Source: Candidatus Yanofskybacteria bacterium
GTDB taxonomy: Bacteria > Patescibacteriota > Minisyncoccia > 2-02-FULL-40-12 > IGHO2-01-FULL-4-A
Direction: 5' to 3'
DNA length: 64,000 bases
Assembly (NCBI GenBank): GCA_016185545.1
Contig: JACPNJ010000005.1
Location: 167,754-231,753, forward strand
Positions 1 to 64,000 of this stretch are shown here, one piece after another. Numbering within the stretch: position 1 is the first letter of the stretch; each line of letters begins with the position of its first letter. Under the pieces are notes generated by a model. That model did no database searches and was not told the DNA's origin. It was given only the letters and a program-made list of their open reading frames with translations. The translations under genes and the position numbers were made by a program.

Positions 1-156
1 ATCAAGATTCATTCCCTCCATTATTGCTTTGGTTAAATCCCGACCGCTTAAGTCAGCAAATTCCAAGTTGAACTTACGCAAGTCTTGGCCGATAAAAGAG
101 TCGTACGGATATGATAAGAGCAATTCTCTTGTGTGGCGGTGCAGAATTTTTATCAT
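1..156 (-). CDS. pentapeptide-repeat protein (5' partial; runs off window start)
   Basis: minus-strand ORF MIKILHRHTRELLLSYPYDSFIGQDLRKFNLEFADLSGRDL... continues to position 1; A(D/N)LxG pentapeptide repeats; lies 12 nt after the TAG stop of the upstream pentapeptide gene, in the same frame. Confidence 0.45.
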   Translation of the reverse strand, partial: MIKILHRHTRELLLSYPYDSFIGQDLRKFNLEFADLSGRDLTKAIMEGMNLD

Positions 157-168
157 TCGTCCCCTTTT

Positions 169-525
169 CTAAAACTTTGTATTTTCATCCCAGCGCCAAT
201 AAGATGTTCTGGCGCCATTTTTTTGAGCGCCAGTCAGATCAGCCCCACATATATTTATTCTTTCCATGTCCGCTCCTTCAAGGTTGGTGCCGATAAACTT
301 TGCGCCTTGGCATTGGGCATAAACCAGGCAGGTTTTCTGGCCAGACATATCCGCGCCGGAAAAATCAGCTTCACGGCAATGGGCGCCTCCGAGATTAATA
401 TTTCTCATGTCCCGGCCGTGGAAATCAGCCCGGCCCAAGTGTTTATTACTCAAATCAGCCCCCACCAGAGAGTCACCCGGAAAAACAAAAATAACCTTTC
501 CGTCCAAGTTTTTTATTTCAACCAC
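169..525 (-). CDS. pentapeptide-repeat protein
   Basis: 118 aa with repeated A(D/N)LxGA(D/N) pentapeptides (GADLSNKHLGRADFHGRDMRNINLGGAHCREADFSGADMSG). Confidence 0.6.
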   Translation of the reverse strand: MVEIKNLDGKVIFVFPGDSLVGADLSNKHLGRADFHGRDMRNINLGGAHCREADFSGADMSGQKTCLVYAQCQGAKFIGTNLEGADMERINICGADLTGAQKNGARTSYWRWDENTKF

Positions 526-602
526 AGAAAATTCCTTTCTTTATTAAATAACTATCATCCAAACAAGATAAACCAATTACCAACAAAAGTCAAAAATATC
601 TA

Positions 603-634
603 TTTGAAAAATAAAACAACGATCGCTCGTTGTT
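603..634 (-). terminator. rho-independent terminator after the GT2 gene
   Basis: 8-bp stem aacaacga/tcgttgtt followed on the minus strand by ttttattttt, directly after the stop at 634. Confidence 0.7.
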
Positions 635-1398
635 TAAGATTGCGTATTTTTAACCAGACGTTTCGGCTGGAATCGAACCAGCCAAAATAATCTCAAAAGC
701 GTTTTACCAACTTCGATAAAGTTATGCGGCTTAAGAACGAAGCCGCTTGGTTTCCCACGACTTAAAATGACTGGAATCTCCTTATATGTTAGATCAGGAT
801 GTGATTTAACAGCAGATACAAAGGCCTCAACATTATAGGCCAAACCGTTATTCCTCAAATCCAGTGATCGCAGAAGCTCCCTTTTATAAATAGAAGTTCC
901 ATTATAATAAATCACCTTAAGACCAAAAAGAAAATTGCACAGTCGGGTAAAAATTCGTGAAAGTATTCGTCTGAATAGCGTGCGCCATTCCATATTTGCC
1001 GTATATGATAATATAACATCTGCCTCGCCGATATGTGAAAAAATGGACGTAACCACTCCTTCATTAATCTCGTCGTCACAAAGGATGCAAGTTATATATT
1101 CTTTTGTGGCCAGATCAACTCCTTGCCTGTACTTAAATCCAAGATTAACATATCTGGCGTTATGAATATCTTTTATATTAGAATATCTAACCGCCAGTGC
1201 TTTAGCCACAGCAGGCGTTGCGTCGCAAACACCAGTTTTGTCGGTATTTGTAATGATTAAAATCTCTAAATCTTCAAAACCTAACTTGTTCAGAACGCCA
1301 ATCACTATTTCGGTAAATGGCTCCAGAATCCCGGCCTTTTTATAAGCCGGGACAATCACGGTTAATGACGGCATATTTTTTACATGTGTGTTTTGCAT
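634..1398 (-). CDS. family 2 glycosyltransferase
   Basis: N-terminal LTVIVPAYKKAG... GT2 (GT-A) signature; 254 aa. Confidence 0.7.
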   Translation of the reverse strand: MQNTHVKNMPSLTVIVPAYKKAGILEPFTEIVIGVLNKLGFEDLEILIITNTDKTGVCDATPAVAKALAVRYSNIKDIHNARYVNLGFKYRQGVDLATKEYITCILCDDEINEGVVTSIFSHIGEADVILSYTANMEWRTLFRRILSRIFTRLCNFLFGLKVIYYNGTSIYKRELLRSLDLRNNGLAYNVEAFVSAVKSHPDLTYKEIPVILSRGKPSGFVLKPHNFIEVGKTLLRLFWLVRFQPKRLVKNTQS

Positions 1399-1399
1399 A

Positions 1400-2077
1400 T
1401 TAGACGGATATCCTTAACTTATTGGCAACTTCGTTAATCAGCCTAGAGGTCCAGAGGTCAAAAACAATCTCGCCACTTTTTCTCATCTCAATTATTTCAA
1501 CAAGCGGCCTAACCACCAAAAGAGTAAATTCATTCTCTTGAGGCTCGCCATAAATTCTATCTGGCGGTAGATCATTCTTATTTATTTCTACAACTCCACC
1601 CCAACCGAAAGCATTAATTAGAGAAGGGAGCAAATATTCTTTAAAAACCACCTGAATATCTTCAAGATTTACTTTAACTCCAACCTCTTCTTCAAGTTCC
1701 CTAGCCATTGATTTTAACACGCCTTCAGGTCCGATTATGCCGCCGGGCGCTTCCCATGTAACAATCTCAACCGCATTCCTAAACTGAGCCACCAGAACAA
1801 TATAACATTTGCCCTCGGATACAAAATACGGCAGGACATTCGCCCCGCTTGGCCCTTCAACCGCCGGTAAAATTACGGTTCTGCTGAATTTACCGCCAAT
1901 CGTAATACGGGCCTGTTTTTCTACAAAACAAACAAGATTCCATCGTAAAAGTTCTTTTATGTCAACTATCTCGCCCGTTATACTCAGCATTGTATCTCCT
2001 TTCAATGATATCTCTCCACCGTTGTTTAGGGATCTCATTCTGATTATTTCAGCAAACGGTTTGATTATCAATGGCAA
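1400..2077 (-). CDS. Nudix hydrolase
   Basis: Nudix box GGIIGPEGVLKSMARELEEEVGV. Confidence 0.65.
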   Translation of the reverse strand: MPLIIKPFAEIIRMRSLNNGGEISLKGDTMLSITGEIVDIKELLRWNLVCFVEKQARITIGGKFSRTVILPAVEGPSGANVLPYFVSEGKCYIVLVAQFRNAVEIVTWEAPGGIIGPEGVLKSMARELEEEVGVKVNLEDIQVVFKEYLLPSLINAFGWGGVVEINKNDLPPDRIYGEPQENEFTLLVVRPLVEIIEMRKSGEIVFDLWTSRLINEVANKLRISV

Positions 2078-2091
2078 ACAGATTGACGGTC

Positions 2092-3015
2092 CTAAGCGGA
2101 TAAATTATTTTCGGCCTGTATTACTTGATTTAATTCGTTGTCTGAAATGTGGTGGACATGTTTGTCGCTTGGAAATCTTTTTTCTTTTACGGCTTTGACA
2201 TACCATCGAAAAGCATCCAGGGTCGCTTCTCCGACGGTAATGCCCTGTCTCTCCGTAAGATATTTTTCAAAGTGGATCGGCGGATTACCCGGCCATTCAA
2301 AAAATCCAAGCAAATCCGAACTGATAACAAGCTGGCCGTCAAGTTTGCGGCCGGCGGCGATGCCAAATACTGGAATATTAACTTTTGATTTCAGCATTTC
2401 GGCCACCTCTTCAGTAACCGCTTCAATTAAAATCATGCAGGCACCCGCTTTTTCGGCTTCAACGATTACTTTGCTTAATTCCAAAAAACTTTCTCTTGTC
2501 TTACCTTGAGTTCTGTAACCCCCGAGCATTTCAGCTTTATTCGGATTTAAGCCGATATGGGCTACCACCAGGCAAGCATTGGCAACGGCTTCAATGCGAT
2601 CAATATAGTTAAGATTGATTTCTTCTTTTACCGCATTGCAACCCCCTTCCTTGATAAAGCGCAAGGCATTGCGTACCGCTTCTTCTTTTGAAACCTCATA
2701 CGAACCAAGCGGCATATCGCCGACAACGAACAATCTGTCCGTACCTCTTCTCACCGCTTGGGTAAACATAATCATCTCGTCCATTGTCTCCGGTAAAGTA
2801 TTGGCCCGACCCTGCAGGGTCATACTCACAGAATCACCGACAATAATCATATCCCCGCCAGCTCTATCAAATAAACGGGCATGTAGAGCATCATAAATGC
2901 TCAGGGCACAAATAATTTCGGGGTCCGGCCTCTTTTTTTTCATGTCATGCAAAGTCTTAATAGTCACCCGTTTGGTTTTTGACTGAAGGGGAATGGCGCT
3001 TTTTTCGTCAGACAT
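2092..3015 (-). CDS. panB: 3-methyl-2-oxobutanoate hydroxymethyltransferase (ketopantoate hydroxymethyltransferase)
   Basis: PanB motifs MIIVGDSVSMTLQG, VVGDMPLGSY, VVAHIGLNPN. Confidence 0.7.
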   Translation of the reverse strand: MSDEKSAIPLQSKTKRVTIKTLHDMKKKRPDPEIICALSIYDALHARLFDRAGGDMIIVGDSVSMTLQGRANTLPETMDEMIMFTQAVRRGTDRLFVVGDMPLGSYEVSKEEAVRNALRFIKEGGCNAVKEEINLNYIDRIEAVANACLVVAHIGLNPNKAEMLGGYRTQGKTRESFLELSKVIVEAEKAGACMILIEAVTEEVAEMLKSKVNIPVFGIAAGRKLDGQLVISSDLLGFFEWPGNPPIHFEKYLTERQGITVGEATLDAFRWYVKAVKEKRFPSDKHVHHISDNELNQVIQAENNLSA

Positions 3016-3106
3016 TATTCTTCTCCTTTATGTAAAAGAGCGTCAATTCACAAAACAAGTAAACCAAATGTGTGTTTAAAAGTCAAAAACCCCTAATGGG
3101 GTTTAT

Positions 3107-4768
3107 CTAATCAAGTATTTTAAAAGGTTCGTCTTTCTTTTGCGGCTTTGGCGGCGGGGGTATCAGCCCGCCTTGCGGCAAACCGCCTAGCATCGGCGTT
3201 GTCGCTTGAGACATTGTTCTCTTGGGCTCGTAAAGACGCTCGCCGGGAGCATGTTTCTTGTACTCCAACTCTATGCTTCTGCGGATATTTAGCAGAAGAC
3301 TTACAATTGAAAATTTCATCGGATATATTTTGAAAACATTCAGATAACCCTTAACGAAAAAATAAAAAATGAAATAAAGTTTTGCCAGAGGCAGTTTGAA
3401 CAGAAATTCGGCAAATTTCCTGGAATATAAGAACGGGAAAGCAAGAAATACCGTTCCCAGCAACGACATGTTGCTTTGCATTCTTTTTTCCAGTGGGGTA
3501 AAACAATTTAACGGACTCTCGTTTTGATAACTTGCGTTAAGATTACCGAAATCAGAATAATCAAACCAGCCGTTTTCTACCACATAGTCGGAAAGTTCAC
3601 AGCCCGGATAAGGATAAACGGGCGAGAATTCTCCGAAAGTAACTTTGGATTTTATATTCAACTCCAAAGAATCAAAATCGTAATCAATCGCCGTTTTTCC
3701 CTGCTCGGTCATTACTTCACTTTTTATCGGAATGGCCAAGATTGAATTGGCAAAAGTTTTGACGCCCATTTCATTGCAAAGCGCGAAGGCCTCTTCAATT
3801 TCAGGCCGGGTCATGTGGCGTTTTATGATTTTTTCTCTGATATAATCGTTGCCCGACTCAATGGACATTGTTAATGAATGAAGGCCGGCTTTCTTCAGGG
3901 CGGTAAGATTCTCTCTGGTCAAAACGTTGCATCGCGTTAAGCAGAAAAACGGCAGGCCGACTTCTTGAGGGTAAATTTCGGCAAATTCAGCAAGCCAAAA
4001 ATCAACGCTCCGGCTTAAAATAAACATATCGTCATAAAATTTAATGAACTGGGTAGGATACCTGTGTTTTAATTCTTTAAGTTCGGCGCATAATCGTCTA
4101 GGAGAATATCTTCTGTATATCGAACCCAAACCGCGCTGCTGGATGTTCGTTTTGGGTTCAAAACAATAAGTACATTCAAACGGACAGCCCCACGAACTCA
4201 TGAAACAGCGCATTGGAAATTTGCCTAAATGCGTTTTGCTGTAAACAATCTCTCTGTCATAAAAAGGTAGCCCATCCAGAGGGTGAGTTAATTTGTGTCT
4301 GAAACGATTCCGATTCGCTTCCGTTTCGTTTTTCCATTTGGAAAGCCAAGTCTCTCTGGTAAAAATATTAGGAATATTACCGGCATCTTCTCCGGCCTGT
4401 AAAGCTTTAAGCAGTTTTGGCCAAGCAACATCGCATTCGCCTACACCAATCGCGTTTAAATCGCTTTCTTCAATAATATCGGGATTGAAGGTCGGATGAG
4501 GCCCACCCATAATTGTAATAATATTTTTGGAATAATCCTTTACTTTGTCGTTAGCTTTCAGAAAAAATTGCTGTTCGCCAGTTTTTACACTGCAATGTGC
4601 GACTATATCCGGTTTGATACGCTTTAATTCTTCGCCCAAGTCGTCCTGACTCAAAACGGTTAAAAATGTCGCGAATCCTTCCCGTTTTGCCAAGGCTGAC
4701 ATCAGCATTACACCCATCGGGTCAATGTAATCAACGTTATTTACAACAAAAAGAATTTTGTCGGCCAC
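3107..4768 (-). CDS. B12-binding domain radical SAM enzyme (class B radical-SAM methyltransferase-like)
   Basis: N-terminal B12-binding-like fold, then a CxxxCxxC cluster (WGCPFECTYCFEP); 553 aa with a Pro-rich C-terminal tail. Confidence 0.75.
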   Translation of the reverse strand: MADKILFVVNNVDYIDPMGVMLMSALAKREGFATFLTVLSQDDLGEELKRIKPDIVAHCSVKTGEQQFFLKANDKVKDYSKNIITIMGGPHPTFNPDIIEESDLNAIGVGECDVAWPKLLKALQAGEDAGNIPNIFTRETWLSKWKNETEANRNRFRHKLTHPLDGLPFYDREIVYSKTHLGKFPMRCFMSSWGCPFECTYCFEPKTNIQQRGLGSIYRRYSPRRLCAELKELKHRYPTQFIKFYDDMFILSRSVDFWLAEFAEIYPQEVGLPFFCLTRCNVLTRENLTALKKAGLHSLTMSIESGNDYIREKIIKRHMTRPEIEEAFALCNEMGVKTFANSILAIPIKSEVMTEQGKTAIDYDFDSLELNIKSKVTFGEFSPVYPYPGCELSDYVVENGWFDYSDFGNLNASYQNESPLNCFTPLEKRMQSNMSLLGTVFLAFPFLYSRKFAEFLFKLPLAKLYFIFYFFVKGYLNVFKIYPMKFSIVSLLLNIRRSIELEYKKHAPGERLYEPKRTMSQATTPMLGGLPQGGLIPPPPKPQKKDEPFKILD

Positions 4769-5193
4769 ATTTCACCTTCTCTCCAGCCATAATTTAATTT
4801 TCAAAAAACTTGTTATTGAGAGTAACACGAACTATCATATTTATCAAATTCTTCAGGGGTCAAAAATTACAAACCAAGCTCACCCCCCTAATTTTTCTTC
4901 CTGTATCATGCCTTCATTACAAATTGCGGTCACTGGCTAAATTGTCGGACACAGACCAGTTCTCCGTTTGCCGCTTGCCCGCCTAAATTTTGCTTCGCAA
5001 AACTTGGGCGGGCTGACGCGTTTTCCGACTAGTCCTAGTGTTACCCGACAATTCTTAACGCCAGTTCCCTTATTTGTATAATCGGCAGATAATGTCAGAA
5101 AAATAAGGGGGTTCCGCTTAGGTTGGGTTTGTAATTTTTTAATTTTAGAGTAATTTTGGAGATTAATTTTGGAGATTCAATCTCCAAAGAGTG

Positions 5194-5354
5194 GGCTTGG
5201 TGGGCAATGCCTCATAGCACCGTCAAAAGAGTGGGTTGCACGGTTTGCGAGCAGTATAATAGTAAAACACTGCGAGCAAAATCCACGCTTTTGACGGAAT
5301 GCAGTCCGCTCGCTGGGCGGACAAATGGTGCTATGAGACATTGCCCACCAAGCC
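5194..5354. repeat. long imperfect inverted repeat / structured non-coding element
   Basis: 'gggcttggtgggcaatgcctcatagcaccgtcaaaag' pairs with 'cttttgacgg...ggtgctatgagacattgcccaccaagccc' (~29 + 10 bp arms); internal hairpins; tandem 'aattttggagatt' x2 just upstream; no ORF. Confidence 0.55.
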
Positions 5355-5391
5355 CCGTTTAGCATTTATTAAAATGTTGTATAATAAAAAT

Positions 5392-5778
5392 ATGGAAAAC
5401 GTAAATCTAACCACAATGTTTGCCTCTGCTATTATACTCTCGGGGATTTTTGTTCTTAATTTGATTGTAGGTATGTACTACGGTTTTGGCGTTCGGCATT
5501 ACTGGTTTTTCCAGACATTGCATTTTTTGGGCGGGTTTTTTGTGGCTATGTTTTTCTCAAGCCTTTTCAACTCCACCGTTTTGATTTTAATAGGTCTTGG
5601 CGTCATCAGCATTTTGTGGGAATCGGCGGAGTTTTTGATTGCGTCTATTCCGACGCTTTCAAAATACGTAAAAGAGCAGTTCCGGCTTAAAAATGTGGAC
5701 TACAAATGGGCGGACGCCTTATTTGATCTTGCTTTAAATTCCACCGGCGCGATTCTGTTTATCTATATTTTTAAATGA
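5392..5778 (+). CDS. small integral membrane protein (hypothetical)
   Basis: hydrophobic segments; start moved to Met MENVNLTT because the 5' part of the ORF overlaps the inverted-repeat structure. Confidence 0.45.
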   Translation: MENVNLTTMFASAIILSGIFVLNLIVGMYYGFGVRHYWFFQTLHFLGGFFVAMFFSSLFNSTVLILIGLGVISILWESAEFLIASIPTLSKYVKEQFRLKNVDYKWADALFDLALNSTGAILFIYIFK

Positions 5779-6299
5779 CCAAGTGTATTTTTCTTGACCG
5801 TGATGGCGTGCTTGTTAAGAGCGTTTTAAGGAACGGGCAATTGGACGCGCCGTTTAATTTGGCTGAATTCGAAATTGTAAAGGATGCGCCGGACGCAGTA
5901 ACAAATTTTAAAAAATTGGGTTATCTTTGTATCGTAATTTCTAATCAGCCGGGTATCTCTCTAGGCCAGATTAGCCAGACGGAAGTTGAACTAATGAATC
6001 AAAAACTTCTAGCCCAATTGCTATTGGACGATATCTACATTTGTCCCCACTCTCATCTTGAGAATTGCGAGTGTCAAAAACCAAAAATCGGCCTTTTTTT
6101 AAAAGCAATCCAGAGATGGGAGATTGATCCCAAAATCTCGTTTATGATCGGAGACCGAGATACAGATATTCAAGCGGCCAAAAAAGTTGGTTGTCGCAGT
6201 ATTTTAATAACTGGCGGAGACGATTCTGGATTAACCGAGCCCGATTTTTATGCGACCAGTTTGACTGAGGCGGTTTTGGTGGTAGCTCAAAATAGCTAA
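5775..6299 (+). CDS. gmhB: D-glycero-D-manno-heptose 1,7-bisphosphate phosphatase-like HAD-IIIA phosphatase
   Basis: FLDRDGVL HAD motif I and the CxH...CxC zinc motif (CPHSHLENCECQKPK) typical of GmhB/histidinol-phosphatase-like enzymes. Confidence 0.7.
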   Translation: MTKCIFLDRDGVLVKSVLRNGQLDAPFNLAEFEIVKDAPDAVTNFKKLGYLCIVISNQPGISLGQISQTEVELMNQKLLAQLLLDDIYICPHSHLENCECQKPKIGLFLKAIQRWEIDPKISFMIGDRDTDIQAAKKVGCRSILITGGDDSGLTEPDFYATSLTEAVLVVAQNS

Positions 6300-6325
6300 G
6301 AAAAAAACTGAGCTTTTAAGCTCAG
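6298..6325 (-). terminator. rho-independent terminator (minus strand)
   Basis: hairpin ctgagcttttaagctcag preceded on the plus strand by an A7 tract (a U tract on the minus strand). Confidence 0.55.
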
Positions 6326-6497
6326 TCTGTAAAAGAAAAAAGTGTATAAGCTATGCGGGTTTTGTGCGGGTTTGTGATTTTCAAGTGATGGATCGGCGGC
6401 TGTACGGTACTATCCACGAACATCATCAATTACAGGGTCGAATCTTAGACAGCTAACAAATTAAAACTCCATTTCTCGCGAGAAATAGTGTCGTTTA

Positions 6498-6833
6498 TTA
6501 TGGGTTACCAAGTGCGTTCCAAAATTTTGCACTCATCTCTTTAGCACTAATTTTAGGATAAACCCCAATCCTGCCGTAATGGAGTATCAAAAAAGTACGA
6601 TCATCACAAGGAATTACTTTTAAATTTTCTGGTCGAACATCATTTTCATCTAAAAACCTCATTAGTCTATTACTTTTAACCCCCGAGGAATTCAGATCAT
6701 TGACATCCAAGAAAAAACCGTGCCACTTTATTTTTTTTCTATTTTTCTCTGCGACTTTTCCATTACCCAAACTTTTTTCTTTCATAGTTTGTTTCACTGT
6801 TTGTTTCACTTTTTCCTCTTTATTCAATTGCAA
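6498..6833 (-). CDS. hypothetical protein (TTG start)
   Basis: 111-aa ORF lying directly downstream (on the minus strand) of promoter-like repeat R1. Confidence 0.4.
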   Translation of the reverse strand: MQLNKEEKVKQTVKQTMKEKSLGNGKVAEKNRKKIKWHGFFLDVNDLNSSGVKSNRLMRFLDENDVRPENLKVIPCDDRTFLILHYGRIGVYPKISAKEMSAKFWNALGNP

Positions 6834-6917
6834 AAGACCAATCTGCCGGGGCTTTTATGGCTCCCCAGCATCATAAGTAGGTTAGCATACGAGCCTATGG
6901 CGTGTCAAGAGTAAAAG
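6818..6917 (-). promoter_or_regulatory. repeat R1 copy 1 (promoter-like cassette)
   Basis: ~95-bp sequence duplicated at 8404-8500; the minus strand carries TTGACA-N18-TAACCT. Confidence 0.5.
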
Positions 6918-7924
6918 GTAATGTGCAAGCACATATGGCGGTTTTCTCCTAACATGGAGAAATGGCCATATCTATGTCAAAAACAATCAAAGAAGAACGT
7001 TTAAGATGGGTACAGCCCATAGTCAGAAAAGAGGTAAAGTTGGTTGATGCGGCAAGGGTTTGTCTCTACGGCAAGCGTACTCTTGAGAGATGGGTTGCCG
7101 CATACAAAAAGAATGGTGAAAGCGGTTTAGAACCCAGGTCTACAGCACGCAAGACCCAAAACAACGAGACACCGATTCGTATTAAAGAGCATGTAATTGC
7201 GCTCCGCAAACAAACCCATAAATGCGCTTTGAAATTGTACTGGCACATGAAGAAGGAGGGATTGATTGTTCCAGCAAGAACCATCGGTAAAATCCTTAAA
7301 CAAGAAGGGCTGGTGCGAAAGTATCGGGTTAAACGAGTAAAGTATAAATATCTCAAAGCCACGCTCAAACCAGGCGAACTTGTGGAAATAGATGTTAAAT
7401 ATGTTCCCGGAGCTGTTGCGGGACGCCAATACTTTCAATATACCGCTGCCGACAAGGCTTCGCGGTGGAGACATCTTGAAATTTATGACGAGCAGGTCAA
7501 TCATCACAGCGTTTTGTTCCTTTCAGAAATAATCAGAAGGGCGCCATTTCATATTTTAGCAATCAAAACGGACAACCATTCAACATTTACTAATTACTAC
7601 ACCGGTACCAACAAAAGAAGCGACCTCTTGGTAAAGTCGCTTCATGCACTGGATATTGCCTGCCGAGAATATGGCATCAGACATTATTTAATTGACCCGG
7701 GCAAGCCGGCACAGAATGGCACAGTAGAACGAAGCCATCGTGAAGACCAAGAAAAGCTTTATGATAAACATTCGTTCGTTTCTGAAAAAGAGTTGCGCTA
7801 CCGCGTCAGATTGTGGAATATGTACTACAACAACCTTGAACACTGCGGGTTGAACGGAAAAACGCCAAATGAGTTTATCGCAAATTATCAACTAACCCAT
7901 CCGCCAAATGTGCCTGCCTAGAAC
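6918..7924 (+). mobile_element. IS481-family insertion sequence
   Basis: ~1 kb; terminal inverted repeats 'aatgtgcaagcacatatggcgg' vs the reverse complement of 'ccgccaaatgtgcctgcctagaac'; single DDE integrase-type transposase; interrupts an R1-R2 cassette that is intact at 8404-8529; short A-rich target duplication. Confidence 0.75.
6962..7921 (+). CDS. IS481-family transposase (integrase catalytic core, DDE)
   Basis: N-terminal HTH followed by an rve core with D (VEIDVKYV), D (IKTDNHSTF) and E (NGTVERSH). Confidence 0.85.
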   Translation: MAISMSKTIKEERLRWVQPIVRKEVKLVDAARVCLYGKRTLERWVAAYKKNGESGLEPRSTARKTQNNETPIRIKEHVIALRKQTHKCALKLYWHMKKEGLIVPARTIGKILKQEGLVRKYRVKRVKYKYLKATLKPGELVEIDVKYVPGAVAGRQYFQYTAADKASRWRHLEIYDEQVNHHSVLFLSEIIRRAPFHILAIKTDNHSTFTNYYTGTNKRSDLLVKSLHALDIACREYGIRHYLIDPGKPAQNGTVERSHREDQEKLYDKHSFVSEKELRYRVRLWNMYYNNLEHCGLNGKTPNEFIANYQLTHPPNVPA

Positions 7925-7957
7925 AAAAAAACAAAACCGCCAAATGGCGGCAAATCA
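7925..7957 (-). terminator. repeat R2 copy 1 (rho-independent terminator)
   Basis: minus strand: ccgccatttggcgg hairpin followed by ttttgtttt. Confidence 0.6.
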
Positions 7958-8042
7958 GTTGGTTAGTAATTTTTGATAAAGTAGGCCCAAGCGAAGTCGT
8001 AAAGACACTCCATAATAAAAAACGAGGTGTTTCCTCGTTCAA

Positions 8043-8390
8043 TTAATTCAACCTGTTTACTATAAAAGTTTTATCTAGTTTTTCTCCTAACATGGGGGAA
8101 TATTTTTTTGTTTTCCAGAAACCAGGTTTTTCTTTAGAAACCTTCCACCTGCTACCATTAGATAAAGTGACTATCCAATAATCTATTTCCCTAGTTATTG
8201 CAAATTGAGGGACGGTTGTTTCTATAAAACTATATGACTCAATTTTTGTTATGCTGTATTTGGAGTTTTCTAGAAGTACTCTTTGTATTACTTGACCGTT
8301 TCTCACAAAATAATAAAATGCTGGAATAGCAAATATAAGAAAAAATATCAGCATTTTTGCCCAAGGATTAATACTATTAAGTTTTAACAC
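8043..8390 (-). CDS. hypothetical membrane-anchored protein (GTG start)
   Basis: 115 aa with an N-terminal hydrophobic helix; downstream of R1 copy 2. Confidence 0.4.
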   Translation of the reverse strand: MLKLNSINPWAKMLIFFLIFAIPAFYYFVRNGQVIQRVLLENSKYSITKIESYSFIETTVPQFAITREIDYWIVTLSNGSRWKVSKEKPGFWKTKKYSPMLGEKLDKTFIVNRLN

Positions 8391-8403
8391 AATATCCTCC
8401 TTT

Positions 8404-8500
8404 TTTATTCAATTGAAAAAGATCAACCTGCCGGGGCTTTTATGGCTCCCCAGCATCATAAGTAGGTTAGCATACGAGCCTATGGCGTGTCAAGAGTAAA
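8404..8500 (-). promoter_or_regulatory. repeat R1 copy 2 (promoter-like cassette)
   Basis: near-identical to 6818-6917. Confidence 0.5.
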
Positions 8501-8529
8501 AAACAAAACCGCCAAATGGCGGCAAATCA
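8501..8529 (-). terminator. repeat R2 copy 2 (terminator; contiguous with R1 here)
   Basis: identical to 7925-7957; follows the stop of 8549..8863 on the minus strand. Confidence 0.6.
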
Positions 8530-8548
8530 TTTTTCTTTTCAAGATGAT

Positions 8549-8863
8549 TTACACCAATCTTTTTCCAATAGCCTTGACGGTGCGCTCAAGAATCTTAATC
8601 CTATGCTGCAAATCTAAAATATCACCTTCTTCAAAGCGAGTTAAGACCTCATAGATATCATCAATTTTAGCTTCTATTTTACCCGTACGAGATTGAAATT
8701 CTTCCTTTGTCACCATTCTCTGTTCCACTGATTCAAAACCCCTGGCCACCATATTTGCCAGATCATCAAGGGTTACCCCTTTTTTATTCTTGTTTGGCAT
8801 ATATGTAAATATATCTAGTGGTCGCCAACTTGCAAGATTGACAAGTAAGTATATGTTTTGCAA
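8549..8863 (-). CDS. hypothetical protein
   Basis: 104-aa ORF; likely start at the internal Met MPNKNKKG; coiled-coil-like. Confidence 0.4.
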   Translation of the reverse strand: MQNIYLLVNLASWRPLDIFTYMPNKNKKGVTLDDLANMVARGFESVEQRMVTKEEFQSRTGKIEAKIDDIYEVLTRFEEGDILDLQHRIKILERTVKAIGKRLV

Positions 8864-9065
8864 ATTAAAAAGCGGCTGACTGCACCGCTTGTTTATTTAT
8901 CTCTTATTTGATAAGCCCTTCTCTACATTTCCCACCAATTGCGAGGTTACCGAAGTAACCTGATGAAAAGTAATGCGTTGTTTTGCCAAACCATAGGTGA
9001 ATAATATGGCAAAAAGCAAAAAATGTGCACCTATTAAATCCATAACATCTTTTGTAATTTTGAAA

Positions 9066-9096
9066 ATAAAAAAACCCGGCTCATTGGCTGGGTTTA
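9066..9096 (-). terminator. rho-independent terminator after the TPP enzyme gene
   Basis: minus strand: cccagccaatgagccggg hairpin followed by tttttttatttt. Confidence 0.6.
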
Positions 9097-10923
9097 AATT
9101 CCTTGCATCCCCTCTTCTTCATTATTTTTCAAAATATCAATTAACATGACTTCTCTTAATTCTTCCCGTGGCAAAAGCGGGTGCTGGTCTTCAAGCGGAT
9201 TACCGAATTCCAGCCGCGGAGCGATTTTCTGGTGTTCATCCAACATCACATCGCAAACAACCGGACCGTTATAATCCATGGCTTCTCTTATGCTTGATTC
9301 CATTTCGGCATGGTTATTAATTCTGAAAGCGGCAACATCATAAGCCCGGGCAACTTTTACAAAATCAGGACAACTATAACCATCGCGGGACGACACCGCC
9401 AAGTACCTTTTTTCAAGCTCTTCCACGCTGGCAATACCAAACCAAGACTCAATTGTCTGTTTAATGATTCCGTAACTGCGATTATTCAAAACAAAAACTT
9501 TAATCGGCAGTCCCAGCCGCTTAATCGTTTCCAATTCCTGTATGTGAACCTGGAATCCCCCGTCGCCGATTATGCAAACTACCGGTTTTTTATCATTGGC
9601 AAGACAGACGCCGATACTCGCGGCAAGCGAATAGCCCATTGAAGACAAGCCCATATTGGAAAAAACCCTTTGGCCTTCTTTTACCTCAAAGGCCTGCATT
9701 GTCCAAATAAGATTTCCGCCGCAATCGGTAATTACTGAAACGGAAGCATTCAGCATATTGGAAAGGATCTTTAAAAAAACATAAACATTGACCGAATCTT
9801 TTTGCTGATAATATTCAGGTAAAACTTCAGTGTATTTGACTTTATAATCCGTTGTTTGATTGCGCCACTCACCAATATTAAGCTTCGGGAGATATTTGTT
9901 TTGACCGAACAAAAGATCAAAGAAGTCGCGCAGGTCGCATTTGATAGGTAAATCAATTTTGACTCGCGCTCTTTCCAGCTCAAATTCATCAATATCAACC
10001 ATGATTTTTTTGGCGGCTCGCGCGAATGTATGCGGGCTCCCGCCGGTTTGCCTGACATTTAACCGCGCTCCAAGAGCAATAACCAAATCGGCGTTTTGAA
10101 TGGTAAAATTAGCCCGTCTGTTGCCATAACTGCCTATATTGCCCAGATAAAGCGGATGATTGTGCGGCATATTATCAAAAGCGGCCCAAGTAGCAACCGT
10201 GGGAATACTAAGTGATTCAACAAATTTTCGCGCTTGTCCAATTGTACCAGATAGTCTTAAACCGCCGCCAAGCAAAACAACAGGACGTTTGGCTTTTTTG
10301 ATTATGGTTAAGGCTTCAGCAACTTTACCGGCAAGTTTATCAAGCTCATTTTGCGGCGTATAACACGTGACCTGATAAATACCAATAAGTTTTTCCGGTT
10401 CAATATTGGCTTTCTGCACATCCAAAGGTATCTCAAGAAGCACCGGTCCCGGTCTGTCTTCGTTAGCAATAAGAACGGCTTTCTCCAGGTAATATCTTAT
10501 CTTCTCCGGGTCTTCGACATATTGGGCATACTTGGTAATAGAACCGGCGATAGTAACCATGTCTACAATCTCTCGGCCATGCGAAGCTACTTCTTTGTTG
10601 CGGTTCCATCTTTCTCTGACTACCTGCCCACAGATAAAGATACACGGAATGGAATCGTTCCAACACCCATCAATACCATTAAGCAAATTAAGGGCGCCGG
10701 GAGCATTGGTGGTTATTACCGCTCCAAGACCGCAATCCGCAAATCGCGAATATCCTTCTGCCGCCATAGCCGCCACTTGTTCATGATTAACGCATACGTG
10801 TTTTAACCGTGGTTCGTGGTGCAGTGAATCTATCAGATTTACCGCGTAACCGCCGGTAACCACAAAGACATGTTTTAGTCCCAAATCAGCCAAAAAATGA
10901 ATCACATAATCAGAAAGTTTCAT
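9094..10923 (-). CDS. thiamine-diphosphate-dependent acetolactate-synthase-like enzyme
   Basis: N-terminal TPP pyrimidine-binding domain (HVFVVTGGYAVNLIDSL), central domain and C-terminal TPP-binding domain (GDGGFQ); 609 aa with a C-terminal extension. Confidence 0.75.
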   Translation of the reverse strand: MKLSDYVIHFLADLGLKHVFVVTGGYAVNLIDSLHHEPRLKHVCVNHEQVAAMAAEGYSRFADCGLGAVITTNAPGALNLLNGIDGCWNDSIPCIFICGQVVRERWNRNKEVASHGREIVDMVTIAGSITKYAQYVEDPEKIRYYLEKAVLIANEDRPGPVLLEIPLDVQKANIEPEKLIGIYQVTCYTPQNELDKLAGKVAEALTIIKKAKRPVVLLGGGLRLSGTIGQARKFVESLSIPTVATWAAFDNMPHNHPLYLGNIGSYGNRRANFTIQNADLVIALGARLNVRQTGGSPHTFARAAKKIMVDIDEFELERARVKIDLPIKCDLRDFFDLLFGQNKYLPKLNIGEWRNQTTDYKVKYTEVLPEYYQQKDSVNVYVFLKILSNMLNASVSVITDCGGNLIWTMQAFEVKEGQRVFSNMGLSSMGYSLAASIGVCLANDKKPVVCIIGDGGFQVHIQELETIKRLGLPIKVFVLNNRSYGIIKQTIESWFGIASVEELEKRYLAVSSRDGYSCPDFVKVARAYDVAAFRINNHAEMESSIREAMDYNGPVVCDVMLDEHQKIAPRLEFGNPLEDQHPLLPREELREVMLIDILKNNEEEGMQGI

Positions 10924-10984
10924 GAGCCTTTCTCCTCAAATTGTTAAATAACATTTGGTGCTAATATAACACAAAAAATACGGA

Positions 10985-11012
10985 AGGCAATAAAACCACC
11001 GTTTGGTGGTTT
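10985..11012. terminator. bidirectional terminator-like hairpin
   Basis: aaccaccgtttggtggtt flanked by A-rich and T-rich runs. Confidence 0.5.
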
Positions 11013-11548
11013 TAATTAAAAACTTCGGCATATCTTTCTTCCAGCCATCTTGTGATATTTATTTCTGTTTGCGTCCAAAAGTGCCATGGTAAACTGCAAT
11101 AGCCTAACTTTTTCATCTCGCGCCATGCATCTTTGACATCCCAACCCATCACTCCAACTCTGTATACAAAGCATAGGCACCCGGTGCGATCTCTGCCGAG
11201 AACGCAATGAACCAAGACCGGTTGATTTGACTTGCGGGAAACAAATTCAATGAATTTGTTTATTTCATCATCGCTGGGAGCACGACCTGATATGGGAATT
11301 TGCAGAACGGCAAGCTTGTGAGCCGATGCCCAATCAAATTCCCAATCTTCGGCATGTTTTAATAAAATAATAATAGAATTTATGCCATATTTTTCCACAA
11401 AATAAGACAATGCCTCCGGCGTGGGTTGAGACGATCGATACAGCTTCCCCGCTTCCACCTCGTAAAATCTAAATCTTTTTTCATACGACAACCAAGGAAT
11501 AAAATGTTTCAAACGCGTAACCACTTCGCGAAACATTGATTTAAGCAT
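11012..11548 (-). CDS. dual-specificity / tyrosine protein phosphatase
   Basis: CX5R P-loop VHCVLGRDRTG. Confidence 0.7.
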   Translation of the reverse strand: MLKSMFREVVTRLKHFIPWLSYEKRFRFYEVEAGKLYRSSQPTPEALSYFVEKYGINSIIILLKHAEDWEFDWASAHKLAVLQIPISGRAPSDDEINKFIEFVSRKSNQPVLVHCVLGRDRTGCLCFVYRVGVMGWDVKDAWREMKKLGYCSLPWHFWTQTEINITRWLEERYAEVFN

Positions 11549-11550
11549 TT

Positions 11551-12291
11551 CTACCCGCCTCTCCGAGAAAAGTATATTTTTTTAATGAGTTTGAGCACCG
11601 TCTTGGCAACGCTTATAATATTATCAATTCTCGTAGCATTAGTCCGTCCGTATTTACGGAGACCACGGGTATAAAACGGCGCTTCCGCATAGGAAAGGCG
11701 GTATTTTTTCAAAAGCATCACCAAGATCTCGGCCATATAAGCAAAATCATTGGCATCGGGGTTAAGCTCACGAAGTATTTTGGTCGGGATAATCGTCGTA
11801 CCGTTGTAGTAGCGAAGGCACAAATCGAAAATTAAATTCATGAATACGGTAAATGTTTTGGATATCAGGCGGCGCTTGAACGGCCGACGACTCATATCGG
11901 CTTGATAACCGATAACGATATCGGCGCGCTCCAGGCAATCAAAAAGGTTTTTCAAAGAATCGCCATGCAGGGTGTTTTTACCGGGCACCATCATAAAGTA
12001 ATCAAACCGCGCCGTTGCTAATCCTTGCTTATATTTTAAACCCAGATTGATGAAAGCTTGATTGTGAATAACACGCACTTTCTGATTTTGGCTTGCTAAC
12101 TGATTGGCAAGCTCTGGCGTGCCATCACTTGAACCGTCCGGCTCAAACGAGTCCACAATTATAATTTCCCAATCCACAACTTTGCCCTCTTGGACAAAAG
12201 TCATCATGTTTTCGTTAACATACCTGACCGCACCCTCCAAATTACCCGCTTCTTTGTGAGCGGGCATCACCACGCTCACAGAAACGGCCAT
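11551..12291 (-). CDS. family 2 glycosyltransferase
   Basis: VSVVMPAHKEAGNL N-terminus; GT-A fold. Confidence 0.7.
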   Translation of the reverse strand: MAVSVSVVMPAHKEAGNLEGAVRYVNENMMTFVQEGKVVDWEIIIVDSFEPDGSSDGTPELANQLASQNQKVRVIHNQAFINLGLKYKQGLATARFDYFMMVPGKNTLHGDSLKNLFDCLERADIVIGYQADMSRRPFKRRLISKTFTVFMNLIFDLCLRYYNGTTIIPTKILRELNPDANDFAYMAEILVMLLKKYRLSYAEAPFYTRGLRKYGRTNATRIDNIISVAKTVLKLIKKIYFSRRGG

Positions 12292-12418
12292 AAGACTCTC
12301 CTGTTGAATTATTTGTCAACGAACTTGACACAATAAATATCACAAAAGTGGCATATTGCCAATACGTCAAAATTATTATAAACTCACAAAAGCTATTTCA
12401 CAAAAAACAGGAGATGAA

Positions 12419-13630
12419 ATGGAAACTAGGCAAATTGACACACAATTTGATAGTCAAAAAATTATATATCATCCGGCTTGGCTGAAACGGTGGCTAAACG
12501 ACCCCTTTTCAGCGCCGCCGATTTATATGGAAATATCGCCTATCGGTCTTTGTAACCATCGCTGCACCTTCTGCGCCAAAGAAGTGATGGGGTATCCCGA
12601 CAGAAGTATCCCAAAAGAGAGGCTACTTTGGTTTGTCCAAGAACTGGCATATTTAAGATCTCATGATCCTGATGGCTTAGGCGTGAAAAGCCTAATGCAT
12701 GCTGGTGAAGGAGAACCGACACTCTATAAAGACCTTGCTGAAGTTATCGTGGAAACTACCAAATGCGGTATAGAAAGCGCGCTCACTACCAATGCCACCG
12801 GTTTAACGGAAAAATTTCTTGACACCGCTCTCCCGCATTTAAGCTGGATTAAGGCCAGCGTTAATGCCGGCAAGAAGGAGACCTATACAAAAATACACAA
12901 AGCCAAACCGAACCATTGGGATACCGTCTGGCGTAATCTTGAACGAGCAATAGAGATACGAGTAAAATTCGGTTATTCGTGCGAAATCGGTTGTCAAACG
13001 GTGCTTCTGGTAAATGACACAACAGACTTAGATGGCACAGTAGTGCCCGCCAACTGGCAAGAAGCTACTGATTTAGCAAAGAAGGCAAAAGAAACGGGCC
13101 TTGACCATGTGGTGATTAAGCCCTATGGCCAAAATCCATATAGCTTGGGAACCATGCAAAGATACGGCAACATGAAATATAACGGATTCTTAAAAGAACT
13201 GGAAGAAATGGACAAAGAACTACAGAAATTAAATAACGAAAATTTTAAAGTTGTTTTCAGATGGAATACTATACTTAGCTATGAAAAACCAAAACGGGAA
13301 TACGAAAAATGTCTGGCGACACCCATGTCCTGGGCATATCTCCAATCAGACGGCATGCTCATCAGTTGTGCCGCCCATAATAGCAACCCGGACTTTGACC
13401 TCGGCAACATAAAAGACAAAACCTTTAAAGAAATCTGGTGGGGCGAGCGCCGCCGCCGACACATTGAATTTATGAAAAATTTTGACATCTCCGCCTGCCG
13501 TAAAAATTGTAGGATGAATTTTGTAAACGAAGCCCTCTGGAATTTAGAAACGAAACGCCAATCCGGATTGGTAAGTATACAAGAAACTTTTCCGCCCGAT
13601 TCCTTACCCAAAAATGTTAATTTTATCTGA
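12419..13630 (+). CDS. radical SAM / SPASM-domain enzyme
   Basis: CNHRCTFC (Cx3Cx2C) cluster plus a C-terminal Cys-rich SPASM region; the ORF is open from 12356 (TTG) but AGGAG precedes the ATG at 12419. Confidence 0.7.
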   Translation: METRQIDTQFDSQKIIYHPAWLKRWLNDPFSAPPIYMEISPIGLCNHRCTFCAKEVMGYPDRSIPKERLLWFVQELAYLRSHDPDGLGVKSLMHAGEGEPTLYKDLAEVIVETTKCGIESALTTNATGLTEKFLDTALPHLSWIKASVNAGKKETYTKIHKAKPNHWDTVWRNLERAIEIRVKFGYSCEIGCQTVLLVNDTTDLDGTVVPANWQEATDLAKKAKETGLDHVVIKPYGQNPYSLGTMQRYGNMKYNGFLKELEEMDKELQKLNNENFKVVFRWNTILSYEKPKREYEKCLATPMSWAYLQSDGMLISCAAHNSNPDFDLGNIKDKTFKEIWWGERRRRHIEFMKNFDISACRKNCRMNFVNEALWNLETKRQSGLVSIQETFPPDSLPKNVNFI

Positions 13631-13648
13631 TGAAAGGAGCGAACAATT

Positions 13649-14230
13649 ATGCAACCGGTGCTGATTGTTTTTCTTGGAGTCCAGCTTTCAGGTAAAACAA
13701 CTCTGGCCCAAACAGTATCCCAAGAAACCGGCATTCCTTTTATCAATCTGGACCAAGTGAGAAAAGAACTATTTGGACCAGTTCTATCGGGACCAAAAGA
13801 TTGGCAAAATGCAGAAAAAGAAACCATAGAGAATGCGAAAACTGCGCAGGGCTATGAACGTCTTTTTACAATCATGGGAAACAGTGCCAAGCAAGGCAAA
13901 TCATTGATAGTAGAAATGCCATCGCTTACAAAAAAATGGGGCCTTGGCACCAGAGAAGATCAGCTTAAACAAATTGTTGAATTATCTTCGGCAAAATTAA
14001 AAATAATATGGTGCTACATTGCCAACAATGAAGAATCAGAAGTTAAAAAGAGATCCGATGAAAGATTAGAGGACATCCAAGCGGCTCCGATACGACCGGA
14101 AGATTATTATATGTTTAAAGCAAGATACGCAAGATGCGGAGGAAGGCCCGCGCTTGAACATTTAGCCATAGACACTTCGCAACCACAAGAAGTCTGTCTG
14201 GCGCAAATACGAAAATATCTGGACGCGTAA
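13649..14230 (+). CDS. P-loop kinase (AAA_33 / zeta-toxin-like fold)
   Basis: Walker A GVQLSGKTT. Confidence 0.55.
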   Translation: MQPVLIVFLGVQLSGKTTLAQTVSQETGIPFINLDQVRKELFGPVLSGPKDWQNAEKETIENAKTAQGYERLFTIMGNSAKQGKSLIVEMPSLTKKWGLGTREDQLKQIVELSSAKLKIIWCYIANNEESEVKKRSDERLEDIQAAPIRPEDYYMFKARYARCGGRPALEHLAIDTSQPQEVCLAQIRKYLDA

Positions 14231-14244
14231 GTCCTCCAAAAAAA

Positions 14245-14280
14245 AGAACCCGTTTTATAAGCGGGTTTTTATATTTTTTA
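14245..14280 (+). terminator. rho-independent terminator
   Basis: aacccgttttataagcgggtt hairpin followed by tttatatttttt. Confidence 0.75.
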
Positions 14281-14291
14281 CAAACTACCGA

Positions 14292-14462
14292 TTACCAGTT
14301 ACTAATATACCCGTCAATCGTCTTCTTGAGTCCCTTTCTGAAATCGGTTTTTGCTTTAAAACCGAATTCTTTTTTTGCCCTGTTGACATCAAGCATTCGG
14401 CGCGGCTGGCCATCGGGCTTGGTTTTGTCCCAAACAATTTTTCCTTTATATTGCGTAACCAT
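14292..14462 (-). pseudogene. C-terminal remnant of a GDP-L-fucose-synthase (Fcl)-like gene
   Basis: minus-strand translation [56 protein letters not shown] aligns with the C-terminus of the fcl gene at 17329..18258 ([38 protein letters not shown]); only the last ~57 codons are present. Confidence 0.6.
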
Positions 14463-14558
14463 AGTAGTTTCCTCAACGTCATAATAAAATAATACAGCCG
14501 TTTAACTGTTATTGGACTGTTTTTATTTAATTTGATATATTAGCTTCACTCAATTAAA

Positions 14559-15272
14559 ATGATAGATACAGCAATAATCTTAGCGGGTGGAAGAGGGCTA
14601 CGACTAATGCCCCAAACGGCCGAACAGCCAAAAGCTATGGTTAAAGTTTTGGGTCGCCCGATGATTGAATGGATAATACTTTGGCTTAAAAAAAATAAAA
14701 TAACGAACATAATCGTAAGTGTAGATTACAAAAAGGTAAAGTTGATGAAATATCTGGGAAATGGTAAAAAGTTTGGAGTAAATATATGCTATAACGACCA
14801 CGCGGGAGCGTCAGAAACAGGAGATGCATTTCGCAGTGTCTTTTTAAATATAAAATCTTTGCCAGATGTTTTTGTAGCGATGAATGGGGATCAAATTACA
14901 AATCTTCCAATCAAAAAACTTGTTGCCCACCACAAGAAACATGACCCGATAGCAACCATAGTGACCTGCCCTATAAAAAGTCCATACGGAATAGTCACTC
15001 ACAACAACCTTAATCACTTGGTCAAAGATTTCAAAGAAAAGCCTATTCTGCCGAATATTTACATGAATACCGGTATTTACATTTTCAACAAAAAAATCAT
15101 TAAGTATCTGCCGCAAAAAGGGTCAGTAGAGAGAACGACTTTCAAAAAATTAATCAGAGAACAAAAACTCAAAGCTTATATTCATAGGGGACTATTCGTC
15201 ACGATAAACGACAACAAAGACCTGCAAGATACTGAAAGTATTTTAACCAAATCAAAAATTAATTTTTTATGA
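14559..15272 (+). CDS. sugar-1-phosphate nucleotidyltransferase (GDP-heptose/mannose-1-P guanylyltransferase-like)
   Basis: N-terminal AIILAGGRGLRLMP nucleotidyltransferase motif. Confidence 0.7.
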   Translation: MIDTAIILAGGRGLRLMPQTAEQPKAMVKVLGRPMIEWIILWLKKNKITNIIVSVDYKKVKLMKYLGNGKKFGVNICYNDHAGASETGDAFRSVFLNIKSLPDVFVAMNGDQITNLPIKKLVAHHKKHDPIATIVTCPIKSPYGIVTHNNLNHLVKDFKEKPILPNIYMNTGIYIFNKKIIKYLPQKGSVERTTFKKLIREQKLKAYIHRGLFVTINDNKDLQDTESILTKSKINFL

Positions 15273-15274
15273 AT

Positions 15275-15381
15275 CCCGTTAGAAATTAATCCTAACGGGA
15301 ATAAAAGGTATTTTATTAATATAAGATTGTGAGCTTGCCACCTGTTTAAAGTGGTGGACAGTCCGCAAAACTTCTAACGGG
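15275..15381 (+). repeat. family A palindromic junction element, copy A1
   Basis: terminal inverted repeats cccgttagaa.../...acttctaacggg; inner stem ccacctgtttaaagtggtgg; sits between the TGA of the upstream gene and an ATG. Confidence 0.8.
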
Positions 15382-15669
15382 ATGAATCCCGTACGAACCA
15401 AAACGTTCTATTATGCATATGTAATACAAAGCAATAAAGATGGGCGTTTTTATACAGGTTTTACGGTGGATTTACGGAAGCGCCTTAAGGAGCATAATGA
15501 AAGTAAGTATATTTCTTGGACAAAAGGAAGGGGACCGTTTGACCTAATTTATTATGAAGCCTGCAAAAACAAAGAAGATGCCAGGCAAAGAGAAAAATAT
15601 CTTAAAACAGGACGAGGCAAGCGCTTTATTAAAGAAAGATTAAGGCGCTTCCTGGTTCGTACGGGATGA
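15382..15669 (+). CDS. GIY-YIG nuclease superfamily protein (YhbQ/COG2827-like, 95 aa)
   Basis: YYAYVIQSNKDGRFYTGFTVDLRKRLKEHN = GIY-YIG motif block; the ORF runs exactly between the 12-bp inverted repeats. Confidence 0.8.
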   Translation: MNPVRTKTFYYAYVIQSNKDGRFYTGFTVDLRKRLKEHNESKYISWTKGRGPFDLIYYEACKNKEDARQREKYLKTGRGKRFIKERLRRFLVRTG

Positions 15670-15671
15670 AA
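15382..15671 (+). mobile_element. inverted-repeat-bounded GIY-YIG unit flanked by ATGAA direct repeats
   Basis: ATGAAT-CCCGTACGAACC...GGTTCGTACGGG-ATGAAA; perfect 12-bp inverted repeat; 5-bp direct repeat. Confidence 0.65.
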
Positions 15672-16619
15672 GTATTAATAACCGGCATAACCGGATTTAT
15701 CGGAAGCGAACTTGCGCGCAAACTCTTAAAAGACGGGGACTTTGAAATCGCCGGTCTTTTGCGTACTTCTTCAAATCAGAAAAGAGTTGATGCTATAGAC
15801 GACATAATTAATAATATCAGGGTTTTTTATGCTAACTTCAATGACCACCATGCCATACGCAATGTAATAAAAACTTTCCGCCCTAATTATATACTTCACA
15901 TTGGCGCTCAAACTGCCGTGCGAGATTCTTTTGAAATGCCCCATGAGTTCAATGAAACAAACTATCTTGGCACCATCAATCTGATTCATGCGGCTCTTGA
16001 AGTGGCTGATTTTAAAAAATTTATATTCGCTTCCACGATGGAAGTCTACGGATTTCAGAAAGCTCGGAAGCCGTTTAGAGAAGATCTGCCGTTAAACCCG
16101 GGTAGTCCCTATGCTGCATCCAAGGCCGCCTGCGAACATTATCTGCGAATGGCTAATCAGGCTTTCGGCCTCCCCTATCTCATATCACGCGCCTGTAATA
16201 CGTATGGCAGAAAACATAACTCCGGATACATAGTTGAACATATCATTACATCCATGCTAGACCGAAAAAAGGTATACATAGGCACACCCAAAGCAGTACG
16301 CGATTTGATGCATGTAGATGACCATGTAAATGCCTACGTGACCCTGTTGAAATCTAATGTTGTTAATGAAACCTTTAACTTCGGCACCGGATCGGGCCTG
16401 ACCATGTTGGAGCTAGCCAACATTATCAAAAAAAGACTGGGTTACAAAGACAAAATAATCGCAAGATTTCCTTCGTGGTATCTTTTTCGTCCTTTGGCCG
16501 AGGAATATTTATCAATAGACAGTTTGAAAGCCAAAAAAATTCTTGGATGGGAACCGAGAATTTCTCTTGATAAGGGTCTGATTTCAACAATTGCATATTG
16601 GAAAAAGGTTAAAAAATAA
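15666..16619 (+). CDS. NAD-dependent sugar epimerase/dehydratase (extended SDR)
   Basis: ITGITGFIGSEL Rossmann motif; YAASK catalytic motif. Confidence 0.75.
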   Translation: MKVLITGITGFIGSELARKLLKDGDFEIAGLLRTSSNQKRVDAIDDIINNIRVFYANFNDHHAIRNVIKTFRPNYILHIGAQTAVRDSFEMPHEFNETNYLGTINLIHAALEVADFKKFIFASTMEVYGFQKARKPFREDLPLNPGSPYAASKAACEHYLRMANQAFGLPYLISRACNTYGRKHNSGYIVEHIITSMLDRKKVYIGTPKAVRDLMHVDDHVNAYVTLLKSNVVNETFNFGTGSGLTMLELANIIKKRLGYKDKIIARFPSWYLFRPLAEEYLSIDSLKAKKILGWEPRISLDKGLISTIAYWKKVKK

Positions 16620-16624
16620 AAAAG

Positions 16625-16650
16625 CGCTTTTGTAAGCGCAATGGCAACCA
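16625..16650 (-). terminator. rho-independent terminator (minus strand)
   Basis: gcgcttacaaaagcgc hairpin followed by ttttttatttttt on the minus strand, directly after the stop at 16673. Confidence 0.6.
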
Positions 16651-16672
16651 TTGACAATATCACATCATGCGG

Positions 16673-17260
16673 TTAGTACAATTTTGGTTGGATTGAATTC
16701 CAATATTTTATTTGACACGAAATAAGCTCTTTGGGACAACTATTGAACCATTTTCCACAAGTAGGCTTGGCATTTATAATTTCGCAAAGCATAAAATATG
16801 CTGAATCGTGCGACCTGTGATTATCTGGATTATTAAAGCAATCTATCTTCCTGACAACCCTTACTTTAATACCCAGCTCTGCGTCAGCGATTCTTTGTGC
16901 AGCCTCATCCAAGCTCTCTCCGGGACCCAAACATCCGCCAGGAAAATGCCATCCCTTGAAATACTTATCGTCTCGCCACGTGAGAAGAATGCGGCCTTCA
17001 TTTATGATAGCTAGATCAACATTTGTCCTTACGAGAAGCCGCGTCAATGGGACAAAGACGGGACCCCATATGCCCTTGTGAATCGGCGGTAAGTGCTGTA
17101 ATAACTCCGCCAATACCATCTTGCCCAGATCATTAAGCTCGTTGCTATTGCCTATCAAGTTTTTGCAAATGTTGTTTATATTTTCTTGCGTCGCCATCTC
17201 ACAGCCTCCAATTTTTAAATTACATATCCCAAATTTAACATTTATTATTTTAAAAGTCAA
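16673..17260 (-). CDS. Nudix hydrolase (GDP-mannose mannosyl hydrolase-like; adjacent to fcl)
   Basis: Nudix box GGCLGPGESLDEAAQRIADAELGI; its position next to fcl mirrors gmm-fcl. Confidence 0.6.
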   Translation of the reverse strand: MTFKIINVKFGICNLKIGGCEMATQENINNICKNLIGNSNELNDLGKMVLAELLQHLPPIHKGIWGPVFVPLTRLLVRTNVDLAIINEGRILLTWRDDKYFKGWHFPGGCLGPGESLDEAAQRIADAELGIKVRVVRKIDCFNNPDNHRSHDSAYFMLCEIINAKPTCGKWFNSCPKELISCQIKYWNSIQPKLY

Positions 17261-17319
17261 ACCTACGCATGCATCATGTAATAAAAATGTGCCAGATTGG
17301 TTTAAATAGTCATTATTAA

Positions 17320-18258
<939 letters not shown>

Positions 18259-18260
18259 AT

Positions 18261-18381
18261 CCCGTACGAGACACAATGAGTAAACACACAAAAATGGCCG
18301 GTGGCCGGAGTGTCTTTACTGGATAAAATGATAAACTAACTAGGCACGGTTGCGACAGAGTCGCAACCTGTCTCGTACGGG
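18261..18381 (+). repeat. family B palindromic junction element, copy B1
   Basis: terminal inverted repeats cccgtacgagaca.../...tgtctcgtacggg; internal ggttgcgacagagtcgcaacc hairpin; TGA-element-ATG placement. Confidence 0.8.
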
Positions 18382-19431
18382 ATGAAAATATGTTATCTAA
18401 ATATAACCAGGGAAATCCCCCAGCGGGATGTAGTTTATATAAACGGGTTAAAGGAAAATGGTGTTGAAGTAATAGAAATTTTAGATAATTCGCCAAAGTT
18501 AAAAAAATTCTGGCATATTTTTAAAAAACATCGCGCCTTAAACAACAACTACGACATTTTGTGGGTCGGATATTCTGCCCACATACTTGCGCCCTTCGCC
18601 CGTTTAATTTCCAGAAAAAAAATAGTTTTCAACGCACTCTGCTCATTGTACGAGGGACTGATTATATCGCGCAAACAAGCGCCACGGTTTTCACCAAAAG
18701 CTTTTTTGGTTTGGTTACAGGATTTTTTGTCATTTCATTGTTCCTCGTTAATACTTGTGGAAAGCGAGGAACAAAAAAAATTCCTTATCAAAAAGTTTTT
18801 TCTGAAAGAAAAAAAACTGCAAAAAGCTTGGACGGGAGTTAATGACAGGGACTTTTTTTATAATCCGGCAATCAAAAAATCGCCTGTCTTTTCTATAATT
18901 TTTCGCGGCGGATTTCTTCCCGAATCAGGAATTGAACACGTTGCTGAAGCCGCCTCACTTCTTCAAGATGAGAACATACGATTCAGAATTATAGGCACCG
19001 GTGTTATGGAAGATGCCCTAATCAACAAGCTCGCTACTTTTAATTCTAAAAATGTTGAATTTATTTCCGAAAAAATCAAAAGAGTCAGCCGCCCCGAACT
19101 TAACATTAAAATGCAGGAATGCCACATATCGTTAGGCCAGTTATCTGACCACGACCGCCTGAATAGAACCATTCCTCATAAGGCATTCGAGAGTATGGTT
19201 ATGAAAATTCCATATTTGACCGCGCGCAATAAAGCCGTACTGGAATTATTCGCCGAAAACGAAACTTGCTTTTGCTGTAACCCGGCTGACTCTCGTGATT
19301 TGGCCGATAAAATTATTTGGATAAAAAATAATTATGAAACGGCTCAAAAAATCGCCGAAAACGCTTATCAATTATACTCACGCGAACTAACCCCGAAAAT
19401 ACTTGCGAAAAAGGTATTAGAATTGTTTTGA
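18382..19431 (+). CDS. family 1 (GT4-like) glycosyltransferase
   Basis: GT-B C-terminal domain FISEKI...; 349 aa. Confidence 0.6.
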   Translation: MKICYLNITREIPQRDVVYINGLKENGVEVIEILDNSPKLKKFWHIFKKHRALNNNYDILWVGYSAHILAPFARLISRKKIVFNALCSLYEGLIISRKQAPRFSPKAFLVWLQDFLSFHCSSLILVESEEQKKFLIKKFFLKEKKLQKAWTGVNDRDFFYNPAIKKSPVFSIIFRGGFLPESGIEHVAEAASLLQDENIRFRIIGTGVMEDALINKLATFNSKNVEFISEKIKRVSRPELNIKMQECHISLGQLSDHDRLNRTIPHKAFESMVMKIPYLTARNKAVLELFAENETCFCCNPADSRDLADKIIWIKNNYETAQKIAENAYQLYSRELTPKILAKKVLELF

Positions 19432-19444
19432 TATTTGATAATTT

Positions 19445-20746
19445 TTGGATACACTACCAAATATAATCATGCCAAATAAAAACAAAATCGCAGAAAGGAA
19501 AACCTGTCGAATCTCCGGCGAAAAACTACGGTCGCTTTTTTCTTTGGGCAAAACCTATATTTCTGACTTTGTGTCACCTGACAAAAAACCGCATTTACCG
19601 CCGATCGATCTTAAACTTTGCCTTGCTCACAAATCAGGATTAGTTCAATTGGCCCATACAGCCCCAAGCGATGAAATGTATAGACACTATTGGTATAGAT
19701 CGGGCACTAATGCCACTATGACCAAAGAACTTGAAGAGATCGCACGCTCAATACAGAACCTTATCAAAACCAAACCGGGTGATGTTTTTATTGATATCGG
19801 CTGTAATGACGGCACTCTTTTGAGTTTTTTGGATAAAGGACTCATTCGAATCGGCTTTGACCCGGCTCAAAACGGTTTTAAGGAGCTTTCGAGCGAACAT
19901 GCTAATTTAATAATTGATGACTACTTTAGTTATAACGCTCTAAAAAAAAGCAAATACGGCAACAATAAAGCCATGGCAATAACATCTATTGCGATGTTCT
20001 ATGACCTGGAAGACCCAAATAAATTTGTGCGAGGCATTGCTCAAACCTTGCACAAAGACGGCTTGTGGGTACTGCAAATGAGCTACCTGCCGTTAATGCT
20101 CGAACAACTTGCTTTCGATAATTTGTGTCATGAGCATTTAGAATATTACAGCCTTGAATCCTTAAAATATTTATTGGATAAACATGGCCTAAAAATAGTA
20201 GACTGCCAGTTCAATGATGTTAATGGGGGAAGTTTTCGGGTGTATATCAGAAAAAACAATGCCGACGAATCAAGATTTTCCACTGCCCCATATCGATCAG
20301 TGGCTTCTTATCGAGTACTGTCGACTCTAAGCCACGAAAGATCTTTGAATCTCAAAAGCAAGAAAACCTACTTTGATTTCTACAAAAAATCTCTTGATTT
20401 AAAAAGGCAAACTGTGAGTTTTATAAAAAAGGAGAAAGCCAGGGGTAAAACCATTTGGGGCTACGGCGCCTCAACCAAGGGTAACACACTCTTACAGTGG
20501 TTTGGTTTGGATGGCTCGCTCATAGATGCCATCGCCGAAAGATCACCGGCCAAATTCGGCCTCAAAACCGTAGGCACCAACATTCCCATCACATCCGAAG
20601 AAGAGATGAGAAAAGCCCAACCCGACTATCTTTTAATCATGCCGTGGCATTTTATAAAAGAATTTAAGCAAAGAGAGGCAGAGTATTTAAAAAAAGGCGG
20701 CAAGTTCATCGTCCCATGCCCCAAGTTTGAAATAATTAGTATATGA
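19445..20746 (+). CDS. SAM-dependent sugar C-methyltransferase (TylCIII/NovU-like)
   Basis: N-terminal CRISGEKL...LGKTYISDF block; methyltransferase motif VFIDIGCNDGTLL; C-terminal C-methyltransferase-type domain. Confidence 0.6.
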   Translation: MDTLPNIIMPNKNKIAERKTCRISGEKLRSLFSLGKTYISDFVSPDKKPHLPPIDLKLCLAHKSGLVQLAHTAPSDEMYRHYWYRSGTNATMTKELEEIARSIQNLIKTKPGDVFIDIGCNDGTLLSFLDKGLIRIGFDPAQNGFKELSSEHANLIIDDYFSYNALKKSKYGNNKAMAITSIAMFYDLEDPNKFVRGIAQTLHKDGLWVLQMSYLPLMLEQLAFDNLCHEHLEYYSLESLKYLLDKHGLKIVDCQFNDVNGGSFRVYIRKNNADESRFSTAPYRSVASYRVLSTLSHERSLNLKSKKTYFDFYKKSLDLKRQTVSFIKKEKARGKTIWGYGASTKGNTLLQWFGLDGSLIDAIAERSPAKFGLKTVGTNIPITSEEEMRKAQPDYLLIMPWHFIKEFKQREAEYLKKGGKFIVPCPKFEIISI

Positions 20747-20917
20747 CTTACGCGCTTGAGCCACGAAGCCCAAGAAATGTAGGGCTTGGCGTGGCTCAAG
20801 CCACAAGGGTTTACCCAATTTCTTCGTTAAAAGGCTCCGGTTTGGCTCACCATACCTCTAGTATGGCTCGCCCAATCCTCGCCTTTTGCCTCGAACTTGG
20901 CTAAACGCATAAGTCCT

Positions 20918-20945
20918 ATAGCAATGTCCAGTTCAACTGGACATT
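20918..20945 (+). terminator. rho-independent terminator-like hairpin
   Basis: atgtccagttcaactggacat followed by tttattaat. Confidence 0.5.
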
Positions 20946-20948
20946 TTA

Positions 20949-21344
20949 TTAATACTTCTCATACGATTTTTCCTGAACAATATCGGACTTTAATAGCAGA
21001 TTAATTTCTCTCCAAACCGCCGCTCTTTCATCATTATTTTTAAAAGCGGCGCGGGCTGCTTCTATGAATTCCGGCCCAAAATCGCCATTGCGTTCGCAGA
21101 ACCGCTTTTTATCTTCAATATCCCAGCCCTTGGCGCTTAACTGGCGCAGTTTATCAAAAAGCCGTTTGAGTTCACCTGATGGCTGAATGCGTTTATTAAA
21201 AACTGCCAGATGTGTTTTGAGTTCGTGTTTGACGTTTTTTAGTTTTTCTTGATCCTTGATTCTTTCTGATTTCACTTCCAAAATCGCGATTTTATCCATC
21301 AATTCAGCCGGAGAAATAGGTATTAAGATTTTATTTTGTGTCAT
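20949..21344 (-). CDS. hypothetical protein
   Basis: 131-aa ORF; no motif recognised. Confidence 0.45.
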   Translation of the reverse strand: MTQNKILIPISPAELMDKIAILEVKSERIKDQEKLKNVKHELKTHLAVFNKRIQPSGELKRLFDKLRQLSAKGWDIEDKKRFCERNGDFGPEFIEAARAAFKNNDERAAVWREINLLLKSDIVQEKSYEKY

Positions 21345-21348
21345 GGTT

Positions 21349-22440
21349 TTACCCTTTTTTATTTAGATTACTTAATATAACATCAATTTCTTTTTTAGCC
21401 ATGTCAAGTGTTATATTTTTCACATCGCCATCGGTACCCTTGAGAACGCGATTAAGTGATCCTGGCGGGCGGTGATACTCTCGCTCATCGGTGGGCCCAA
21501 CTAAGACAAGGTTAGCCACATCAAAGGCATCAGCCGTTACCATTGGGCCGGAATCATTGCCTATGACAAGATCACACTTTGAAATCGCGGCCTTAAATTC
21601 ATCTAGGTTTTGATTAAGCAGGTTAACCGCCGGAACGCCGTCTAAAACCGCGAGCATTGCTGTTATCGGCCCCTCATCTTTACCGGCACCAACAAGCAAA
21701 ATCTTAGCGTTTTGTTCTTCGTAAAAAAATTTAGCTAATTCAGCAAATCTTTCCGCCGGCCACCAGCGCTCGGGCACCGCGCCACCCGGCGCAAAAGCAA
21801 CAATAAAATCGTCCACCGACATATTATTTTGAGTGAAAACATTGTTGATTTTATTTTCAGCTTCTTTGGAAAAATATAACCGGAAATGAGCATCGCCGGT
21901 ATTGGCATTAATTGGCTCCAGCAACTTAAGATATTGTGGCGGGACATATTGACCGGTATAAAACGGCGATGTGATTGCAAATGTTTTTAGAATTGAATAA
22001 GAAACCGAAGTATCTCCTTTGCCGCTCTCGAGTGAAAAAGTAGAAATGGTTTTAATGCCGGCAAGGTATAGCAGAGCAAAACCCATTGTACTGCCAAGAT
22101 TGGCCAAACAAGCAAAATCAATTTTTTCTTTTTTTAATAGTTTAACGACGGTCCAAAAGTTATTTTCGTAATTTATATATTTATCTATATCCGGGTTGTG
22201 TCTGATCACTTCTTCTACCCGACCAGCACCAATAACATATAGTCTGCTATCTGGATACCTGGTCTTAATGGCCCTGAACATGGGCGTGATATAAACAACA
22301 TCGCCCATGTGCGGTTTCCAGCGCAAGATAAGAATCCTTTTGGGGTTTGAGGTAATTTTTTTTGCTCTGCCGCGGAATAAATAATATAAAAGACACAATA
22401 ATAAACTGCCAAGATTTGTAAATTTACTGGATAATTTCAT
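21349..22440 (-). CDS. family 9 glycosyltransferase (ADP-heptose:acceptor heptosyltransferase-like)
   Basis: ILILRWKPHMGDVV and LVIGNDSGPMV GT9 motifs. Confidence 0.75.
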   Translation of the reverse strand: MKLSSKFTNLGSLLLCLLYYLFRGRAKKITSNPKRILILRWKPHMGDVVYITPMFRAIKTRYPDSRLYVIGAGRVEEVIRHNPDIDKYINYENNFWTVVKLLKKEKIDFACLANLGSTMGFALLYLAGIKTISTFSLESGKGDTSVSYSILKTFAITSPFYTGQYVPPQYLKLLEPINANTGDAHFRLYFSKEAENKINNVFTQNNMSVDDFIVAFAPGGAVPERWWPAERFAELAKFFYEEQNAKILLVGAGKDEGPITAMLAVLDGVPAVNLLNQNLDEFKAAISKCDLVIGNDSGPMVTADAFDVANLVLVGPTDEREYHRPPGSLNRVLKGTDGDVKNITLDMAKKEIDVILSNLNKKG

Positions 22441-22547
22441 CCCGTTAGAAGTTTTGCAAACCGGCCACCACTTTGAACAGGTGGCAAACTCACAAATTTT
22501 ATATCAATAAATGCCCTTTATTCCCGTTAGGATTAACTTCTAACGGG
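22441..22547 (-). repeat. family A element, copy A2
   Basis: near-identical reverse complement of A1. Confidence 0.8.
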
Positions 22548-22549
22548 AT

Positions 22550-23407
22550 TCATTTCCTTAAAGTTACGCAAGCCACTGCTCTGGCGGCGGCCACCCCGTC
22601 ATCGTTAATTTTTTTGCCGGTACGGATGTTAAAATATTCCAAACCATCGCATTGCTCCTGTTCACTTATCTGCCAACCATCTTTTGAGTACTTATAGAAA
22701 ACAGTATTAAATTCGGCGGCGCCGAAAGCATCGGCAACTTTTTGCACCATTTGTGAATTAAACTGCTGAAAAAAACCATGGTTTTCGTATCGGCCGAACG
22801 GTACGGTAATAAAAAGTGTTCCGCCCGGCTTCAACATTCTTTTCATTTCAAGAACCGCCGGCAGATAATCGCCGCTGTTTTCCTTGAACCGGTTTTCACC
22901 GGTATATATTTGCGTGTTATCCATTCCTATATGCTCAAGAGTGGAGACACAGGAAATTATATCAAAATTATCGCTTTTGAATGGTGCTTTTCTTATATCG
23001 CTATAAACATACGATACTCCTTTATTCCAAAAACAATTTGATTCCGGATTGAGATTCATTATAAAAAGATTCTTGGGGACAATATTTTTATGTTCAATAA
23101 TTTCCTTAAAATTAAGGGCCGAACCGGCATCCAACATTTCCACACGGTCACCACCGATTTGGGAAATAACCCATGGAATTTCAATGATTCTTTCATCAAT
23201 TCCAATGCCATATTTTTCGGGCAACTTCCCATTATTTTTAAACAGTCTCGATAGTTCATTATTTTTAAGAACTGCGCCAATTTCACGCCATTTATATTCA
23301 AAATAACCCCTGCTCCAAGGCTTGCGGCCGTGCAATTCGTAGGATAATAAATTTCTTCTAGCAATTAAACTTTTTGCAAAATATCTTAATTTTTTGTTAA
23401 ACCCCAT
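22550..23407 (-). CDS. SAM-dependent methyltransferase
   Basis: class I methyltransferase fold (LDAGSALNF...KPGGTLFITVP). Confidence 0.6.
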   Translation of the reverse strand: MGFNKKLRYFAKSLIARRNLLSYELHGRKPWSRGYFEYKWREIGAVLKNNELSRLFKNNGKLPEKYGIGIDERIIEIPWVISQIGGDRVEMLDAGSALNFKEIIEHKNIVPKNLFIMNLNPESNCFWNKGVSYVYSDIRKAPFKSDNFDIISCVSTLEHIGMDNTQIYTGENRFKENSGDYLPAVLEMKRMLKPGGTLFITVPFGRYENHGFFQQFNSQMVQKVADAFGAAEFNTVFYKYSKDGWQISEQEQCDGLEYFNIRTGKKINDDGVAAARAVACVTLRK

Positions 23408-23512
23408 CCCGTTAGAAGTTTTGCAGACCGTCCACCACTTTAAACAGGTGGCAAGTTCACAAGCCTTATATCAATAAATACTTTTTCCCCGTTAGGCTTA
23501 ACTTCTAACGGG
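23408..23512 (-). repeat. family A element, copy A3
   Basis: same termini and interior as A2. Confidence 0.8.
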
Positions 23513-23513
23513 A

Positions 23514-24725
23514 TTAAGCAATACAAATGAAAACTTTACTAAAAATCTCGTTAATCGGCTTCTGATATTTTATCACGAAAAGTTCGCCGTTGTCGTAAAT
23601 TTGGAACACGGTTTTATTGAGGCCCAAGAGCGGTTCCCAAATTTTATTATAAAACCAGCTTGCTTTGGTAAACCGGAAATCGTCATTGTTTGAATAAATC
23701 TGGTTTTCGGAATTGTAGTGGTAGTTGAAGTCCCTTTCGGTTATAAACCCGAGCTGCCTGTTACGCCGATGATATGACAGAAAACAATTTTCAAGAAAAT
23801 CCACTTGGGAAAAAGATATTATCATATCATCCGGATTGACATTCATTTTTTTAACGGCCAAAGCGATTTTGAAATTATTAAATAATTTGCGCGGTTCCAA
23901 TGAATAAAAGATTCTTGGAAAAAATTTAATCTCATCAAAGTACTCCCTTATATCGTCTGGTTTTACAAAATCCCAGCGAGGATGGCGGGAAACGACCAAG
24001 TTTATCTTGGTACTAGGCAAAAAAGACCTTATAAAACGCGCCAGGGATACCGCACTAACCACAAACTCCGTATGCGAAAGGACAAACCAAACTTTACCGT
24101 GAAAATCGGAAAATAGTTCGCGTATATTACGCTCAAAAAGTTCATCTTTTGCGGTGGCTATTCTATTTTCAACAAGCTCTTGTTTGAGGTCGGTTATAAA
24201 AAGTGAGCTTGGCACTTTTGCAAAATATGTTTCGGTAGTCTCAAAGTACTTGTCATTATAGACATTTTTAAAAAGCCGATAAAATAGGTAAGCATTCAGA
24301 CCGAAGCTATAGGCGGAAACCGCCGATGTTGAGTTCACGGCAAAAACACATTTAATTTTTGGAAGATTTTGCCACAAAAACAGTTCAGCCGTTGTTTTGT
24401 CTTGGATTAAATTAAAACCATTTAAGTTTAAAAATAATTGTTTTTTTTCATCAGATGGATGCGGTTTATAATAAAGATCGTACCCACCAAAATTCCGGCG
24501 AATATAATCAAGGCACTCGTTGCATTTAGCAACATAAAACTCCTTGTCTGCAAAACCTGAAGCCAGAATGCCTTTCATATCACTGCCCATAAAAACAACC
24601 ATTTTCGCGCTAAAACCGCTTTTAGAATCCGGTTCTTTTTTGTTTAAACTCAACAAATGAGGCAGTGAAATCCTGACGACATTATTTATTTTTTTATTTA
24701 TACCGACAAATTTTCTTATATCCAT
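23514..24725 (-). CDS. hypothetical GT-B-like transferase with a KPHP motif (paralog of 36483..37706)
   Basis: shares CLDYIR...YDLYYKPHP..FLNL with 36483..37706; HP motif as in CMP-sugar/CDP-alditol transferases. Confidence 0.45.
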   Translation of the reverse strand: MDIRKFVGINKKINNVVRISLPHLLSLNKKEPDSKSGFSAKMVVFMGSDMKGILASGFADKEFYVAKCNECLDYIRRNFGGYDLYYKPHPSDEKKQLFLNLNGFNLIQDKTTAELFLWQNLPKIKCVFAVNSTSAVSAYSFGLNAYLFYRLFKNVYNDKYFETTETYFAKVPSSLFITDLKQELVENRIATAKDELFERNIRELFSDFHGKVWFVLSHTEFVVSAVSLARFIRSFLPSTKINLVVSRHPRWDFVKPDDIREYFDEIKFFPRIFYSLEPRKLFNNFKIALAVKKMNVNPDDMIISFSQVDFLENCFLSYHRRNRQLGFITERDFNYHYNSENQIYSNNDDFRFTKASWFYNKIWEPLLGLNKTVFQIYDNGELFVIKYQKPINEIFSKVFICIA

Positions 24726-24845
24726 CCCGTATGAGACAGGCTGTGATTCTGTCGCAACCGTACCTAGTTAGTTTATCATTGTATCCCGTAAAGACACTTC
24801 GGCCACCAGACCTTCTTGTGTGTTTACCCTTCGTGTCTCGTACGG
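24726..24845 (-). repeat. family B element, copy B2
   Basis: cccgtatgagaca...tgtctcgtacgg; the interior matches the reverse complement of B1. Confidence 0.8.
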
Positions 24846-24871
24846 AATCCATGAGTAAATCTCCGAAAGCC

Positions 24872-26107
24872 CTATTTAGTTTTATAAGCAATGAAGTCTA
24901 CGTGACGAACACCGCATGCACCCTTGAAGAGGTGTTTACATGAATCAATATATGCCTTGACTTCATGTAGGTCTGAATTTTTAACCAAATATACAAATTG
25001 CTTCGCTTCTTTAATAAATTCTGATAACCGAGTTTGCAATGGCTCTAAAACCGATACTTCCTCAAAAGACATATCAACCGCATCAGCTAAATTATTAAAT
25101 TTATCCGCATTAAGTTGAGACTTGGAATTGAAATTTGCAACATAACTGGTCAAGTCTGATAATTCCTTTGAATATTTAAGATAGCCCCCGCCTAGCGCTT
25201 TAACATTTTCCAAATCACCATCTTTTTGTAACAGCCATACGGTTTCTGCAAGAGCAGGCATTCCCGGTATTTCGGCAACATCAAACTTTAACTTATGATG
25301 CACGGAATCTCCAATTACTGGCATTAAAAATGGCGGATAACTTGAATAAAGTTTCAAATTATTTTCTTTTAGCCATTTTAATGTCTCCGCTACGGAAGGA
25401 TCGTCTTGGCTTTGAATTACCCAACGGTCAAATATTATTGCTCTTCGGGTCCGTTTGATAGCCACCTGACTTCGGTCAATATCTTCCTTAAAAAGTTTTT
25501 CACATACATCCACCATATCATCCGGCGATTTGGCATAGTGATACACAGCAAAACGCTGAAGCATGTTTTGAAAACCACCTGCTTTATTAGGATCCCCAAA
25601 AATTAGAAAACCGCCCGGTTTAAGAAATTTGGCAATTTTCTTGAACGCTCCCCGGTTATCTGCAGTATGACTCAAAACTCCTCTACAATGGACGATATCG
25701 TACTTTACAGATGAATCATAATCAAAAATAGATGATTTGATAAACTTGTGCGTACCGCCATTAGAATAGCGCTTAAAAACTTTTTTTGCTATGGCAAGCG
25801 CTTGATCGTTCATCTCTACAAGCGTGCATTTGGCGCCCCATCGCGCTAAAGAAATCGTATTCTCTCCGGTACCAGCACCGAAGTCAATAAGATTGGCATT
25901 AGCAAACATTTTCGGCGGAAATTTAAACAAATCTCTATACATGTATAGCACATTAGCCGTATACTGACGGAATTCTTTTTCTGATTTATCAGAAAAATAA
26001 ATTGAGGGGATTTCCTCCTGAAATGTGCCGAGGGTAGCTTGTTCGACCCGCTTGATTTTAGCAAGTCTTATAGTTTTACTCTTGTGTTTAGTTGATATTT
26101 TTTTCAT
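24872..26107 (-). CDS. SAM-dependent methyltransferase
   Basis: LIDFGAGTGENTISLA motif I; 411 aa. Confidence 0.6.
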   Translation of the reverse strand: MKKISTKHKSKTIRLAKIKRVEQATLGTFQEEIPSIYFSDKSEKEFRQYTANVLYMYRDLFKFPPKMFANANLIDFGAGTGENTISLARWGAKCTLVEMNDQALAIAKKVFKRYSNGGTHKFIKSSIFDYDSSVKYDIVHCRGVLSHTADNRGAFKKIAKFLKPGGFLIFGDPNKAGGFQNMLQRFAVYHYAKSPDDMVDVCEKLFKEDIDRSQVAIKRTRRAIIFDRWVIQSQDDPSVAETLKWLKENNLKLYSSYPPFLMPVIGDSVHHKLKFDVAEIPGMPALAETVWLLQKDGDLENVKALGGGYLKYSKELSDLTSYVANFNSKSQLNADKFNNLADAVDMSFEEVSVLEPLQTRLSEFIKEAKQFVYLVKNSDLHEVKAYIDSCKHLFKGACGVRHVDFIAYKTK

Positions 26108-26213
26108 CCCGTTAGAAGTAGCAACAGCGACAAAAGTTTTAATTACGGCCGCAGTGTCTACTTGAAAAAAAATAACTTTAATTCGTGAACCCGCTAGGTC
26201 TACTTCTAACGGG
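26108..26213 (-). repeat. family A variant element, copy A4
   Basis: same 12-14-bp termini cccgttagaagtag/ctacttctaacggg; different interior. Confidence 0.7.
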
Positions 26214-26226
26214 ATACATTATTAAA

Positions 26227-27360
26227 TTAATCGCAGTAGCTTTCAAGCTTACTATCCCGAACCGTATCAAGAGTACTGCAATGAATACCACCCATAAAAT
26301 AAGAATGCCTGAATGATATCGGGATAGGAGTAATTCCGTGTTTCTCAAGTATTTTCATAAGAGGAATCTGAATTTTATCTACAATGACATGCCCGGGATC
26401 AATGGATAAAAAATTCATTCCAATCCAAGGAGAACTGATGGAGCCAAGGCCGGATTTAACTCCCAGCTTTTCAAGTTCCAGATGAGCCGGTTTTCTGACC
26501 TTTTCGTGAATATCCAAGGTCCTCTGTGGCGTCGGAACAATATCGGAAAAATATATCTTGTCCCATTTTTCAAAAACCGGCGGACAGGTCTCGGGACTGA
26601 CCCGTGTAGCATTCAGCATAACCAGACCCGGACGCAATGCCATGGCTGTTGAATCTATGTGGCTTGAGCGATAGATCTCGCTCGTAGTATGGACCCTATA
26701 TTCATCACCCAAAACACTCTGGAGCCATTTGGCGCCGATATTATTACCGGACCGAGAAACAAGATATAAAAGATCCTTGCCCATTCTTAAAGTATTAGCG
26801 GCTTCAAATAATATCTCATCTTCAGTCAGTCGTGTGTATTTTTGTCCGTCATCATATTGGGATTTACCCTCAACGGTATAAACTTCCATGTGGTCGCCTG
26901 GCACGCGCGGCTTAGGACCGGCTACCCACCTAAAACCGCCTTCTTTAAAATACTCGTACAAAACCGGATATAAACCCATGGCTTCAAAATACCTGTGCTG
27001 TTCCTGCGACGGTGATTCAATGACATTACCGCCGACCACTAAATGCAGATCCCTCATATTATAGACATGGTCACCGACTGCGGAGAAAAATGGTGTCGTA
27101 AATAATTTATTGTTATGGGAAATATCGGGACGAAACACTTTCACGCCAAACGATTTTAAAACATTACAAAGCCCCTCTAAATCTTCGTTAATTTCATCAG
27201 TAAGCCACTGGGGATAAGCCTGGCGGGCTAATTTAACTGATTTTTCTAAAAGATCTTCTGAAACTAAGCCATGTTTAAATACCAAGGGAGCATGGCCATC
27301 TCCCCGGCCAACAATTATTTCTCTCAATTTATCCCACTCATTGTGGCTGTTTATTTTCAT
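26227..27360 (-). CDS. amidinotransferase-family protein
   Basis: N-terminal INSHNEWDKLREIIVG (amidinotransferase signature) and C-terminal GGIHCST catalytic-Cys motif. Confidence 0.65.
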   Translation of the reverse strand: MKINSHNEWDKLREIIVGRGDGHAPLVFKHGLVSEDLLEKSVKLARQAYPQWLTDEINEDLEGLCNVLKSFGVKVFRPDISHNNKLFTTPFFSAVGDHVYNMRDLHLVVGGNVIESPSQEQHRYFEAMGLYPVLYEYFKEGGFRWVAGPKPRVPGDHMEVYTVEGKSQYDDGQKYTRLTEDEILFEAANTLRMGKDLLYLVSRSGNNIGAKWLQSVLGDEYRVHTTSEIYRSSHIDSTAMALRPGLVMLNATRVSPETCPPVFEKWDKIYFSDIVPTPQRTLDIHEKVRKPAHLELEKLGVKSGLGSISSPWIGMNFLSIDPGHVIVDKIQIPLMKILEKHGITPIPISFRHSYFMGGIHCSTLDTVRDSKLESYCD

Positions 27361-27483
27361 CCCGTTAGAGGCAGGTTACGCTCTTTGAGCGTAACCGTAC
27401 CCAAATAGTTTAAATGATAATTCCCGTTTGTATGTTTCTTGCACCGCTATTCTTGATTAATTGCCTGTTGTGCCTCTAACGGG
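27361..27483 (-). repeat. family A variant element, copy A5
   Basis: termini cccgttagaggc/gcctctaacggg; internal ggttacgctctttgagcgtaacc hairpin. Confidence 0.7.
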
Positions 27484-28584
27484 ACGAGTCATCATTCTCA
27501 TTATATTAGCATGGTCTTCTCTGGCAATCTCGTATTTGCTTTTATTCAACTGGCTTGGATCATCCCGTACGAGACAGGTTGCGACCCTGTCGCAACCGTG
27601 CCTAGTTAGTTTATCATTATCTCCAACAGGGACACTCCGACCACCGGCCTTTTTTGTGTGTTTATTCGTCGTGTCTCGTACGGGATCATCCCTAGGAAAC
27701 ATATTGGATTTAAAACCGCATTCAACGCCCAATTGACTTAAAATCTTAAGAGTACTGTCATTGTAAGAATTGGCAGGATGGGCCATGTCCACGGGCGGCC
27801 TGCCGCAAACTCTTTGTATGTGTTCATAATTTTTTTGATACTCTTCTTGCTGTCGTTCAAAAGGAAGTTCGGCAAGCATCATGGGGTGTGAATATGAATG
27901 CAGTCCGATTACATGGCCTTGCCTATTTAAGTAAGCAAGGTTTTCATTTGACATCCATATGTTTTTAGAAAGATCGGCCAAATTCAACCCTTGGTCTTGA
28001 ATAATCGCATCCATAATTATTTCAAATTCCTCACGGCTTAACACGCGATCCCTAATCAAACGAAAGCGCATGTCATTGGTTGAGTAAAACGGGAAAGTCT
28101 TGGAATACCTTACCATATCGGTCTCTTCTAAAACTTTCCTGGCATTATTTCCAAATTTTGATTGAAAAATTTTATCAAAAAAAATATTGTAAAAGTCATC
28201 AATATCTTTAAAAAACTTAGAGCGAAAAACCCGATAAATTTCAAATTTGCCAAGGCCGCCCTCAAATACACTGGAATAGACGAACCAAAATGCTTTTAGG
28301 TTGTACTTGTCCAAAACCGGCAAGACAACATCAAATTGACATAATAGCCCATCATCCAGGGTTATGCAAACATCCCGATTGGTTAATTGGTTCGCCCCCA
28401 ATCGCTTAAGCCATTCTTTAGGATCAAGTATCCGATCTAATCCTACAAACATAAGAATGGCTTCAAAATCCGACATTGATATCGAACCTTGCCCTTTGTA
28501 ATGTTTCCGTTCGTCATGAAAATGATGGAACATTATCCCGTGAGCAACCGAACTGAGATATTTTTTTTTAGATAATTCGCTCAA
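27457..28584 (-). CDS. polysaccharide deacetylase (NodB-homology domain); the 3' ~230 nt of the ORF reads through elements B3 and A5
   Basis: ITLDDG NodB motif and HSYSHP His motif; the frame stays open through the repeat elements, so the true C-terminus is uncertain. Confidence 0.6.
   Translation of the reverse strand: MSELSKKKYLSSVAHGIMFHHFHDERKHYKGQGSISMSDFEAILMFVGLDRILDPKEWLKRLGANQLTNRDVCITLDDGLLCQFDVVLPVLDKYNLKAFWFVYSSVFEGGLGKFEIYRVFRSKFFKDIDDFYNIFFDKIFQSKFGNNARKVLEETDMVRYSKTFPFYSTNDMRFRLIRDRVLSREEFEIIMDAIIQDQGLNLADLSKNIWMSNENLAYLNRQGHVIGLHSYSHPMMLAELPFERQQEEYQKNYEHIQRVCGRPPVDMAHPANSYNDSTLKILSQLGVECGFKSNMFPRDDPVRDTTNKHTKKAGGRSVPVGDNDKLTRHGCDRVATCLVRDDPSQLNKSKYEIAREDHANIMRMMTRPVRGTTGN
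27564..27684 (-). repeat. family B element, copy B3
   Basis: cccgtacgagaca...tgtctcgtacggg; in tandem with A5. Confidence 0.8.
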
Positions 28585-29725
28585 TTTTTTTAATATCTAA
28601 ATAATCCTCGGAAGAAAAACTTAAACCCGAGGTAATTTTTTGAAAGCCCTCGTAAAAACGCGGCTCACTGACAAGGTTATGAATATTGGCAGTTGGTACA
28701 AGAATCAACATTTCATTATTAACCCATGCTTCTTTATTGGAGTCGTTGGAACCCATAAGAGCTTCGTGCAGTTTGTCGCCGACACGATCTCCAATGTATT
28801 TTATTTTTATCACAGCCCCAGAAGACCGCTGCTTCAGTCGTGGATGATTGGGTCTTCTGGGGCTGGATTCCGCCCCACGGTCAAGCCGCCAAGCTTGACT
28901 GTGGGTGATGGTACCACGGGCTTGGCCGTGGGGCTCCATTTTTTTTCCAGAGTAATATTTTTTTATAAATATACTGGCTAGATCTCCCAAGCGGATTGAC
29001 GGCATTTTCAAAATAAAAATTTCACCGCCCGAACAAAGCTGGGCCGCTTTCAGAGTCAAACTAACGGCTTGTTTTATGGACATGAGAAAGCGGGTCGCGT
29101 CTTTGTTGGTAACATTAATCGCGCCGCTGGCTTCTACTTGTTTTACCCACATCGGCAGTACTGAACCATCGGCCCAGGCAACATTGCCGAATCTTACACA
29201 GGCAAGCTTCATTTTATCTCCCAGAAAAAAACTGGAATTTATAAAAAGCTTCTCCATCATAAGCTTGGAAGCGCCAAGCACATTTAAGGGGTTGGCAACT
29301 TTATCCGTGGAAATGGCAATAATTTTTTCAACACCGGCGTGCAAAGCCGCGTCAATAATATTATGTGAACCGACAATGTTAGTTTTCATCGCTTCTGACG
29401 GATTATACTCGCAAAACGGAACATGTTTTAAGGCGGCGGCGTGAAAAACTATGTCTACATTTTTAAAAGCAAGATGTAAACGCTCTTGGTCTCTTATGTC
29501 TCCAATCAACATCCTTAAGTTTTTTGGGTAACGAAGCGCCTCCAATAGGTGGTATTGGCGTGTTTCATTTCTGGATAAAACCCTGATCTGCTTCGGCTTG
29601 GACTTTAAAAGCTGGCGAACCAGTTCTGCGCCAATACTACCAGTGCCTCCAGTTACCAAAATGGTTTTATTTTGAAACTCGTTAATCATAGAAAACAACT
29701 TAAAAATGCAAACCTCAAATCTCAA
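28568..29725 (-). CDS. UDP-GlcNAc 4,6-dehydratase (PseB/FlaA1/CapD-like), with an in-frame 43-aa insertion
   Basis: ILVTGGTGSIG...VLSRNE...HAAALKHVP...YIGDRVGDKLHEAL; 385 aa versus ~335 for homologs. Confidence 0.75.
   Translation of the reverse strand: MRFEVCIFKLFSMINEFQNKTILVTGGTGSIGAELVRQLLKSKPKQIRVLSRNETRQYHLLEALRYPKNLRMLIGDIRDQERLHLAFKNVDIVFHAAALKHVPFCEYNPSEAMKTNIVGSHNIIDAALHAGVEKIIAISTDKVANPLNVLGASKLMMEKLFINSSFFLGDKMKLACVRFGNVAWADGSVLPMWVKQVEASGAINVTNKDATRFLMSIKQAVSLTLKAAQLCSGGEIFILKMPSIRLGDLASIFIKKYYSGKKMEPHGQARGTITHSQAWRLDRGAESSPRRPNHPRLKQRSSGAVIKIKYIGDRVGDKLHEALMGSNDSNKEAWVNNEMLILVPTANIHNLVSEPRFYEGFQKITSGLSFSSEDYLDIKKIERII
28811..28939 (-). repeat. GC-rich triple-hairpin element inserted in-frame in a coding sequence
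   Basis: 129 nt at ~62% GC versus ~40% background; stems gccccagaagacc/ggtcttctggggc, cccacggtcaagc/gcttgactgtggg, ccacgg/ccgtgg. Confidence 0.6.
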
Positions 29726-30150
29726 AATGTAATTTAAAATTCCAAACTATTTTCTGCCTTTCATGGTTAGTACGCCAGCGCCAATAATTTTAGAAATTTC
29801 TTCGGCTTCTTTAAGCAATGGGTTAATTTGATTTCTTAAATTAGGCGTACTTTCAATGAGCAAAATCAACCAATATTTTGTCTCATTAGAACTCTTAAGA
29901 GCAATCTGAAAAAATTTTAAATAATCCAATTTTGAGCTAGCGGCTCGAGCTTCGAAAACGTTGGCTCCAACTGAAGTTGCAGATCGAATCAGTTGATCGG
30001 CTATCGCCCACAAATTCCTACTTTTTCTTACTTCTCCACAAAGTTTAATTATTGCTAAAGAAAAATCAATAAGCCGTTTATTAAATTGCATTTTAAAATT
30101 TACATTTTCATTTTGCATTTTGAGATTTGAATTTTGAATTGGGTAATTTT
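29703..30150. mobile_element. inverted-repeat-bounded module carrying a four-helix-bundle (23S rRNA IVS-type) protein gene
   Basis: AT-rich inverted-repeat arms with core caaatctcaaaatg (29703-29746; 30092-30150, reverse complement) flank the ORF. Confidence 0.55.
29747..30118 (-). CDS. four-helix-bundle protein (23S rRNA intervening-sequence protein family)
   Basis: WAIADQLIRSATSVGANVFEA...YLKFFQIALKSSNETKYWL is characteristic; the first 9 codons lie in the inverted-repeat arm, so the probable start is MQFNK (~30091). Confidence 0.7.
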   Translation of the reverse strand: MQNENVNFKMQFNKRLIDFSLAIIKLCGEVRKSRNLWAIADQLIRSATSVGANVFEARAASSKLDYLKFFQIALKSSNETKYWLILLIESTPNLRNQINPLLKEAEEISKIIGAGVLTMKGRK

Positions 30151-31270
30151 AACTATACTTTTTCAGGACATTAGCAAGGGTATGTGAAATATACTTAATA
30201 TCTTTCTCTTTCAATCCTATATAAAAAGGCAGGGCCAGCGACGACTGACTGACCGCTTCCGAAACAGGAAAGTCCCCTTCTTTGAAACCAAATTTGTCTT
30301 TATAAAAACTGAACAGGTGAATAGACGGCAAATATGGCTTAGTGCTTATTCCTATTTTTTGTAAATCTTCTATAACTCGGTTTCTATCGGTTTTCTTATT
30401 TTTTATCTTTATCACATACACAAACCAGGTAGGATTATTACCTTCGGCTATCTTTGGGGCCTCTACAAGACCAGAAAACGTCTCTAAATGCTTGCTATAC
30501 CAGCCAGCGAGCGCTTGTCTATGTTTTATCATAAAATCGAGCTTCTGCAATTGGGCAGTACCCAAAGCCGCACTCATTTCGTCCATTCTATAATTATATC
30601 CAAGATACTGATGGTCTAACCATTGCATATTCTCGGCTCGACCCTGATTGCGCAAGCTCGCACAAAGCTCATATATTTTCCTGTTGTTTGTTACGACCAT
30701 CCCGCCTTCAGCTGTGGTTATTTGCTTATTGGGGTAGAAAGCAAAAACAGCCGATTCGCCAAAAGTGCCGACCTTTTTCCCCTTATATTCAGCACAAATG
30801 CTTTCGCAGGCATCTTCAATTATTTTAAGTTTATGTTTTTTGGCAATTTTAATTATCGGGTCCATGTCCACCGCCTGGCCGAAAATATGGACTACCAAAA
30901 TGGCTTTTGTTCTTTTAGTAAGACGTTTCTCAATTTCGGCCGGTTCCATGTTATAAGTAACAGGGTCTATATCAACAAAAACCGGCTTCGCGCCGACATA
31001 CAAAATACAATTTGCTGACGCAATAAAAGAAAATGGGGTAGTTATCACTTCGTCGCCTGGACCGATACCAGCAGCGATCATTGCTAGATGCAGACCGGCC
31101 GTACCGCTTGATACGGCACAGGCGTATTTTGTGCCGATTTTTCTGGCAAACAACATTTCAAATTCTTTATACTTGGGGCCTAAGCTTAAATTTCCAGAAC
31201 GCAAAACTTCGAGAACTGTTCGTTCTTCTGATTTCGTTATGTAAGGTTTTGCCAGTTGATATTTAGACAT
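30149..31270 (-). CDS. DegT/DnrJ/EryC1/StrS-family PLP-dependent sugar aminotransferase
   Basis: AFYPNKQITTAEGGMVVTN (Lys/PLP motif); 373 aa. Confidence 0.8.
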   Translation of the reverse strand: MSKYQLAKPYITKSEERTVLEVLRSGNLSLGPKYKEFEMLFARKIGTKYACAVSSGTAGLHLAMIAAGIGPGDEVITTPFSFIASANCILYVGAKPVFVDIDPVTYNMEPAEIEKRLTKRTKAILVVHIFGQAVDMDPIIKIAKKHKLKIIEDACESICAEYKGKKVGTFGESAVFAFYPNKQITTAEGGMVVTNNRKIYELCASLRNQGRAENMQWLDHQYLGYNYRMDEMSAALGTAQLQKLDFMIKHRQALAGWYSKHLETFSGLVEAPKIAEGNNPTWFVYVIKIKNKKTDRNRVIEDLQKIGISTKPYLPSIHLFSFYKDKFGFKEGDFPVSEAVSQSSLALPFYIGLKEKDIKYISHTLANVLKKYS

Positions 31271-31303
31271 TTTGATATTTAAAAACCCAACTAAAAAGTC
31301 GGG

Positions 31304-31705
31304 TTATTTTAATTTACTCACTATCTTGGCCGGACATCCGAAAGCAATAACGTTTGGGGGTAAATTCTTGGTAACTAAACTGCATGCCCCAACGGTCGTA
31401 TTTCTTCCAACCCTTACTCCGGGCAATACGACACTATGGGCCCCGATTCTGCAACCTTCTTCCAACACGACTCTTCCCCTTTTCCCGTCTATTGTTGACA
31501 CTGAATATATATGGCAACCGCCACCGATCTCAACCCGATCTCCTATCTCAACCCCAGCCTGAGCGTTGATATAGGTAAAAGCCCCGATGTCAGTCTCTTT
31601 GCCCAATTTTAAGCCGGAAAGACCCTGAACCATCCAATTCCATTTAGTTAACTTGCCTTCTTTAATTATCGGTTTTTTCCAATTTTTAAATCTTTGTTTT
31701 GCCAT
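31304..31705 (-). CDS. left-handed beta-helix (hexapeptide) N-acetyltransferase (PglD/NeuD/LegH-like)
   Basis: hexapeptide repeats IGDRVEIGGGCHI...IGAHSVVLPGVRVG. Confidence 0.7.
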   Translation of the reverse strand: MAKQRFKNWKKPIIKEGKLTKWNWMVQGLSGLKLGKETDIGAFTYINAQAGVEIGDRVEIGGGCHIYSVSTIDGKRGRVVLEEGCRIGAHSVVLPGVRVGRNTTVGACSLVTKNLPPNVIAFGCPAKIVSKLK

Positions 31706-31716
31706 ATACCGTCCTC

Positions 31717-32874
31717 TTAGTATGTTATTTGCTTTGTTAATAATCTGGAGTTGATATTAATATTTTCCAGTATTTTTGCAACTCTCGGACCGGTCTTGCC
31801 ATCCCCCCAAGGATTTTTAATTTTCTTGAGCCGCTTTAAATATGCTTGATCATTAATAGATTTATAAACGGCTTTTTCTATTTCTTTCTTGTTATAGCCA
31901 ACGTCAATAACATTGGCACCGCGTTGCCGTCCCGTCTGACGAGTACCGACATTCACCACCGGGGTTTGGAAAGAAGACGACTCTATTATAGCGCCGCTTG
32001 AATTCCCCACCCAAACCGCGGTTTCCCGTTCCAGAGCAAGAAATTGCTTGTATTCCAAACTTGGAAATATATGAAAAAGCGGATTGTTTTTTTCTTTTTC
32101 TATGACACTTATAATTTTTCTGCCGCCGGCATCAGCGTGGGGATAAGTTATCACAACAGGCAAATTGAATTTTTTTACTGCCGCCAAGGTTTCTTCCATC
32201 TGCAGACCGGCGTTTTCTACTTCTTCGCTGACGGGGTGCTGAGTCACCAAAATAACATTCTTGCTTGGATCAAGATTCAATTTTTTAAAAAATTCCTTTT
32301 TTGTCGGCAGTTTCTCATTTAATATTACGTCCAATGCCGGCGCGCCCACAATATGGATTCTCCATTTTTCCTCGCCCATTTTTTGAATACGGTCAGCCGA
32401 TTCTTGAATCGCCGGAAAATGAATATGTGATAATTTCGTAATGGCGTGGCGGGCCAGCTCATCAACGGTGGAAGTTTTGTCGCCTCCATGAACATGGCCG
32501 GTGGGAATTCCAAGGTATAAGCAAGCCATGGCCGTGCAAAGCATCTCCGGCCTATCACCAAGAGTCAAAACAAAATCAGGCCTATTTTTGCTAAAAGCCC
32601 CTACCAATCTACTTAAAAAAACGCCTGTAAATTTCGTCATGCCCGGTCTGTCACCTGTTTCAAATCTTGCTTCTATATTTATTGCATTGGGAAATTCTTT
32701 TCTGACATACTGCACTGTTTCTCCAAATTCCGGCATCAGATGAGTCCCCGCGGCATAAACTTGTAAATCAAGCTGCTTGCTTCGGCTAATGGCCTTGAGT
32801 ATTGGGGTCATCAATCCAAAATCAGCGCGAGTACCGGATATATATGCAATTTTTTTCTTATTTTTTAAAATCAT
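31717..32874 (-). CDS. neuC: UDP-N-acetylglucosamine 2-epimerase (hydrolysing), NeuC/LegG-like
   Basis: YISGTRADFG...HVHGGD signature. Confidence 0.8.
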   Translation of the reverse strand: MILKNKKKIAYISGTRADFGLMTPILKAISRSKQLDLQVYAAGTHLMPEFGETVQYVRKEFPNAINIEARFETGDRPGMTKFTGVFLSRLVGAFSKNRPDFVLTLGDRPEMLCTAMACLYLGIPTGHVHGGDKTSTVDELARHAITKLSHIHFPAIQESADRIQKMGEEKWRIHIVGAPALDVILNEKLPTKKEFFKKLNLDPSKNVILVTQHPVSEEVENAGLQMEETLAAVKKFNLPVVITYPHADAGGRKIISVIEKEKNNPLFHIFPSLEYKQFLALERETAVWVGNSSGAIIESSSFQTPVVNVGTRQTGRQRGANVIDVGYNKKEIEKAVYKSINDQAYLKRLKKIKNPWGDGKTGPRVAKILENININSRLLTKQITY

Positions 32875-33913
32875 TTTTTGATATTAAAACATCGGCTTTT
32901 ATATCTTTTACTGCTTTACTGCCTAAAACTTTAAAATAATATTTTGGCTCAAGTCCGGTTCCAGGACGTTTTATGCCTATATTATTGGCAGTAAATAACT
33001 CCCCTCTTTTTGTATCCTTTATAGAAACAATGCTTTTTCTGGCTATGTTCCTTAATGAAAGTTCCTCTGGGGTTGGTTTTTTAACCCGAGATCCCAGTAT
33101 AGCTCCGGTATTTTTAATAGCCGAGATCATTTGACGCAGTTCTTCCGATTCAACAGAGGCATTGTGGTCGGGACCTGGCATATTTTTATCCAAGGTCATA
33201 TGCTTTTCTATTAAAACAGCACCTAGGGTAGCAGCCATAATCGGTACATTAATTCCCAAAGTGTGGTCGGAGTATCCAACTAGAACGCCGAATTTTTCTT
33301 TTAACGCGGCCATTGCCCGAAGATTTACATTTTCAGGCGGACAGGGATATTCAGTGGTGCAATGGAGGAGGATTATTTTATTGTTGCCAGTTTTTTTAAT
33401 ATGGCTTACGGCTCTTTTCACTTCTTCCGTGGTTGCCATTCCAGTGCTTATAATCATCGGCTTGCCTATTTTTGCGGCATATTCCAATACAGGAAGATTC
33501 GTCAAATCACCAGAGCCAAACTTAAAAGCCGGGACTCCTAAGTCATTAAGAAAACCAACGGATTCAAATCCTCCATGGGGAGTAGATAAAAAAATGATGC
33601 CAATTTTTTTACAATGGGCCATAATAGGTTGGTAAAATTTTTCGTTTAGTTCCAGTTTTTTGAGCATTGCCACCTGGCTTTCAATTTTTCCGATGTTTTT
33701 TATTTGGTAAGCAGCCATGGGAACGCTAGCCAGAGCTACTTGTTCGGCTTTGAAAGTTTCAAATTTTACCGCATCCGCGCCCGAATTTTTTGCGACATCA
33801 ATCAATTTAAGAGCCAGCTCAATAGAGCCATTATGATTAACCCCGGCTTCAGCAATAACAAAAACCGGTTTATTAAAACCGACTTCTTTATTTCCGATTT
33901 TTATCGTCTCCAT
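32858..33913 (-). CDS. neuB: N-acetylneuraminate-synthase-family nonulosonic acid synthase (NeuB/LegI/PseI) with a C-terminal SAF domain
   Basis: VFVIAEAGVNHNGS...DAVKFE. Confidence 0.85.
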   Translation of the reverse strand: METIKIGNKEVGFNKPVFVIAEAGVNHNGSIELALKLIDVAKNSGADAVKFETFKAEQVALASVPMAAYQIKNIGKIESQVAMLKKLELNEKFYQPIMAHCKKIGIIFLSTPHGGFESVGFLNDLGVPAFKFGSGDLTNLPVLEYAAKIGKPMIISTGMATTEEVKRAVSHIKKTGNNKIILLHCTTEYPCPPENVNLRAMAALKEKFGVLVGYSDHTLGINVPIMAATLGAVLIEKHMTLDKNMPGPDHNASVESEELRQMISAIKNTGAILGSRVKKPTPEELSLRNIARKSIVSIKDTKRGELFTANNIGIKRPGTGLEPKYYFKVLGSKAVKDIKADVLISKNDFKK

Positions 33914-33955
33914 AATTACCGATTACCAATTACTGATTACTAATTACCGGTTCCC
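33914..33955. repeat. array of five (N)ATTAC(C/T) heptamer direct repeats in the SDR-neuB intergenic spacer
   Basis: attacc-g-attacc-a-attact-g-attact-a-attacc. Confidence 0.5.
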
Positions 33956-34738
33956 CTATATCGTCCACCCGCCGTCAACGACAATATTCTGGCCGGTAAT
34001 ATAAGCGGAAGCATCGGATAACAAAAACAGCAGCGCTCCGGCAACATCTTCCTGTTTGGCCATGCGGCGCGGCGCCAATTTGACTTTCCCAACATATCTT
34101 TTTACAAACGATTCCGGCTGATTATCAAACACCCCCCCGGGAGATATGGCGTTAACCCGGATGCCGTGCGGCCCCAAGTAAGACGCAAGATATCTAGCCA
34201 GGTTGACGATGCCGCCCTTTATTGCCGCGTATTCCACCGGCATGGTCATATGCGTCCCTTCGTAAATTTCAAATTTAGGAGCGGCTATTCCATAGATTGA
34301 GCCCATCAATACGATACTGCCTCCCTTTTGTTCTTTCATTGTCCGCGACACTTCCTTGGTCATCAGGAAATATCCCCCCAAATGAGTTGACAGGTTGTCG
34401 CAAAAATCCTCATAAGTCACATCTTCAAACTTTCTCCCATAATTTTTGTTTCTGGGATAAGCGCAATTTACCAGAGCATCAATTCTTCTAAATTTTTTGA
34501 GAATATTTTTAATGGCTCTTTTAACGCTCGCCGGTTTGGTAATGTCGCATTGCTGAAATAAAATATTTTTATTTTTGGTATCACGGACAAGGCGGCCAGC
34601 GAGATTTTTGCCCGTTTTAGGATTGGTATCAATGATAACCACCTTGGCCCCGTTTTCGGCGCAAGCTCTGCAAAAAGCCGAGCCAATTAGACCGGCCCCG
34701 CCGGTAATAACACAAACTTTCCTCGCGATATTAAACAT
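33956..34738 (-). CDS. short-chain dehydrogenase/reductase
   Basis: VITGGAGLIGSA Rossmann motif. Confidence 0.7.
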   Translation of the reverse strand: MFNIARKVCVITGGAGLIGSAFCRACAENGAKVVIIDTNPKTGKNLAGRLVRDTKNKNILFQQCDITKPASVKRAIKNILKKFRRIDALVNCAYPRNKNYGRKFEDVTYEDFCDNLSTHLGGYFLMTKEVSRTMKEQKGGSIVLMGSIYGIAAPKFEIYEGTHMTMPVEYAAIKGGIVNLARYLASYLGPHGIRVNAISPGGVFDNQPESFVKRYVGKVKLAPRRMAKQEDVAGALLFLLSDASAYITGQNIVVDGGWTI

Positions 34739-35678
34739 TGTTTTGTTTTAACGCTAGGGCATTTTTCAAATCCCCTAGCGCCTCGTTAAAATTACTATGC
34801 TTCACGCGTTTTAAAACTTTTTTAATAAAAAACGATAGCTCGTTAAGATACATTTTATTTCCGTCAACTTTAACATTTATAAACGATTCTCTTTTCGGCA
34901 ATCTTACGGCTATTTCGTTTTTTAAACTGTCCCAAGTGGCTGTTCCCTTGTCTCCGATTATTTCGCAGTATCTCCGACCCGGATATCGAAGGTAATCTTG
35001 GTGAATTGAAACCACGGTTCCTGTTTTTGACTCAAATACTCCTTCGGCTATATCCTCCGATTTTATATTAAACATTCCCGCTCTTTTTACCAGTCCGGCT
35101 TTAAATTTTATATTTTCATCAATCAGCCAAGCCGGATAATTTATTTCGTGAATCAGGTCCAGCACTACGCCTCCGCCCCTTTGGGCATCATACGAATATA
35201 TTTTTTTATAATCTCTTTTTCGCCAAGTCCTTAAATCTTGGCCGACTGAAGCTCTTATAAAAACCGGCCGGCCGATTATTTTCTTTTTTATTATCTTTTT
35301 TAATTCAATAATCGGTTTATGAAACTGGAGGCAATAGCCGACAAAAAATACCGGCGTCCTGCTTAGAAGTTTTTTTATTTCATTTGCTTTTTTCAAATTA
35401 TGAAATAGCGGTTTCTCAACAAATATTCCTTTTGGCTTTTGCTTTAGGCATTTAATTATCGCGTCAGCGTGTTTGTATGTTTCATTGGTTATGAAAAATA
35501 CATCGGCCGTATTTTTGAAAAATTCATTTTCTGATTTAAAAATTTCGTCCTTTAAAAATAAATCAGTCCTTTTGGTTAGAATTTTAACCTTGACCCTTGG
35601 ATAGAGTTTTTTAATATTCCGGTAATGCCTTCCACCGATTGAACCGAATCCAATTATGCCAATAGTTTTTATCATCAT
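34731..35678 (-). CDS. Gfo/Idh/MocA-family oxidoreductase
   Basis: N-terminal IGIIGFGSIGGRH NAD-binding motif. Confidence 0.7.
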   Translation of the reverse strand: MMIKTIGIIGFGSIGGRHYRNIKKLYPRVKVKILTKRTDLFLKDEIFKSENEFFKNTADVFFITNETYKHADAIIKCLKQKPKGIFVEKPLFHNLKKANEIKKLLSRTPVFFVGYCLQFHKPIIELKKIIKKKIIGRPVFIRASVGQDLRTWRKRDYKKIYSYDAQRGGGVVLDLIHEINYPAWLIDENIKFKAGLVKRAGMFNIKSEDIAEGVFESKTGTVVSIHQDYLRYPGRRYCEIIGDKGTATWDSLKNEIAVRLPKRESFINVKVDGNKMYLNELSFFIKKVLKRVKHSNFNEALGDLKNALALKQNNV

Positions 35679-35680
35679 CT

Positions 35681-35768
35681 AAATTCAAAAAGCAAATCTC
35701 AAATCTCAAAATCTAATTTATAATTAAAAACTTTCATTTTGGATTTTGAGATTGAAATTTTGAATTTT
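35681..35768. repeat. 'caaatctcaaaat' AT-rich palindromic hairpin (empty copy of the 4HB-module inverted repeat)
   Basis: gcaaatctcaaatctcaaaatc ... gattttgagattg. Confidence 0.65.
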
Positions 35769-36476
35769 TTTCTCTATTTTCTTTTTGTGGGCAAATATAG
35801 TTTCCGCCAAAATCCAATCTTCTATGCCGTCCAAATCAATTGAGCGCCATTTCGGACAGACAACGCCGCGGGTATCGGCATTAATAAATTTTCTGGTTTT
35901 TATAAATTCATTGATTCTTATCATATAGACCATACAGCCATTGAGCAAATAACCGGCGGGCCAAACCTGCCTATTGGTGCTTTCTTTTTCAATTTTATTT
36001 GCCAAAATTAATTTGCCTTGGTCATCTAAATGATAAAGACGCGGATGCGTGTCACATATTGTACAGACGGATCTGACCTTGGAATCTAGCATCCGTTTCC
36101 AGCATTTTTTGATATCGGATATTTCTCTCAATGGCGAAGTTGTTTGTAAAAGAGTTATTATATCCGGCTCATAACCATCCTCTTCTTTTAGTCTTTTAAG
36201 TAGAAGTAAAACGGCGTCAACGACAGGCGATTTATCACCAGCCAACTCCTTGGGCCTTAAAAACGGCACCTCGGCGCCGTATTTTCTGGCCACTGCGGCG
36301 ATTTTCTCATCTTCTGTATCTACAACAATCCTATCAAACAAGCCGGTTTCCCTGGCTTGCTCTATGGCATGTGCAATTAGCGGTTTACCATGAAAAATTT
36401 TGATATTCTTGCCGGGTATGCCTTTAGACCCGCCTCTGGCCGGAATAATGGCTAAATTTTTTATTGATTTTTGCAT
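35724..36476 (-). CDS. neuA: acylneuraminate cytidylyltransferase (CMP-nonulosonic acid synthetase, NeuA/LegF/PseF-like)
   Basis: AIIPARGGSKGIPGKNI...TSPLR; the last ~14 codons are encoded by the palindromic repeat. Confidence 0.8.
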   Translation of the reverse strand: MQKSIKNLAIIPARGGSKGIPGKNIKIFHGKPLIAHAIEQARETGLFDRIVVDTEDEKIAAVARKYGAEVPFLRPKELAGDKSPVVDAVLLLLKRLKEEDGYEPDIITLLQTTSPLREISDIKKCWKRMLDSKVRSVCTICDTHPRLYHLDDQGKLILANKIEKESTNRQVWPAGYLLNGCMVYMIRINEFIKTRKFINADTRGVVCPKWRSIDLDGIEDWILAETIFAHKKKIEKKIQNFNLKIQNESF

Positions 36477-36482
36477 AGCTAA

Positions 36483-37706
36483 TTATTTGACTTGAAATTT
36501 TCCGTTTTCAAATAGATAAACCTTGTCATACACATCATTAAGCGGTTTCTCATAACGGCTGATATTTAAAACGGTTCCGTCTCCGTATTTCAAATACAGT
36601 GTCCTATTCAGTCCCAATAACGGCTCCAGAATTCTGTTATAAAAAATATTTGATTTAATCTGATAAAATTTGTCATCACTCAAAACTTCCGATCTTTTAA
36701 CGCTATACATCCATTCCGGATTGAGTTTATTCTGACAAGATATTTTCATGGCCTTCTTATTGTAAGAAATCAGGCAATTTTCCAAAAAACCGGAATGGGT
36801 AAAACCGAAAATAATGTCTTCACTGCCAATCGGTAATCTTTTGGCCGAAAAAGCGATCTTAACGGCATCAAAAATCTTTCGCGGCCTAAAAGAATAAAAG
36901 GTTCTTTTAAATGTATGGACCGCATCAAAATACGGCCCAACCTCCTCAATATTCATCTTACCCCACCTATTATGACGATAAATAATTAAGTTGGTGTTAC
37001 GGTTGGAACTAATGCTTTTTATCAAACTGGTCATAGCAATTATAGTGGGCAGGAATCCGGGGTCGGCAATAATAAACCAAATAGCGCCCTTTTTTGAAGA
37101 AATCGCGTTTCTAATCTCTTTTTCCAATAATTCATTTTTTGCGGGAATGATTTTATTCTGGGTCAACTTTTCATCAAAATTGTTTATAAAAAATTGAGGC
37201 GGCATTTCTTTGAAATAATCCTCATAAAAACCGGCTCGCGCTTCACCCATGGCCGTTTTAAATAATCGGGAAAAAACATAAGAATTTAATCCCATGGCAT
37301 AAGCCGGTACGGAAATCCAGGAAAACGGAGAAAAGACGCACTGAATCTTATCAAGATTTTTCATAAGAAAAAATTCGCTGATTGAAGTATCCTCAATGAA
37401 TTTAAAAGACGCTAGGTTAAGGAAATCTCGTTCATCTTTCTCCGCCGGATGCGGCTTATAATAAAAGTCATAACCCGCGCATTCTTTTCTAATGTAATCG
37501 AGGCATTTGTTTTCAATGTCTATGTAATTTTTTTGGTCTAATTCGGGAAAAAGACGAAAATCAAGGCCCATAAAAATGACCATTTTCTTTTCGTCTTTTC
37601 CTTGGCCTAAATTGTTAAAAACAGGATAGGGCGTTTTAAAAACGGCAATATTATTTTTTGCTGTGTTCAGTTTTTTCAATTTTCTGATGTCTTTGGCTAA
37701 AAACAT
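36483..37706 (-). CDS. hypothetical GT-B-like transferase with a KPHP motif (paralog of 23514..24725)
   Basis: CLDYIRKECAGYDFYYKPHPAEKDERDFLNL. Confidence 0.45.
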   Translation of the reverse strand: MFLAKDIRKLKKLNTAKNNIAVFKTPYPVFNNLGQGKDEKKMVIFMGLDFRLFPELDQKNYIDIENKCLDYIRKECAGYDFYYKPHPAEKDERDFLNLASFKFIEDTSISEFFLMKNLDKIQCVFSPFSWISVPAYAMGLNSYVFSRLFKTAMGEARAGFYEDYFKEMPPQFFINNFDEKLTQNKIIPAKNELLEKEIRNAISSKKGAIWFIIADPGFLPTIIAMTSLIKSISSNRNTNLIIYRHNRWGKMNIEEVGPYFDAVHTFKRTFYSFRPRKIFDAVKIAFSAKRLPIGSEDIIFGFTHSGFLENCLISYNKKAMKISCQNKLNPEWMYSVKRSEVLSDDKFYQIKSNIFYNRILEPLLGLNRTLYLKYGDGTVLNISRYEKPLNDVYDKVYLFENGKFQVK

Positions 37707-37715
37707 GAGTAGAAT

Positions 37716-37800
37716 AATTTAAACCTCAAATCTCAAAACTCAAAATTTAAATTTTGAATTTTAAATTACATTTTGAGATTTGAGATTTGCATTTTGAATT
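37716..37800. repeat. 'caaatctcaaaat' AT-rich palindromic hairpin (second empty copy)
   Basis: aacctcaaatctcaaaactcaaaattt ... cattttgagatttgagatttgcatttt. Confidence 0.65.
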
Positions 37801-37876
37801 CATTAAAAATACGGCTCTTTTAATGCCGTATTAATTTACCATAAAAACAAGGGTATGGCTAGATCAAAATATACTC

Positions 37877-38839
37877 TTACTCCAGGGTATTTTTTCTCCT
37901 TAATTTGGCCTCAATGGGTTTTTCTGAATCCAATAAAACTTTTGCGGGTTGGCCCAAATAAATAGGTAAATCCCTAAGCTGTACCGTCAATCTGCCCAAA
38001 CCGTATAATTCAAGACTGGCCGCTTGGTCTGTCCCCCACATAGCCCTATCCAGCGTAATGTGCCGCTCAATGACGCAGGCGCCTAATGAGGCGGCGACCA
38101 ATGAAGAATATACCCCGACCTCATGACCGGAGTAGCCGATATGAACCTTGGGGTATTTTTTAATCAGCCGGGGAATATTGGCTAAATGCAATTCATTGTC
38201 TTTACCGGGGTAAGTGGAGGTGCAATGCAAAATTACAAGATTTTCTTTCCCTAAAAATTTAACGATTTTTTCAATTCTCTCATCGTCGGTCATACCAACC
38301 GAGACTATAATAGGCTTACCCTTGGCTTTGATATGGGCCATCAGATTCCTGTCCAGGTTACATGCAGAAGCGATTTTGTAACAGGGCAGGTCAAACTGTT
38401 CAAGAAAGTCAACGCTTCCTTCATCCCATGGTGAAGCAAACCATAAAATTCCTTTCTGCCGGCAATATCGGTCAATTTCCCGATATTCTTTTTGCGTCAG
38501 CTCCAAAGCCCATTTAAGATCCCCGTTCGTAGAATTTTCAAAATCGGAATTGGTCAGTCGCTTGACGGCTTCATCGGAAAGGACTCCTCGTCTAACGGCA
38601 TTTCTCAACACGCCTTCGTTAACTTGGCGCGGCTTTGCCAATTCTTCAGCGGTATAGACAACCGGCACGGTTCTTTTTTGAAATTTAACCGCGTCACATC
38701 TCTGCGCAACTGCCCCGTCAATAAGCTTTTTAGCAATCTCAATATCGCCGTTATGGTTTATTCCAATCTCCGCAACTATAAAAACCGGCTGGTTGTATCC
38801 AATCTCTTTGCTTCCTATTTTCAACATCTCGGCTCCCAA
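37877..38839 (-). CDS. NeuB-family (sialic-acid-synthase-like) enzyme without a SAF domain
   Basis: VFIVAEIGINHNGD...DAVKFQKR. Confidence 0.7.
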   Translation of the reverse strand: MGAEMLKIGSKEIGYNQPVFIVAEIGINHNGDIEIAKKLIDGAVAQRCDAVKFQKRTVPVVYTAEELAKPRQVNEGVLRNAVRRGVLSDEAVKRLTNSDFENSTNGDLKWALELTQKEYREIDRYCRQKGILWFASPWDEGSVDFLEQFDLPCYKIASACNLDRNLMAHIKAKGKPIIVSVGMTDDERIEKIVKFLGKENLVILHCTSTYPGKDNELHLANIPRLIKKYPKVHIGYSGHEVGVYSSLVAASLGACVIERHITLDRAMWGTDQAASLELYGLGRLTVQLRDLPIYLGQPAKVLLDSEKPIEAKLRRKNTLE

Positions 38840-38975
38840 TTTTTTGTCAAAGAAACAATAAAGTCATCAAAGCAACCTAGAAATTTAAGTCAATCTTGAC
38901 TAAAAAAATTATTCTGTTTTTGCTTCTCGTTCGGTAAAATAAAACCGCGCAAATGCGTGGTTTATTAGTAAAAAC

Positions 38976-39554
38976 TTATAGTTCACTTTCTACCAAAGAA
39001 CAGAGCAGATGTATAATCATCTGGTGAACCTCTTGGATTAAGGCGGTATTGGTTGCTGGCACGATAATTGCAACATCAACCAGCGATAATAGATTTTTAG
39101 TTTTTTGACTGAATAATCCGATTGATTTGGCACCATGATTTTTAGCGGCCAGGAAAGCATTATAAATATTTAAAGAATGACTGCTACCGGCAGTTACATC
39201 ACTCGTGGTTAATCCTATTACCAAATCACCTGGACAACATAGCGCTTCAATCTGTCTTGAAAAAACCAACTCAAATCCATCATCATTGCTTTGGGCCGTC
39301 AAAATTGAGGAATTGGTAGTTATGGCAATAGCGGGAATAGCTCGCCGGTTTTTTTCAAACTTGCAAACCAACTCAGCTGCAAAATGTTGGGCTTGAGCTG
39401 CCGAACCGCCGTTGCCTAAAATTAAAACCTTTTTACCTGAATTGATAGTCTTTTTAATAAGTTCATGGGCATTTAAAATCTGCTGCTTAAATTCTAACGA
39501 TTCGCTTATTTTCTGATATAAAAGTTTCCTTTGAACCAAAAGCTCATCCAACAT
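38976..39554 (-). CDS. gmhA: SIS-domain sedoheptulose-7-phosphate isomerase-like
   Basis: VLILGNGGSAAQAQHFAAEL... Confidence 0.7.
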   Translation of the reverse strand: MLDELLVQRKLLYQKISESLEFKQQILNAHELIKKTINSGKKVLILGNGGSAAQAQHFAAELVCKFEKNRRAIPAIAITTNSSILTAQSNDDGFELVFSRQIEALCCPGDLVIGLTTSDVTAGSSHSLNIYNAFLAAKNHGAKSIGLFSQKTKNLLSLVDVAIIVPATNTALIQEVHQMIIHLLCSLVESEL

Positions 39555-39704
39555 GATTAAACTCCTTTTTTAAAAGTGCTGTTCTTCTGCTGATTGCATT
39601 ATTTTTACACGACAAACCGATTACTAGCAATATCTTGACTTGTTTCAACAAAATGGTAGATTATTTAGAATGCGGAATTGGTCTTTTAAAAACAGGAGAA
39701 AATT

Positions 39705-40934
39705 ATGGGTTGGAGATTTAAGGGCAATGAGCTCAAATACTTAAAAGAAGTTCTGGATTCCGATTTCAAACTTACCGGTGGAAGCATGGTTAAAAGATTT
39801 GAAGACAAGTTCAAGCAAGTATTCGGCATGCCGTACGCGATAGCTACCACATCAGGGACGGCCGCGCTTCATCAAGCTCTTCTTGCCTGCGGCATTCGTC
39901 CTGGCGACGAGGTGATCGTACCGCCTCTGACGCCGCTTATGTGCACTTTGGCGGTAATTTATTGTCGAGCCAAACCGGTTTTCGCCGATGTCAGGCCTGA
40001 TACATTTTTACTTGATCCAGAGGATGTCAAAAGAAAAATAACACCCAAAACTAAAGTCATCATGCCCGTCCATCTGTGCGGTCATATATGCGATATGGAC
40101 GAAATCATGTCCGTAGCAAGAGGGGCTGATCTTCGGGTAATTGAAGATTGTGCTCAATGTTGTTTTGGGCTAGATCATAAAGATCGCGTAGCGGGAACAA
40201 TCGGCGACATCGGTATTTTCAGTTTTGGCGAATATAAAATGCTTTCAAGCGGCGAAGGAGGCGCACTTATAACAAAAAATGTTGGTCTTGCCGAGAAGAT
40301 TCGCAAAGTAGGACATTTGGGTTTTAAAAATGTTTCCGCTGAAAGCGCTGGATCAGTAGGCAAAAACCCGTTGAGAATTCAGGACCCAAGCTTTTTGAGA
40401 CACGACTCCATAGGTTTAAATTATATAATGTCAGAATTTACGGGAGCCGTGGCCATGGCTCAATTGGAAAGAATCCATTGGTTCCTAAATAAAAGAATTG
40501 CCATGGCGGCTTGGTATGATCAAGCCATAAGGAATTGTGAATGGCTAATAAAACCGCAATCTGCACCACCTGGTTCTAAGCCGACATTTTGGACTTACGC
40601 AGTTTTGTTTGAAGGCCAGAAAAAACTTGGAATCAGTTGGTATGAATTCAGAGATAAGTTTATTCATTTCGGCGGAGATAAAATCAGGGCGGCTCTGGCC
40701 TTGGTTTATAATGATCCGGCAATTTTTAATCTTAGCCGGACCGGATGTTTATTTCATGACCAGTACGAGCAAGGAAAGGACCTGAAAGATTTTCTAAAAG
40801 ATAATCAATACTGCCCTAACGCCGAATATCTTCAGCCACGATTAATGTATTTCACGACCAATCAAAAAAATCAAAGGGGGATGCAAAAGCAAGCTGAAGC
40901 ACTACGCAAAACAATAGAATATTTTGGAATTTAA
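39705..40934 (+). CDS. DegT/DnrJ/EryC1/StrS-family aminotransferase
   Basis: ATTSGTAALHQAL...GDEVIVPPLT...SFGEYKMLSSGEGG. Confidence 0.75.
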   Translation: MGWRFKGNELKYLKEVLDSDFKLTGGSMVKRFEDKFKQVFGMPYAIATTSGTAALHQALLACGIRPGDEVIVPPLTPLMCTLAVIYCRAKPVFADVRPDTFLLDPEDVKRKITPKTKVIMPVHLCGHICDMDEIMSVARGADLRVIEDCAQCCFGLDHKDRVAGTIGDIGIFSFGEYKMLSSGEGGALITKNVGLAEKIRKVGHLGFKNVSAESAGSVGKNPLRIQDPSFLRHDSIGLNYIMSEFTGAVAMAQLERIHWFLNKRIAMAAWYDQAIRNCEWLIKPQSAPPGSKPTFWTYAVLFEGQKKLGISWYEFRDKFIHFGGDKIRAALALVYNDPAIFNLSRTGCLFHDQYEQGKDLKDFLKDNQYCPNAEYLQPRLMYFTTNQKNQRGMQKQAEALRKTIEYFGI

Positions 40935-40955
40935 AACCGGCATAAAACCGGTTTT

Positions 40956-42005
40956 TTAAATACAGTATTTTTTAAATTCCGACATCGCAACAATTCTTTT
41001 TTGCTGTGAGCTTTGCCAACAGGCCTCAATCACCGCAAGCGCATTTAATGCTTCCTGATAGCCGGTTTCAACATTTTTTTTCTTGCCTTCAATAACATCA
41101 AAAAACTCATTGATTTCTTCGGCTATCGTGTCAATTGGATTTAAATCAATTTCTAATTCAGGTGATGACACCTTGTTTATATCCCTTCCATTTCGTAGCC
41201 ACATCTGATCACCGAGAATATTTATAATGCCATCCGTTCCATAGATATTAAATACGTCCACCGACGGCATATTATAATTGGCCTCAATGAACGCGGTCGC
41301 GTCTTTTTCCAAACAAAGCATAGTAGCATTAGAATCGGGTACGGCTGATAGTCTGGATATGTTTTTAAGCACTGACGAAACAGAATCAACTCTTCCTGCC
41401 AGGTAATGAATGGCTTCAATTAAATGAATGCCGACCGTAATCAAGGGCCCTTCTCGGTGGCGAGTTTTCTGGAAACGCCAGTTAGATTGGTCCATTTGAT
41501 AGGCAATCCCCTTTGAATCGTTGGCATAGATGCTTACAACTTCACCAATAACCCCGTCGGATATTAACTCCTTGGCTTTTCTTATTGGTGCTTCACGCCG
41601 CTTATTGTGTCCCACCATGAATACTTTGTCTTTTTGCAAAAGCGCTTTTAACGGCAATGCTTCGTGATAATAGCCGGCGATGGGTTTTTCAACAAAAACG
41701 TGTTTTTTTGCTCGCAGGCAATGCTCCAAATAAAAAGCGTGGCTGTCATTGGGCGTTGTAATAAATACAATATCAGTGTCAGGATCAGCTAACGCTTCGC
41801 TTAAATCCCAGCTTGCCTCTGAACCGAAATGTTTTATTGCCTCCACTTTATCTGGATAAAAAAATGATATTTCCACTTTTTCCGACCAATCTATTACAAT
41901 ACGGCCAATCTTTTGGGCAAAGTTGCCATATCCTATCCATAGTATTTTGTGTTTCATGTCCTGTTTCATGTGCCTCCCTTCTAAAACCCGCAACAGCGGT
42001 TGCAA
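40956..42005 (-). CDS. Gfo/Idh/MocA-family oxidoreductase
   Basis: ILWIGYGNFAQK NAD-binding N-terminus. Confidence 0.65.
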   Translation of the reverse strand: MQPLLRVLEGRHMKQDMKHKILWIGYGNFAQKIGRIVIDWSEKVEISFFYPDKVEAIKHFGSEASWDLSEALADPDTDIVFITTPNDSHAFYLEHCLRAKKHVFVEKPIAGYYHEALPLKALLQKDKVFMVGHNKRREAPIRKAKELISDGVIGEVVSIYANDSKGIAYQMDQSNWRFQKTRHREGPLITVGIHLIEAIHYLAGRVDSVSSVLKNISRLSAVPDSNATMLCLEKDATAFIEANYNMPSVDVFNIYGTDGIINILGDQMWLRNGRDINKVSSPELEIDLNPIDTIAEEINEFFDVIEGKKKNVETGYQEALNALAVIEACWQSSQQKRIVAMSEFKKYCI

Positions 42006-43237
42006 GGCGAGTAATTATTCTTCAATTTTGCCAAGTGGTCAGTCCTCATTTTTTGGAGTTTTTCACCAAGCCAAATAGATCTAACCGCATGGTCTTGATC
42101 TAGCTTTCCCAAACAAAGCATTGATTTGTAGTCCTCGTCGCATGGATTAATCCTGCCATCCCACAGAATATAGAGTCTTTCCCACAAAAAAGAACATGGG
42201 GAGTTTTCGGTAGGACGCAGGGGGCTTTCATAAATTCCCAAACGTTCAGTTGCTCTTTCGCTTGCGAATTCATCCGCTAACCCGTTCCAGAAAACCTTTG
42301 CTTGCTCAATATCCTGACTTTTTTTAAAAACAACCATTGACACTCTGGATAAAGTCGGGGAATTTGGAAACACATTTTTCTTCAATTCCGTAAATCGCTT
42401 GAGATTTTTAGTCACCTCTTCAAATTTAGCTCCTCGGCGGATTTCTTCATAACTCTCTTTCGTATGCGCGTCAATTGAAAAAACTATGAGCGCCGGACCT
42501 GCTTCAAGCAGTTCCCTCGCCATTTTGTCCGTTAGTTTGGTCGCATTAGTGTTAATCTTTACGTCAATGATGCCTTTTTGAGTGGCATAAGCGACCATCT
42601 TGGAAAAATCAGGATGAAGGGTCGGTTCGCCCCTTCCGGCAAAAACCATAGAACATAAGCCGGCTTCTGACGCCTCATCTACAACAGCTTTAAATAAACC
42701 AAAGTCCATCCAGCCCATATGCGATCTTTCCGAAGTAAAACTCTTGTCTGACCACCAACACATCTCACACCTTAAGTTACAAATACTGGTTGGCTCTATC
42801 ACCAAAACAATCGGAAAATGATCAAGTATCTTCTGCGCCGGGTATTGGCAAAATTTATACCGATAAGCCAGATATTTTATCCTAGTAGAAGCATCATGAT
42901 ACGAAAGCGAGCGCGCCAATTCAGATGTAGCAAAAGAGTTTTTCTTAAAATTATCGGATCTGCCGGCAAATTCATGGAAACTGTGGTTTTCTAGAAAACT
43001 GATAATGCCCTCAAGCACTGTCTTTGGGTAAGACGAGGCGGAAGCATTAATTTCAGCCCGCACGATGCTAATTAGCTCTCGAATAGACGACTCGGTTAAT
43101 GGAGTATTGGCAGTGGAGCAATGAAATCGAAGCTCGTCTTCAGAATATAAGCTGTTGCTTGAATCTGACATCACGCCTTCCTTTCCTGTTGTCAAAATAT
43201 CTTGGTTAATTATAATATATTTTGCCCAAAATGGCAA
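41981..43237 (-). CDS. radical SAM / SPASM-domain enzyme
   Basis: CNLRCEMC (Cx3Cx2C) plus a C-terminal Cys-rich SPASM region. Confidence 0.7.
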   Translation of the reverse strand: MPFWAKYIIINQDILTTGKEGVMSDSSNSLYSEDELRFHCSTANTPLTESSIRELISIVRAEINASASSYPKTVLEGIISFLENHSFHEFAGRSDNFKKNSFATSELARSLSYHDASTRIKYLAYRYKFCQYPAQKILDHFPIVLVIEPTSICNLRCEMCWWSDKSFTSERSHMGWMDFGLFKAVVDEASEAGLCSMVFAGRGEPTLHPDFSKMVAYATQKGIIDVKINTNATKLTDKMARELLEAGPALIVFSIDAHTKESYEEIRRGAKFEEVTKNLKRFTELKKNVFPNSPTLSRVSMVVFKKSQDIEQAKVFWNGLADEFASERATERLGIYESPLRPTENSPCSFLWERLYILWDGRINPCDEDYKSMLCLGKLDQDHAVRSIWLGEKLQKMRTDHLAKLKNNYSPCNRCCGF

Positions 43238-43264
43238 CTTTACGTTATTTTTGCAGAAAATAAA

Positions 43265-43291
43265 AAAGAGTAGGGAAATCCTACTCTGGAA
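43265..43291 (-). terminator. rho-independent terminator (minus strand)
   Basis: agagtaggatttccctactct followed by tttttatttt on the minus strand. Confidence 0.65.
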
Positions 43292-43873
43292 CTATTGAGG
43301 GGAAAGCGTAAACGGATCTACTCCCCGACACTCAAGTATGAAATTTGCAAAATCTCGAATGGCCCCATTACCACCGGGACGTTCAGAAATAAAATGGGCA
43401 ATGTCTTTAACAATCTTCTCGGCAGATATTGGCGCTGCCCTTAAAGCCACGCGCCGTAGCAATGGAACGTCAACCAGATCATCTCCCATAAAGGCGGCAT
43501 CATCAAAAGATAGTCCAACCTCGGCTAAATATTCCTCAGCAGCAATGATTTTTTTGGTCCCCCCCATGCCAGTATACAATTTTACGTGATGCCAACCTCC
43601 ATCACCAGGATTTTTTTCCGAAGATGGTAGTTTATTAAGTTTTGCCACTACATCAGAAATGGCTTTAGCAGACTCGTCTTTCTCGTTAGTAATGAAACAA
43701 ACTCTAATACCTATGGCTCTAAGCAAAGAGGTCCCCTGTCCATCATAATAGCTACGCCATTTTCCTTTGTGTGTGGCGCCTTCCAAAACTTGATTGTTGG
43801 TAAAAACACCATCCACATCCGAAAAAAATATTTTGACTCTCTCAACTAGCTTTTTATCTGCATTAAAAACCAT
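43292..43873 (-). CDS. KdsC-family HAD phosphatase (sugar-acid phosphate phosphatase)
   Basis: FFSDVDGVFT HAD motif I; YrbI/KdsC-like layout. Confidence 0.65.
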   Translation of the reverse strand: MVFNADKKLVERVKIFFSDVDGVFTNNQVLEGATHKGKWRSYYDGQGTSLLRAIGIRVCFITNEKDESAKAISDVVAKLNKLPSSEKNPGDGGWHHVKLYTGMGGTKKIIAAEEYLAEVGLSFDDAAFMGDDLVDVPLLRRVALRAAPISAEKIVKDIAHFISERPGGNGAIRDFANFILECRGVDPFTLSPQ

Positions 43874-44069
43874 GGGTATTTTTACCTCCTTTTTTAAAAA
43901 ACAATCTTCTATAACTTAGCAAATACCCAAAAACTTGTCAAATCATGGGTCGCTACAGTCGTCTTGCCTTTATGAAAACTTAAAGGTATACTTAAAAAGT
44001 CTACGCAGTTCGGCTGACCAAAGGGTCTTTTAAAATATGTACTGCTTAAAACCAAGAAAGGGGAAATCT

Positions 44070-45161
44070 ATGGATAATATTTATGTTTTTAAACCAAATA
44101 ATCACAGCAAGTGGCAGATTAGCTGGAACCCGGTTTCAAGTGCTGTGGTAGAAGAGATTAAAAAGGTTCTACTTGAAGGATACGGCCTTTTTGACACAGT
44201 AGAGGTTTGCCAGGTTGATGAGTGGGAAAAGATGAGCAATAACTTTAAAATTATACTCGCCACAGAAAACGGTTTTAAAAAATTCCTGCTTAGAAAAAAT
44301 ATAGTTATTAAATCTGAACATAATCTTGATATGATGGAAAAACTGTCTTCTTTCTTGCGACAAGATGGAGAAATCCCAACTCCACGAATTATCAAAACCA
44401 GCAATGAAAGTTTCTTCTTTCATTATCAAGGATTTTTCTACCAGCTTTTTGAATTCATTGGGGGTGATCATTTCCGAGGAACAAAAGAAGAGCTGGCTGA
44501 TTTTGCAGAAAATCTTGCTCATGTTCACACAGCTTTATCCCATTTTCCCTTTGCTGAAGAAATGAAAATCTTGAAGTCAGCAATCCTTATGCCGTGGAAT
44601 GCGGCTGGCTGGAAAGAAATATTTTCTTGTTGCCAGAGAAAAAGTACAGAAATTGATTTAGCTGTTGTGTCTGCTCAAGATTTAATCCTCAAAGCATCTG
44701 CCTGTGCAAAGATAGACTCCTCAAAAAATACCAGAAAACAGGTTATAAAGGGCGACCAACATCCGCTTAATACTTTATATGAGAATAATAAGCTTACGGC
44801 GTTACTTGATTTTGCTGATGCTGAATTCGGCGAGCTGGTCAAAGATATTGGCAATGCCTGCCATAGATTCGTGCGCCAATTTGTAGTTTTTCGGGAAGGC
44901 GATTGGCAAAAAACACTCCCACTCGGACTTGAGGTTTTTTTCAATCATTATCAATCAATTAACCCGCTAACGGAAGAGGAAAAGCTATCAGTTCCTTCGG
45001 CTATATTAGATGGCCTTCTTCAAAAAATTTATACACGATTATATTTTTACTATATGACTACTGAATCAGAAAAATATGATGACATAGCGGAAGTTAGAAA
45101 GTTATTAGGATTGCTTAAAGAAGCTTGCATAATAAATGAATATATAGCAAAGAAAATATAA
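44070..45161 (+). CDS. APH/choline-kinase-fold phosphotransferase
   Basis: Brenner-like KGDQHPLN and DFADAEFG motifs; AAGGGG SD before the ATG at 44070. Confidence 0.6.
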   Translation: MDNIYVFKPNNHSKWQISWNPVSSAVVEEIKKVLLEGYGLFDTVEVCQVDEWEKMSNNFKIILATENGFKKFLLRKNIVIKSEHNLDMMEKLSSFLRQDGEIPTPRIIKTSNESFFFHYQGFFYQLFEFIGGDHFRGTKEELADFAENLAHVHTALSHFPFAEEMKILKSAILMPWNAAGWKEIFSCCQRKSTEIDLAVVSAQDLILKASACAKIDSSKNTRKQVIKGDQHPLNTLYENNKLTALLDFADAEFGELVKDIGNACHRFVRQFVVFREGDWQKTLPLGLEVFFNHYQSINPLTEEEKLSVPSAILDGLLQKIYTRLYFYYMTTESEKYDDIAEVRKLLGLLKEACIINEYIAKKI

Positions 45162-45190
45162 AATCGGCATTATGCCGATTTTTGTTTATT
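45162..45190 (+). terminator. rho-independent terminator
   Basis: aatcggcattatgccgatt followed by tttgtttatt. Confidence 0.8.
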
Positions 45191-45201
45191 AAAAATTAAT
45201 A

Positions 45202-46035
45202 CTACCAAGAAGTAAACCCACCATCTAAAACCAAAGTAGTTCCGGTCATATATGAAGCCGCCCCGGAAGCCAGGAAAAGTATTGCTCCGTTATATTCATC
45301 TACATTGGCCATTCTACCAAGAGGTACGCGCTGACTGTAACTTTCTATGAATTCTTTATCGCTGGCCGGATTGAGAACTCCACCGAACGCGACTGCCACC
45401 ACTCTTATCCCGCGAGGAGCCCATTGTATGGCTAAATCTCGGGTCATTGCCACAAGAGCGGCCTTAGAGGCACCATAAGAAGCGTCTTTAACGAATTTAT
45501 TTTTACCAATTTTTTGCCTATAATCGTAAATCCTTTGATCGGGAGCAACCAGGGCATATTGTGATACAATATTTATAATTACTCCGTTTTTTTCTGCCTC
45601 AATAATTCTTTTGCCAATTATCTTTGCGCAAATCGCCGCGCCGGTCACATTCACTTTAAAAACTCGCTCCCACAAATCAATGGGATATTCCTCAAAAGCT
45701 TCTCCCGCGCCCTGTGGATTATTGGGCGATGCTTTCCAGCCGGCATTATTAATTAGTATAGTGGGAATGCCCCACTGTTTTTCTATGGCTATTAAACCCT
45801 TTTTTACGCTATTCTCGCTGGTGATATCTACTTTTAAAAAAAGAAGCGGATACTCTCGGGCTAATTCTTCCAATTCTTGGTTTGGTTTTTCAGTTATATC
45901 AAATGTTGCCACCTTTGCGTTCGCCTGAACCAAGGTTTTGGCAAATTGACTACCCAGTTTGCCAAGACCGCCGGTTATAATAACAACTTGCCCGTTCAAA
46001 TCAAACAGATTGAAAGGATATGCCAACTCTCTCAT
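45202..46035 (-). CDS. short-chain dehydrogenase/reductase
   Basis: VIITGGLGKLGSQ Rossmann motif. Confidence 0.7.
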   Translation of the reverse strand: MRELAYPFNLFDLNGQVVIITGGLGKLGSQFAKTLVQANAKVATFDITEKPNQELEELAREYPLLFLKVDITSENSVKKGLIAIEKQWGIPTILINNAGWKASPNNPQGAGEAFEEYPIDLWERVFKVNVTGAAICAKIIGKRIIEAEKNGVIINIVSQYALVAPDQRIYDYRQKIGKNKFVKDASYGASKAALVAMTRDLAIQWAPRGIRVVAVAFGGVLNPASDKEFIESYSQRVPLGRMANVDEYNGAILFLASGAASYMTGTTLVLDGGFTSW

Positions 46036-46616
46036 AATAAGCCCTCCTTCGTTGATGATTTAAAAGCAAAGCTAGAAGCGTACCATTCTACATATTTACA
46101 CCAAGTTCCCTGTGCTGTCATTAAAATCTCAATTGCTTCAGACACAGCTCCGCATCCGCCTTTAGATTTTGTGATTATATGGGCAATTTTTTTATTTTCA
46201 TTTGAACCGTCTTCTGGCGTCATGGCGACACCGACCTGTTTCATGACGTGCAAATCGCACCAATCATCACCAATATACATTATGTTTTCTGGACTTGCGT
46301 CATATTCTTTTTTCATAAACTCAAAAAAATCTATTTTTTGTTCGATGAGTTCCGCTTTAAATACAAGGCGCACGCCGGTAACTTCTTTGCTACGCCTGAT
46401 AACCGCAGCGCATTTGCGTCCGGTAAACCAAGCAATTTTTAAACCGCTTCTCATGGCTACCATCATCCTTGGTTTGTCTTTTGCCCAAAAAGCTTTGGTT
46501 TCTTCAGGATGGTCACTCAGATAAATCTTACCGTCCGTGAGCACCCCATCTACATCTGTAACAATTACCCTGATTTTCTTTAATTTATTCTTAAGATTTT
46601 GGGCGTTAAGTTCCAC
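46032..46616 (-). CDS. KdsC-family HAD phosphatase
   Basis: VIVTDVDGVLTDGKIY...IGDDWCDL. Confidence 0.7.
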   Translation of the reverse strand: MELNAQNLKNKLKKIRVIVTDVDGVLTDGKIYLSDHPEETKAFWAKDKPRMMVAMRSGLKIAWFTGRKCAAVIRRSKEVTGVRLVFKAELIEQKIDFFEFMKKEYDASPENIMYIGDDWCDLHVMKQVGVAMTPEDGSNENKKIAHIITKSKGGCGAVSEAIEILMTAQGTWCKYVEWYASSFAFKSSTKEGLL

Positions 46617-46793
46617 GGTTGCCTCCCAGGATTTAAGTTATTAAAGTTCTCTCTTTAATTTTAAAGATACGGCCTGACATTAAATTTGTCAAGATTTTTA
46701 TTTTACAAAACATACAGTATATGTTATTCTAAAGATAACTGTTCTTTCACAAATACACACCGCACATTAGAAAAAACAAGGGGTGGAGAGAAT

Positions 46794-47855
46794 ATGGGGA
46801 TTTTTAGGTTTTGGTCGTCTGTCGGCTGGCTGATAGTTCTTGGAACAGTAGCCATAGCGTTCATTAACATTATAAACAGGGCGATTATGAAAAAGAAGTG
46901 CGCTTCACCATTGCAATTTCTTGTGCTTTGGTACGCTACTACTACAGTTCTTTTTGGCACTATCTACATATTGTTTTGGGGATTAAACGCCCCGGATTTG
47001 TTACCAGGGTTTTGGATAGCACTTGGGGCTGGCGTTCTGGTTGGTCTCGGAATCCATTTTTGCGAAGCCAGAGCCGCAACTATTGATGCGGGGGAAACAT
47101 CACTCACCGCTCCTTTTCAAGCAATGACACCCGGCCTTATTGCAATTGTTGCGCTGACTTTGGGAGAATTTCCGAGCAAACTTGGCATCTTGGGAATCTT
47201 TTTTATGGCATCCGGCTCCTGGATTTTATTGGTCCAAAAAAAATCCTCCGGCGTTTACGAATATTTGGGGCCATTAAGGCAACTGCGATTTTTATTGCCC
47301 CCAGCAATTAAAAGGAAAATAAATGCCGGACCATTGCCACTGGAACTGAAAAATAAGGCTTTGGCCGTGCGGCTATCTATCATTTCTGCATGCATGGGTA
47401 CATTCGGATTATTAATGGATGGTCTTTATACGCGGCGAGCCGTTACTCTACAAGGATTAGCTCTCGCTTGCATGGTGTATATGGCCAGCTCCGCGGTTTT
47501 GTTTTTGTTTTGGTATTTAATTAAAAACGATGCCACGCCAGAGCAGAAAAGAGGAGCTTTATCTTTTTTTATCAAATATCCCGGACTTCTGCTTTTACTC
47601 GGCATAAGCACAGCCTGGATAGCACACGTCTTTTTAATTTTACCGGCATTTTCCAGCACTTATGTGGCATATGTTGGAACGCTTAAACGATTGAGCATCA
47701 TTATTTCTGTCATTCTCGGACGCATTCTTCTTGGTGAGGGCCAATTTAGAAAACGCTTCTTGGCGGCCTGCCTTGTTTTATTTGGAGCAATACTTATATC
47801 AACTGATGACTTACCGACGCTTCTTTCGGTAAAGATAGAAGGGTTTGGATTTTAA
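46794..47855 (+). CDS. polytopic membrane protein (possible DMT/EamA-like permease)
   Basis: ~10 hydrophobic segments; GGAG SD 5 nt before the ATG at 46794; the upstream in-frame ORF portion lies in the promoter region. Confidence 0.55.
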   Translation: MGIFRFWSSVGWLIVLGTVAIAFINIINRAIMKKKCASPLQFLVLWYATTTVLFGTIYILFWGLNAPDLLPGFWIALGAGVLVGLGIHFCEARAATIDAGETSLTAPFQAMTPGLIAIVALTLGEFPSKLGILGIFFMASGSWILLVQKKSSGVYEYLGPLRQLRFLLPPAIKRKINAGPLPLELKNKALAVRLSIISACMGTFGLLMDGLYTRRAVTLQGLALACMVYMASSAVLFLFWYLIKNDATPEQKRGALSFFIKYPGLLLLLGISTAWIAHVFLILPAFSSTYVAYVGTLKRLSIIISVILGRILLGEGQFRKRFLAACLVLFGAILISTDDLPTLLSVKIEGFGF

Positions 47856-47861
47856 AACTAG

Positions 47862-47895
47862 TGACCTGCGATAAGCGGGTCTTTTAATCAGAAAA
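47862..47895 (+). terminator. rho-independent terminator
   Basis: gacctgcgataagcgggtc followed by ttttaat. Confidence 0.6.
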
Positions 47896-47918
47896 GTTTC
47901 CTAGGCAAAAATCTTATA

Positions 47919-48635
47919 TTATTTCCAATAGGTTACATCGTAACTACAGAGAATGAGTTTACCAAGATCTGGCTTATATTTGTATTCCGTAACACCGCAA
48001 TTTGCCGGGTCGGTTTTAGAAATCAGCCCAGTCTTCTCAAACGATAATTCTTCGTTTACCATGCGAAAAGCATCAGTTGTCCTTGCATGGCTTACAACTA
48101 ATACTTTTTTATCTGGATAATCTAATCGCAGTTTAACTAAAAACACGTTAATCCGCGTACACACATCCGCAACGCTTTCGCCACCAGGCGGCACCGCAAA
48201 CATGGGATGGCTATTATCCCAATAATTCTTTCTCCAAGGAAAATGTTTTCGTACTTCTTCTGCCAGCATATTCCGCGTATAGCCGCCCGCGCGTTCGCGA
48301 AGCAATATATCAGAATGTGCCCGTGATTCAATTTTGACACGATCTCTTCCATAACCTTCTAAAATATACTTGACCGTTTCCTCGGCACGAACATATCCCG
48401 AATGAAATACGACATCAAACAGACCATATGCCTTTCGTAATGCTACCCCTGTCTGACGCGCTTGTTCAATACCACGCTCAGTAAGCGAAATGTTTTCATC
48501 AGAAAGTTCGCCTGCGACAATTTTTTCGGCTTGATCTTTAAAGAAAACTCCCTTCTTTTTAGTATTACGGGCAGATTCGGCATGCCGCACTAAAACTAAT
48601 AATTTTGGGAAATTAATTTTTTTCATTTTTTCCAC
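47919..48635 (-). CDS. histidine-phosphatase (phosphoglycerate-mutase-like) family protein
   Basis: LVLVRHAESARN RHG motif. Confidence 0.65.
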   Translation of the reverse strand: MEKMKKINFPKLLVLVRHAESARNTKKKGVFFKDQAEKIVAGELSDENISLTERGIEQARQTGVALRKAYGLFDVVFHSGYVRAEETVKYILEGYGRDRVKIESRAHSDILLRERAGGYTRNMLAEEVRKHFPWRKNYWDNSHPMFAVPPGGESVADVCTRINVFLVKLRLDYPDKKVLVVSHARTTDAFRMVNEELSFEKTGLISKTDPANCGVTEYKYKPDLGKLILCSYDVTYWK

Positions 48636-49429
48636 AGACCTCGCGTTTTAATATTTTCTACTGCCAAATCGGCCTTGTTTTTTTGATTGCCAAGGAAATC
48701 TTTTTGTCTAAAAAAATTAATATCTGCCAATTCCGGCTTTTTTTCTATTAGTTCAATGATTTCTTTTGTGGGAGTAAGGTTTCGATCTGTTCCAAGTTCA
48801 TTAAAAATCGTTTTAAAAAAATCTAGATCCTCCGGATAATCCAGAGTCATCCTGATATTTTTGTTGTAATAAATCGAATTTTCCACGAATAAATCCCTAA
48901 TGTCAAATAGACCGGTCTCTGTAAAATACTTGGACATTTGATCGCCGGTATGCATGCCCTTAATCTCACAAGCCTTTTTAATGGCCGAACGTGAAATGCC
49001 CTTGGTGAAAGAACCGCAAACTAAACCCTCTGGGGCTTTTATATAATCACAGGGGTTGCTAATGATTTGTTCTACGGCAAGATCTATGAGTTCGGGATCG
49101 CAAAAAAGATCGTCGCCATCAAAATTAATCAAATAATCTATTTTGAATTTTTCTGCTGCGCCAAGCCATCTGACAAACTTGTCTTGTAAAGGACCCCTGT
49201 AACTTTCTATTTTTTCTTTTCTCGCGATTTCTTCCAGAATATTGTCTTCCGAACAATCGCTAGTGCACAAAACTATTAAATCTATTTTTTTTGCCAGCTT
49301 AGCTCTATCAATATCATGCTCAATCACTTTTCTACCTTGGATCGGCAAAAGCATCTTCTGCGGCAATCTGGTTGAACTCGTCCTGGCTGTAATAAAAAGT
49401 CCGAATTTTAGTTTTTTGTTTTTAGACAT
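48623..49429 (-). CDS. cytidylyltransferase (CTP_transf_3/SpsF-like)
   Basis: FITARTSSTRLPQKML. Confidence 0.6.
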   Translation of the reverse strand: MSKNKKLKFGLFITARTSSTRLPQKMLLPIQGRKVIEHDIDRAKLAKKIDLIVLCTSDCSEDNILEEIARKEKIESYRGPLQDKFVRWLGAAEKFKIDYLINFDGDDLFCDPELIDLAVEQIISNPCDYIKAPEGLVCGSFTKGISRSAIKKACEIKGMHTGDQMSKYFTETGLFDIRDLFVENSIYYNKNIRMTLDYPEDLDFFKTIFNELGTDRNLTPTKEIIELIEKKPELADINFFRQKDFLGNQKNKADLAVENIKTRGLWKK

Positions 49430-50753
49430 GGCTGTTTGTTATTTGGTTCACTAATTTTTCCAGTTCCAAGGGATAATTGGGAGTATCCGGCGATATAAAA
49501 TCAAAAATATTGGCATATTTAACACCATCGGCCTCTGATATTTGCGAAAATGATTCCGTGAAAATTTTTTCCAAATCATCGGTGTTTTCAATCAGATAAA
49601 TATTTTTAAATTTATTAATATCTTTGAAGTGCGTATGGCGGGCAAGCAGATTTTTGGGATTGGTAAAGTGAACGCCGTCATCATAAACCGGCACAAAAAC
49701 TTTTTTTCCAAACAGCAATCCTTCAATCATCATCGTGGAAAGCGGGCAAATCATAAACTCCATATTGGCCAAGAGTTTCGGATAATACTTCAGGTCTGGC
49801 ATAAAAACATCATTGAACTCGTCCATTTCATCGCGTTTATAATAAAGTTTGGCTTGCTCATCTATCACAATGTGCTTGAAGTCATACTCAAAAAAAGTAT
49901 CGGCACATTTGCGATGCTTTCTCCAGGGGTGAGGACGATAGATAATTTTGATGCCAATCCCTTTTCGGTCAATTATTTCTTCCAGCTTCTTCAGCGTAGA
50001 AAGCTCATCAAACGGCGCGGCAATTCCGGCAAAAAGAATATATTTAAAATTATATGGCGAGGGTAGGTCGCGTCCATCACGATTCATATATTCCATAAAA
50101 CGTGGAGTGCCCAATGGAAAAACATGGCTTCTTTCCATATTGTGAATGCGAACGGCATCCTCAACCGCTTGCTTTCCCCAAACTACTAGATAATCGGGTC
50201 TCCTGGTAAGAACAGTTTTGCTTGTTAAATTATCCCAATTGTCAATAAGTAAGCAGGTCGGAATTTTTTTCTTTTTTGCTATTCTGATAATTTCAAAGGA
50301 TAGGCCGTCATAGCCGCCAGACGGTAAAAGTATGGCTTGCGGGTTTATCACTGAAAGAATCCCCTCCAGATTTTTGTCCCGAGTAATTTTAAAAACAAAA
50401 AATTTAACTAAGTTATATATAACGGGTAAAGAGGCCAGCTTATAATAAAATTTGCGGCGTCGACTGGATAATTGCTCAAATCGGAAAGCAAAGGAACTGC
50501 TTTTATGCCTGTATCTCCACGCATCTACGTAGAAAAAATGGCGATACCAAGATTTGTATCTCTCCGGATAAAGATACGGCACCAATTGTTCTCTTTTTAT
50601 ACCGAGAAAGTCTTTAACCATTAACTTTTCATGGACAATAAAAACACACCTATCTTTGATCTTATACAACGCGGGAGAGGAAATAAAGTTACGATAATAT
50701 TCGGGTGTAGAAATGACAACAAGTATTGTTGAATTTTTATGCGGATTGACCAA
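49422..50753 (-). CDS. hypothetical transferase-like protein with an RPHP motif
   Basis: 443 aa; IIYRPHPW HP motif as in the two KPHP paralogs. Confidence 0.4.
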   Translation of the reverse strand: MVNPHKNSTILVVISTPEYYRNFISSPALYKIKDRCVFIVHEKLMVKDFLGIKREQLVPYLYPERYKSWYRHFFYVDAWRYRHKSSSFAFRFEQLSSRRRKFYYKLASLPVIYNLVKFFVFKITRDKNLEGILSVINPQAILLPSGGYDGLSFEIIRIAKKKKIPTCLLIDNWDNLTSKTVLTRRPDYLVVWGKQAVEDAVRIHNMERSHVFPLGTPRFMEYMNRDGRDLPSPYNFKYILFAGIAAPFDELSTLKKLEEIIDRKGIGIKIIYRPHPWRKHRKCADTFFEYDFKHIVIDEQAKLYYKRDEMDEFNDVFMPDLKYYPKLLANMEFMICPLSTMMIEGLLFGKKVFVPVYDDGVHFTNPKNLLARHTHFKDINKFKNIYLIENTDDLEKIFTESFSQISEADGVKYANIFDFISPDTPNYPLELEKLVNQITNSHV

Positions 50754-50760
50754 TGTTATA

Positions 50761-51513
50761 TTAGACGCTTACCTTCGGCAAAAGGTTATGATTTTGTTCA
50801 ACCAAATGCTCGGCAACTATCCAATCTTCGGGCCTATTTATATCAAAACCTTCATGGCCTTCGGTAAAAAACGGGATAATCTCATCGCCGGCAATTGCAC
50901 CTTTTTCTAAAACCGTCCTGCACCAAGCTATTTCAATACTGGCGTTTTGGGCGTAAACCTCCGGCAATGACTGATATTGCATACTGTGCCAAGGCACCTC
51001 GTGCTTGGCCGGATTAACCAGCACTGGCTTCATCCGATTCGCGGCTAAATCAACATGCCACATCTTAGCCGGATGCTGTTTGCACTTTTCCACGGCTCTC
51101 AATGAATCAGCCCGATTATCTGATAAAAATTGCCGCCAAGCCCGATGGATAGTTTCCGACTGACGGAAGGGACTTGTCGGACGCAATATAGAAAAACAAT
51201 CGGCTACATTGCCTTTTTTGAAAAGTTTGCCCAATAGGTGCTTGACCCAATCTATATCCGGCGAATGGTCACCGGCAAATTTAGCGGGACGCAGAAAAGG
51301 AATTTCCGCTCCGTATTTTTGGGCAATATCGGCAATCTCACGGCTATCGGTGGAAACAATAACTTTTGCGAATATCCCCGAATCAATCGCTGCCCGAATC
51401 GTATAAGCCAAAAGCGGATGCCCGCCAAGCAACTTGATGTTTTTATTAGGTATTCTTTTTGAACCTGCCCGGGCCGGAATTAACGCCCAGCAAGTTGGAG
51501 TTTTTGAAGACAT
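50761..51513 (-). CDS. acylneuraminate cytidylyltransferase-family (CMP-sugar synthetase)
   Basis: ALIPARAGSKRIPNKNI...RPTSPFR. Confidence 0.8.
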   Translation of the reverse strand: MSSKTPTCWALIPARAGSKRIPNKNIKLLGGHPLLAYTIRAAIDSGIFAKVIVSTDSREIADIAQKYGAEIPFLRPAKFAGDHSPDIDWVKHLLGKLFKKGNVADCFSILRPTSPFRQSETIHRAWRQFLSDNRADSLRAVEKCKQHPAKMWHVDLAANRMKPVLVNPAKHEVPWHSMQYQSLPEVYAQNASIEIAWCRTVLEKGAIAGDEIIPFFTEGHEGFDINRPEDWIVAEHLVEQNHNLLPKVSV

Positions 51514-51697
51514 TGTCTTTGTAAATTAATCACAAATTAGGATATTTTTCAATATCGGGCGTAACCTTAAACTTGACCCCGTAAGAGGCAGAGGCACGCT
51601 GCGTGCCCTCGCGGCCTTGTTCGGGGTTGACCTAACGTCCAATATCATGTAAACATAGCTCATCTTTAACAACTAAATAAATTGAGGTAGAGTAGAA

Positions 51698-52510
51698 ATG
51701 GAAGAAAGAAGCAACATCAGTCAAAAATTTGACCTTACCGGCCGGATCGCTATAGTTACCGGCGGCTTAGGAATGTTGGGAAACCAGTTTGCGGATACTC
51801 TGACTACAGCTGGCGCAACCGTGGCACTGGTAGACATCAAACAGCAAAATAAATCAGCAGATTCGCGCAAATTTTCTCACCAAGCGGATATTACCAAATT
51901 TGATGAAGTCAAAACTGCTTTGAGTCAGATTAGAAAAGATCTTGGCGTTCCTTCAATACTAATCAATAGTGCTGGACTTGATTCTCCTCCCGACGCGCCC
52001 ATCAATGTAAACGGCCCCTTCGAAGATTATACTGAAGAAACTTGGGATGCCGTTATTGATTCGCATCTTAAGGGAGCCTTCCTGGTTTCTCGGGAATTCC
52101 TTCGCCATTTCAGGTCAGCCGGATTAAATAAGGGCAGTATAATCAATATTTCTTCGGATCTGGGATTGGTTGCCCCAAATCAAAAAATATACGAATATCG
52201 CCGCAAAAAAGGTGAAAACTTTTATAAGCCCGTCGCTTACTCTGTGGCAAAGGCCGGCATGATTGGATTTACGAAGTGGTTGGCCGGATACTCTGCTCCA
52301 CTTGGAATCAGGGTAAATGCCCTTGCACCGGGAGGAGTTTATAATCAACAAGATCCGGAATTCGTCCAAGCGTACAATCAAAGAACAATGCTAGATAGAA
52401 TGGCAAACATTGATGACTATAACGGAGCAATACTTTTTCTTGCATCTGACGCTTCCGAGTATATGACTGGGACCATTCTTTCCGTTGATGGCGGTTCAAC
52501 TGCCCTTTAG
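51698..52510 (+). CDS. short-chain dehydrogenase/reductase
   Basis: AIVTGGLGMLGNQ. Confidence 0.7.
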   Translation: MEERSNISQKFDLTGRIAIVTGGLGMLGNQFADTLTTAGATVALVDIKQQNKSADSRKFSHQADITKFDEVKTALSQIRKDLGVPSILINSAGLDSPPDAPINVNGPFEDYTEETWDAVIDSHLKGAFLVSREFLRHFRSAGLNKGSIINISSDLGLVAPNQKIYEYRRKKGENFYKPVAYSVAKAGMIGFTKWLAGYSAPLGIRVNALAPGGVYNQQDPEFVQAYNQRTMLDRMANIDDYNGAILFLASDASEYMTGTILSVDGGSTAL

Positions 52511-52523
52511 AAAGGAACTGGCA

Positions 52524-54434
52524 ATGACTGAAAAAAACAAGCTCTATTTCCTACCGCTTGAAGAAATGCGCAGAATCAGGCAAATTGCAACCGACCGTTT
52601 CACTCTTTGCAAGATTTTATCCCAAGCACTTAGAATCAACATACTCTATATGATAAAGTATGCCGGCTCAGGCCACATCGGCACAAGTTTCAGTTCAATT
52701 GATATTATGCTTTGGTTGTGGTTTATGGAAATGAGAAATGCCAACCAGCCGTGGCTATCATATTCCGACACGTTTTTTTCTTCCAAAGGCCATGACGCTC
52801 CGGCGCTTTATTCAATTCTGACCGCTTTGGAAAAAATAGATTTTGACTACATCCACAAATTTCGCAGGTTAGGCGGTCTCCCCGGCCATCCTGATATCCA
52901 TACGCCATTTATCGCGACCAATACCGGTTCTCTAGGTATGGGCATATCTAAAGCCAGAGGAATGGCAATTGCTAACAGATTAAATGGAAAACGGGGCGGG
53001 TTTTTTGTCTTAACGGGTGATGGCGAATTGCAAGAAGGCCAGATTTGGGAATCTCTGCAACCAACGGCAAATGGCCGTTTTGACAAAATAACCGTAATTG
53101 TTGATTTTAACCGCATCCAGTCGGATACGGCAGTCAAAAACACAAGCTGTCTTGGAAATATTGTTCAAAAATTTAAGGCCTTTGGCTGGCAAGTCGAAAC
53201 CTGTAATGGTCATAATTTTATTAACCTCGCCGCAGCTTTCAATAGAACCAGAAATAATGCGGGAATCCCCCATATAATTATTGCCAACACCTATAAGGGT
53301 AGCGGTGTTTCTTTTATGGAACGGCTTGGTGATGACGGCTTGTACCACTATCACGGTGGGGCGCCAACAGATGAAGATTATGTAGCGGCATTAAATGAGT
53401 TGCTAGCAAACGCAAATCAAAAACTTCAAGAAATAGGCGAGCCCCCGCTGTCATTGCAAGCAGCTGAAAAACCGACTGCTGTTGCTACAATAACAAATCT
53501 GGATAACTTGATAGCAGCTTATGGCGACGAACTATGCAAACTCGGGTCCGAGAAAAACAACATTGTTGTTTTGGATGCCGATTTGGCAAAGGATTGCGGT
53601 TTATTGAAATTCAAGAAACAATTCCCAGACAAGTTTATTGAGTGTGGCATCGCCGAACAAGACATGGTTTCAGTTGCCGGCGGTTTGGCTTTACGCGATA
53701 AATTACCGATTGTCCATTCATTCGCCTGTTTTCTCTCAACGAGACCCAACGAGCAAATTTACAACAATGCCACCGAGGGCAATAAAATCATTTATGTCGG
53801 CTCTCTAGCCGGATTGTTACCGGCAGGACCTGGACACTCTCACCAGTCCGTCCGCGATATTTCATGTTTGGGTGCAATTCCTGGCCTGACCCTGATAGAA
53901 CCGTGCAATGAACAAGAAACACGCGTAGCTTTGCGTTGGGCAGTCGAAGAAAACGAAGAAAGCACCTACATACGCCTAGTCAGTATTCCAAGAAAATTAA
54001 CTTATAACTTGCCATGCAATTATAGAATGAAAAAGGGTTGCGGCGTGAGATTGCGCGATGGATCGCAAGTTGCGTTGATTGCTTACGGACCGGTTATGCT
54101 GGAAAAAGCGGTAGGTGCCGCCAGGCTACTTGATAATGGGTACATGAGTATCGCTGTATATAATTTCCCGTGGCTTAATTTTATAGATACCGAATGGCTG
54201 GTTAAAGAACTATATACTTTCAAAACTTTGGTTACAATAGACGACCATTATGTAAATTCTGGATTAGGCGCACTGATTACGGCCGAAATAGCGCGAACAT
54301 TTGTTAGGGTACCAAAGATTATAAATCTCGGCTTAAATGAAATTCCCGCTTGCGGACAAAATGATGAAGTATTGCAATATCATCAACTGGATGGATTATC
54401 AATTGCAGAAAAAATTACAAAAGCATTAAAATAA
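52524..54434 (+). CDS. transketolase (fused N- and C-terminal halves)
   Basis: TPP-binding GHIGTSFS, GDGELQEG; pyrimidine-binding and C-terminal domains; the ORF is open from 52485 but AGGAA precedes the ATG at 52524. Confidence 0.7.
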   Translation: MTEKNKLYFLPLEEMRRIRQIATDRFTLCKILSQALRINILYMIKYAGSGHIGTSFSSIDIMLWLWFMEMRNANQPWLSYSDTFFSSKGHDAPALYSILTALEKIDFDYIHKFRRLGGLPGHPDIHTPFIATNTGSLGMGISKARGMAIANRLNGKRGGFFVLTGDGELQEGQIWESLQPTANGRFDKITVIVDFNRIQSDTAVKNTSCLGNIVQKFKAFGWQVETCNGHNFINLAAAFNRTRNNAGIPHIIIANTYKGSGVSFMERLGDDGLYHYHGGAPTDEDYVAALNELLANANQKLQEIGEPPLSLQAAEKPTAVATITNLDNLIAAYGDELCKLGSEKNNIVVLDADLAKDCGLLKFKKQFPDKFIECGIAEQDMVSVAGGLALRDKLPIVHSFACFLSTRPNEQIYNNATEGNKIIYVGSLAGLLPAGPGHSHQSVRDISCLGAIPGLTLIEPCNEQETRVALRWAVEENEESTYIRLVSIPRKLTYNLPCNYRMKKGCGVRLRDGSQVALIAYGPVMLEKAVGAARLLDNGYMSIAVYNFPWLNFIDTEWLVKELYTFKTLVTIDDHYVNSGLGALITAEIARTFVRVPKIINLGLNEIPACGQNDEVLQYHQLDGLSIAEKITKALK

Positions 54435-54436
54435 GC

Positions 54437-54515
54437 TCCCTACCGGGGGCTTTTGTTTGTATTTATCCCCACACTCTCATGTAAATGTGGGGGTTTACTT
54501 TTTTTAAAAATTAAT
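54437..54515 (+). terminator. tandem rho-independent terminators
   Basis: gctccctaccgggggc followed by ttttgtttgtattt, then ccccacac...tgtggggg followed by tttactttttttaaa. Confidence 0.7.
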
Positions 54516-54557
54516 GTACGGTTTAGCAAAAGTTCATTTAAAAAATGAGGGAAATCA

Positions 54558-56015
54558 GTGAAATATCCTGAAAAAATTCACCACTGGATAGCCGACAATG
54601 ATGTTATTCTGTCGGGCACAGAAACATATTTGCCCAAATACAATCCGTCAAACGGGTCTCAACTAGGTTTGGTCGCCGAGGGTAAAGAACATCAAATAAT
54701 TTTTATGACCGCAGTGGTGGCTTTTGAAAATTGGTCACATACACCTGTTGTTAAAAGGGGCGAAATTTTAAGAACGGCAACCCAGCTTATGGAATCACGC
54801 AAACAAGAAATAGTTGGAATTGTCGCTCTTGAAACAGGGAAATCGCCCAAAGATGCCGCAGGTGAAACACGAGCTGCCATTGAGCTGGGTTATTTTATAG
54901 CCGGTGAGGGTAGACGATTTTACGGCCAGACAACGACAAGCGCAGTCCCCAACAGATTCGCCTACACAACGCGCCAACCGGTGGGAGTCTGCGCTTTAAT
55001 TACTTCCTTTAATACTCCTATCGCCAATGCGGCTTGGAAAGCGTTTCCGGCATTATTGTGTGGAAATACAGTAATTATGAAGCCATCGGAATATACACCA
55101 TATACTGCCATATGGTTTGCTAAAATATTAAAAGAAGCAGGATTGCCAATAGGAGTTTTTTCAGTAATTCAGGGCGGCACTCAAACAGGCGGATTTTTGG
55201 TCAGCAATAAGGATGTTAATCTTGTCAGTTTTACGGGTTCAGTAGCAACAGGCAAGGAAATTGCCGAAATAGCCAGCAAAAGACTTGCCAGGGTTTGTCT
55301 GGAACTCGGTGGTAAAAATCCTCTCGTTGTTTGTGATGACGCCGATATTGATTGGGCGGTTGAATGCGCCGTTTTGTCGGCATTCAGCAATGCCGGCCAA
55401 CGATGCGCCTCGGCGAGCAGAATTATTGTTTTTGACTCAATTTACGAAAAATTCAAACAAAAAATGTGCGACAAAACATTGGCACTTAAAATCGGGCCTA
55501 CCGATGAAGATGATTTTGGACCGGTTATCAGTTTGACCCAACTCAAAAAAGTTTTAAACGCTGTTAATGAAGCAACGAGCGGGAAGGAAATTTTACTTAC
55601 CGGCGGTAGCCGTTTCTTTCACTGCGATTATCCGAACGGTTACTATATTCAACCGACTATTCTAGAAAATATTCCAGCAAATGATCCGATATCGCAAGAA
55701 GAATTATTCGGACCGATAACATGCTTGTATAGAGTAAAAGATCTAGCGGAAGCAATAGTGCTTGCCAACAACTCTAAATTCGGCCTAACTGGCGCCATTC
55801 ACACTAGCAGCATCCACCGTAAGGAATATTTCAAAAACCACTATCGTGCCGGTGTGGTTTCAATTAACGGCCAGACTTACGGAAGCGAGCCGCATTTACC
55901 GTTCGGCGGATTGCGCGATTCAGGCAATGGCTGGCGCGAACCCGGCGCTCAAGCGCTTGACGCTTATTCAGAATGGCAAACTGTTTACGAAAAATACGAC
56001 CCGAACCTTGTTTAA
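54558..56015 (+). CDS. aldehyde dehydrogenase-family protein (GTG start)
   Basis: ELGGKNP and GQRCASASR catalytic Glu/Cys motifs; GAGGG SD upstream. Confidence 0.8.
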   Translation: MKYPEKIHHWIADNDVILSGTETYLPKYNPSNGSQLGLVAEGKEHQIIFMTAVVAFENWSHTPVVKRGEILRTATQLMESRKQEIVGIVALETGKSPKDAAGETRAAIELGYFIAGEGRRFYGQTTTSAVPNRFAYTTRQPVGVCALITSFNTPIANAAWKAFPALLCGNTVIMKPSEYTPYTAIWFAKILKEAGLPIGVFSVIQGGTQTGGFLVSNKDVNLVSFTGSVATGKEIAEIASKRLARVCLELGGKNPLVVCDDADIDWAVECAVLSAFSNAGQRCASASRIIVFDSIYEKFKQKMCDKTLALKIGPTDEDDFGPVISLTQLKKVLNAVNEATSGKEILLTGGSRFFHCDYPNGYYIQPTILENIPANDPISQEELFGPITCLYRVKDLAEAIVLANNSKFGLTGAIHTSSIHRKEYFKNHYRAGVVSINGQTYGSEPHLPFGGLRDSGNGWREPGAQALDAYSEWQTVYEKYDPNLV

Positions 56016-56040
56016 AAAACCCCAATCGGGGTTTTTAAAT
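56013..56040. terminator. bidirectional rho-independent terminator
   Basis: aaaccccaatcggggttt flanked by A and T runs between convergent genes. Confidence 0.8.
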
Positions 56041-57078
56041 ATGTTCAAAACTTATAGCTTCATCTTTTATGAGCGCAACTTTTAGAACCTTATCATAAAA
56101 ATATTCAGCACAATACGGTTCCAGGCCGTCACCCGGCGATTTAAACGCCAAGTCGCCTTCGCTCAAAATATGACCGGCCGATAAGTCACGGGCGGCAACA
56201 ATTTTCTTGCCCATTTTCAAACGGGCCGGTTTTTCTTCAGGATAAAAATTCTTGGTGCCATCACCAAGCGCGGCATGCGTCCGTCTCAAATCACGAACCA
56301 ATCTGCGCATACCCACCGGTTCAATGGAAAAGGCATGGTCAGTGCCTTTAGTGGTATGATTTAGTGTAAAATGTTTTTCTAAAATTCTGGCCCCCAAAAC
56401 ATAAGCGGCAATCGGAAGAGCGATACCATTATAATGGTCGGATAGTCCAATAATGGCTTGCGGAAATTTTTTTAAATATGTACCAATTACATTCAAATCA
56501 AGTTTTTCAGGTTCGGTAGGATAAATAGCCGTGCATTGAAGCAGGGCAATCTGATTGTTGATTGGTAGAACGGCCTTGAATGCCCTTTCCACGTCCACCA
56601 TCTGCGCGGCGCCGGTGCTAATTATCATCGGTTTACCGAAACTGGCAATATGCTTAAGCAGTGGGGTATTGGTCAAATCACCGGAGGCAATTTTAAAACA
56701 TGGAATATCTAATTCACGCAAAAAATCAGCACTGGTAAAATCAAATGCCGTCGCGAAGAAAACCAAACCCAGTTCTTCAGCATATCGCTTGAGTTCTCGA
56801 TACTCCGCATCGCCCAATTCTAGGGCTTCGCGATGGAGCCCATAAGTGGGACCAAAAGCATTTTCTGAATTATACGGGAGATTGTAAAATTCTTCGGTAT
56901 AAAGCTCGCGGTTACACCGTTTTTGTAATTTTACGGCGTCAACTCCGCAATCTTTTGCCGCTTTAAACATTCGCTTGCAAATTTCTAAACTGCCCTGATG
57001 GTTATGCCCGATTTCCGCGATTATAAAACAGGGAGAACGGTTATTGATTATTCTATTTCCTATGAGAAGTTCCGTCAC
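56035..57078 (-). CDS. NeuB-family nonulosonic acid synthase (third copy, with SAF domain)
   Basis: CFIIAEIGHNHQGS...DAVKLQKR. Confidence 0.8.
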   Translation of the reverse strand: MTELLIGNRIINNRSPCFIIAEIGHNHQGSLEICKRMFKAAKDCGVDAVKLQKRCNRELYTEEFYNLPYNSENAFGPTYGLHREALELGDAEYRELKRYAEELGLVFFATAFDFTSADFLRELDIPCFKIASGDLTNTPLLKHIASFGKPMIISTGAAQMVDVERAFKAVLPINNQIALLQCTAIYPTEPEKLDLNVIGTYLKKFPQAIIGLSDHYNGIALPIAAYVLGARILEKHFTLNHTTKGTDHAFSIEPVGMRRLVRDLRRTHAALGDGTKNFYPEEKPARLKMGKKIVAARDLSAGHILSEGDLAFKSPGDGLEPYCAEYFYDKVLKVALIKDEAISFEHI

Positions 57079-57188
57079 TTGAACTCCGTTTTTAAATAAC
57101 TACTAAATCACTATTAGAACGTAAAACGAACTCGGAATTGAGTAAAGATTGACGATTTTTAAAAATAGTTTATGGTAAAAATCTGATT

Positions 57189-58451
57189 TTAATCATGAAT
57201 GGCCTTCGTTGTCCAAGCCAACTTGGGCCTGATTATCCCATTATAAGACGAGGTATAAAATGGCGTAACCGATGGCACTGGACCTTCATATACTTTAAAC
57301 GTCAGCAGATTGTCTTCTTTAATATGCCTAATCTTAGCCACGGTTTTGGTCCAAACAAAAAATCCAACGCGATAAATGCCGGCAATCAATAAGTTTTTGG
57401 GGACAACGATCTTTTTTTCATATTCGCCTTTTAAGTACTTCCGATTTAATTCGTCCGTGGTTGAAAACAACACTTCTCCGGATTCGTTGTACAAGTACAA
57501 GAACGGCGTCAACGGTGTAGTTTCATCCGTTACTGAAATTTTAACTTTTATTATTATATCGTCTTGTAATTCAAAACTGTCTTTTTGTTCTCCCTCTACC
57601 CCCTCCAAACCGATAGAAAGCAAACGAACAGATTCGTCACCTGGTGCAGTTAGAGGGTTATCCCAATTCCTGCTACCAACAGTCCTGTGGTCCGACCTCA
57701 AATATCGGTCTATCGCCGTATGGGCATCGGCGTCAATCACAATCTTGCCTTCCTTAAGCACGATAACCCTTTTACAAAGCCGTGAAATTGATTCCATGTT
57801 GTGGCTTACGAATAAAATAGTCCTATCTTCCTGCTGTGTTACTTCCTCCATCTTGCTTAAAGATTTTTTTTGAAATTCAGCATCGCCAACCGCCAGAACT
57901 TCGTCAACAACCAAAATATCAGGGTCCATGTGAGCCGCCACGGAAAAAGCCAGCCTTACGCTCATGCCGGATGAGTAACGTTTAACCGGTATGTCAATGA
58001 ATTTTTCCACACCGGCAAAAGAAACAATTTCATCAAATTTTTCTTCTATTTCCTTTTTTTTCATACCCAAAATTGAACCGCTAAAAAAGACATTTTCCCT
58101 GCCCGTTAACTCCGGATGAAAACCGGTTCCCACTTCAAGCAGAGAAGCCAGTTTGCCTCCGATTCTTATTTCGCCTTTGGTTGGTGGTGTGATCCGGCTT
58201 AAAATTTTAAGAAGGGTTGACTTACCGGCGCCGTTGGGACCGATTATTCCCACTATTTCACCCTTATTAATTGAAATATTTATGTCTTTCAGAGCCCAGA
58301 ATTCTCCTTTCTTAAAGTCTTCTTCGCCGCCAAAAATCCTGAAAGGATTTTGGAAAAAAGATGCAATTACATCGCGCAACGCAAGATACCTGCGCTGACG
58401 ATGCGCGATGTTATATTTTTTAGAAACATTGTTGATTTCAATAATCGGCAT
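57189..58451 (-). CDS. ABC transporter ATP-binding protein, Wzt/TagH-type, with a C-terminal substrate-binding extension
   Basis: Walker A GPNGAGKST, LSGGQ-like, Walker B ILVVDE; an extra ~170-aa C-terminal domain. Confidence 0.8.
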   Translation of the reverse strand: MPIIEINNVSKKYNIAHRQRRYLALRDVIASFFQNPFRIFGGEEDFKKGEFWALKDINISINKGEIVGIIGPNGAGKSTLLKILSRITPPTKGEIRIGGKLASLLEVGTGFHPELTGRENVFFSGSILGMKKKEIEEKFDEIVSFAGVEKFIDIPVKRYSSGMSVRLAFSVAAHMDPDILVVDEVLAVGDAEFQKKSLSKMEEVTQQEDRTILFVSHNMESISRLCKRVIVLKEGKIVIDADAHTAIDRYLRSDHRTVGSRNWDNPLTAPGDESVRLLSIGLEGVEGEQKDSFELQDDIIIKVKISVTDETTPLTPFLYLYNESGEVLFSTTDELNRKYLKGEYEKKIVVPKNLLIAGIYRVGFFVWTKTVAKIRHIKEDNLLTFKVYEGPVPSVTPFYTSSYNGIIRPKLAWTTKAIHD

Positions 58452-58475
58452 GAATTAAAAGATGGAAGCTCGGGA

Positions 58476-59291
58476 TTAGACAATGTCGGCAAAATATTTT
58501 TCGGTGTTTCTGAAAACCACAATTCCAACCATGAAAATAGCCATGCCAACCGCTCCCGATATGGCGAGTAGTGTCCAATTGACGGGCGAGCCGCCCAAAA
58601 TGGCCGACCGGGCCGCTTTTATCACTCCGGTCATGGGATTAGCCGCAAGTATCCAGGAATATTTGTGCAAAATACTGGAAGGATAAATAACCGGAGTTAC
58701 AAAAAGCAATGTTTGAATAAAAAATGGAAGGGCATACCGCACATCTCTATATTTGACGTTAATCGCCGCAAGTATCATGCCTCCGCCGACTGAAATTAAG
58801 AAAGTGATTAACAACAGCAGGGGCAAAATTAAAAGGCCGGCTAAATTTGGCAGATATCCGTAATATATCATCAGGATTACGAGCATCCCCGAAGCAATAA
58901 AAAAATCCACAAACTGGGTAACCGTAGATGATATGGGCATGAGCAAGCGTGGAAAATAAACTTTGGTGATGATACCCTGATTGCCGACTAAACTGTTGCT
59001 TGCGCCGGATAAAGACGCGGAAAAAAACTGCCACAAAAGAAGTCCGACGAAAACAAATATGGGATAAGGAATGCCGTCCGATGGCATTTTGGCAAAATTA
59101 CCAAAAAAAATGCTAAAAATAACCATTGTGATAAAAGGCTGGAAAAGCGCCCACAAAATACCGATGGCCGTTTGTTTGTAACGAATCTTGATATCACGCC
59201 ATGTAAAAAAATAGAGAAGCTCGCGATAATCCCAAATCTCAGCGATCTCGCGCCAAGAAAATTTCTTTTTTGGTTTTATGATTATTTCCAT
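58476..59291 (-). CDS. ABC-2 type polysaccharide export permease (Wzm/TagG-like)
   Basis: 6 transmembrane segments; ABC-2 family; adjacent to the Wzt gene. Confidence 0.75.
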   Translation of the reverse strand: MEIIIKPKKKFSWREIAEIWDYRELLYFFTWRDIKIRYKQTAIGILWALFQPFITMVIFSIFFGNFAKMPSDGIPYPIFVFVGLLLWQFFSASLSGASNSLVGNQGIITKVYFPRLLMPISSTVTQFVDFFIASGMLVILMIYYGYLPNLAGLLILPLLLLITFLISVGGGMILAAINVKYRDVRYALPFFIQTLLFVTPVIYPSSILHKYSWILAANPMTGVIKAARSAILGGSPVNWTLLAISGAVGMAIFMVGIVVFRNTEKYFADIV

Positions 59292-59296
59292 AGCCT

Positions 59297-59330
59297 AATT
59301 CAAAATGCAAACCTCAAATCTCAAAATTAC
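59297..59330. repeat. single arm of the 'caaatctcaaaat' repeat family
   Basis: caaaatgcaaacctcaaatctcaaaattacag. Confidence 0.5.
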
Positions 59331-60997
59331 AGACTTGCAGTTTTTCTGCAATCATAGATCCGAGCCGGAATTTTACCAGAATATTCCTCATAAACCTTTC
59401 TACATGACGAAAAATATTTTACATAAGGGCTGTCGGAATGCAAGCGAGGAATTTCAATTATTAAATAATGGCCTTTGAAATTTTTAAGAATATCGGTATA
59501 ACTTGACTCAAATTTCGGCGCGGCATAAAGTCGTCTTTGATATTTGTCTATTTTTAACAATTCGCGGTAGCCGATGTTGTTATAAGTGATTACTTTTTCT
59601 ATATCCGGATCGTTTTTTATAAAGTCAACGGCATTTTTTAATACTACAGTGGGGCTACCGTTGATCTTGCCAAATAGGTACTCTTCAACAAAAATACCGT
59701 TATAGAAAAATCCAAGAATTAGAATTATCGCTAAAAATGACTTTTGCCATTTTGTCTTTATAAACGACAAAATTACCAGAATTAACGCTATTAGCCAAGC
59801 CAATGCCATAAACAACCAGGAAACATAAAAACCCATCGGCCCCGAACCGCCGATGAACGGAAACAGGAAATTCCATTTTAAACTCAAAATTCGGTTAAAC
59901 CATTCTGTTTTGGGATATAGTGCTGGTACAAAATGAGGCAAAAACTGCAGGAAAAACAAAGCCAATCCGATAGCACAACCAAACACTATGACCCTCCACT
60001 TGTTATAGACGCTCTGCCCTTCAAAAATGTTGCTCACAACAACACCTGAAATAACAGACAAAGGCACAATCATGAATTGAAAATAACGATCCAGCGCGCC
60101 AGATGAAAAATCAAAAAGTACCAAATAAAAAATCAGGCCGAGGATAAGAAAAATTATAAAAAGACGCAATTTTCTCGCCAAATCTTTTGTTAAAAATAAA
60201 AGAGGCAATAAGAGAAGCGGCGAACTGTAAAGCAGGGCTTTGAAAAACTGAATTGAAATCTGGAGATAATTTCTGTCAGAAAAAACGACAAAATGCTTCC
60301 AATAAGAAAGTGGCCTTGAAATGTCGGCATTAGGCAAAATATGCATAATACCCAAAATCAATAAAAATAATGAGGCAAGTATGCCAATACCAATTGAGGC
60401 AAACTTAAACAATTTCCGACGGGATAACAGGTGTTTTTGCGAATACAAAAAATCCAAGGCAATGGCGCCAAGCGCTATAACAAAGCTAACTTTTGTTAAG
60501 GAACCGAGAAAAATAAAAACCGCCAAAACGCTCCCCAAAATCAGTTTTTTCTTTAAATTTATGCTTTCTCTCCATTTATAATAAAAAAGGGCTGAAAGTA
60601 AAAAAAAGAAGGGCAAAACCTGCCCATCGGTATCAATCATCAAAGAAGCCAAAACGCTAAAAAAACCGGCGCTAAAAAATAAAACGCTCCAAAGAGCGGC
60701 TTTTGTGGAAAACCTGCGTTTTACCAGAACAAAAAGAAGCCAAAAATTAGCAATGCCGAACAAAAACGGCAAATGGCGCAAATTATCTTCACCAAACGCC
60801 TTTACCGCCACAAAAAAAATTAAGGGGGTAAGCGGCGGATGAACAAACCCGCCTAAACCCCCTAATCCCGCACTGCCAAAGCCAGGCCAAACCCGTTCAT
60901 CCTGATGATATGGTAAGTCCAAACCTGGAATTCTTAAAATCAAAAACAAAATAAAAATTATAACCAGTATTGCACGCGTATTCATCTTTTGAAGCAT
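59327..60997 (-). CDS. GT-C fold membrane glycosyltransferase (ArnT/PMT, GT39/GT83-like)
   Basis: ~12 transmembrane segments; DE motif in the first loop (HQDERVWPG). Confidence 0.6.
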   Translation of the reverse strand: MLQKMNTRAILVIIFILFLILRIPGLDLPYHQDERVWPGFGSAGLGGLGGFVHPPLTPLIFFVAVKAFGEDNLRHLPFLFGIANFWLLFVLVKRRFSTKAALWSVLFFSAGFFSVLASLMIDTDGQVLPFFFLLSALFYYKWRESINLKKKLILGSVLAVFIFLGSLTKVSFVIALGAIALDFLYSQKHLLSRRKLFKFASIGIGILASLFLLILGIMHILPNADISRPLSYWKHFVVFSDRNYLQISIQFFKALLYSSPLLLLPLLFLTKDLARKLRLFIIFLILGLIFYLVLFDFSSGALDRYFQFMIVPLSVISGVVVSNIFEGQSVYNKWRVIVFGCAIGLALFFLQFLPHFVPALYPKTEWFNRILSLKWNFLFPFIGGSGPMGFYVSWLFMALAWLIALILVILSFIKTKWQKSFLAIILILGFFYNGIFVEEYLFGKINGSPTVVLKNAVDFIKNDPDIEKVITYNNIGYRELLKIDKYQRRLYAAPKFESSYTDILKNFKGHYLIIEIPRLHSDSPYVKYFSSCRKVYEEYSGKIPARIYDCRKTASL

Positions 60998-61050
60998 ACT
61001 TGAAGTATAAAATACTGGCGATTTTAGTCAATCTATGTTTTAATTGGCTA

Positions 61051-61791
61051 ATGTGGCAAAACAAAACCATCTCGGTTATAATCTCAACTTACAGGGAAAA
61101 AAATTCCGTTAGAAAGGTCGCGGATGATTTTTTTAATACAGGATGTGTTGATGAGGTAATAGTGGTTAATAATAATGCGGAACCAGGAACAGATGATGAA
61201 ATCCGCAAAACCAGGTCACGACTTATACATGAACCCAAACAGGGTTACGGCTACGGTTACCGGCGGGGTATCAAGGAAGCCACTAGCGATTATGTCGTTT
61301 TGTGTGAAGCCGATAATACCTACGCCGCGGAAGACCTGGAACGGTTTTTAGTCTTTGCCAAGGATTTTCCGATTGTAGTCGGATCACGTACCAATCGCAG
61401 TACGATTTTTGATACCAAAACCATGAATCTCTTAAGAAGACTGAGCAATGTAATCTATGCCAAAGTTATAGAGATTATCTACTCCACCACGACCTTAACT
61501 GACGTCGGCTGCACCTATAAACTTTTTCATAAAGAGGCTTTGCGGAAACTTGAACCGCAATTCCAAACCACCAATTCGCTTTTCGCGACCGAACTTGTTC
61601 TTCTTGCGGCCGTAAATCGCATTCCATTCGTGGAAATACCGGTTACATTCCGTGAGCGGATTGGGATTTCAGGAACAATTCCCCATTTTGGCAAACTCAT
61701 TGAATGGGCAATCCGTATTTGGATTTTCATCTGGACCTACTGGTGGAAATGGCAGTGGAAAAAACTTTTCCTACGCAACTCAAATTTCTAA
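61051..61791 (+). CDS. family 2 glycosyltransferase
   Basis: ISVIISTYREKN...; start set at Met 61051 to avoid overlap with the convergent upstream gene (the ORF is open from 60970). Confidence 0.65.
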   Translation: MWQNKTISVIISTYREKNSVRKVADDFFNTGCVDEVIVVNNNAEPGTDDEIRKTRSRLIHEPKQGYGYGYRRGIKEATSDYVVLCEADNTYAAEDLERFLVFAKDFPIVVGSRTNRSTIFDTKTMNLLRRLSNVIYAKVIEIIYSTTTLTDVGCTYKLFHKEALRKLEPQFQTTNSLFATELVLLAAVNRIPFVEIPVTFRERIGISGTIPHFGKLIEWAIRIWIFIWTYWWKWQWKKLFLRNSNF

Positions 61792-62913
61792 AATGTTGCG
61801 GTGAGAATTTATCACCTTATCCCAGGTTTGGTTTAACGCCATTTCATCTACAACCGTTTTGGCTCTCTTATAAAATTCTGCGTTAAAAAACTGGCTCATT
61901 TTTAATTGAAACTCCTGTTCGTTTTGCGGGTCAAACAAAAATTCGTCTGGTAATTTGACCGACAAACCGTTCTCGCGGCTTAAAAGCACCGGCTTTCCCA
62001 AAGACAAACATTCTAAAATAAAATTGGGATTAAACTCGGTAAGAGCCGGCCCAATACCCACCCACGAAGAACAGATATATTCAAACAATTTATCCTGATT
62101 TATTTTGGGAATAATTTCTATATGACCCGCGGAGGGCAAGCTAGTTATAATCTTTTCCAGTTTTTCTTTGTCCGGACCCGCGCCTATTAAAATCAATCTG
62201 CCCTTATTCAATTTGACTCTCACTCGGTCAAAAACCATGATTACCAACTCCAGATTTTTATATGCCACAAAGCGTCCGGCAAATAAAACAGTCGGCTCAT
62301 TGCCTAACTCAACATTTAGTGGCTGTCGCCTAAAAACCGGATTCGGTATAATTGTAATTTTGCCGGCTGGAATTTTATAAAATTTCTGATAGATATCCGA
62401 TAGAAATGGGGTATAAAAAACAATTTTATCAAATTTCGGCAGGACGAATTTAATGATCCTAAAAAGCCACGGACGGTCAGCTAGATAAAGTCCTTGTTTA
62501 TAATAATCCGCGAAAGAAACCAAGCGCTGGCCTCTCTCAACAATTCTTTCCCAAATCGGATCGCCGGGAACGCGTATCAGTATCTTTTTGACTAGCATTT
62601 TACCAACAATAAAAACTGGGAGGCCAGCCGTAGCCAAATTGAAGGCGTAGAGCGTTCTCGCGCTAATGGCTTCTTTGAAAATAGTCAGAAGATATTTCGT
62701 GCGCCTCAAAAATGGATTTAACTTATTTGAAATTCTTATTACCCTAAATGGAAACTGCTCTTGTCCGTCGTAATCGCCATAGGAAACAACGACGACCCGC
62801 CAGCCGTCTTGATGTAAAGCTTCAGCGATTTTGCGGACATGTATTGCCGGTCCACCAACGTCAGGAAAAAAAATTCCGGTCGCCAATACAATTTTACTTG
62901 ATTTTTCAGGCAT
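61780..62913 (-). CDS. family 1 (GT4-like) glycosyltransferase
   Basis: GT-B C-terminal domain with the EFNPNFILECLSLGKPVL motif. Confidence 0.65.
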   Translation of the reverse strand: MPEKSSKIVLATGIFFPDVGGPAIHVRKIAEALHQDGWRVVVVSYGDYDGQEQFPFRVIRISNKLNPFLRRTKYLLTIFKEAISARTLYAFNLATAGLPVFIVGKMLVKKILIRVPGDPIWERIVERGQRLVSFADYYKQGLYLADRPWLFRIIKFVLPKFDKIVFYTPFLSDIYQKFYKIPAGKITIIPNPVFRRQPLNVELGNEPTVLFAGRFVAYKNLELVIMVFDRVRVKLNKGRLILIGAGPDKEKLEKIITSLPSAGHIEIIPKINQDKLFEYICSSWVGIGPALTEFNPNFILECLSLGKPVLLSRENGLSVKLPDEFLFDPQNEQEFQLKMSQFFNAEFYKRAKTVVDEMALNQTWDKVINSHRNILEI

Positions 62914-62914
62914 T

Positions 62915-64000
62915 TTATTGCATTTTAAATACTAAGTTCACAGTGGCCAACACTTCATCGGCCGCTTCGACGCAATTACCGATTTTGCCGGAGAATATAG
63001 AAACAGTTTTATCGTCAATCTTGGAAACCACAGTCGGTCTCTCATCGGTTTTTTCTTTATGAGGCAGGACCGTCCGAAAAGTGAACATTGAACCGACATG
63101 TGTTGCTTTAACCAAGCCTGGGATAAATTCCGAACCGGATTCAATGAATTTTTTAAAATTAGTAACCGATGGGTTGCTTACTATTCCCCTATTCAGTAGG
63201 GGTTTGAATTTTTTATCAAATTCCGGTTTTTTACCAATGTTAGTTTGATGAATCGCATGCACCACATTTCCCAACAAAAACATGCCAGTCTTACCAAGAG
63301 GGTCAACGCACATGAACGGTCCGTCCATTACGACAAGACATTTGCGATTGAACTCGCGAGGCAGACGAACAACCGGTTTTTCGCAAAGTTCAAACTGATA
63401 ATTTTTGCGTTGTGTTTGCGGAAGCAGTTCATTAATCGACGCGTAAGTCGCAATAACCGCAAAATTGTATTTTTTTAATTTATTCTGATTTGCAATCTCG
63501 CCCAATCTCACATTAACTTTTGCTTTCTTCAATTTCTGCCAGCAAATTTTTCGTAGAGCTGTCGGATCAATTCTTTTTTCTTCACCCCTAGCGGATAATT
63601 CAAGTTTGTCGTGATTAACAAGGTTCGGCTTGGCCATAACATATTCTAAACCTATTTTTCGGCAGACATTTTTGTATTCGTTCGCCGAAACCAAACTGCC
63701 TTGCTTGGCAATACAATAATAATGTTCTTCGTTGTCGATTGTTGCTCCGCCATATTCTTTCAAAAAACTCCTTTCAGCTCTCAGGCAATCACGCATTGTT
63801 TCCGCACTGCGCGGATAATGGTAACCGCGATGCAGACGAAACTGGTTAATTCCCGATGCTGCCTGTAAAATGTCTTTTTCTTTTTCAAAAAGGTCAACAT
63901 TAAAACCCGCTCTCGCCATATGCACTGCTGCCGTTACGCCAAAAATACCGCCTCCCACAACGGCAATTTTAGCTTTTTTTTTTGTGGCTTGACTCTTTTC
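62915..64000 (-). CDS. FAD-dependent oxidoreductase (5' end beyond the window)
   Basis: KIAVVGGGIFGVTAA dinucleotide-binding motif is encoded at 63950-64000 with no start codon in the window. Confidence 0.55.
   Translation of the reverse strand, partial: EKSQATKKKAKIAVVGGGIFGVTAAVHMARAGFNVDLFEKEKDILQAASGINQFRLHRGYHYPRSAETMRDCLRAERSFLKEYGGATIDNEEHYYCIAKQGSLVSANEYKNVCRKIGLEYVMAKPNLVNHDKLELSARGEEKRIDPTALRKICWQKLKKAKVNVRLGEIANQNKLKKYNFAVIATYASINELLPQTQRKNYQFELCEKPVVRLPREFNRKCLVVMDGPFMCVDPLGKTGMFLLGNVVHAIHQTNIGKKPEFDKKFKPLLNRGIVSNPSVTNFKKFIESGSEFIPGLVKATHVGSMFTFRTVLPHKEKTDERPTVVSKIDDKTVSIFSGKIGNCVEAADEVLATVNLVFKMQ

Follow-up and report, generated by a model that had tools for sequence, protein, structure and literature searches.

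The closest described relatives of the locus reported here are the intervening sequences (IVSs) of bacterial 23S rRNA that contain an open reading frame. In Coxiella burnetii, the 23S IVS is 428–444 nt long, and its 28-bp terminal stem is cut by RNase III in the middle (PMC4990558). Two to three tandem heptamers (GACAGAT) lie just ahead of the ATG of its S23p gene, the 5′ cut falls at the first repeat, and the copy number of the heptamer differs between strains (PMC4990558). The Coxiella ORF was reported to be decaying and probably untranslated (PMC4990558). ORF-less 23S IVSs, such as those in helices 25 and 45 of Salmonella (~83–110 nt), are also excised by RNase III and coexist in nature with the ORF-bearing IVSs (PMC2672173; PMC4990558). 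The protein family concerned, PF05635, has the conserved motif G-x2-R-x3-S-x3-N-x2-E (PMC3936711). Its ORFs have been found in 16S and 23S insertions of CPR bacteria (10.1101/2024.02.27.582315) and within cas operons (PMC3936711), and the Avd protein has been linked to it (PMC10053308). In more than 30 years, no consensus has emerged on what the rRNA IVS and its "S23p" ORF do or where they come from. The PF05635 family is both large and orphan, with 5,626 clusters at 50% identity found from a single query sequence.

Here, we describe such a cassette in an mRNA operon. The window, i.e., the whole stretch of DNA that was analyzed (64,000 nucleotides), comes from a metagenome-assembled genome (MAG) of Candidatus Yanofskybacteria, a CPR bacterium. 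The cassette contains a single four-helix-bundle (4HB) gene, and its features and neighbors are as follows:

29698..30141, minus strand: whole cassette, ~444 bp, from the 5′ arm through the 4HB gene to the 3′ arm
30091..30141, minus strand: 5′ arm (type B), nhmmer E 4.9e-11
29747..30118, minus strand: 4HB gene, 123 aa, matching PF05635, TIGR02436 and PDB 2RLD
29698..29746, minus strand: 3′ arm (reverse complement of type A), TTTGGAATTTTAAATTACATTTTGAGATTTGAGGTTTGCATTTTTAAG, nhmmer E 6.9e-09
30149..31270, minus strand: upstream host gene, a DegT/PseC-type aminotransferase
28568..29692, minus strand: downstream host gene, a PseB/FlaA1-type dehydratase

The segment 29698–30141 (~445 bp) is a passenger cassette whose type was originally recognized in 23S rRNA, as the ORF-containing IVS. 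The first-pass annotation had drawn the unit at 29703–30150, which is corrected here, and had rightly described a gene of the 23S IVS family, flanked by inverted arms that recur in the window and that encode its first codons. The predicted protein matches PF05635 (E 7.8e-21; 74.7 bits against a cut-off of 33.8; residues 11–113 on profile positions 4–105 of 106), TIGR02436 (88.6 bits; cut-off 24) and, by sequence similarity only, the five-chain structure 2RLD (E 3.9e-16). The motif R-x3-S-x3-N-x2-E is present (RSATSVGANVFE), and QLIRSATSVGANVFEA fits the longer family motif save for the leading G, which is Q here. A 100%-identical NCBI protein is attributed to a Candidatus Yanofskybacteria MAG; the exact protein, with either start codon, is absent from the contig index. 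The ATG of the gene (30118) and its first ~9 codons lie inside the 5′ arm, and the 3′ arm begins immediately after its TAG stop codon. The stop codon of the DegT-type gene is 8 nt ahead of the arm stem, and the ATG of the PseB-like gene (29692) is 5 nt past the end of the 3′ arm (29698). The cassette is co-directional with both of these genes, which belong to a nonulosonic-acid operon.

Like the ORF-containing 23S IVSs of Coxiella burnetii and Leptospira, this cassette holds a ~120-codon PF05635/S23p gene in the loop of an inverted-repeat stem. It shares with the Coxiella IVS its size (~445 bp here vs. 428–444 nt), the heptamers before the ATG and the orientation of the ORF in the sense of the host transcript. 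On the other hand, its host is an mRNA operon, and the insert lies between a stop and a start codon rather than at the tip of an rRNA helix: its flanks are the DegT-type and PseB-type enzymes, and no Rfam family reached the gathering threshold in the window or in 20 related loci. A tRNA scan found none, and there was no rRNA-borne copy with these arms among the loci fetched. Furthermore, unlike the Coxiella ORF, the cassette ORF is under purifying selection, as judged from substitutions among 10 cassettes (dN 0.155, dS saturated). The cassette carries the 4HB gene alone, without a transposase gene, and no promoter was seen within it. PADLOC gave no match, so membership in a defense system is not supported. 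Neither an arm 21-mer nor a relative of the 4HB protein was present in viral contigs, where a phage vector was looked for. The protein shares a fold superfamily with Avd (PF05635-like, cd16375); unlike for Avd, no reverse transcriptase, template repeat or variable repeat adjoins the gene, and a role of the Avd type in a diversity-generating retroelement (DGR) was rejected on anatomy, as the neighbors are glycan (sugar-pathway) enzymes and no TR/VR-type repeat pair lies near the gene.

The ~445-bp unit recurs in at least 15 unrelated CPR contexts at 72–78% nucleotide identity (blastn), with the homology confined to 29687/29703–30140/30148 of the window, i.e., stopping at the arm ends. Sixteen cassettes measure 435–467 bp between their outer arm ends, and 14 of them fall within 438–446 bp. 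For P0025, all 10 places listed are at the same NTP-transferase/Sua5 junction. Junctions that lack the cassette were also found. At loci L092 and L093, the DegT gene (83% identical) and the PseB-like gene overlap in ATGATAAATGA, and at L094 the two are separated by a 4-nt gap; the PseB-like gene of the window shows 88%-class identity to that of L094 apart from a 43-aa insert. Since the two genes are adjacent or overlapping without a cassette in two relatives, the cassette is an insertion. No target-site duplication was seen at the one filled/empty junction compared (window vs. L092/L094), a junction that has been remodeled, as the DegT tail differs. The initial proposal of an IVS-like mobile cassette active outside rRNA genes is partly supported: a discrete unit with many contexts, empty junctions and a Coxiella-like anatomy bear it out, but present-day activity, any insertion mechanism and a link to the rRNA genes of this organism find no support, dS being saturated between copies.

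The arms themselves are arrays of short units. An nhmmer arm profile finds exactly seven arms in the window, at 29698–29746(+), 30091–30141(−), 35682–35730(+), 35729–35766(−), 37716–37747(+), 37751–37801(−) and 59297–59331(+). The 21-mer GCAAAYCTCAAATCTCAAAAT has seven matches at ≤3 mismatches, compared with 0.02 expected, and none of 100 shuffles reaches seven. Each arm of ~50 nt comprises about seven 7-nt units, those of the 5′ arm being AATTCAA, AATTCAA, ATCTCAA, AATGCAA, AATGAAA and ATGTAAA. The cassette alignment shows an unvarying CAAA (5′ arm) or TTTG (3′ arm) at intervals of 7 nt, with three variable bases in between. The 3′ arm at 29698–29746 is 94% complementary to 37752–37798. The concern raised at the outset, that the arms could be AT-rich low-complexity sequence with no real similarity, is answered by these data: they are of low complexity only in being 7-nt periodic, and the similarity among them is specific. 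Non-coding arm sequence has a mean pairwise identity of 0.79–0.82, compared with 0.49 for third codon positions and 0.37–0.52 for the outer flanks. By this measure, the arms are better conserved than synonymous sites, and because dS is saturated between cassette copies, their similarity reflects selection rather than recent movement. Homogenization within genomes is only slight (arm identity of 0.80 within a genome vs. 0.78 between genomes).

A/C-rich, 7-nt-periodic sequence forms a wider class in CPR genomes, where it occurs singly upstream of genes and in frame within ORFs. In a Saccharibacteria MAG, both single arms and long A/C-rich heptamer arrays precede many genes with no partner, so that arm sequence also exists independently of cassettes. 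Partner-less arrays of this kind stand directly upstream of many start codons in L005. The tail of a NeuA-like protein, UvrD-like helicases and proteins of L012 all include translated arm sequence. In the window, the genes downstream of arms are without Shine–Dalgarno motifs, whereas the other genes have them.

The remaining arms of the window form two gene-less hairpins and one lone arm:

35682..35769, minus strand: gene-less hairpin, type B arm then reverse complement of type A arm; fold −22.2 kcal/mol, z −2.55
37713..37801, minus strand: gene-less hairpin, type A arm paired with an A-like arm; fold −27.3 kcal/mol, z −5.69
59297..59331, minus strand: lone 3′ arm (reverse complement of type A), nhmmer E 8.9e-06

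The hairpins at 35.7 and 37.7 kb are both arms minus the gene. They had been called empty, near-perfect hairpins; the same two arm types without the gene are indeed there, but both hairpins are imperfect, with arms only 77–82% complementary. The 35.7-kb hairpin has the polarity of the cassette and ends at the ATG (35678) of a GFO-type gene. As first proposed, it supplies the end of the NeuA-like ORF (35724–36476), whose last ~15 codons (..KIQNFNLKIQNESF*) are arm-encoded; the NeuA orthologue in L093 (78% identity) has no arm tail and ends ..KKKIEKEIKKYDEST*. The 37.7-kb hairpin lies between a terminator-like hairpin, which follows a NeuB-like gene, and the ATG (37706) of a 407-aa ORF. What had been listed as a half copy at 59297–59330 is a single arm, specifically of the 3′ type. 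It starts directly past the TAA stop codon of a PMT_2-family gene (59327–60997), ends 5 nt ahead of the ATG of an ABC-2 permease gene (59291) and is 97% complementary to 37770–37800; no second arm accompanies it, and its fold is not significant (z −0.88). Elsewhere, the loops of two solo hairpins (L019:3749–3898 and L005:998–1105) retain terminal codons of the 4HB gene, and these hairpins are therefore deletion derivatives.

By description, the gene-less hairpins of ~85 nt resemble the ORF-less IVSs of Salmonella, which are short, gene-free and comparable in size; unlike those, which are in rRNA, they lie between protein genes, and one of them supplies C-terminal codons. They also resemble the Correia (nemis) elements of Neisseria, REP/BIME and ERIC, as multi-copy short inverted repeats co-transcribed with their neighbors. 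Correia elements, whose terminal inverted repeats measure 26 bp and which duplicate a TA target, fold into hairpins that are cleaved by RNase III, altering mRNA stability. They are not known to have a gene-carrying parent. In contrast, the arms described here are tandem heptamer arrays, no duplication was seen, and a gene-carrying parent form exists. The FB transposons of Drosophila have long terminal inverted repeats made of short tandem repeats, and many copies consist of arms only; these are eukaryotic, much larger and move at the DNA level, and no relationship is implied. The in-frame tolerance of a palindromic repeat within protein genes is shared with the Rickettsia palindromic elements, which, unlike the cassette, are 100–150-bp units without heptamer periodicity or an associated gene.

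The same design was found well beyond CPR genomes. PF05635 genes only 33–50% identical, from hosts of 30–71% GC, are also flanked by inverted arrays of lineage-specific 6–8-nt units, among them genes on isolate plasmids of Nostoc, Planktothrix, Bernardetia, Chlorohelix and Treponema. The upstream flank shares at least three 8-mers with the reverse-complemented downstream flank for 29 of 36 4HB genes, compared with 15 of 207 control ORFs drawn from the same loci (Mann–Whitney p 5e-19). In the complete plasmid records examined, flanking short-unit tandem arrays occur in 12 of 12 and are clearly inverted in about 7 of 12. The non-CPR units are quite different and often GC-rich, and an arm contains from 3 to more than 17 units. 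Syntenic cassettes in the PDH, Nuo and Sdh operons encode 4HB proteins that are 44–88% identical; their arm units differ, and the two arms of each element still match. These cassettes document long residence with arm turnover. Thus, among the sequences compared, PF05635 genes of many phyla appear to follow one family-wide plan: the gene lies between inverted lineage-specific tandem arrays, and the whole is usually inserted between two operon genes that run in its own direction. The arms are comparable with cyanobacterial STRR sequences and with the heptamer SSRs of Xanthomonas and Nostoc, as tandem 7-nt intergenic units; the 4HB gene of Planktothrix NIES-204 is flanked by arms made of CCCCAAT (the STRR1 unit) and CGTAAAT. 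The enrichment of heptamers in Xanthomonas and Nostoc was reported without an explanation (PMC4692102), and STRR and heptamer SSRs have been described without any link to PF05635.

Could the arms serve to close off the inserted gene from the transcript that carries it? The minimum-free-energy fold of the cassette pairs both arms. Across 14 cassettes, 85% of the cells pair in register, compared with 55–58% when the arms are slid by one column and ~20% when slid by three, and the flank duplexes have a mean energy of −44.7 kcal/mol vs. −32.5 for shuffles. The pairing is rich in A-U and broken by interruptions, with frequent mismatches at the variable bases of the units. Support from covariation is marginal: of 500 shuffles, 24 score as high as the real alignment. 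Duplex energies are no different for the sense and the antisense strand (Wilcoxon p 0.96), and so give no sign that the selected structure is RNA rather than DNA. The invariance of CAAA/TTTG is not predicted by a pure pairing constraint.

On balance, we consider it probable that this is a promoterless passenger cassette of the IVS type, with a stem that insulates the insert and is probably a substrate of RNase III. As no promoter was seen in it, the cassette is probably transcribed along with the host operon. Pairing of the arms would then yield a long, imperfect stem (≥25 bp), within which the 4HB start codon lies. This stem would close off the insert and keep the stop codon of the DegT-type gene and the start codon of the PseB-like gene side by side; with the two remaining adjacent, the polar damage of the insertion would be limited. 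RNase III, which was shown experimentally to cut the rRNA IVSs of other bacteria, may by analogy cut this stem as well, a putative step that would free the 4HB mRNA and divide the operon transcript. The gene-less hairpins would retain just the processing or insulating function. Finally, CAAA/TTTG is conserved every 7 nt beyond the needs of pairing, which suggests that the sequence is also read by some specific factor; the pentameric 4HB protein is a possible candidate.

That last element can be taken further. The arrays might chiefly be protein-binding sites, each 7–8-nt unit being read by one subunit of the pentameric 4HB protein, or by another factor, in the manner of TRAP. Single-stranded RNA or DNA would be bound, translation of the 4HB gene autoregulated or the cassette marked, and the pairing of the arms would be secondary. 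We regard this as a real but clearly less likely possibility. It is consistent with invariant tetranucleotides separated by variable and often unpaired bases, with arms that outdo synonymous sites in conservation despite saturated dS, with single arrays upstream of other genes in cassette-carrying genomes and with unit sequences that shift with the protein lineage across the family. The solved relative 2RLD also has five chains, the Avd barrel is a pentamer, and Avd works bound to reverse transcriptase and nucleic acid, namely RNA in DGRs. However, the range of 3 to more than 17 units per arm does not fit a fixed pentamer footprint, and simple binding does not need a consistent inverted arrangement. 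In addition, syntenic cassettes with 51–63% identical proteins already have unrelated units, which neutral turnover and concerted evolution of the two arms would explain equally well. A broader and more speculative idea, to which we attach a low probability, is that the arrays flanking PF05635 genes are the cognate nucleic-acid sites of ring-shaped 4HB proteins. Gene and arrays together would be a self-insulating RNA or ssDNA module fit for any transcript, rRNA or mRNA, and its spread and decay would be the source of bacterial heptamer repeats (cyanobacterial STRR, Xanthomonas/Nostoc SSRs and the 'CAAAAT' arrays of CPR bacteria). Such enigmatic repeats would thereby be offered a possible origin.

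The other readings concern the nature of the element. Terminal inverted repeats and several copies, including internally deleted ones, are the marks of a MITE or foldback element, and the unit could have been mobilized in trans at the DNA level, e.g., by an IS200/RAYT-type Y1 transposase acting on ssDNA hairpins, with the 4HB gene as cargo, the arms as ends and any RNA role incidental. Discrete copies in unrelated contexts, filled and empty sites, several arm copies in the 64-kb window and several per MAG, and the other palindromic insertion families of the window agree with this, as do Y1_Tnp genes within ~2 kb of arms, which were found in 2 of 27 arm-bearing genome loci (L005 and L009 only). 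We nevertheless consider it unlikely. The cassette has neither a transposase gene nor a visible target duplication, and saturated dS and an arm identity barely higher within than between genomes give no support to recent bursts. Cassettes remain syntenic over long divergence in the PDH, Nuo and Sdh operons, and the lineage-differing units would require a matching transposase each time. The near-constant co-orientation with host transcripts and the stop-to-start placement point instead to selection at the RNA level. The opposite view, that there is no element and that a 4HB gene merely lies between two copies of a common AT-rich, 7-nt-periodic CPR leader or spacer (A/C-rich translation enhancers and their chance complements), draws on the partner-less arrays of L005, the missing Shine–Dalgarno motifs after arms and the in-frame arm sequence. 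It is already disfavored and very improbable, as the whole 445-bp unit is homologous and sharp-ended in at least 15 contexts and constant in length, an orthologous empty site exists, the inverted arrangement is specific to 4HB genes relative to the 207 control ORFs, and the same architecture recurs with different units in non-CPR phyla. We give slightly less credence still to hairpins that partition the glycan operon as transcription terminators, attenuators or outward promoters. The solo hairpins of the L014 MAG do have a GC-rich stem and a TTCG tip loop, with a T-rich arm after them, a terminator-like hairpin immediately precedes the 37.7-kb hairpin, and weak 9-of-12 promoter matches overlap two arms. 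Yet the hairpins of the window have no GC-rich stem with a U tract, a consensus scan finds no terminator-like site at any arm, promoter-like sites are not enriched (34 vs. 26.9 ± 5.4), and the candidate −10 boxes overlap the ATG of the gene that follows. Termination part-way through a biosynthetic operon is also unlikely, as its genes are required jointly. Least credible of all are integron-type cassettes with attC sites, suggested by imperfect 85–90-nt hairpins that separate genes and by an apparently promoterless 4HB gene: this was rejected on anatomy, since the arms bracket the gene rather than follow it and the hairpins contain no RYYYAAC/GTTRRRY cores, and, moreover, no integrase was seen adjoining the sites and the neighbors form one coherent nonulosonic-acid pathway.

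ORF-bearing IVSs of rRNA are already known. This window shows the same cassette type in an mRNA operon, with an orthologous empty site and gene-less derivatives. The family-wide array design was not met with in a targeted literature search, which found no paper that connects PF05635 genes as a class with inverted repeats of tandem units in their flanks. Taken with the preferred reading of an IVS-type passenger cassette, the apparent rule across the family (inverted lineage-specific arrays of 6–8-nt units, stop-to-start placement, and core as well as defense operons) makes an annotation curiosity testable in culturable hosts such as Nostoc punctiforme, Bacteroides and Flavobacterium. The arms also have practical consequences. 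Because of them, gene ends are falsely called, as in the NeuA tail and a 5′ extension of the PseB-like ORF, and they break metagenome assemblies, many cassette contigs ending within arms. A look-up of the DegT gene returned only 1.7-kb contigs, which end in an arm. The window also holds two other palindromic insertion families, and the PseB-like gene carries a separate palindromic insert of 129 nt.

The stretch from the NeuB-like gene to the PseB-type gene, together with the repeat sites, forms part of a long minus-strand glycan operon, according to the ORF listing, the reading of the sites and Pfam. In the order of transcription, the features are as follows:

37877-38839, minus: NeuB-like gene
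37713-37801, minus: gene-less hairpin (37.7 kb)
minus, between the 37.7-kb hairpin and the NeuA-like gene: 407-aa ORF
35724-36476, minus: NeuA-like gene
35682-35769, minus: gene-less hairpin (35.7 kb)
34731-35678, minus: GFO-type oxidoreductase
minus, between the GFO-type and DegT-type genes: SDR, NeuB, NeuC and acetyltransferase genes, in that order
30149-31270, minus: DegT-type aminotransferase, directly upstream of the 4HB gene
29698-30141, minus: cassette (5' arm, 4HB gene, 3' arm)
29747-30118, minus: four-helix-bundle (4HB) gene
28568-29692, minus: PseB-type dehydratase

The 4HB ORF matches PF05635 (E 7.8e-21, Pfam), TIGR02436 (88.6 bits, cut-off 24) and, among solved structures, the five-chain 2RLD (E 3.9e-16). 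A protein identical to it has been deposited from a Candidatus Yanofskybacteria MAG, which places the window in the candidate phyla radiation (CPR). A comparison of 10 cassettes gives a dN of 0.155 and a saturated dS, which indicates that the protein is under purifying selection and that the copies are old.

The repeats that the first-pass annotation had described at four sites are real. A repeat finder groups all four, an arm 21-mer has 7 matches at ≤3 mismatches (0.02 expected), and an nhmmer profile agrees: derived from 24 arms belonging to 12 cassettes, it finds in the 64 kb exactly the seven arms already named and none besides. Of the two arm types, B is the cassette's 5' arm, in which the ATG and nine initial codons lie, and A corresponds to its 3' arm in reverse complement. 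Read in the direction of transcription, the 35.7-kb hairpin has type B and then the reverse complement of type A, and so it has the polarity of a cassette minus the gene. The fourth site (59297-59331) is a lone 3' arm that starts directly after the upstream gene's TAA and leaves 5 nt to the next ATG. The folding energies of the 35.7-kb and 37.7-kb hairpins are -22 and -27 kcal/mol (z -2.6 and -5.7), and the cassette, when folded as a whole, is closed by its two arms, with the start codon inside the structure. The NeuA-like protein ends in ..KKKIEK-KIQNFNLKIQNESF and its 78% identical orthologue in ..KKKIEKEIKKYDEST, indicating that the 35.7-kb hairpin replaced the gene's own tail; since the GFO genes downstream are not orthologous (26% identity), it also marks a synteny break.

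A 21-mer scan of one genome per species gave 27 loci, mostly from Patescibacteria (Saccharibacteria, Berkelbacteria and others), and a metagenome scan with the 4HB protein gave 52. In all-against-all blastn, the window matches at least 15 loci at 72-78% identity, only over 29687/29703-30140/30148, and the flanks of these loci are unrelated to the window. Between outer arm ends, the cassettes measure 435-467 bp (n = 16; 438-446 bp in 14). In GCA_030647835.1, with a DegT 83% identical, there is no cassette, and DegT and the next gene overlap in ATGATAAATGA; in GCA_964585975.1, also without a cassette, the two genes are 4 nt apart. These orthologous junctions indicate that the window has gained ~450 bp by insertion at a place where stop and start were coupled. 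The DegT tail is remodelled relative to the cassette-free relatives, and no target duplication was seen in comparison with their DegT junctions.

The Coxiella 23S IVS is 428-444 nt long, has a 28-bp terminal inverted-repeat stem cut mid-stem by RNase III, carries an S23p (PF05635) ORF and has 2-3 tandem heptamers (GACAGAT) directly before the ATG, the 5' cut falling at the first repeat (PMC4990558). The anatomy of the window cassette agrees with it in every testable respect; the host transcript, however, is an mRNA instead of an rRNA. PF05635 ORFs also lie within insertions of CPR 16S and 23S genes. The window element is an IVS-type cassette that lies outside rRNA. Of the earlier proposal of an active mobile IVS-like cassette, the cassette outside rRNA and its empty derivatives stand, but current mobility is unproven, as dS is saturated and the copies are old.

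The fetched loci contain 14 solo hairpins of 81-154 bp, and in the loops of two of them parts of the 4HB coding sequence survive: ~15 codons from its start and ~14 from its end in L019:3749-3898, and ..KGKR* in L005:998-1105 (L numbers denote loci fetched from other genomes and metagenomes). By these remnants, the hairpins relate to the cassette as an internally deleted copy does to the full element. The pair parallels rRNA, in which ORF-bearing and ORF-less IVSs coexist (PMC2672173). Solo hairpins of one Patescibacteria MAG (L014:1804-1914, 2595-2704 and 4474-4580; L021:~7816-7930) have, at the tip where the A-rich arm meets the T-rich one, a GC-rich mini-stem, capped in one case by a TTCG tetraloop (CGCAC-TTCG-GTGCG), and resemble bidirectional terminators.

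In an alignment of 14 cassettes, each arm consists of about seven heptamers, with an invariant core every 7 nt (CAAA on the 5' side, TTTG on the 3' side); the three bases between these cores have a pairwise identity of only ~0.3-0.6. Mean pairwise identity is 0.79-0.82 in the non-coding arms, 0.49 at third codon positions and 0.37-0.52 in the DNA immediately outside the arms. It was the protein, rather than the arms, that led to all but two of these loci, and this conservation is therefore no ascertainment effect; it reflects selection, not recency. In the register defined in this analysis, 85% of the cells pair, compared with 55-58% when the partner is slid one column and ~20% when slid three. 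Stem covariation is marginal (RNAalifold included), the variable triplets are frequently mismatched, and the sense and antisense duplexes are equally stable. These results show that the stem is register-specific but imperfect, with a sequence constraint beyond pairing.

Most likely, the cassette works through its stem at the RNA level. The 4HB passenger gene is co-oriented with the operon and bracketed by the pairing arms, no promoter of its own was seen in the cassette, and the cassette nearly fills the gap (8 nt separate the 5' arm from the upstream stop, and 5 nt the 3' arm from the downstream start). The stem would close off the insert, so that the two host cistrons, at the empty site presumably coupled translationally through their overlap, would stay juxtaposed. 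It would also sequester the 4HB start codon, and RNase III may cut it, as in rRNA IVSs. The CAAA/TTTG periodicity suggests a sequence-specific reader in addition, and the first candidate for this putative role would be the ring-shaped 4HB protein.

Alternatively, the element could move at the DNA level, as a foldback or MITE element that is mobilised in trans, and Y1 transposase genes near arms are possible mobilisers; 2 of the 27 arm-bearing genome loci have such a gene no more than ~2 kb from heptamer arms. This DNA-level reading and the RNA-level one are mutually compatible. Other readings would make the arms a generic CPR leader sequence, terminators or promoters, or integron attC sites. 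The two Y1 genes are IS200-like (PF01797, E 8e-16; L005:3259-3957 and L009:4914-5426, minus strand), and that of L005 has both GGAAATG-type repeats and the inverted motifs GGTGTCA/TGACACC on its flanks.

The same design extends across the family, in a sample that was drawn with the peptide words of one query and from one plasmid collection and is not an unbiased census. In metagenome loci whose hosts have a GC content of 30-71%, 4HB genes that share only 33-50% identity with the query are preceded by tandem units with a 7-nt (at times 8- or 6-nt) period and followed by the reverse-complement array. The units are lineage-specific (e.g., GGAATKC, CTCAAAG, GTTCAxA, AGCGAAx, AGTGCAGT, GGGATAAT and ATACTTCC). 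At least three 8-mers are common to the upstream flank and the reverse-complemented downstream flank in 29 of 36 4HB genes versus 15 of 207 control ORFs of the same loci (p 5e-19). This array rule, with a possible link to heptamer repeats, is a more interesting result than the window element.

Synteny holds across diverged genomes for three cassette groups, which lie between PDH E1-beta and E2, before NuoG and before SdhB; their 4HB proteins are 44-88% and the neighbour proteins 69-86% identical. In the PDH group, orthologues have unrelated arm units (e.g., L069 and L074), yet each element's two arms still match. The syntenic cassettes are thus long resident, with both arms changing in concert. 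In the high-GC PDH-operon cassettes (L068:~200-640 and L070), complementarity does not stop at the tandem units but reaches into the host genes: the upstream gene's last codons and stop (CGATGGGGCTTCTGTAG) pair with the downstream start region (..ATGCCCATCG), so that the stem base takes in both host-gene boundaries.

Flanking short-unit arrays occur in 12/12 complete plasmid records of cultured organisms, clearly inverted in ~7. The units are GTCGGAG/GTCGGAA in Nostoc punctiforme, CCCCAAT (the cyanobacterial STRR1 unit) and CGTAAAT in Planktothrix, TTAGTGA (~17 copies) in Bernardetia, TTTTAGA in Gloeocapsa and one of two Chlorohelix plasmids, ATGAAGG in the other, and ACTGGTC (~13 copies) in Euhalothece; plasmids of Treponema, Anabaena, Pseudanabaena and Chondrinema have flanking arrays too, and Monoglobus has a pseudogene between hsdS and hsdR. 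The host operons are restriction-modification, CRISPR-cas, defence and efflux operons, in agreement with the 4HB genes described as wedged within cas operons (PMC3936711). A TTTTAGA/TCTAAAA cassette occupies the same DUF1156/Swt1-family HEPN junction in a cyanobacterium (L102, Gloeocapsa pGLO7428.03) and a Chloroflexota member (L106, Chlorohelix plasmid 2), which suggests that the whole defence locus was transferred together with the cassette.

Arm-like sequence also occurs outside cassettes. The Saccharibacteria MAG locus L005 has long partner-less A/C-rich arrays of 7-nt period with almost no G (1-160, 1595-1706, 2380-2570, 4488-4533 and 5592-5630), directly upstream of the start codons of unrelated genes, e.g., an NYN-domain gene; these arrays resemble unstructured leaders. 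The reading frames of two UvrD/PcrA-like helicases (..INVPPRGIG-KSQNANLKSQNENPKI.. after a conserved motif) and two paralogous membrane-anchored proteins (YYMKSQNANLKSQNDNAKSK) run through heptamer-arm sequence and translate it, at L016:5362-7398, L010:2243-4096 (minus) and L012:1988-2683 and 3369-4028. In the window, the mechanical ORF call of the PseB-like gene (28568-29725) starts at a TTG within the 3' arm (MRFEVCIFKLFS-MINEF..); orthologue comparison places the true start at the ATG at 29692, and arms can thus give false 5' extensions in annotation.

The window holds other repeats. A second family of ~115-135 nt, with no Rfam match, has terminal inverted repeats ATCCCGT(T/A)(A/C)GAG ... 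CTC(T/G)(A/T)ACGGGAT and an internal hairpin, GGTTGCGAC-AGA-GTCGCAACC (copies at 15540-15668, 18255-18390, 22410-22553, 23377-23515, 24717-24852, ~26105-26130, 27358-27480 and 27560-27686). Its 3' end abuts the next gene's ATG (..ACGGG|ATG) at seven sites, and the copy at 27560-27686 lies in frame within a polysaccharide-deacetylase-like ORF (27457-28584). An IS481-family transposase gene (around 6962-7921; E 3.4e-57) is flanked by 98-nt direct repeats, 97% identical (6819-6916 and 8404-8501), and by 35-nt repeats with a GC hairpin (7926-7960 and 8498-8532). Finally, the PseB-like gene contains a 129-nt GC-rich, in-frame palindromic insert (~28810-28938; 43 aa, EPHGQARGTITHSQAWRLDRGAESSPRRPNHPRLKQRSSGAV) with the inverted pairs CCCCACGG/CCGTGGGG and GCCCCAGAAGACC/GGTCTTCTGGGGC, which is missing from the near-identical orthologue L094:3189-4181, at a locus with an empty DegT/PseB junction, and looks like an insertion of the Rickettsia-palindromic-element type.
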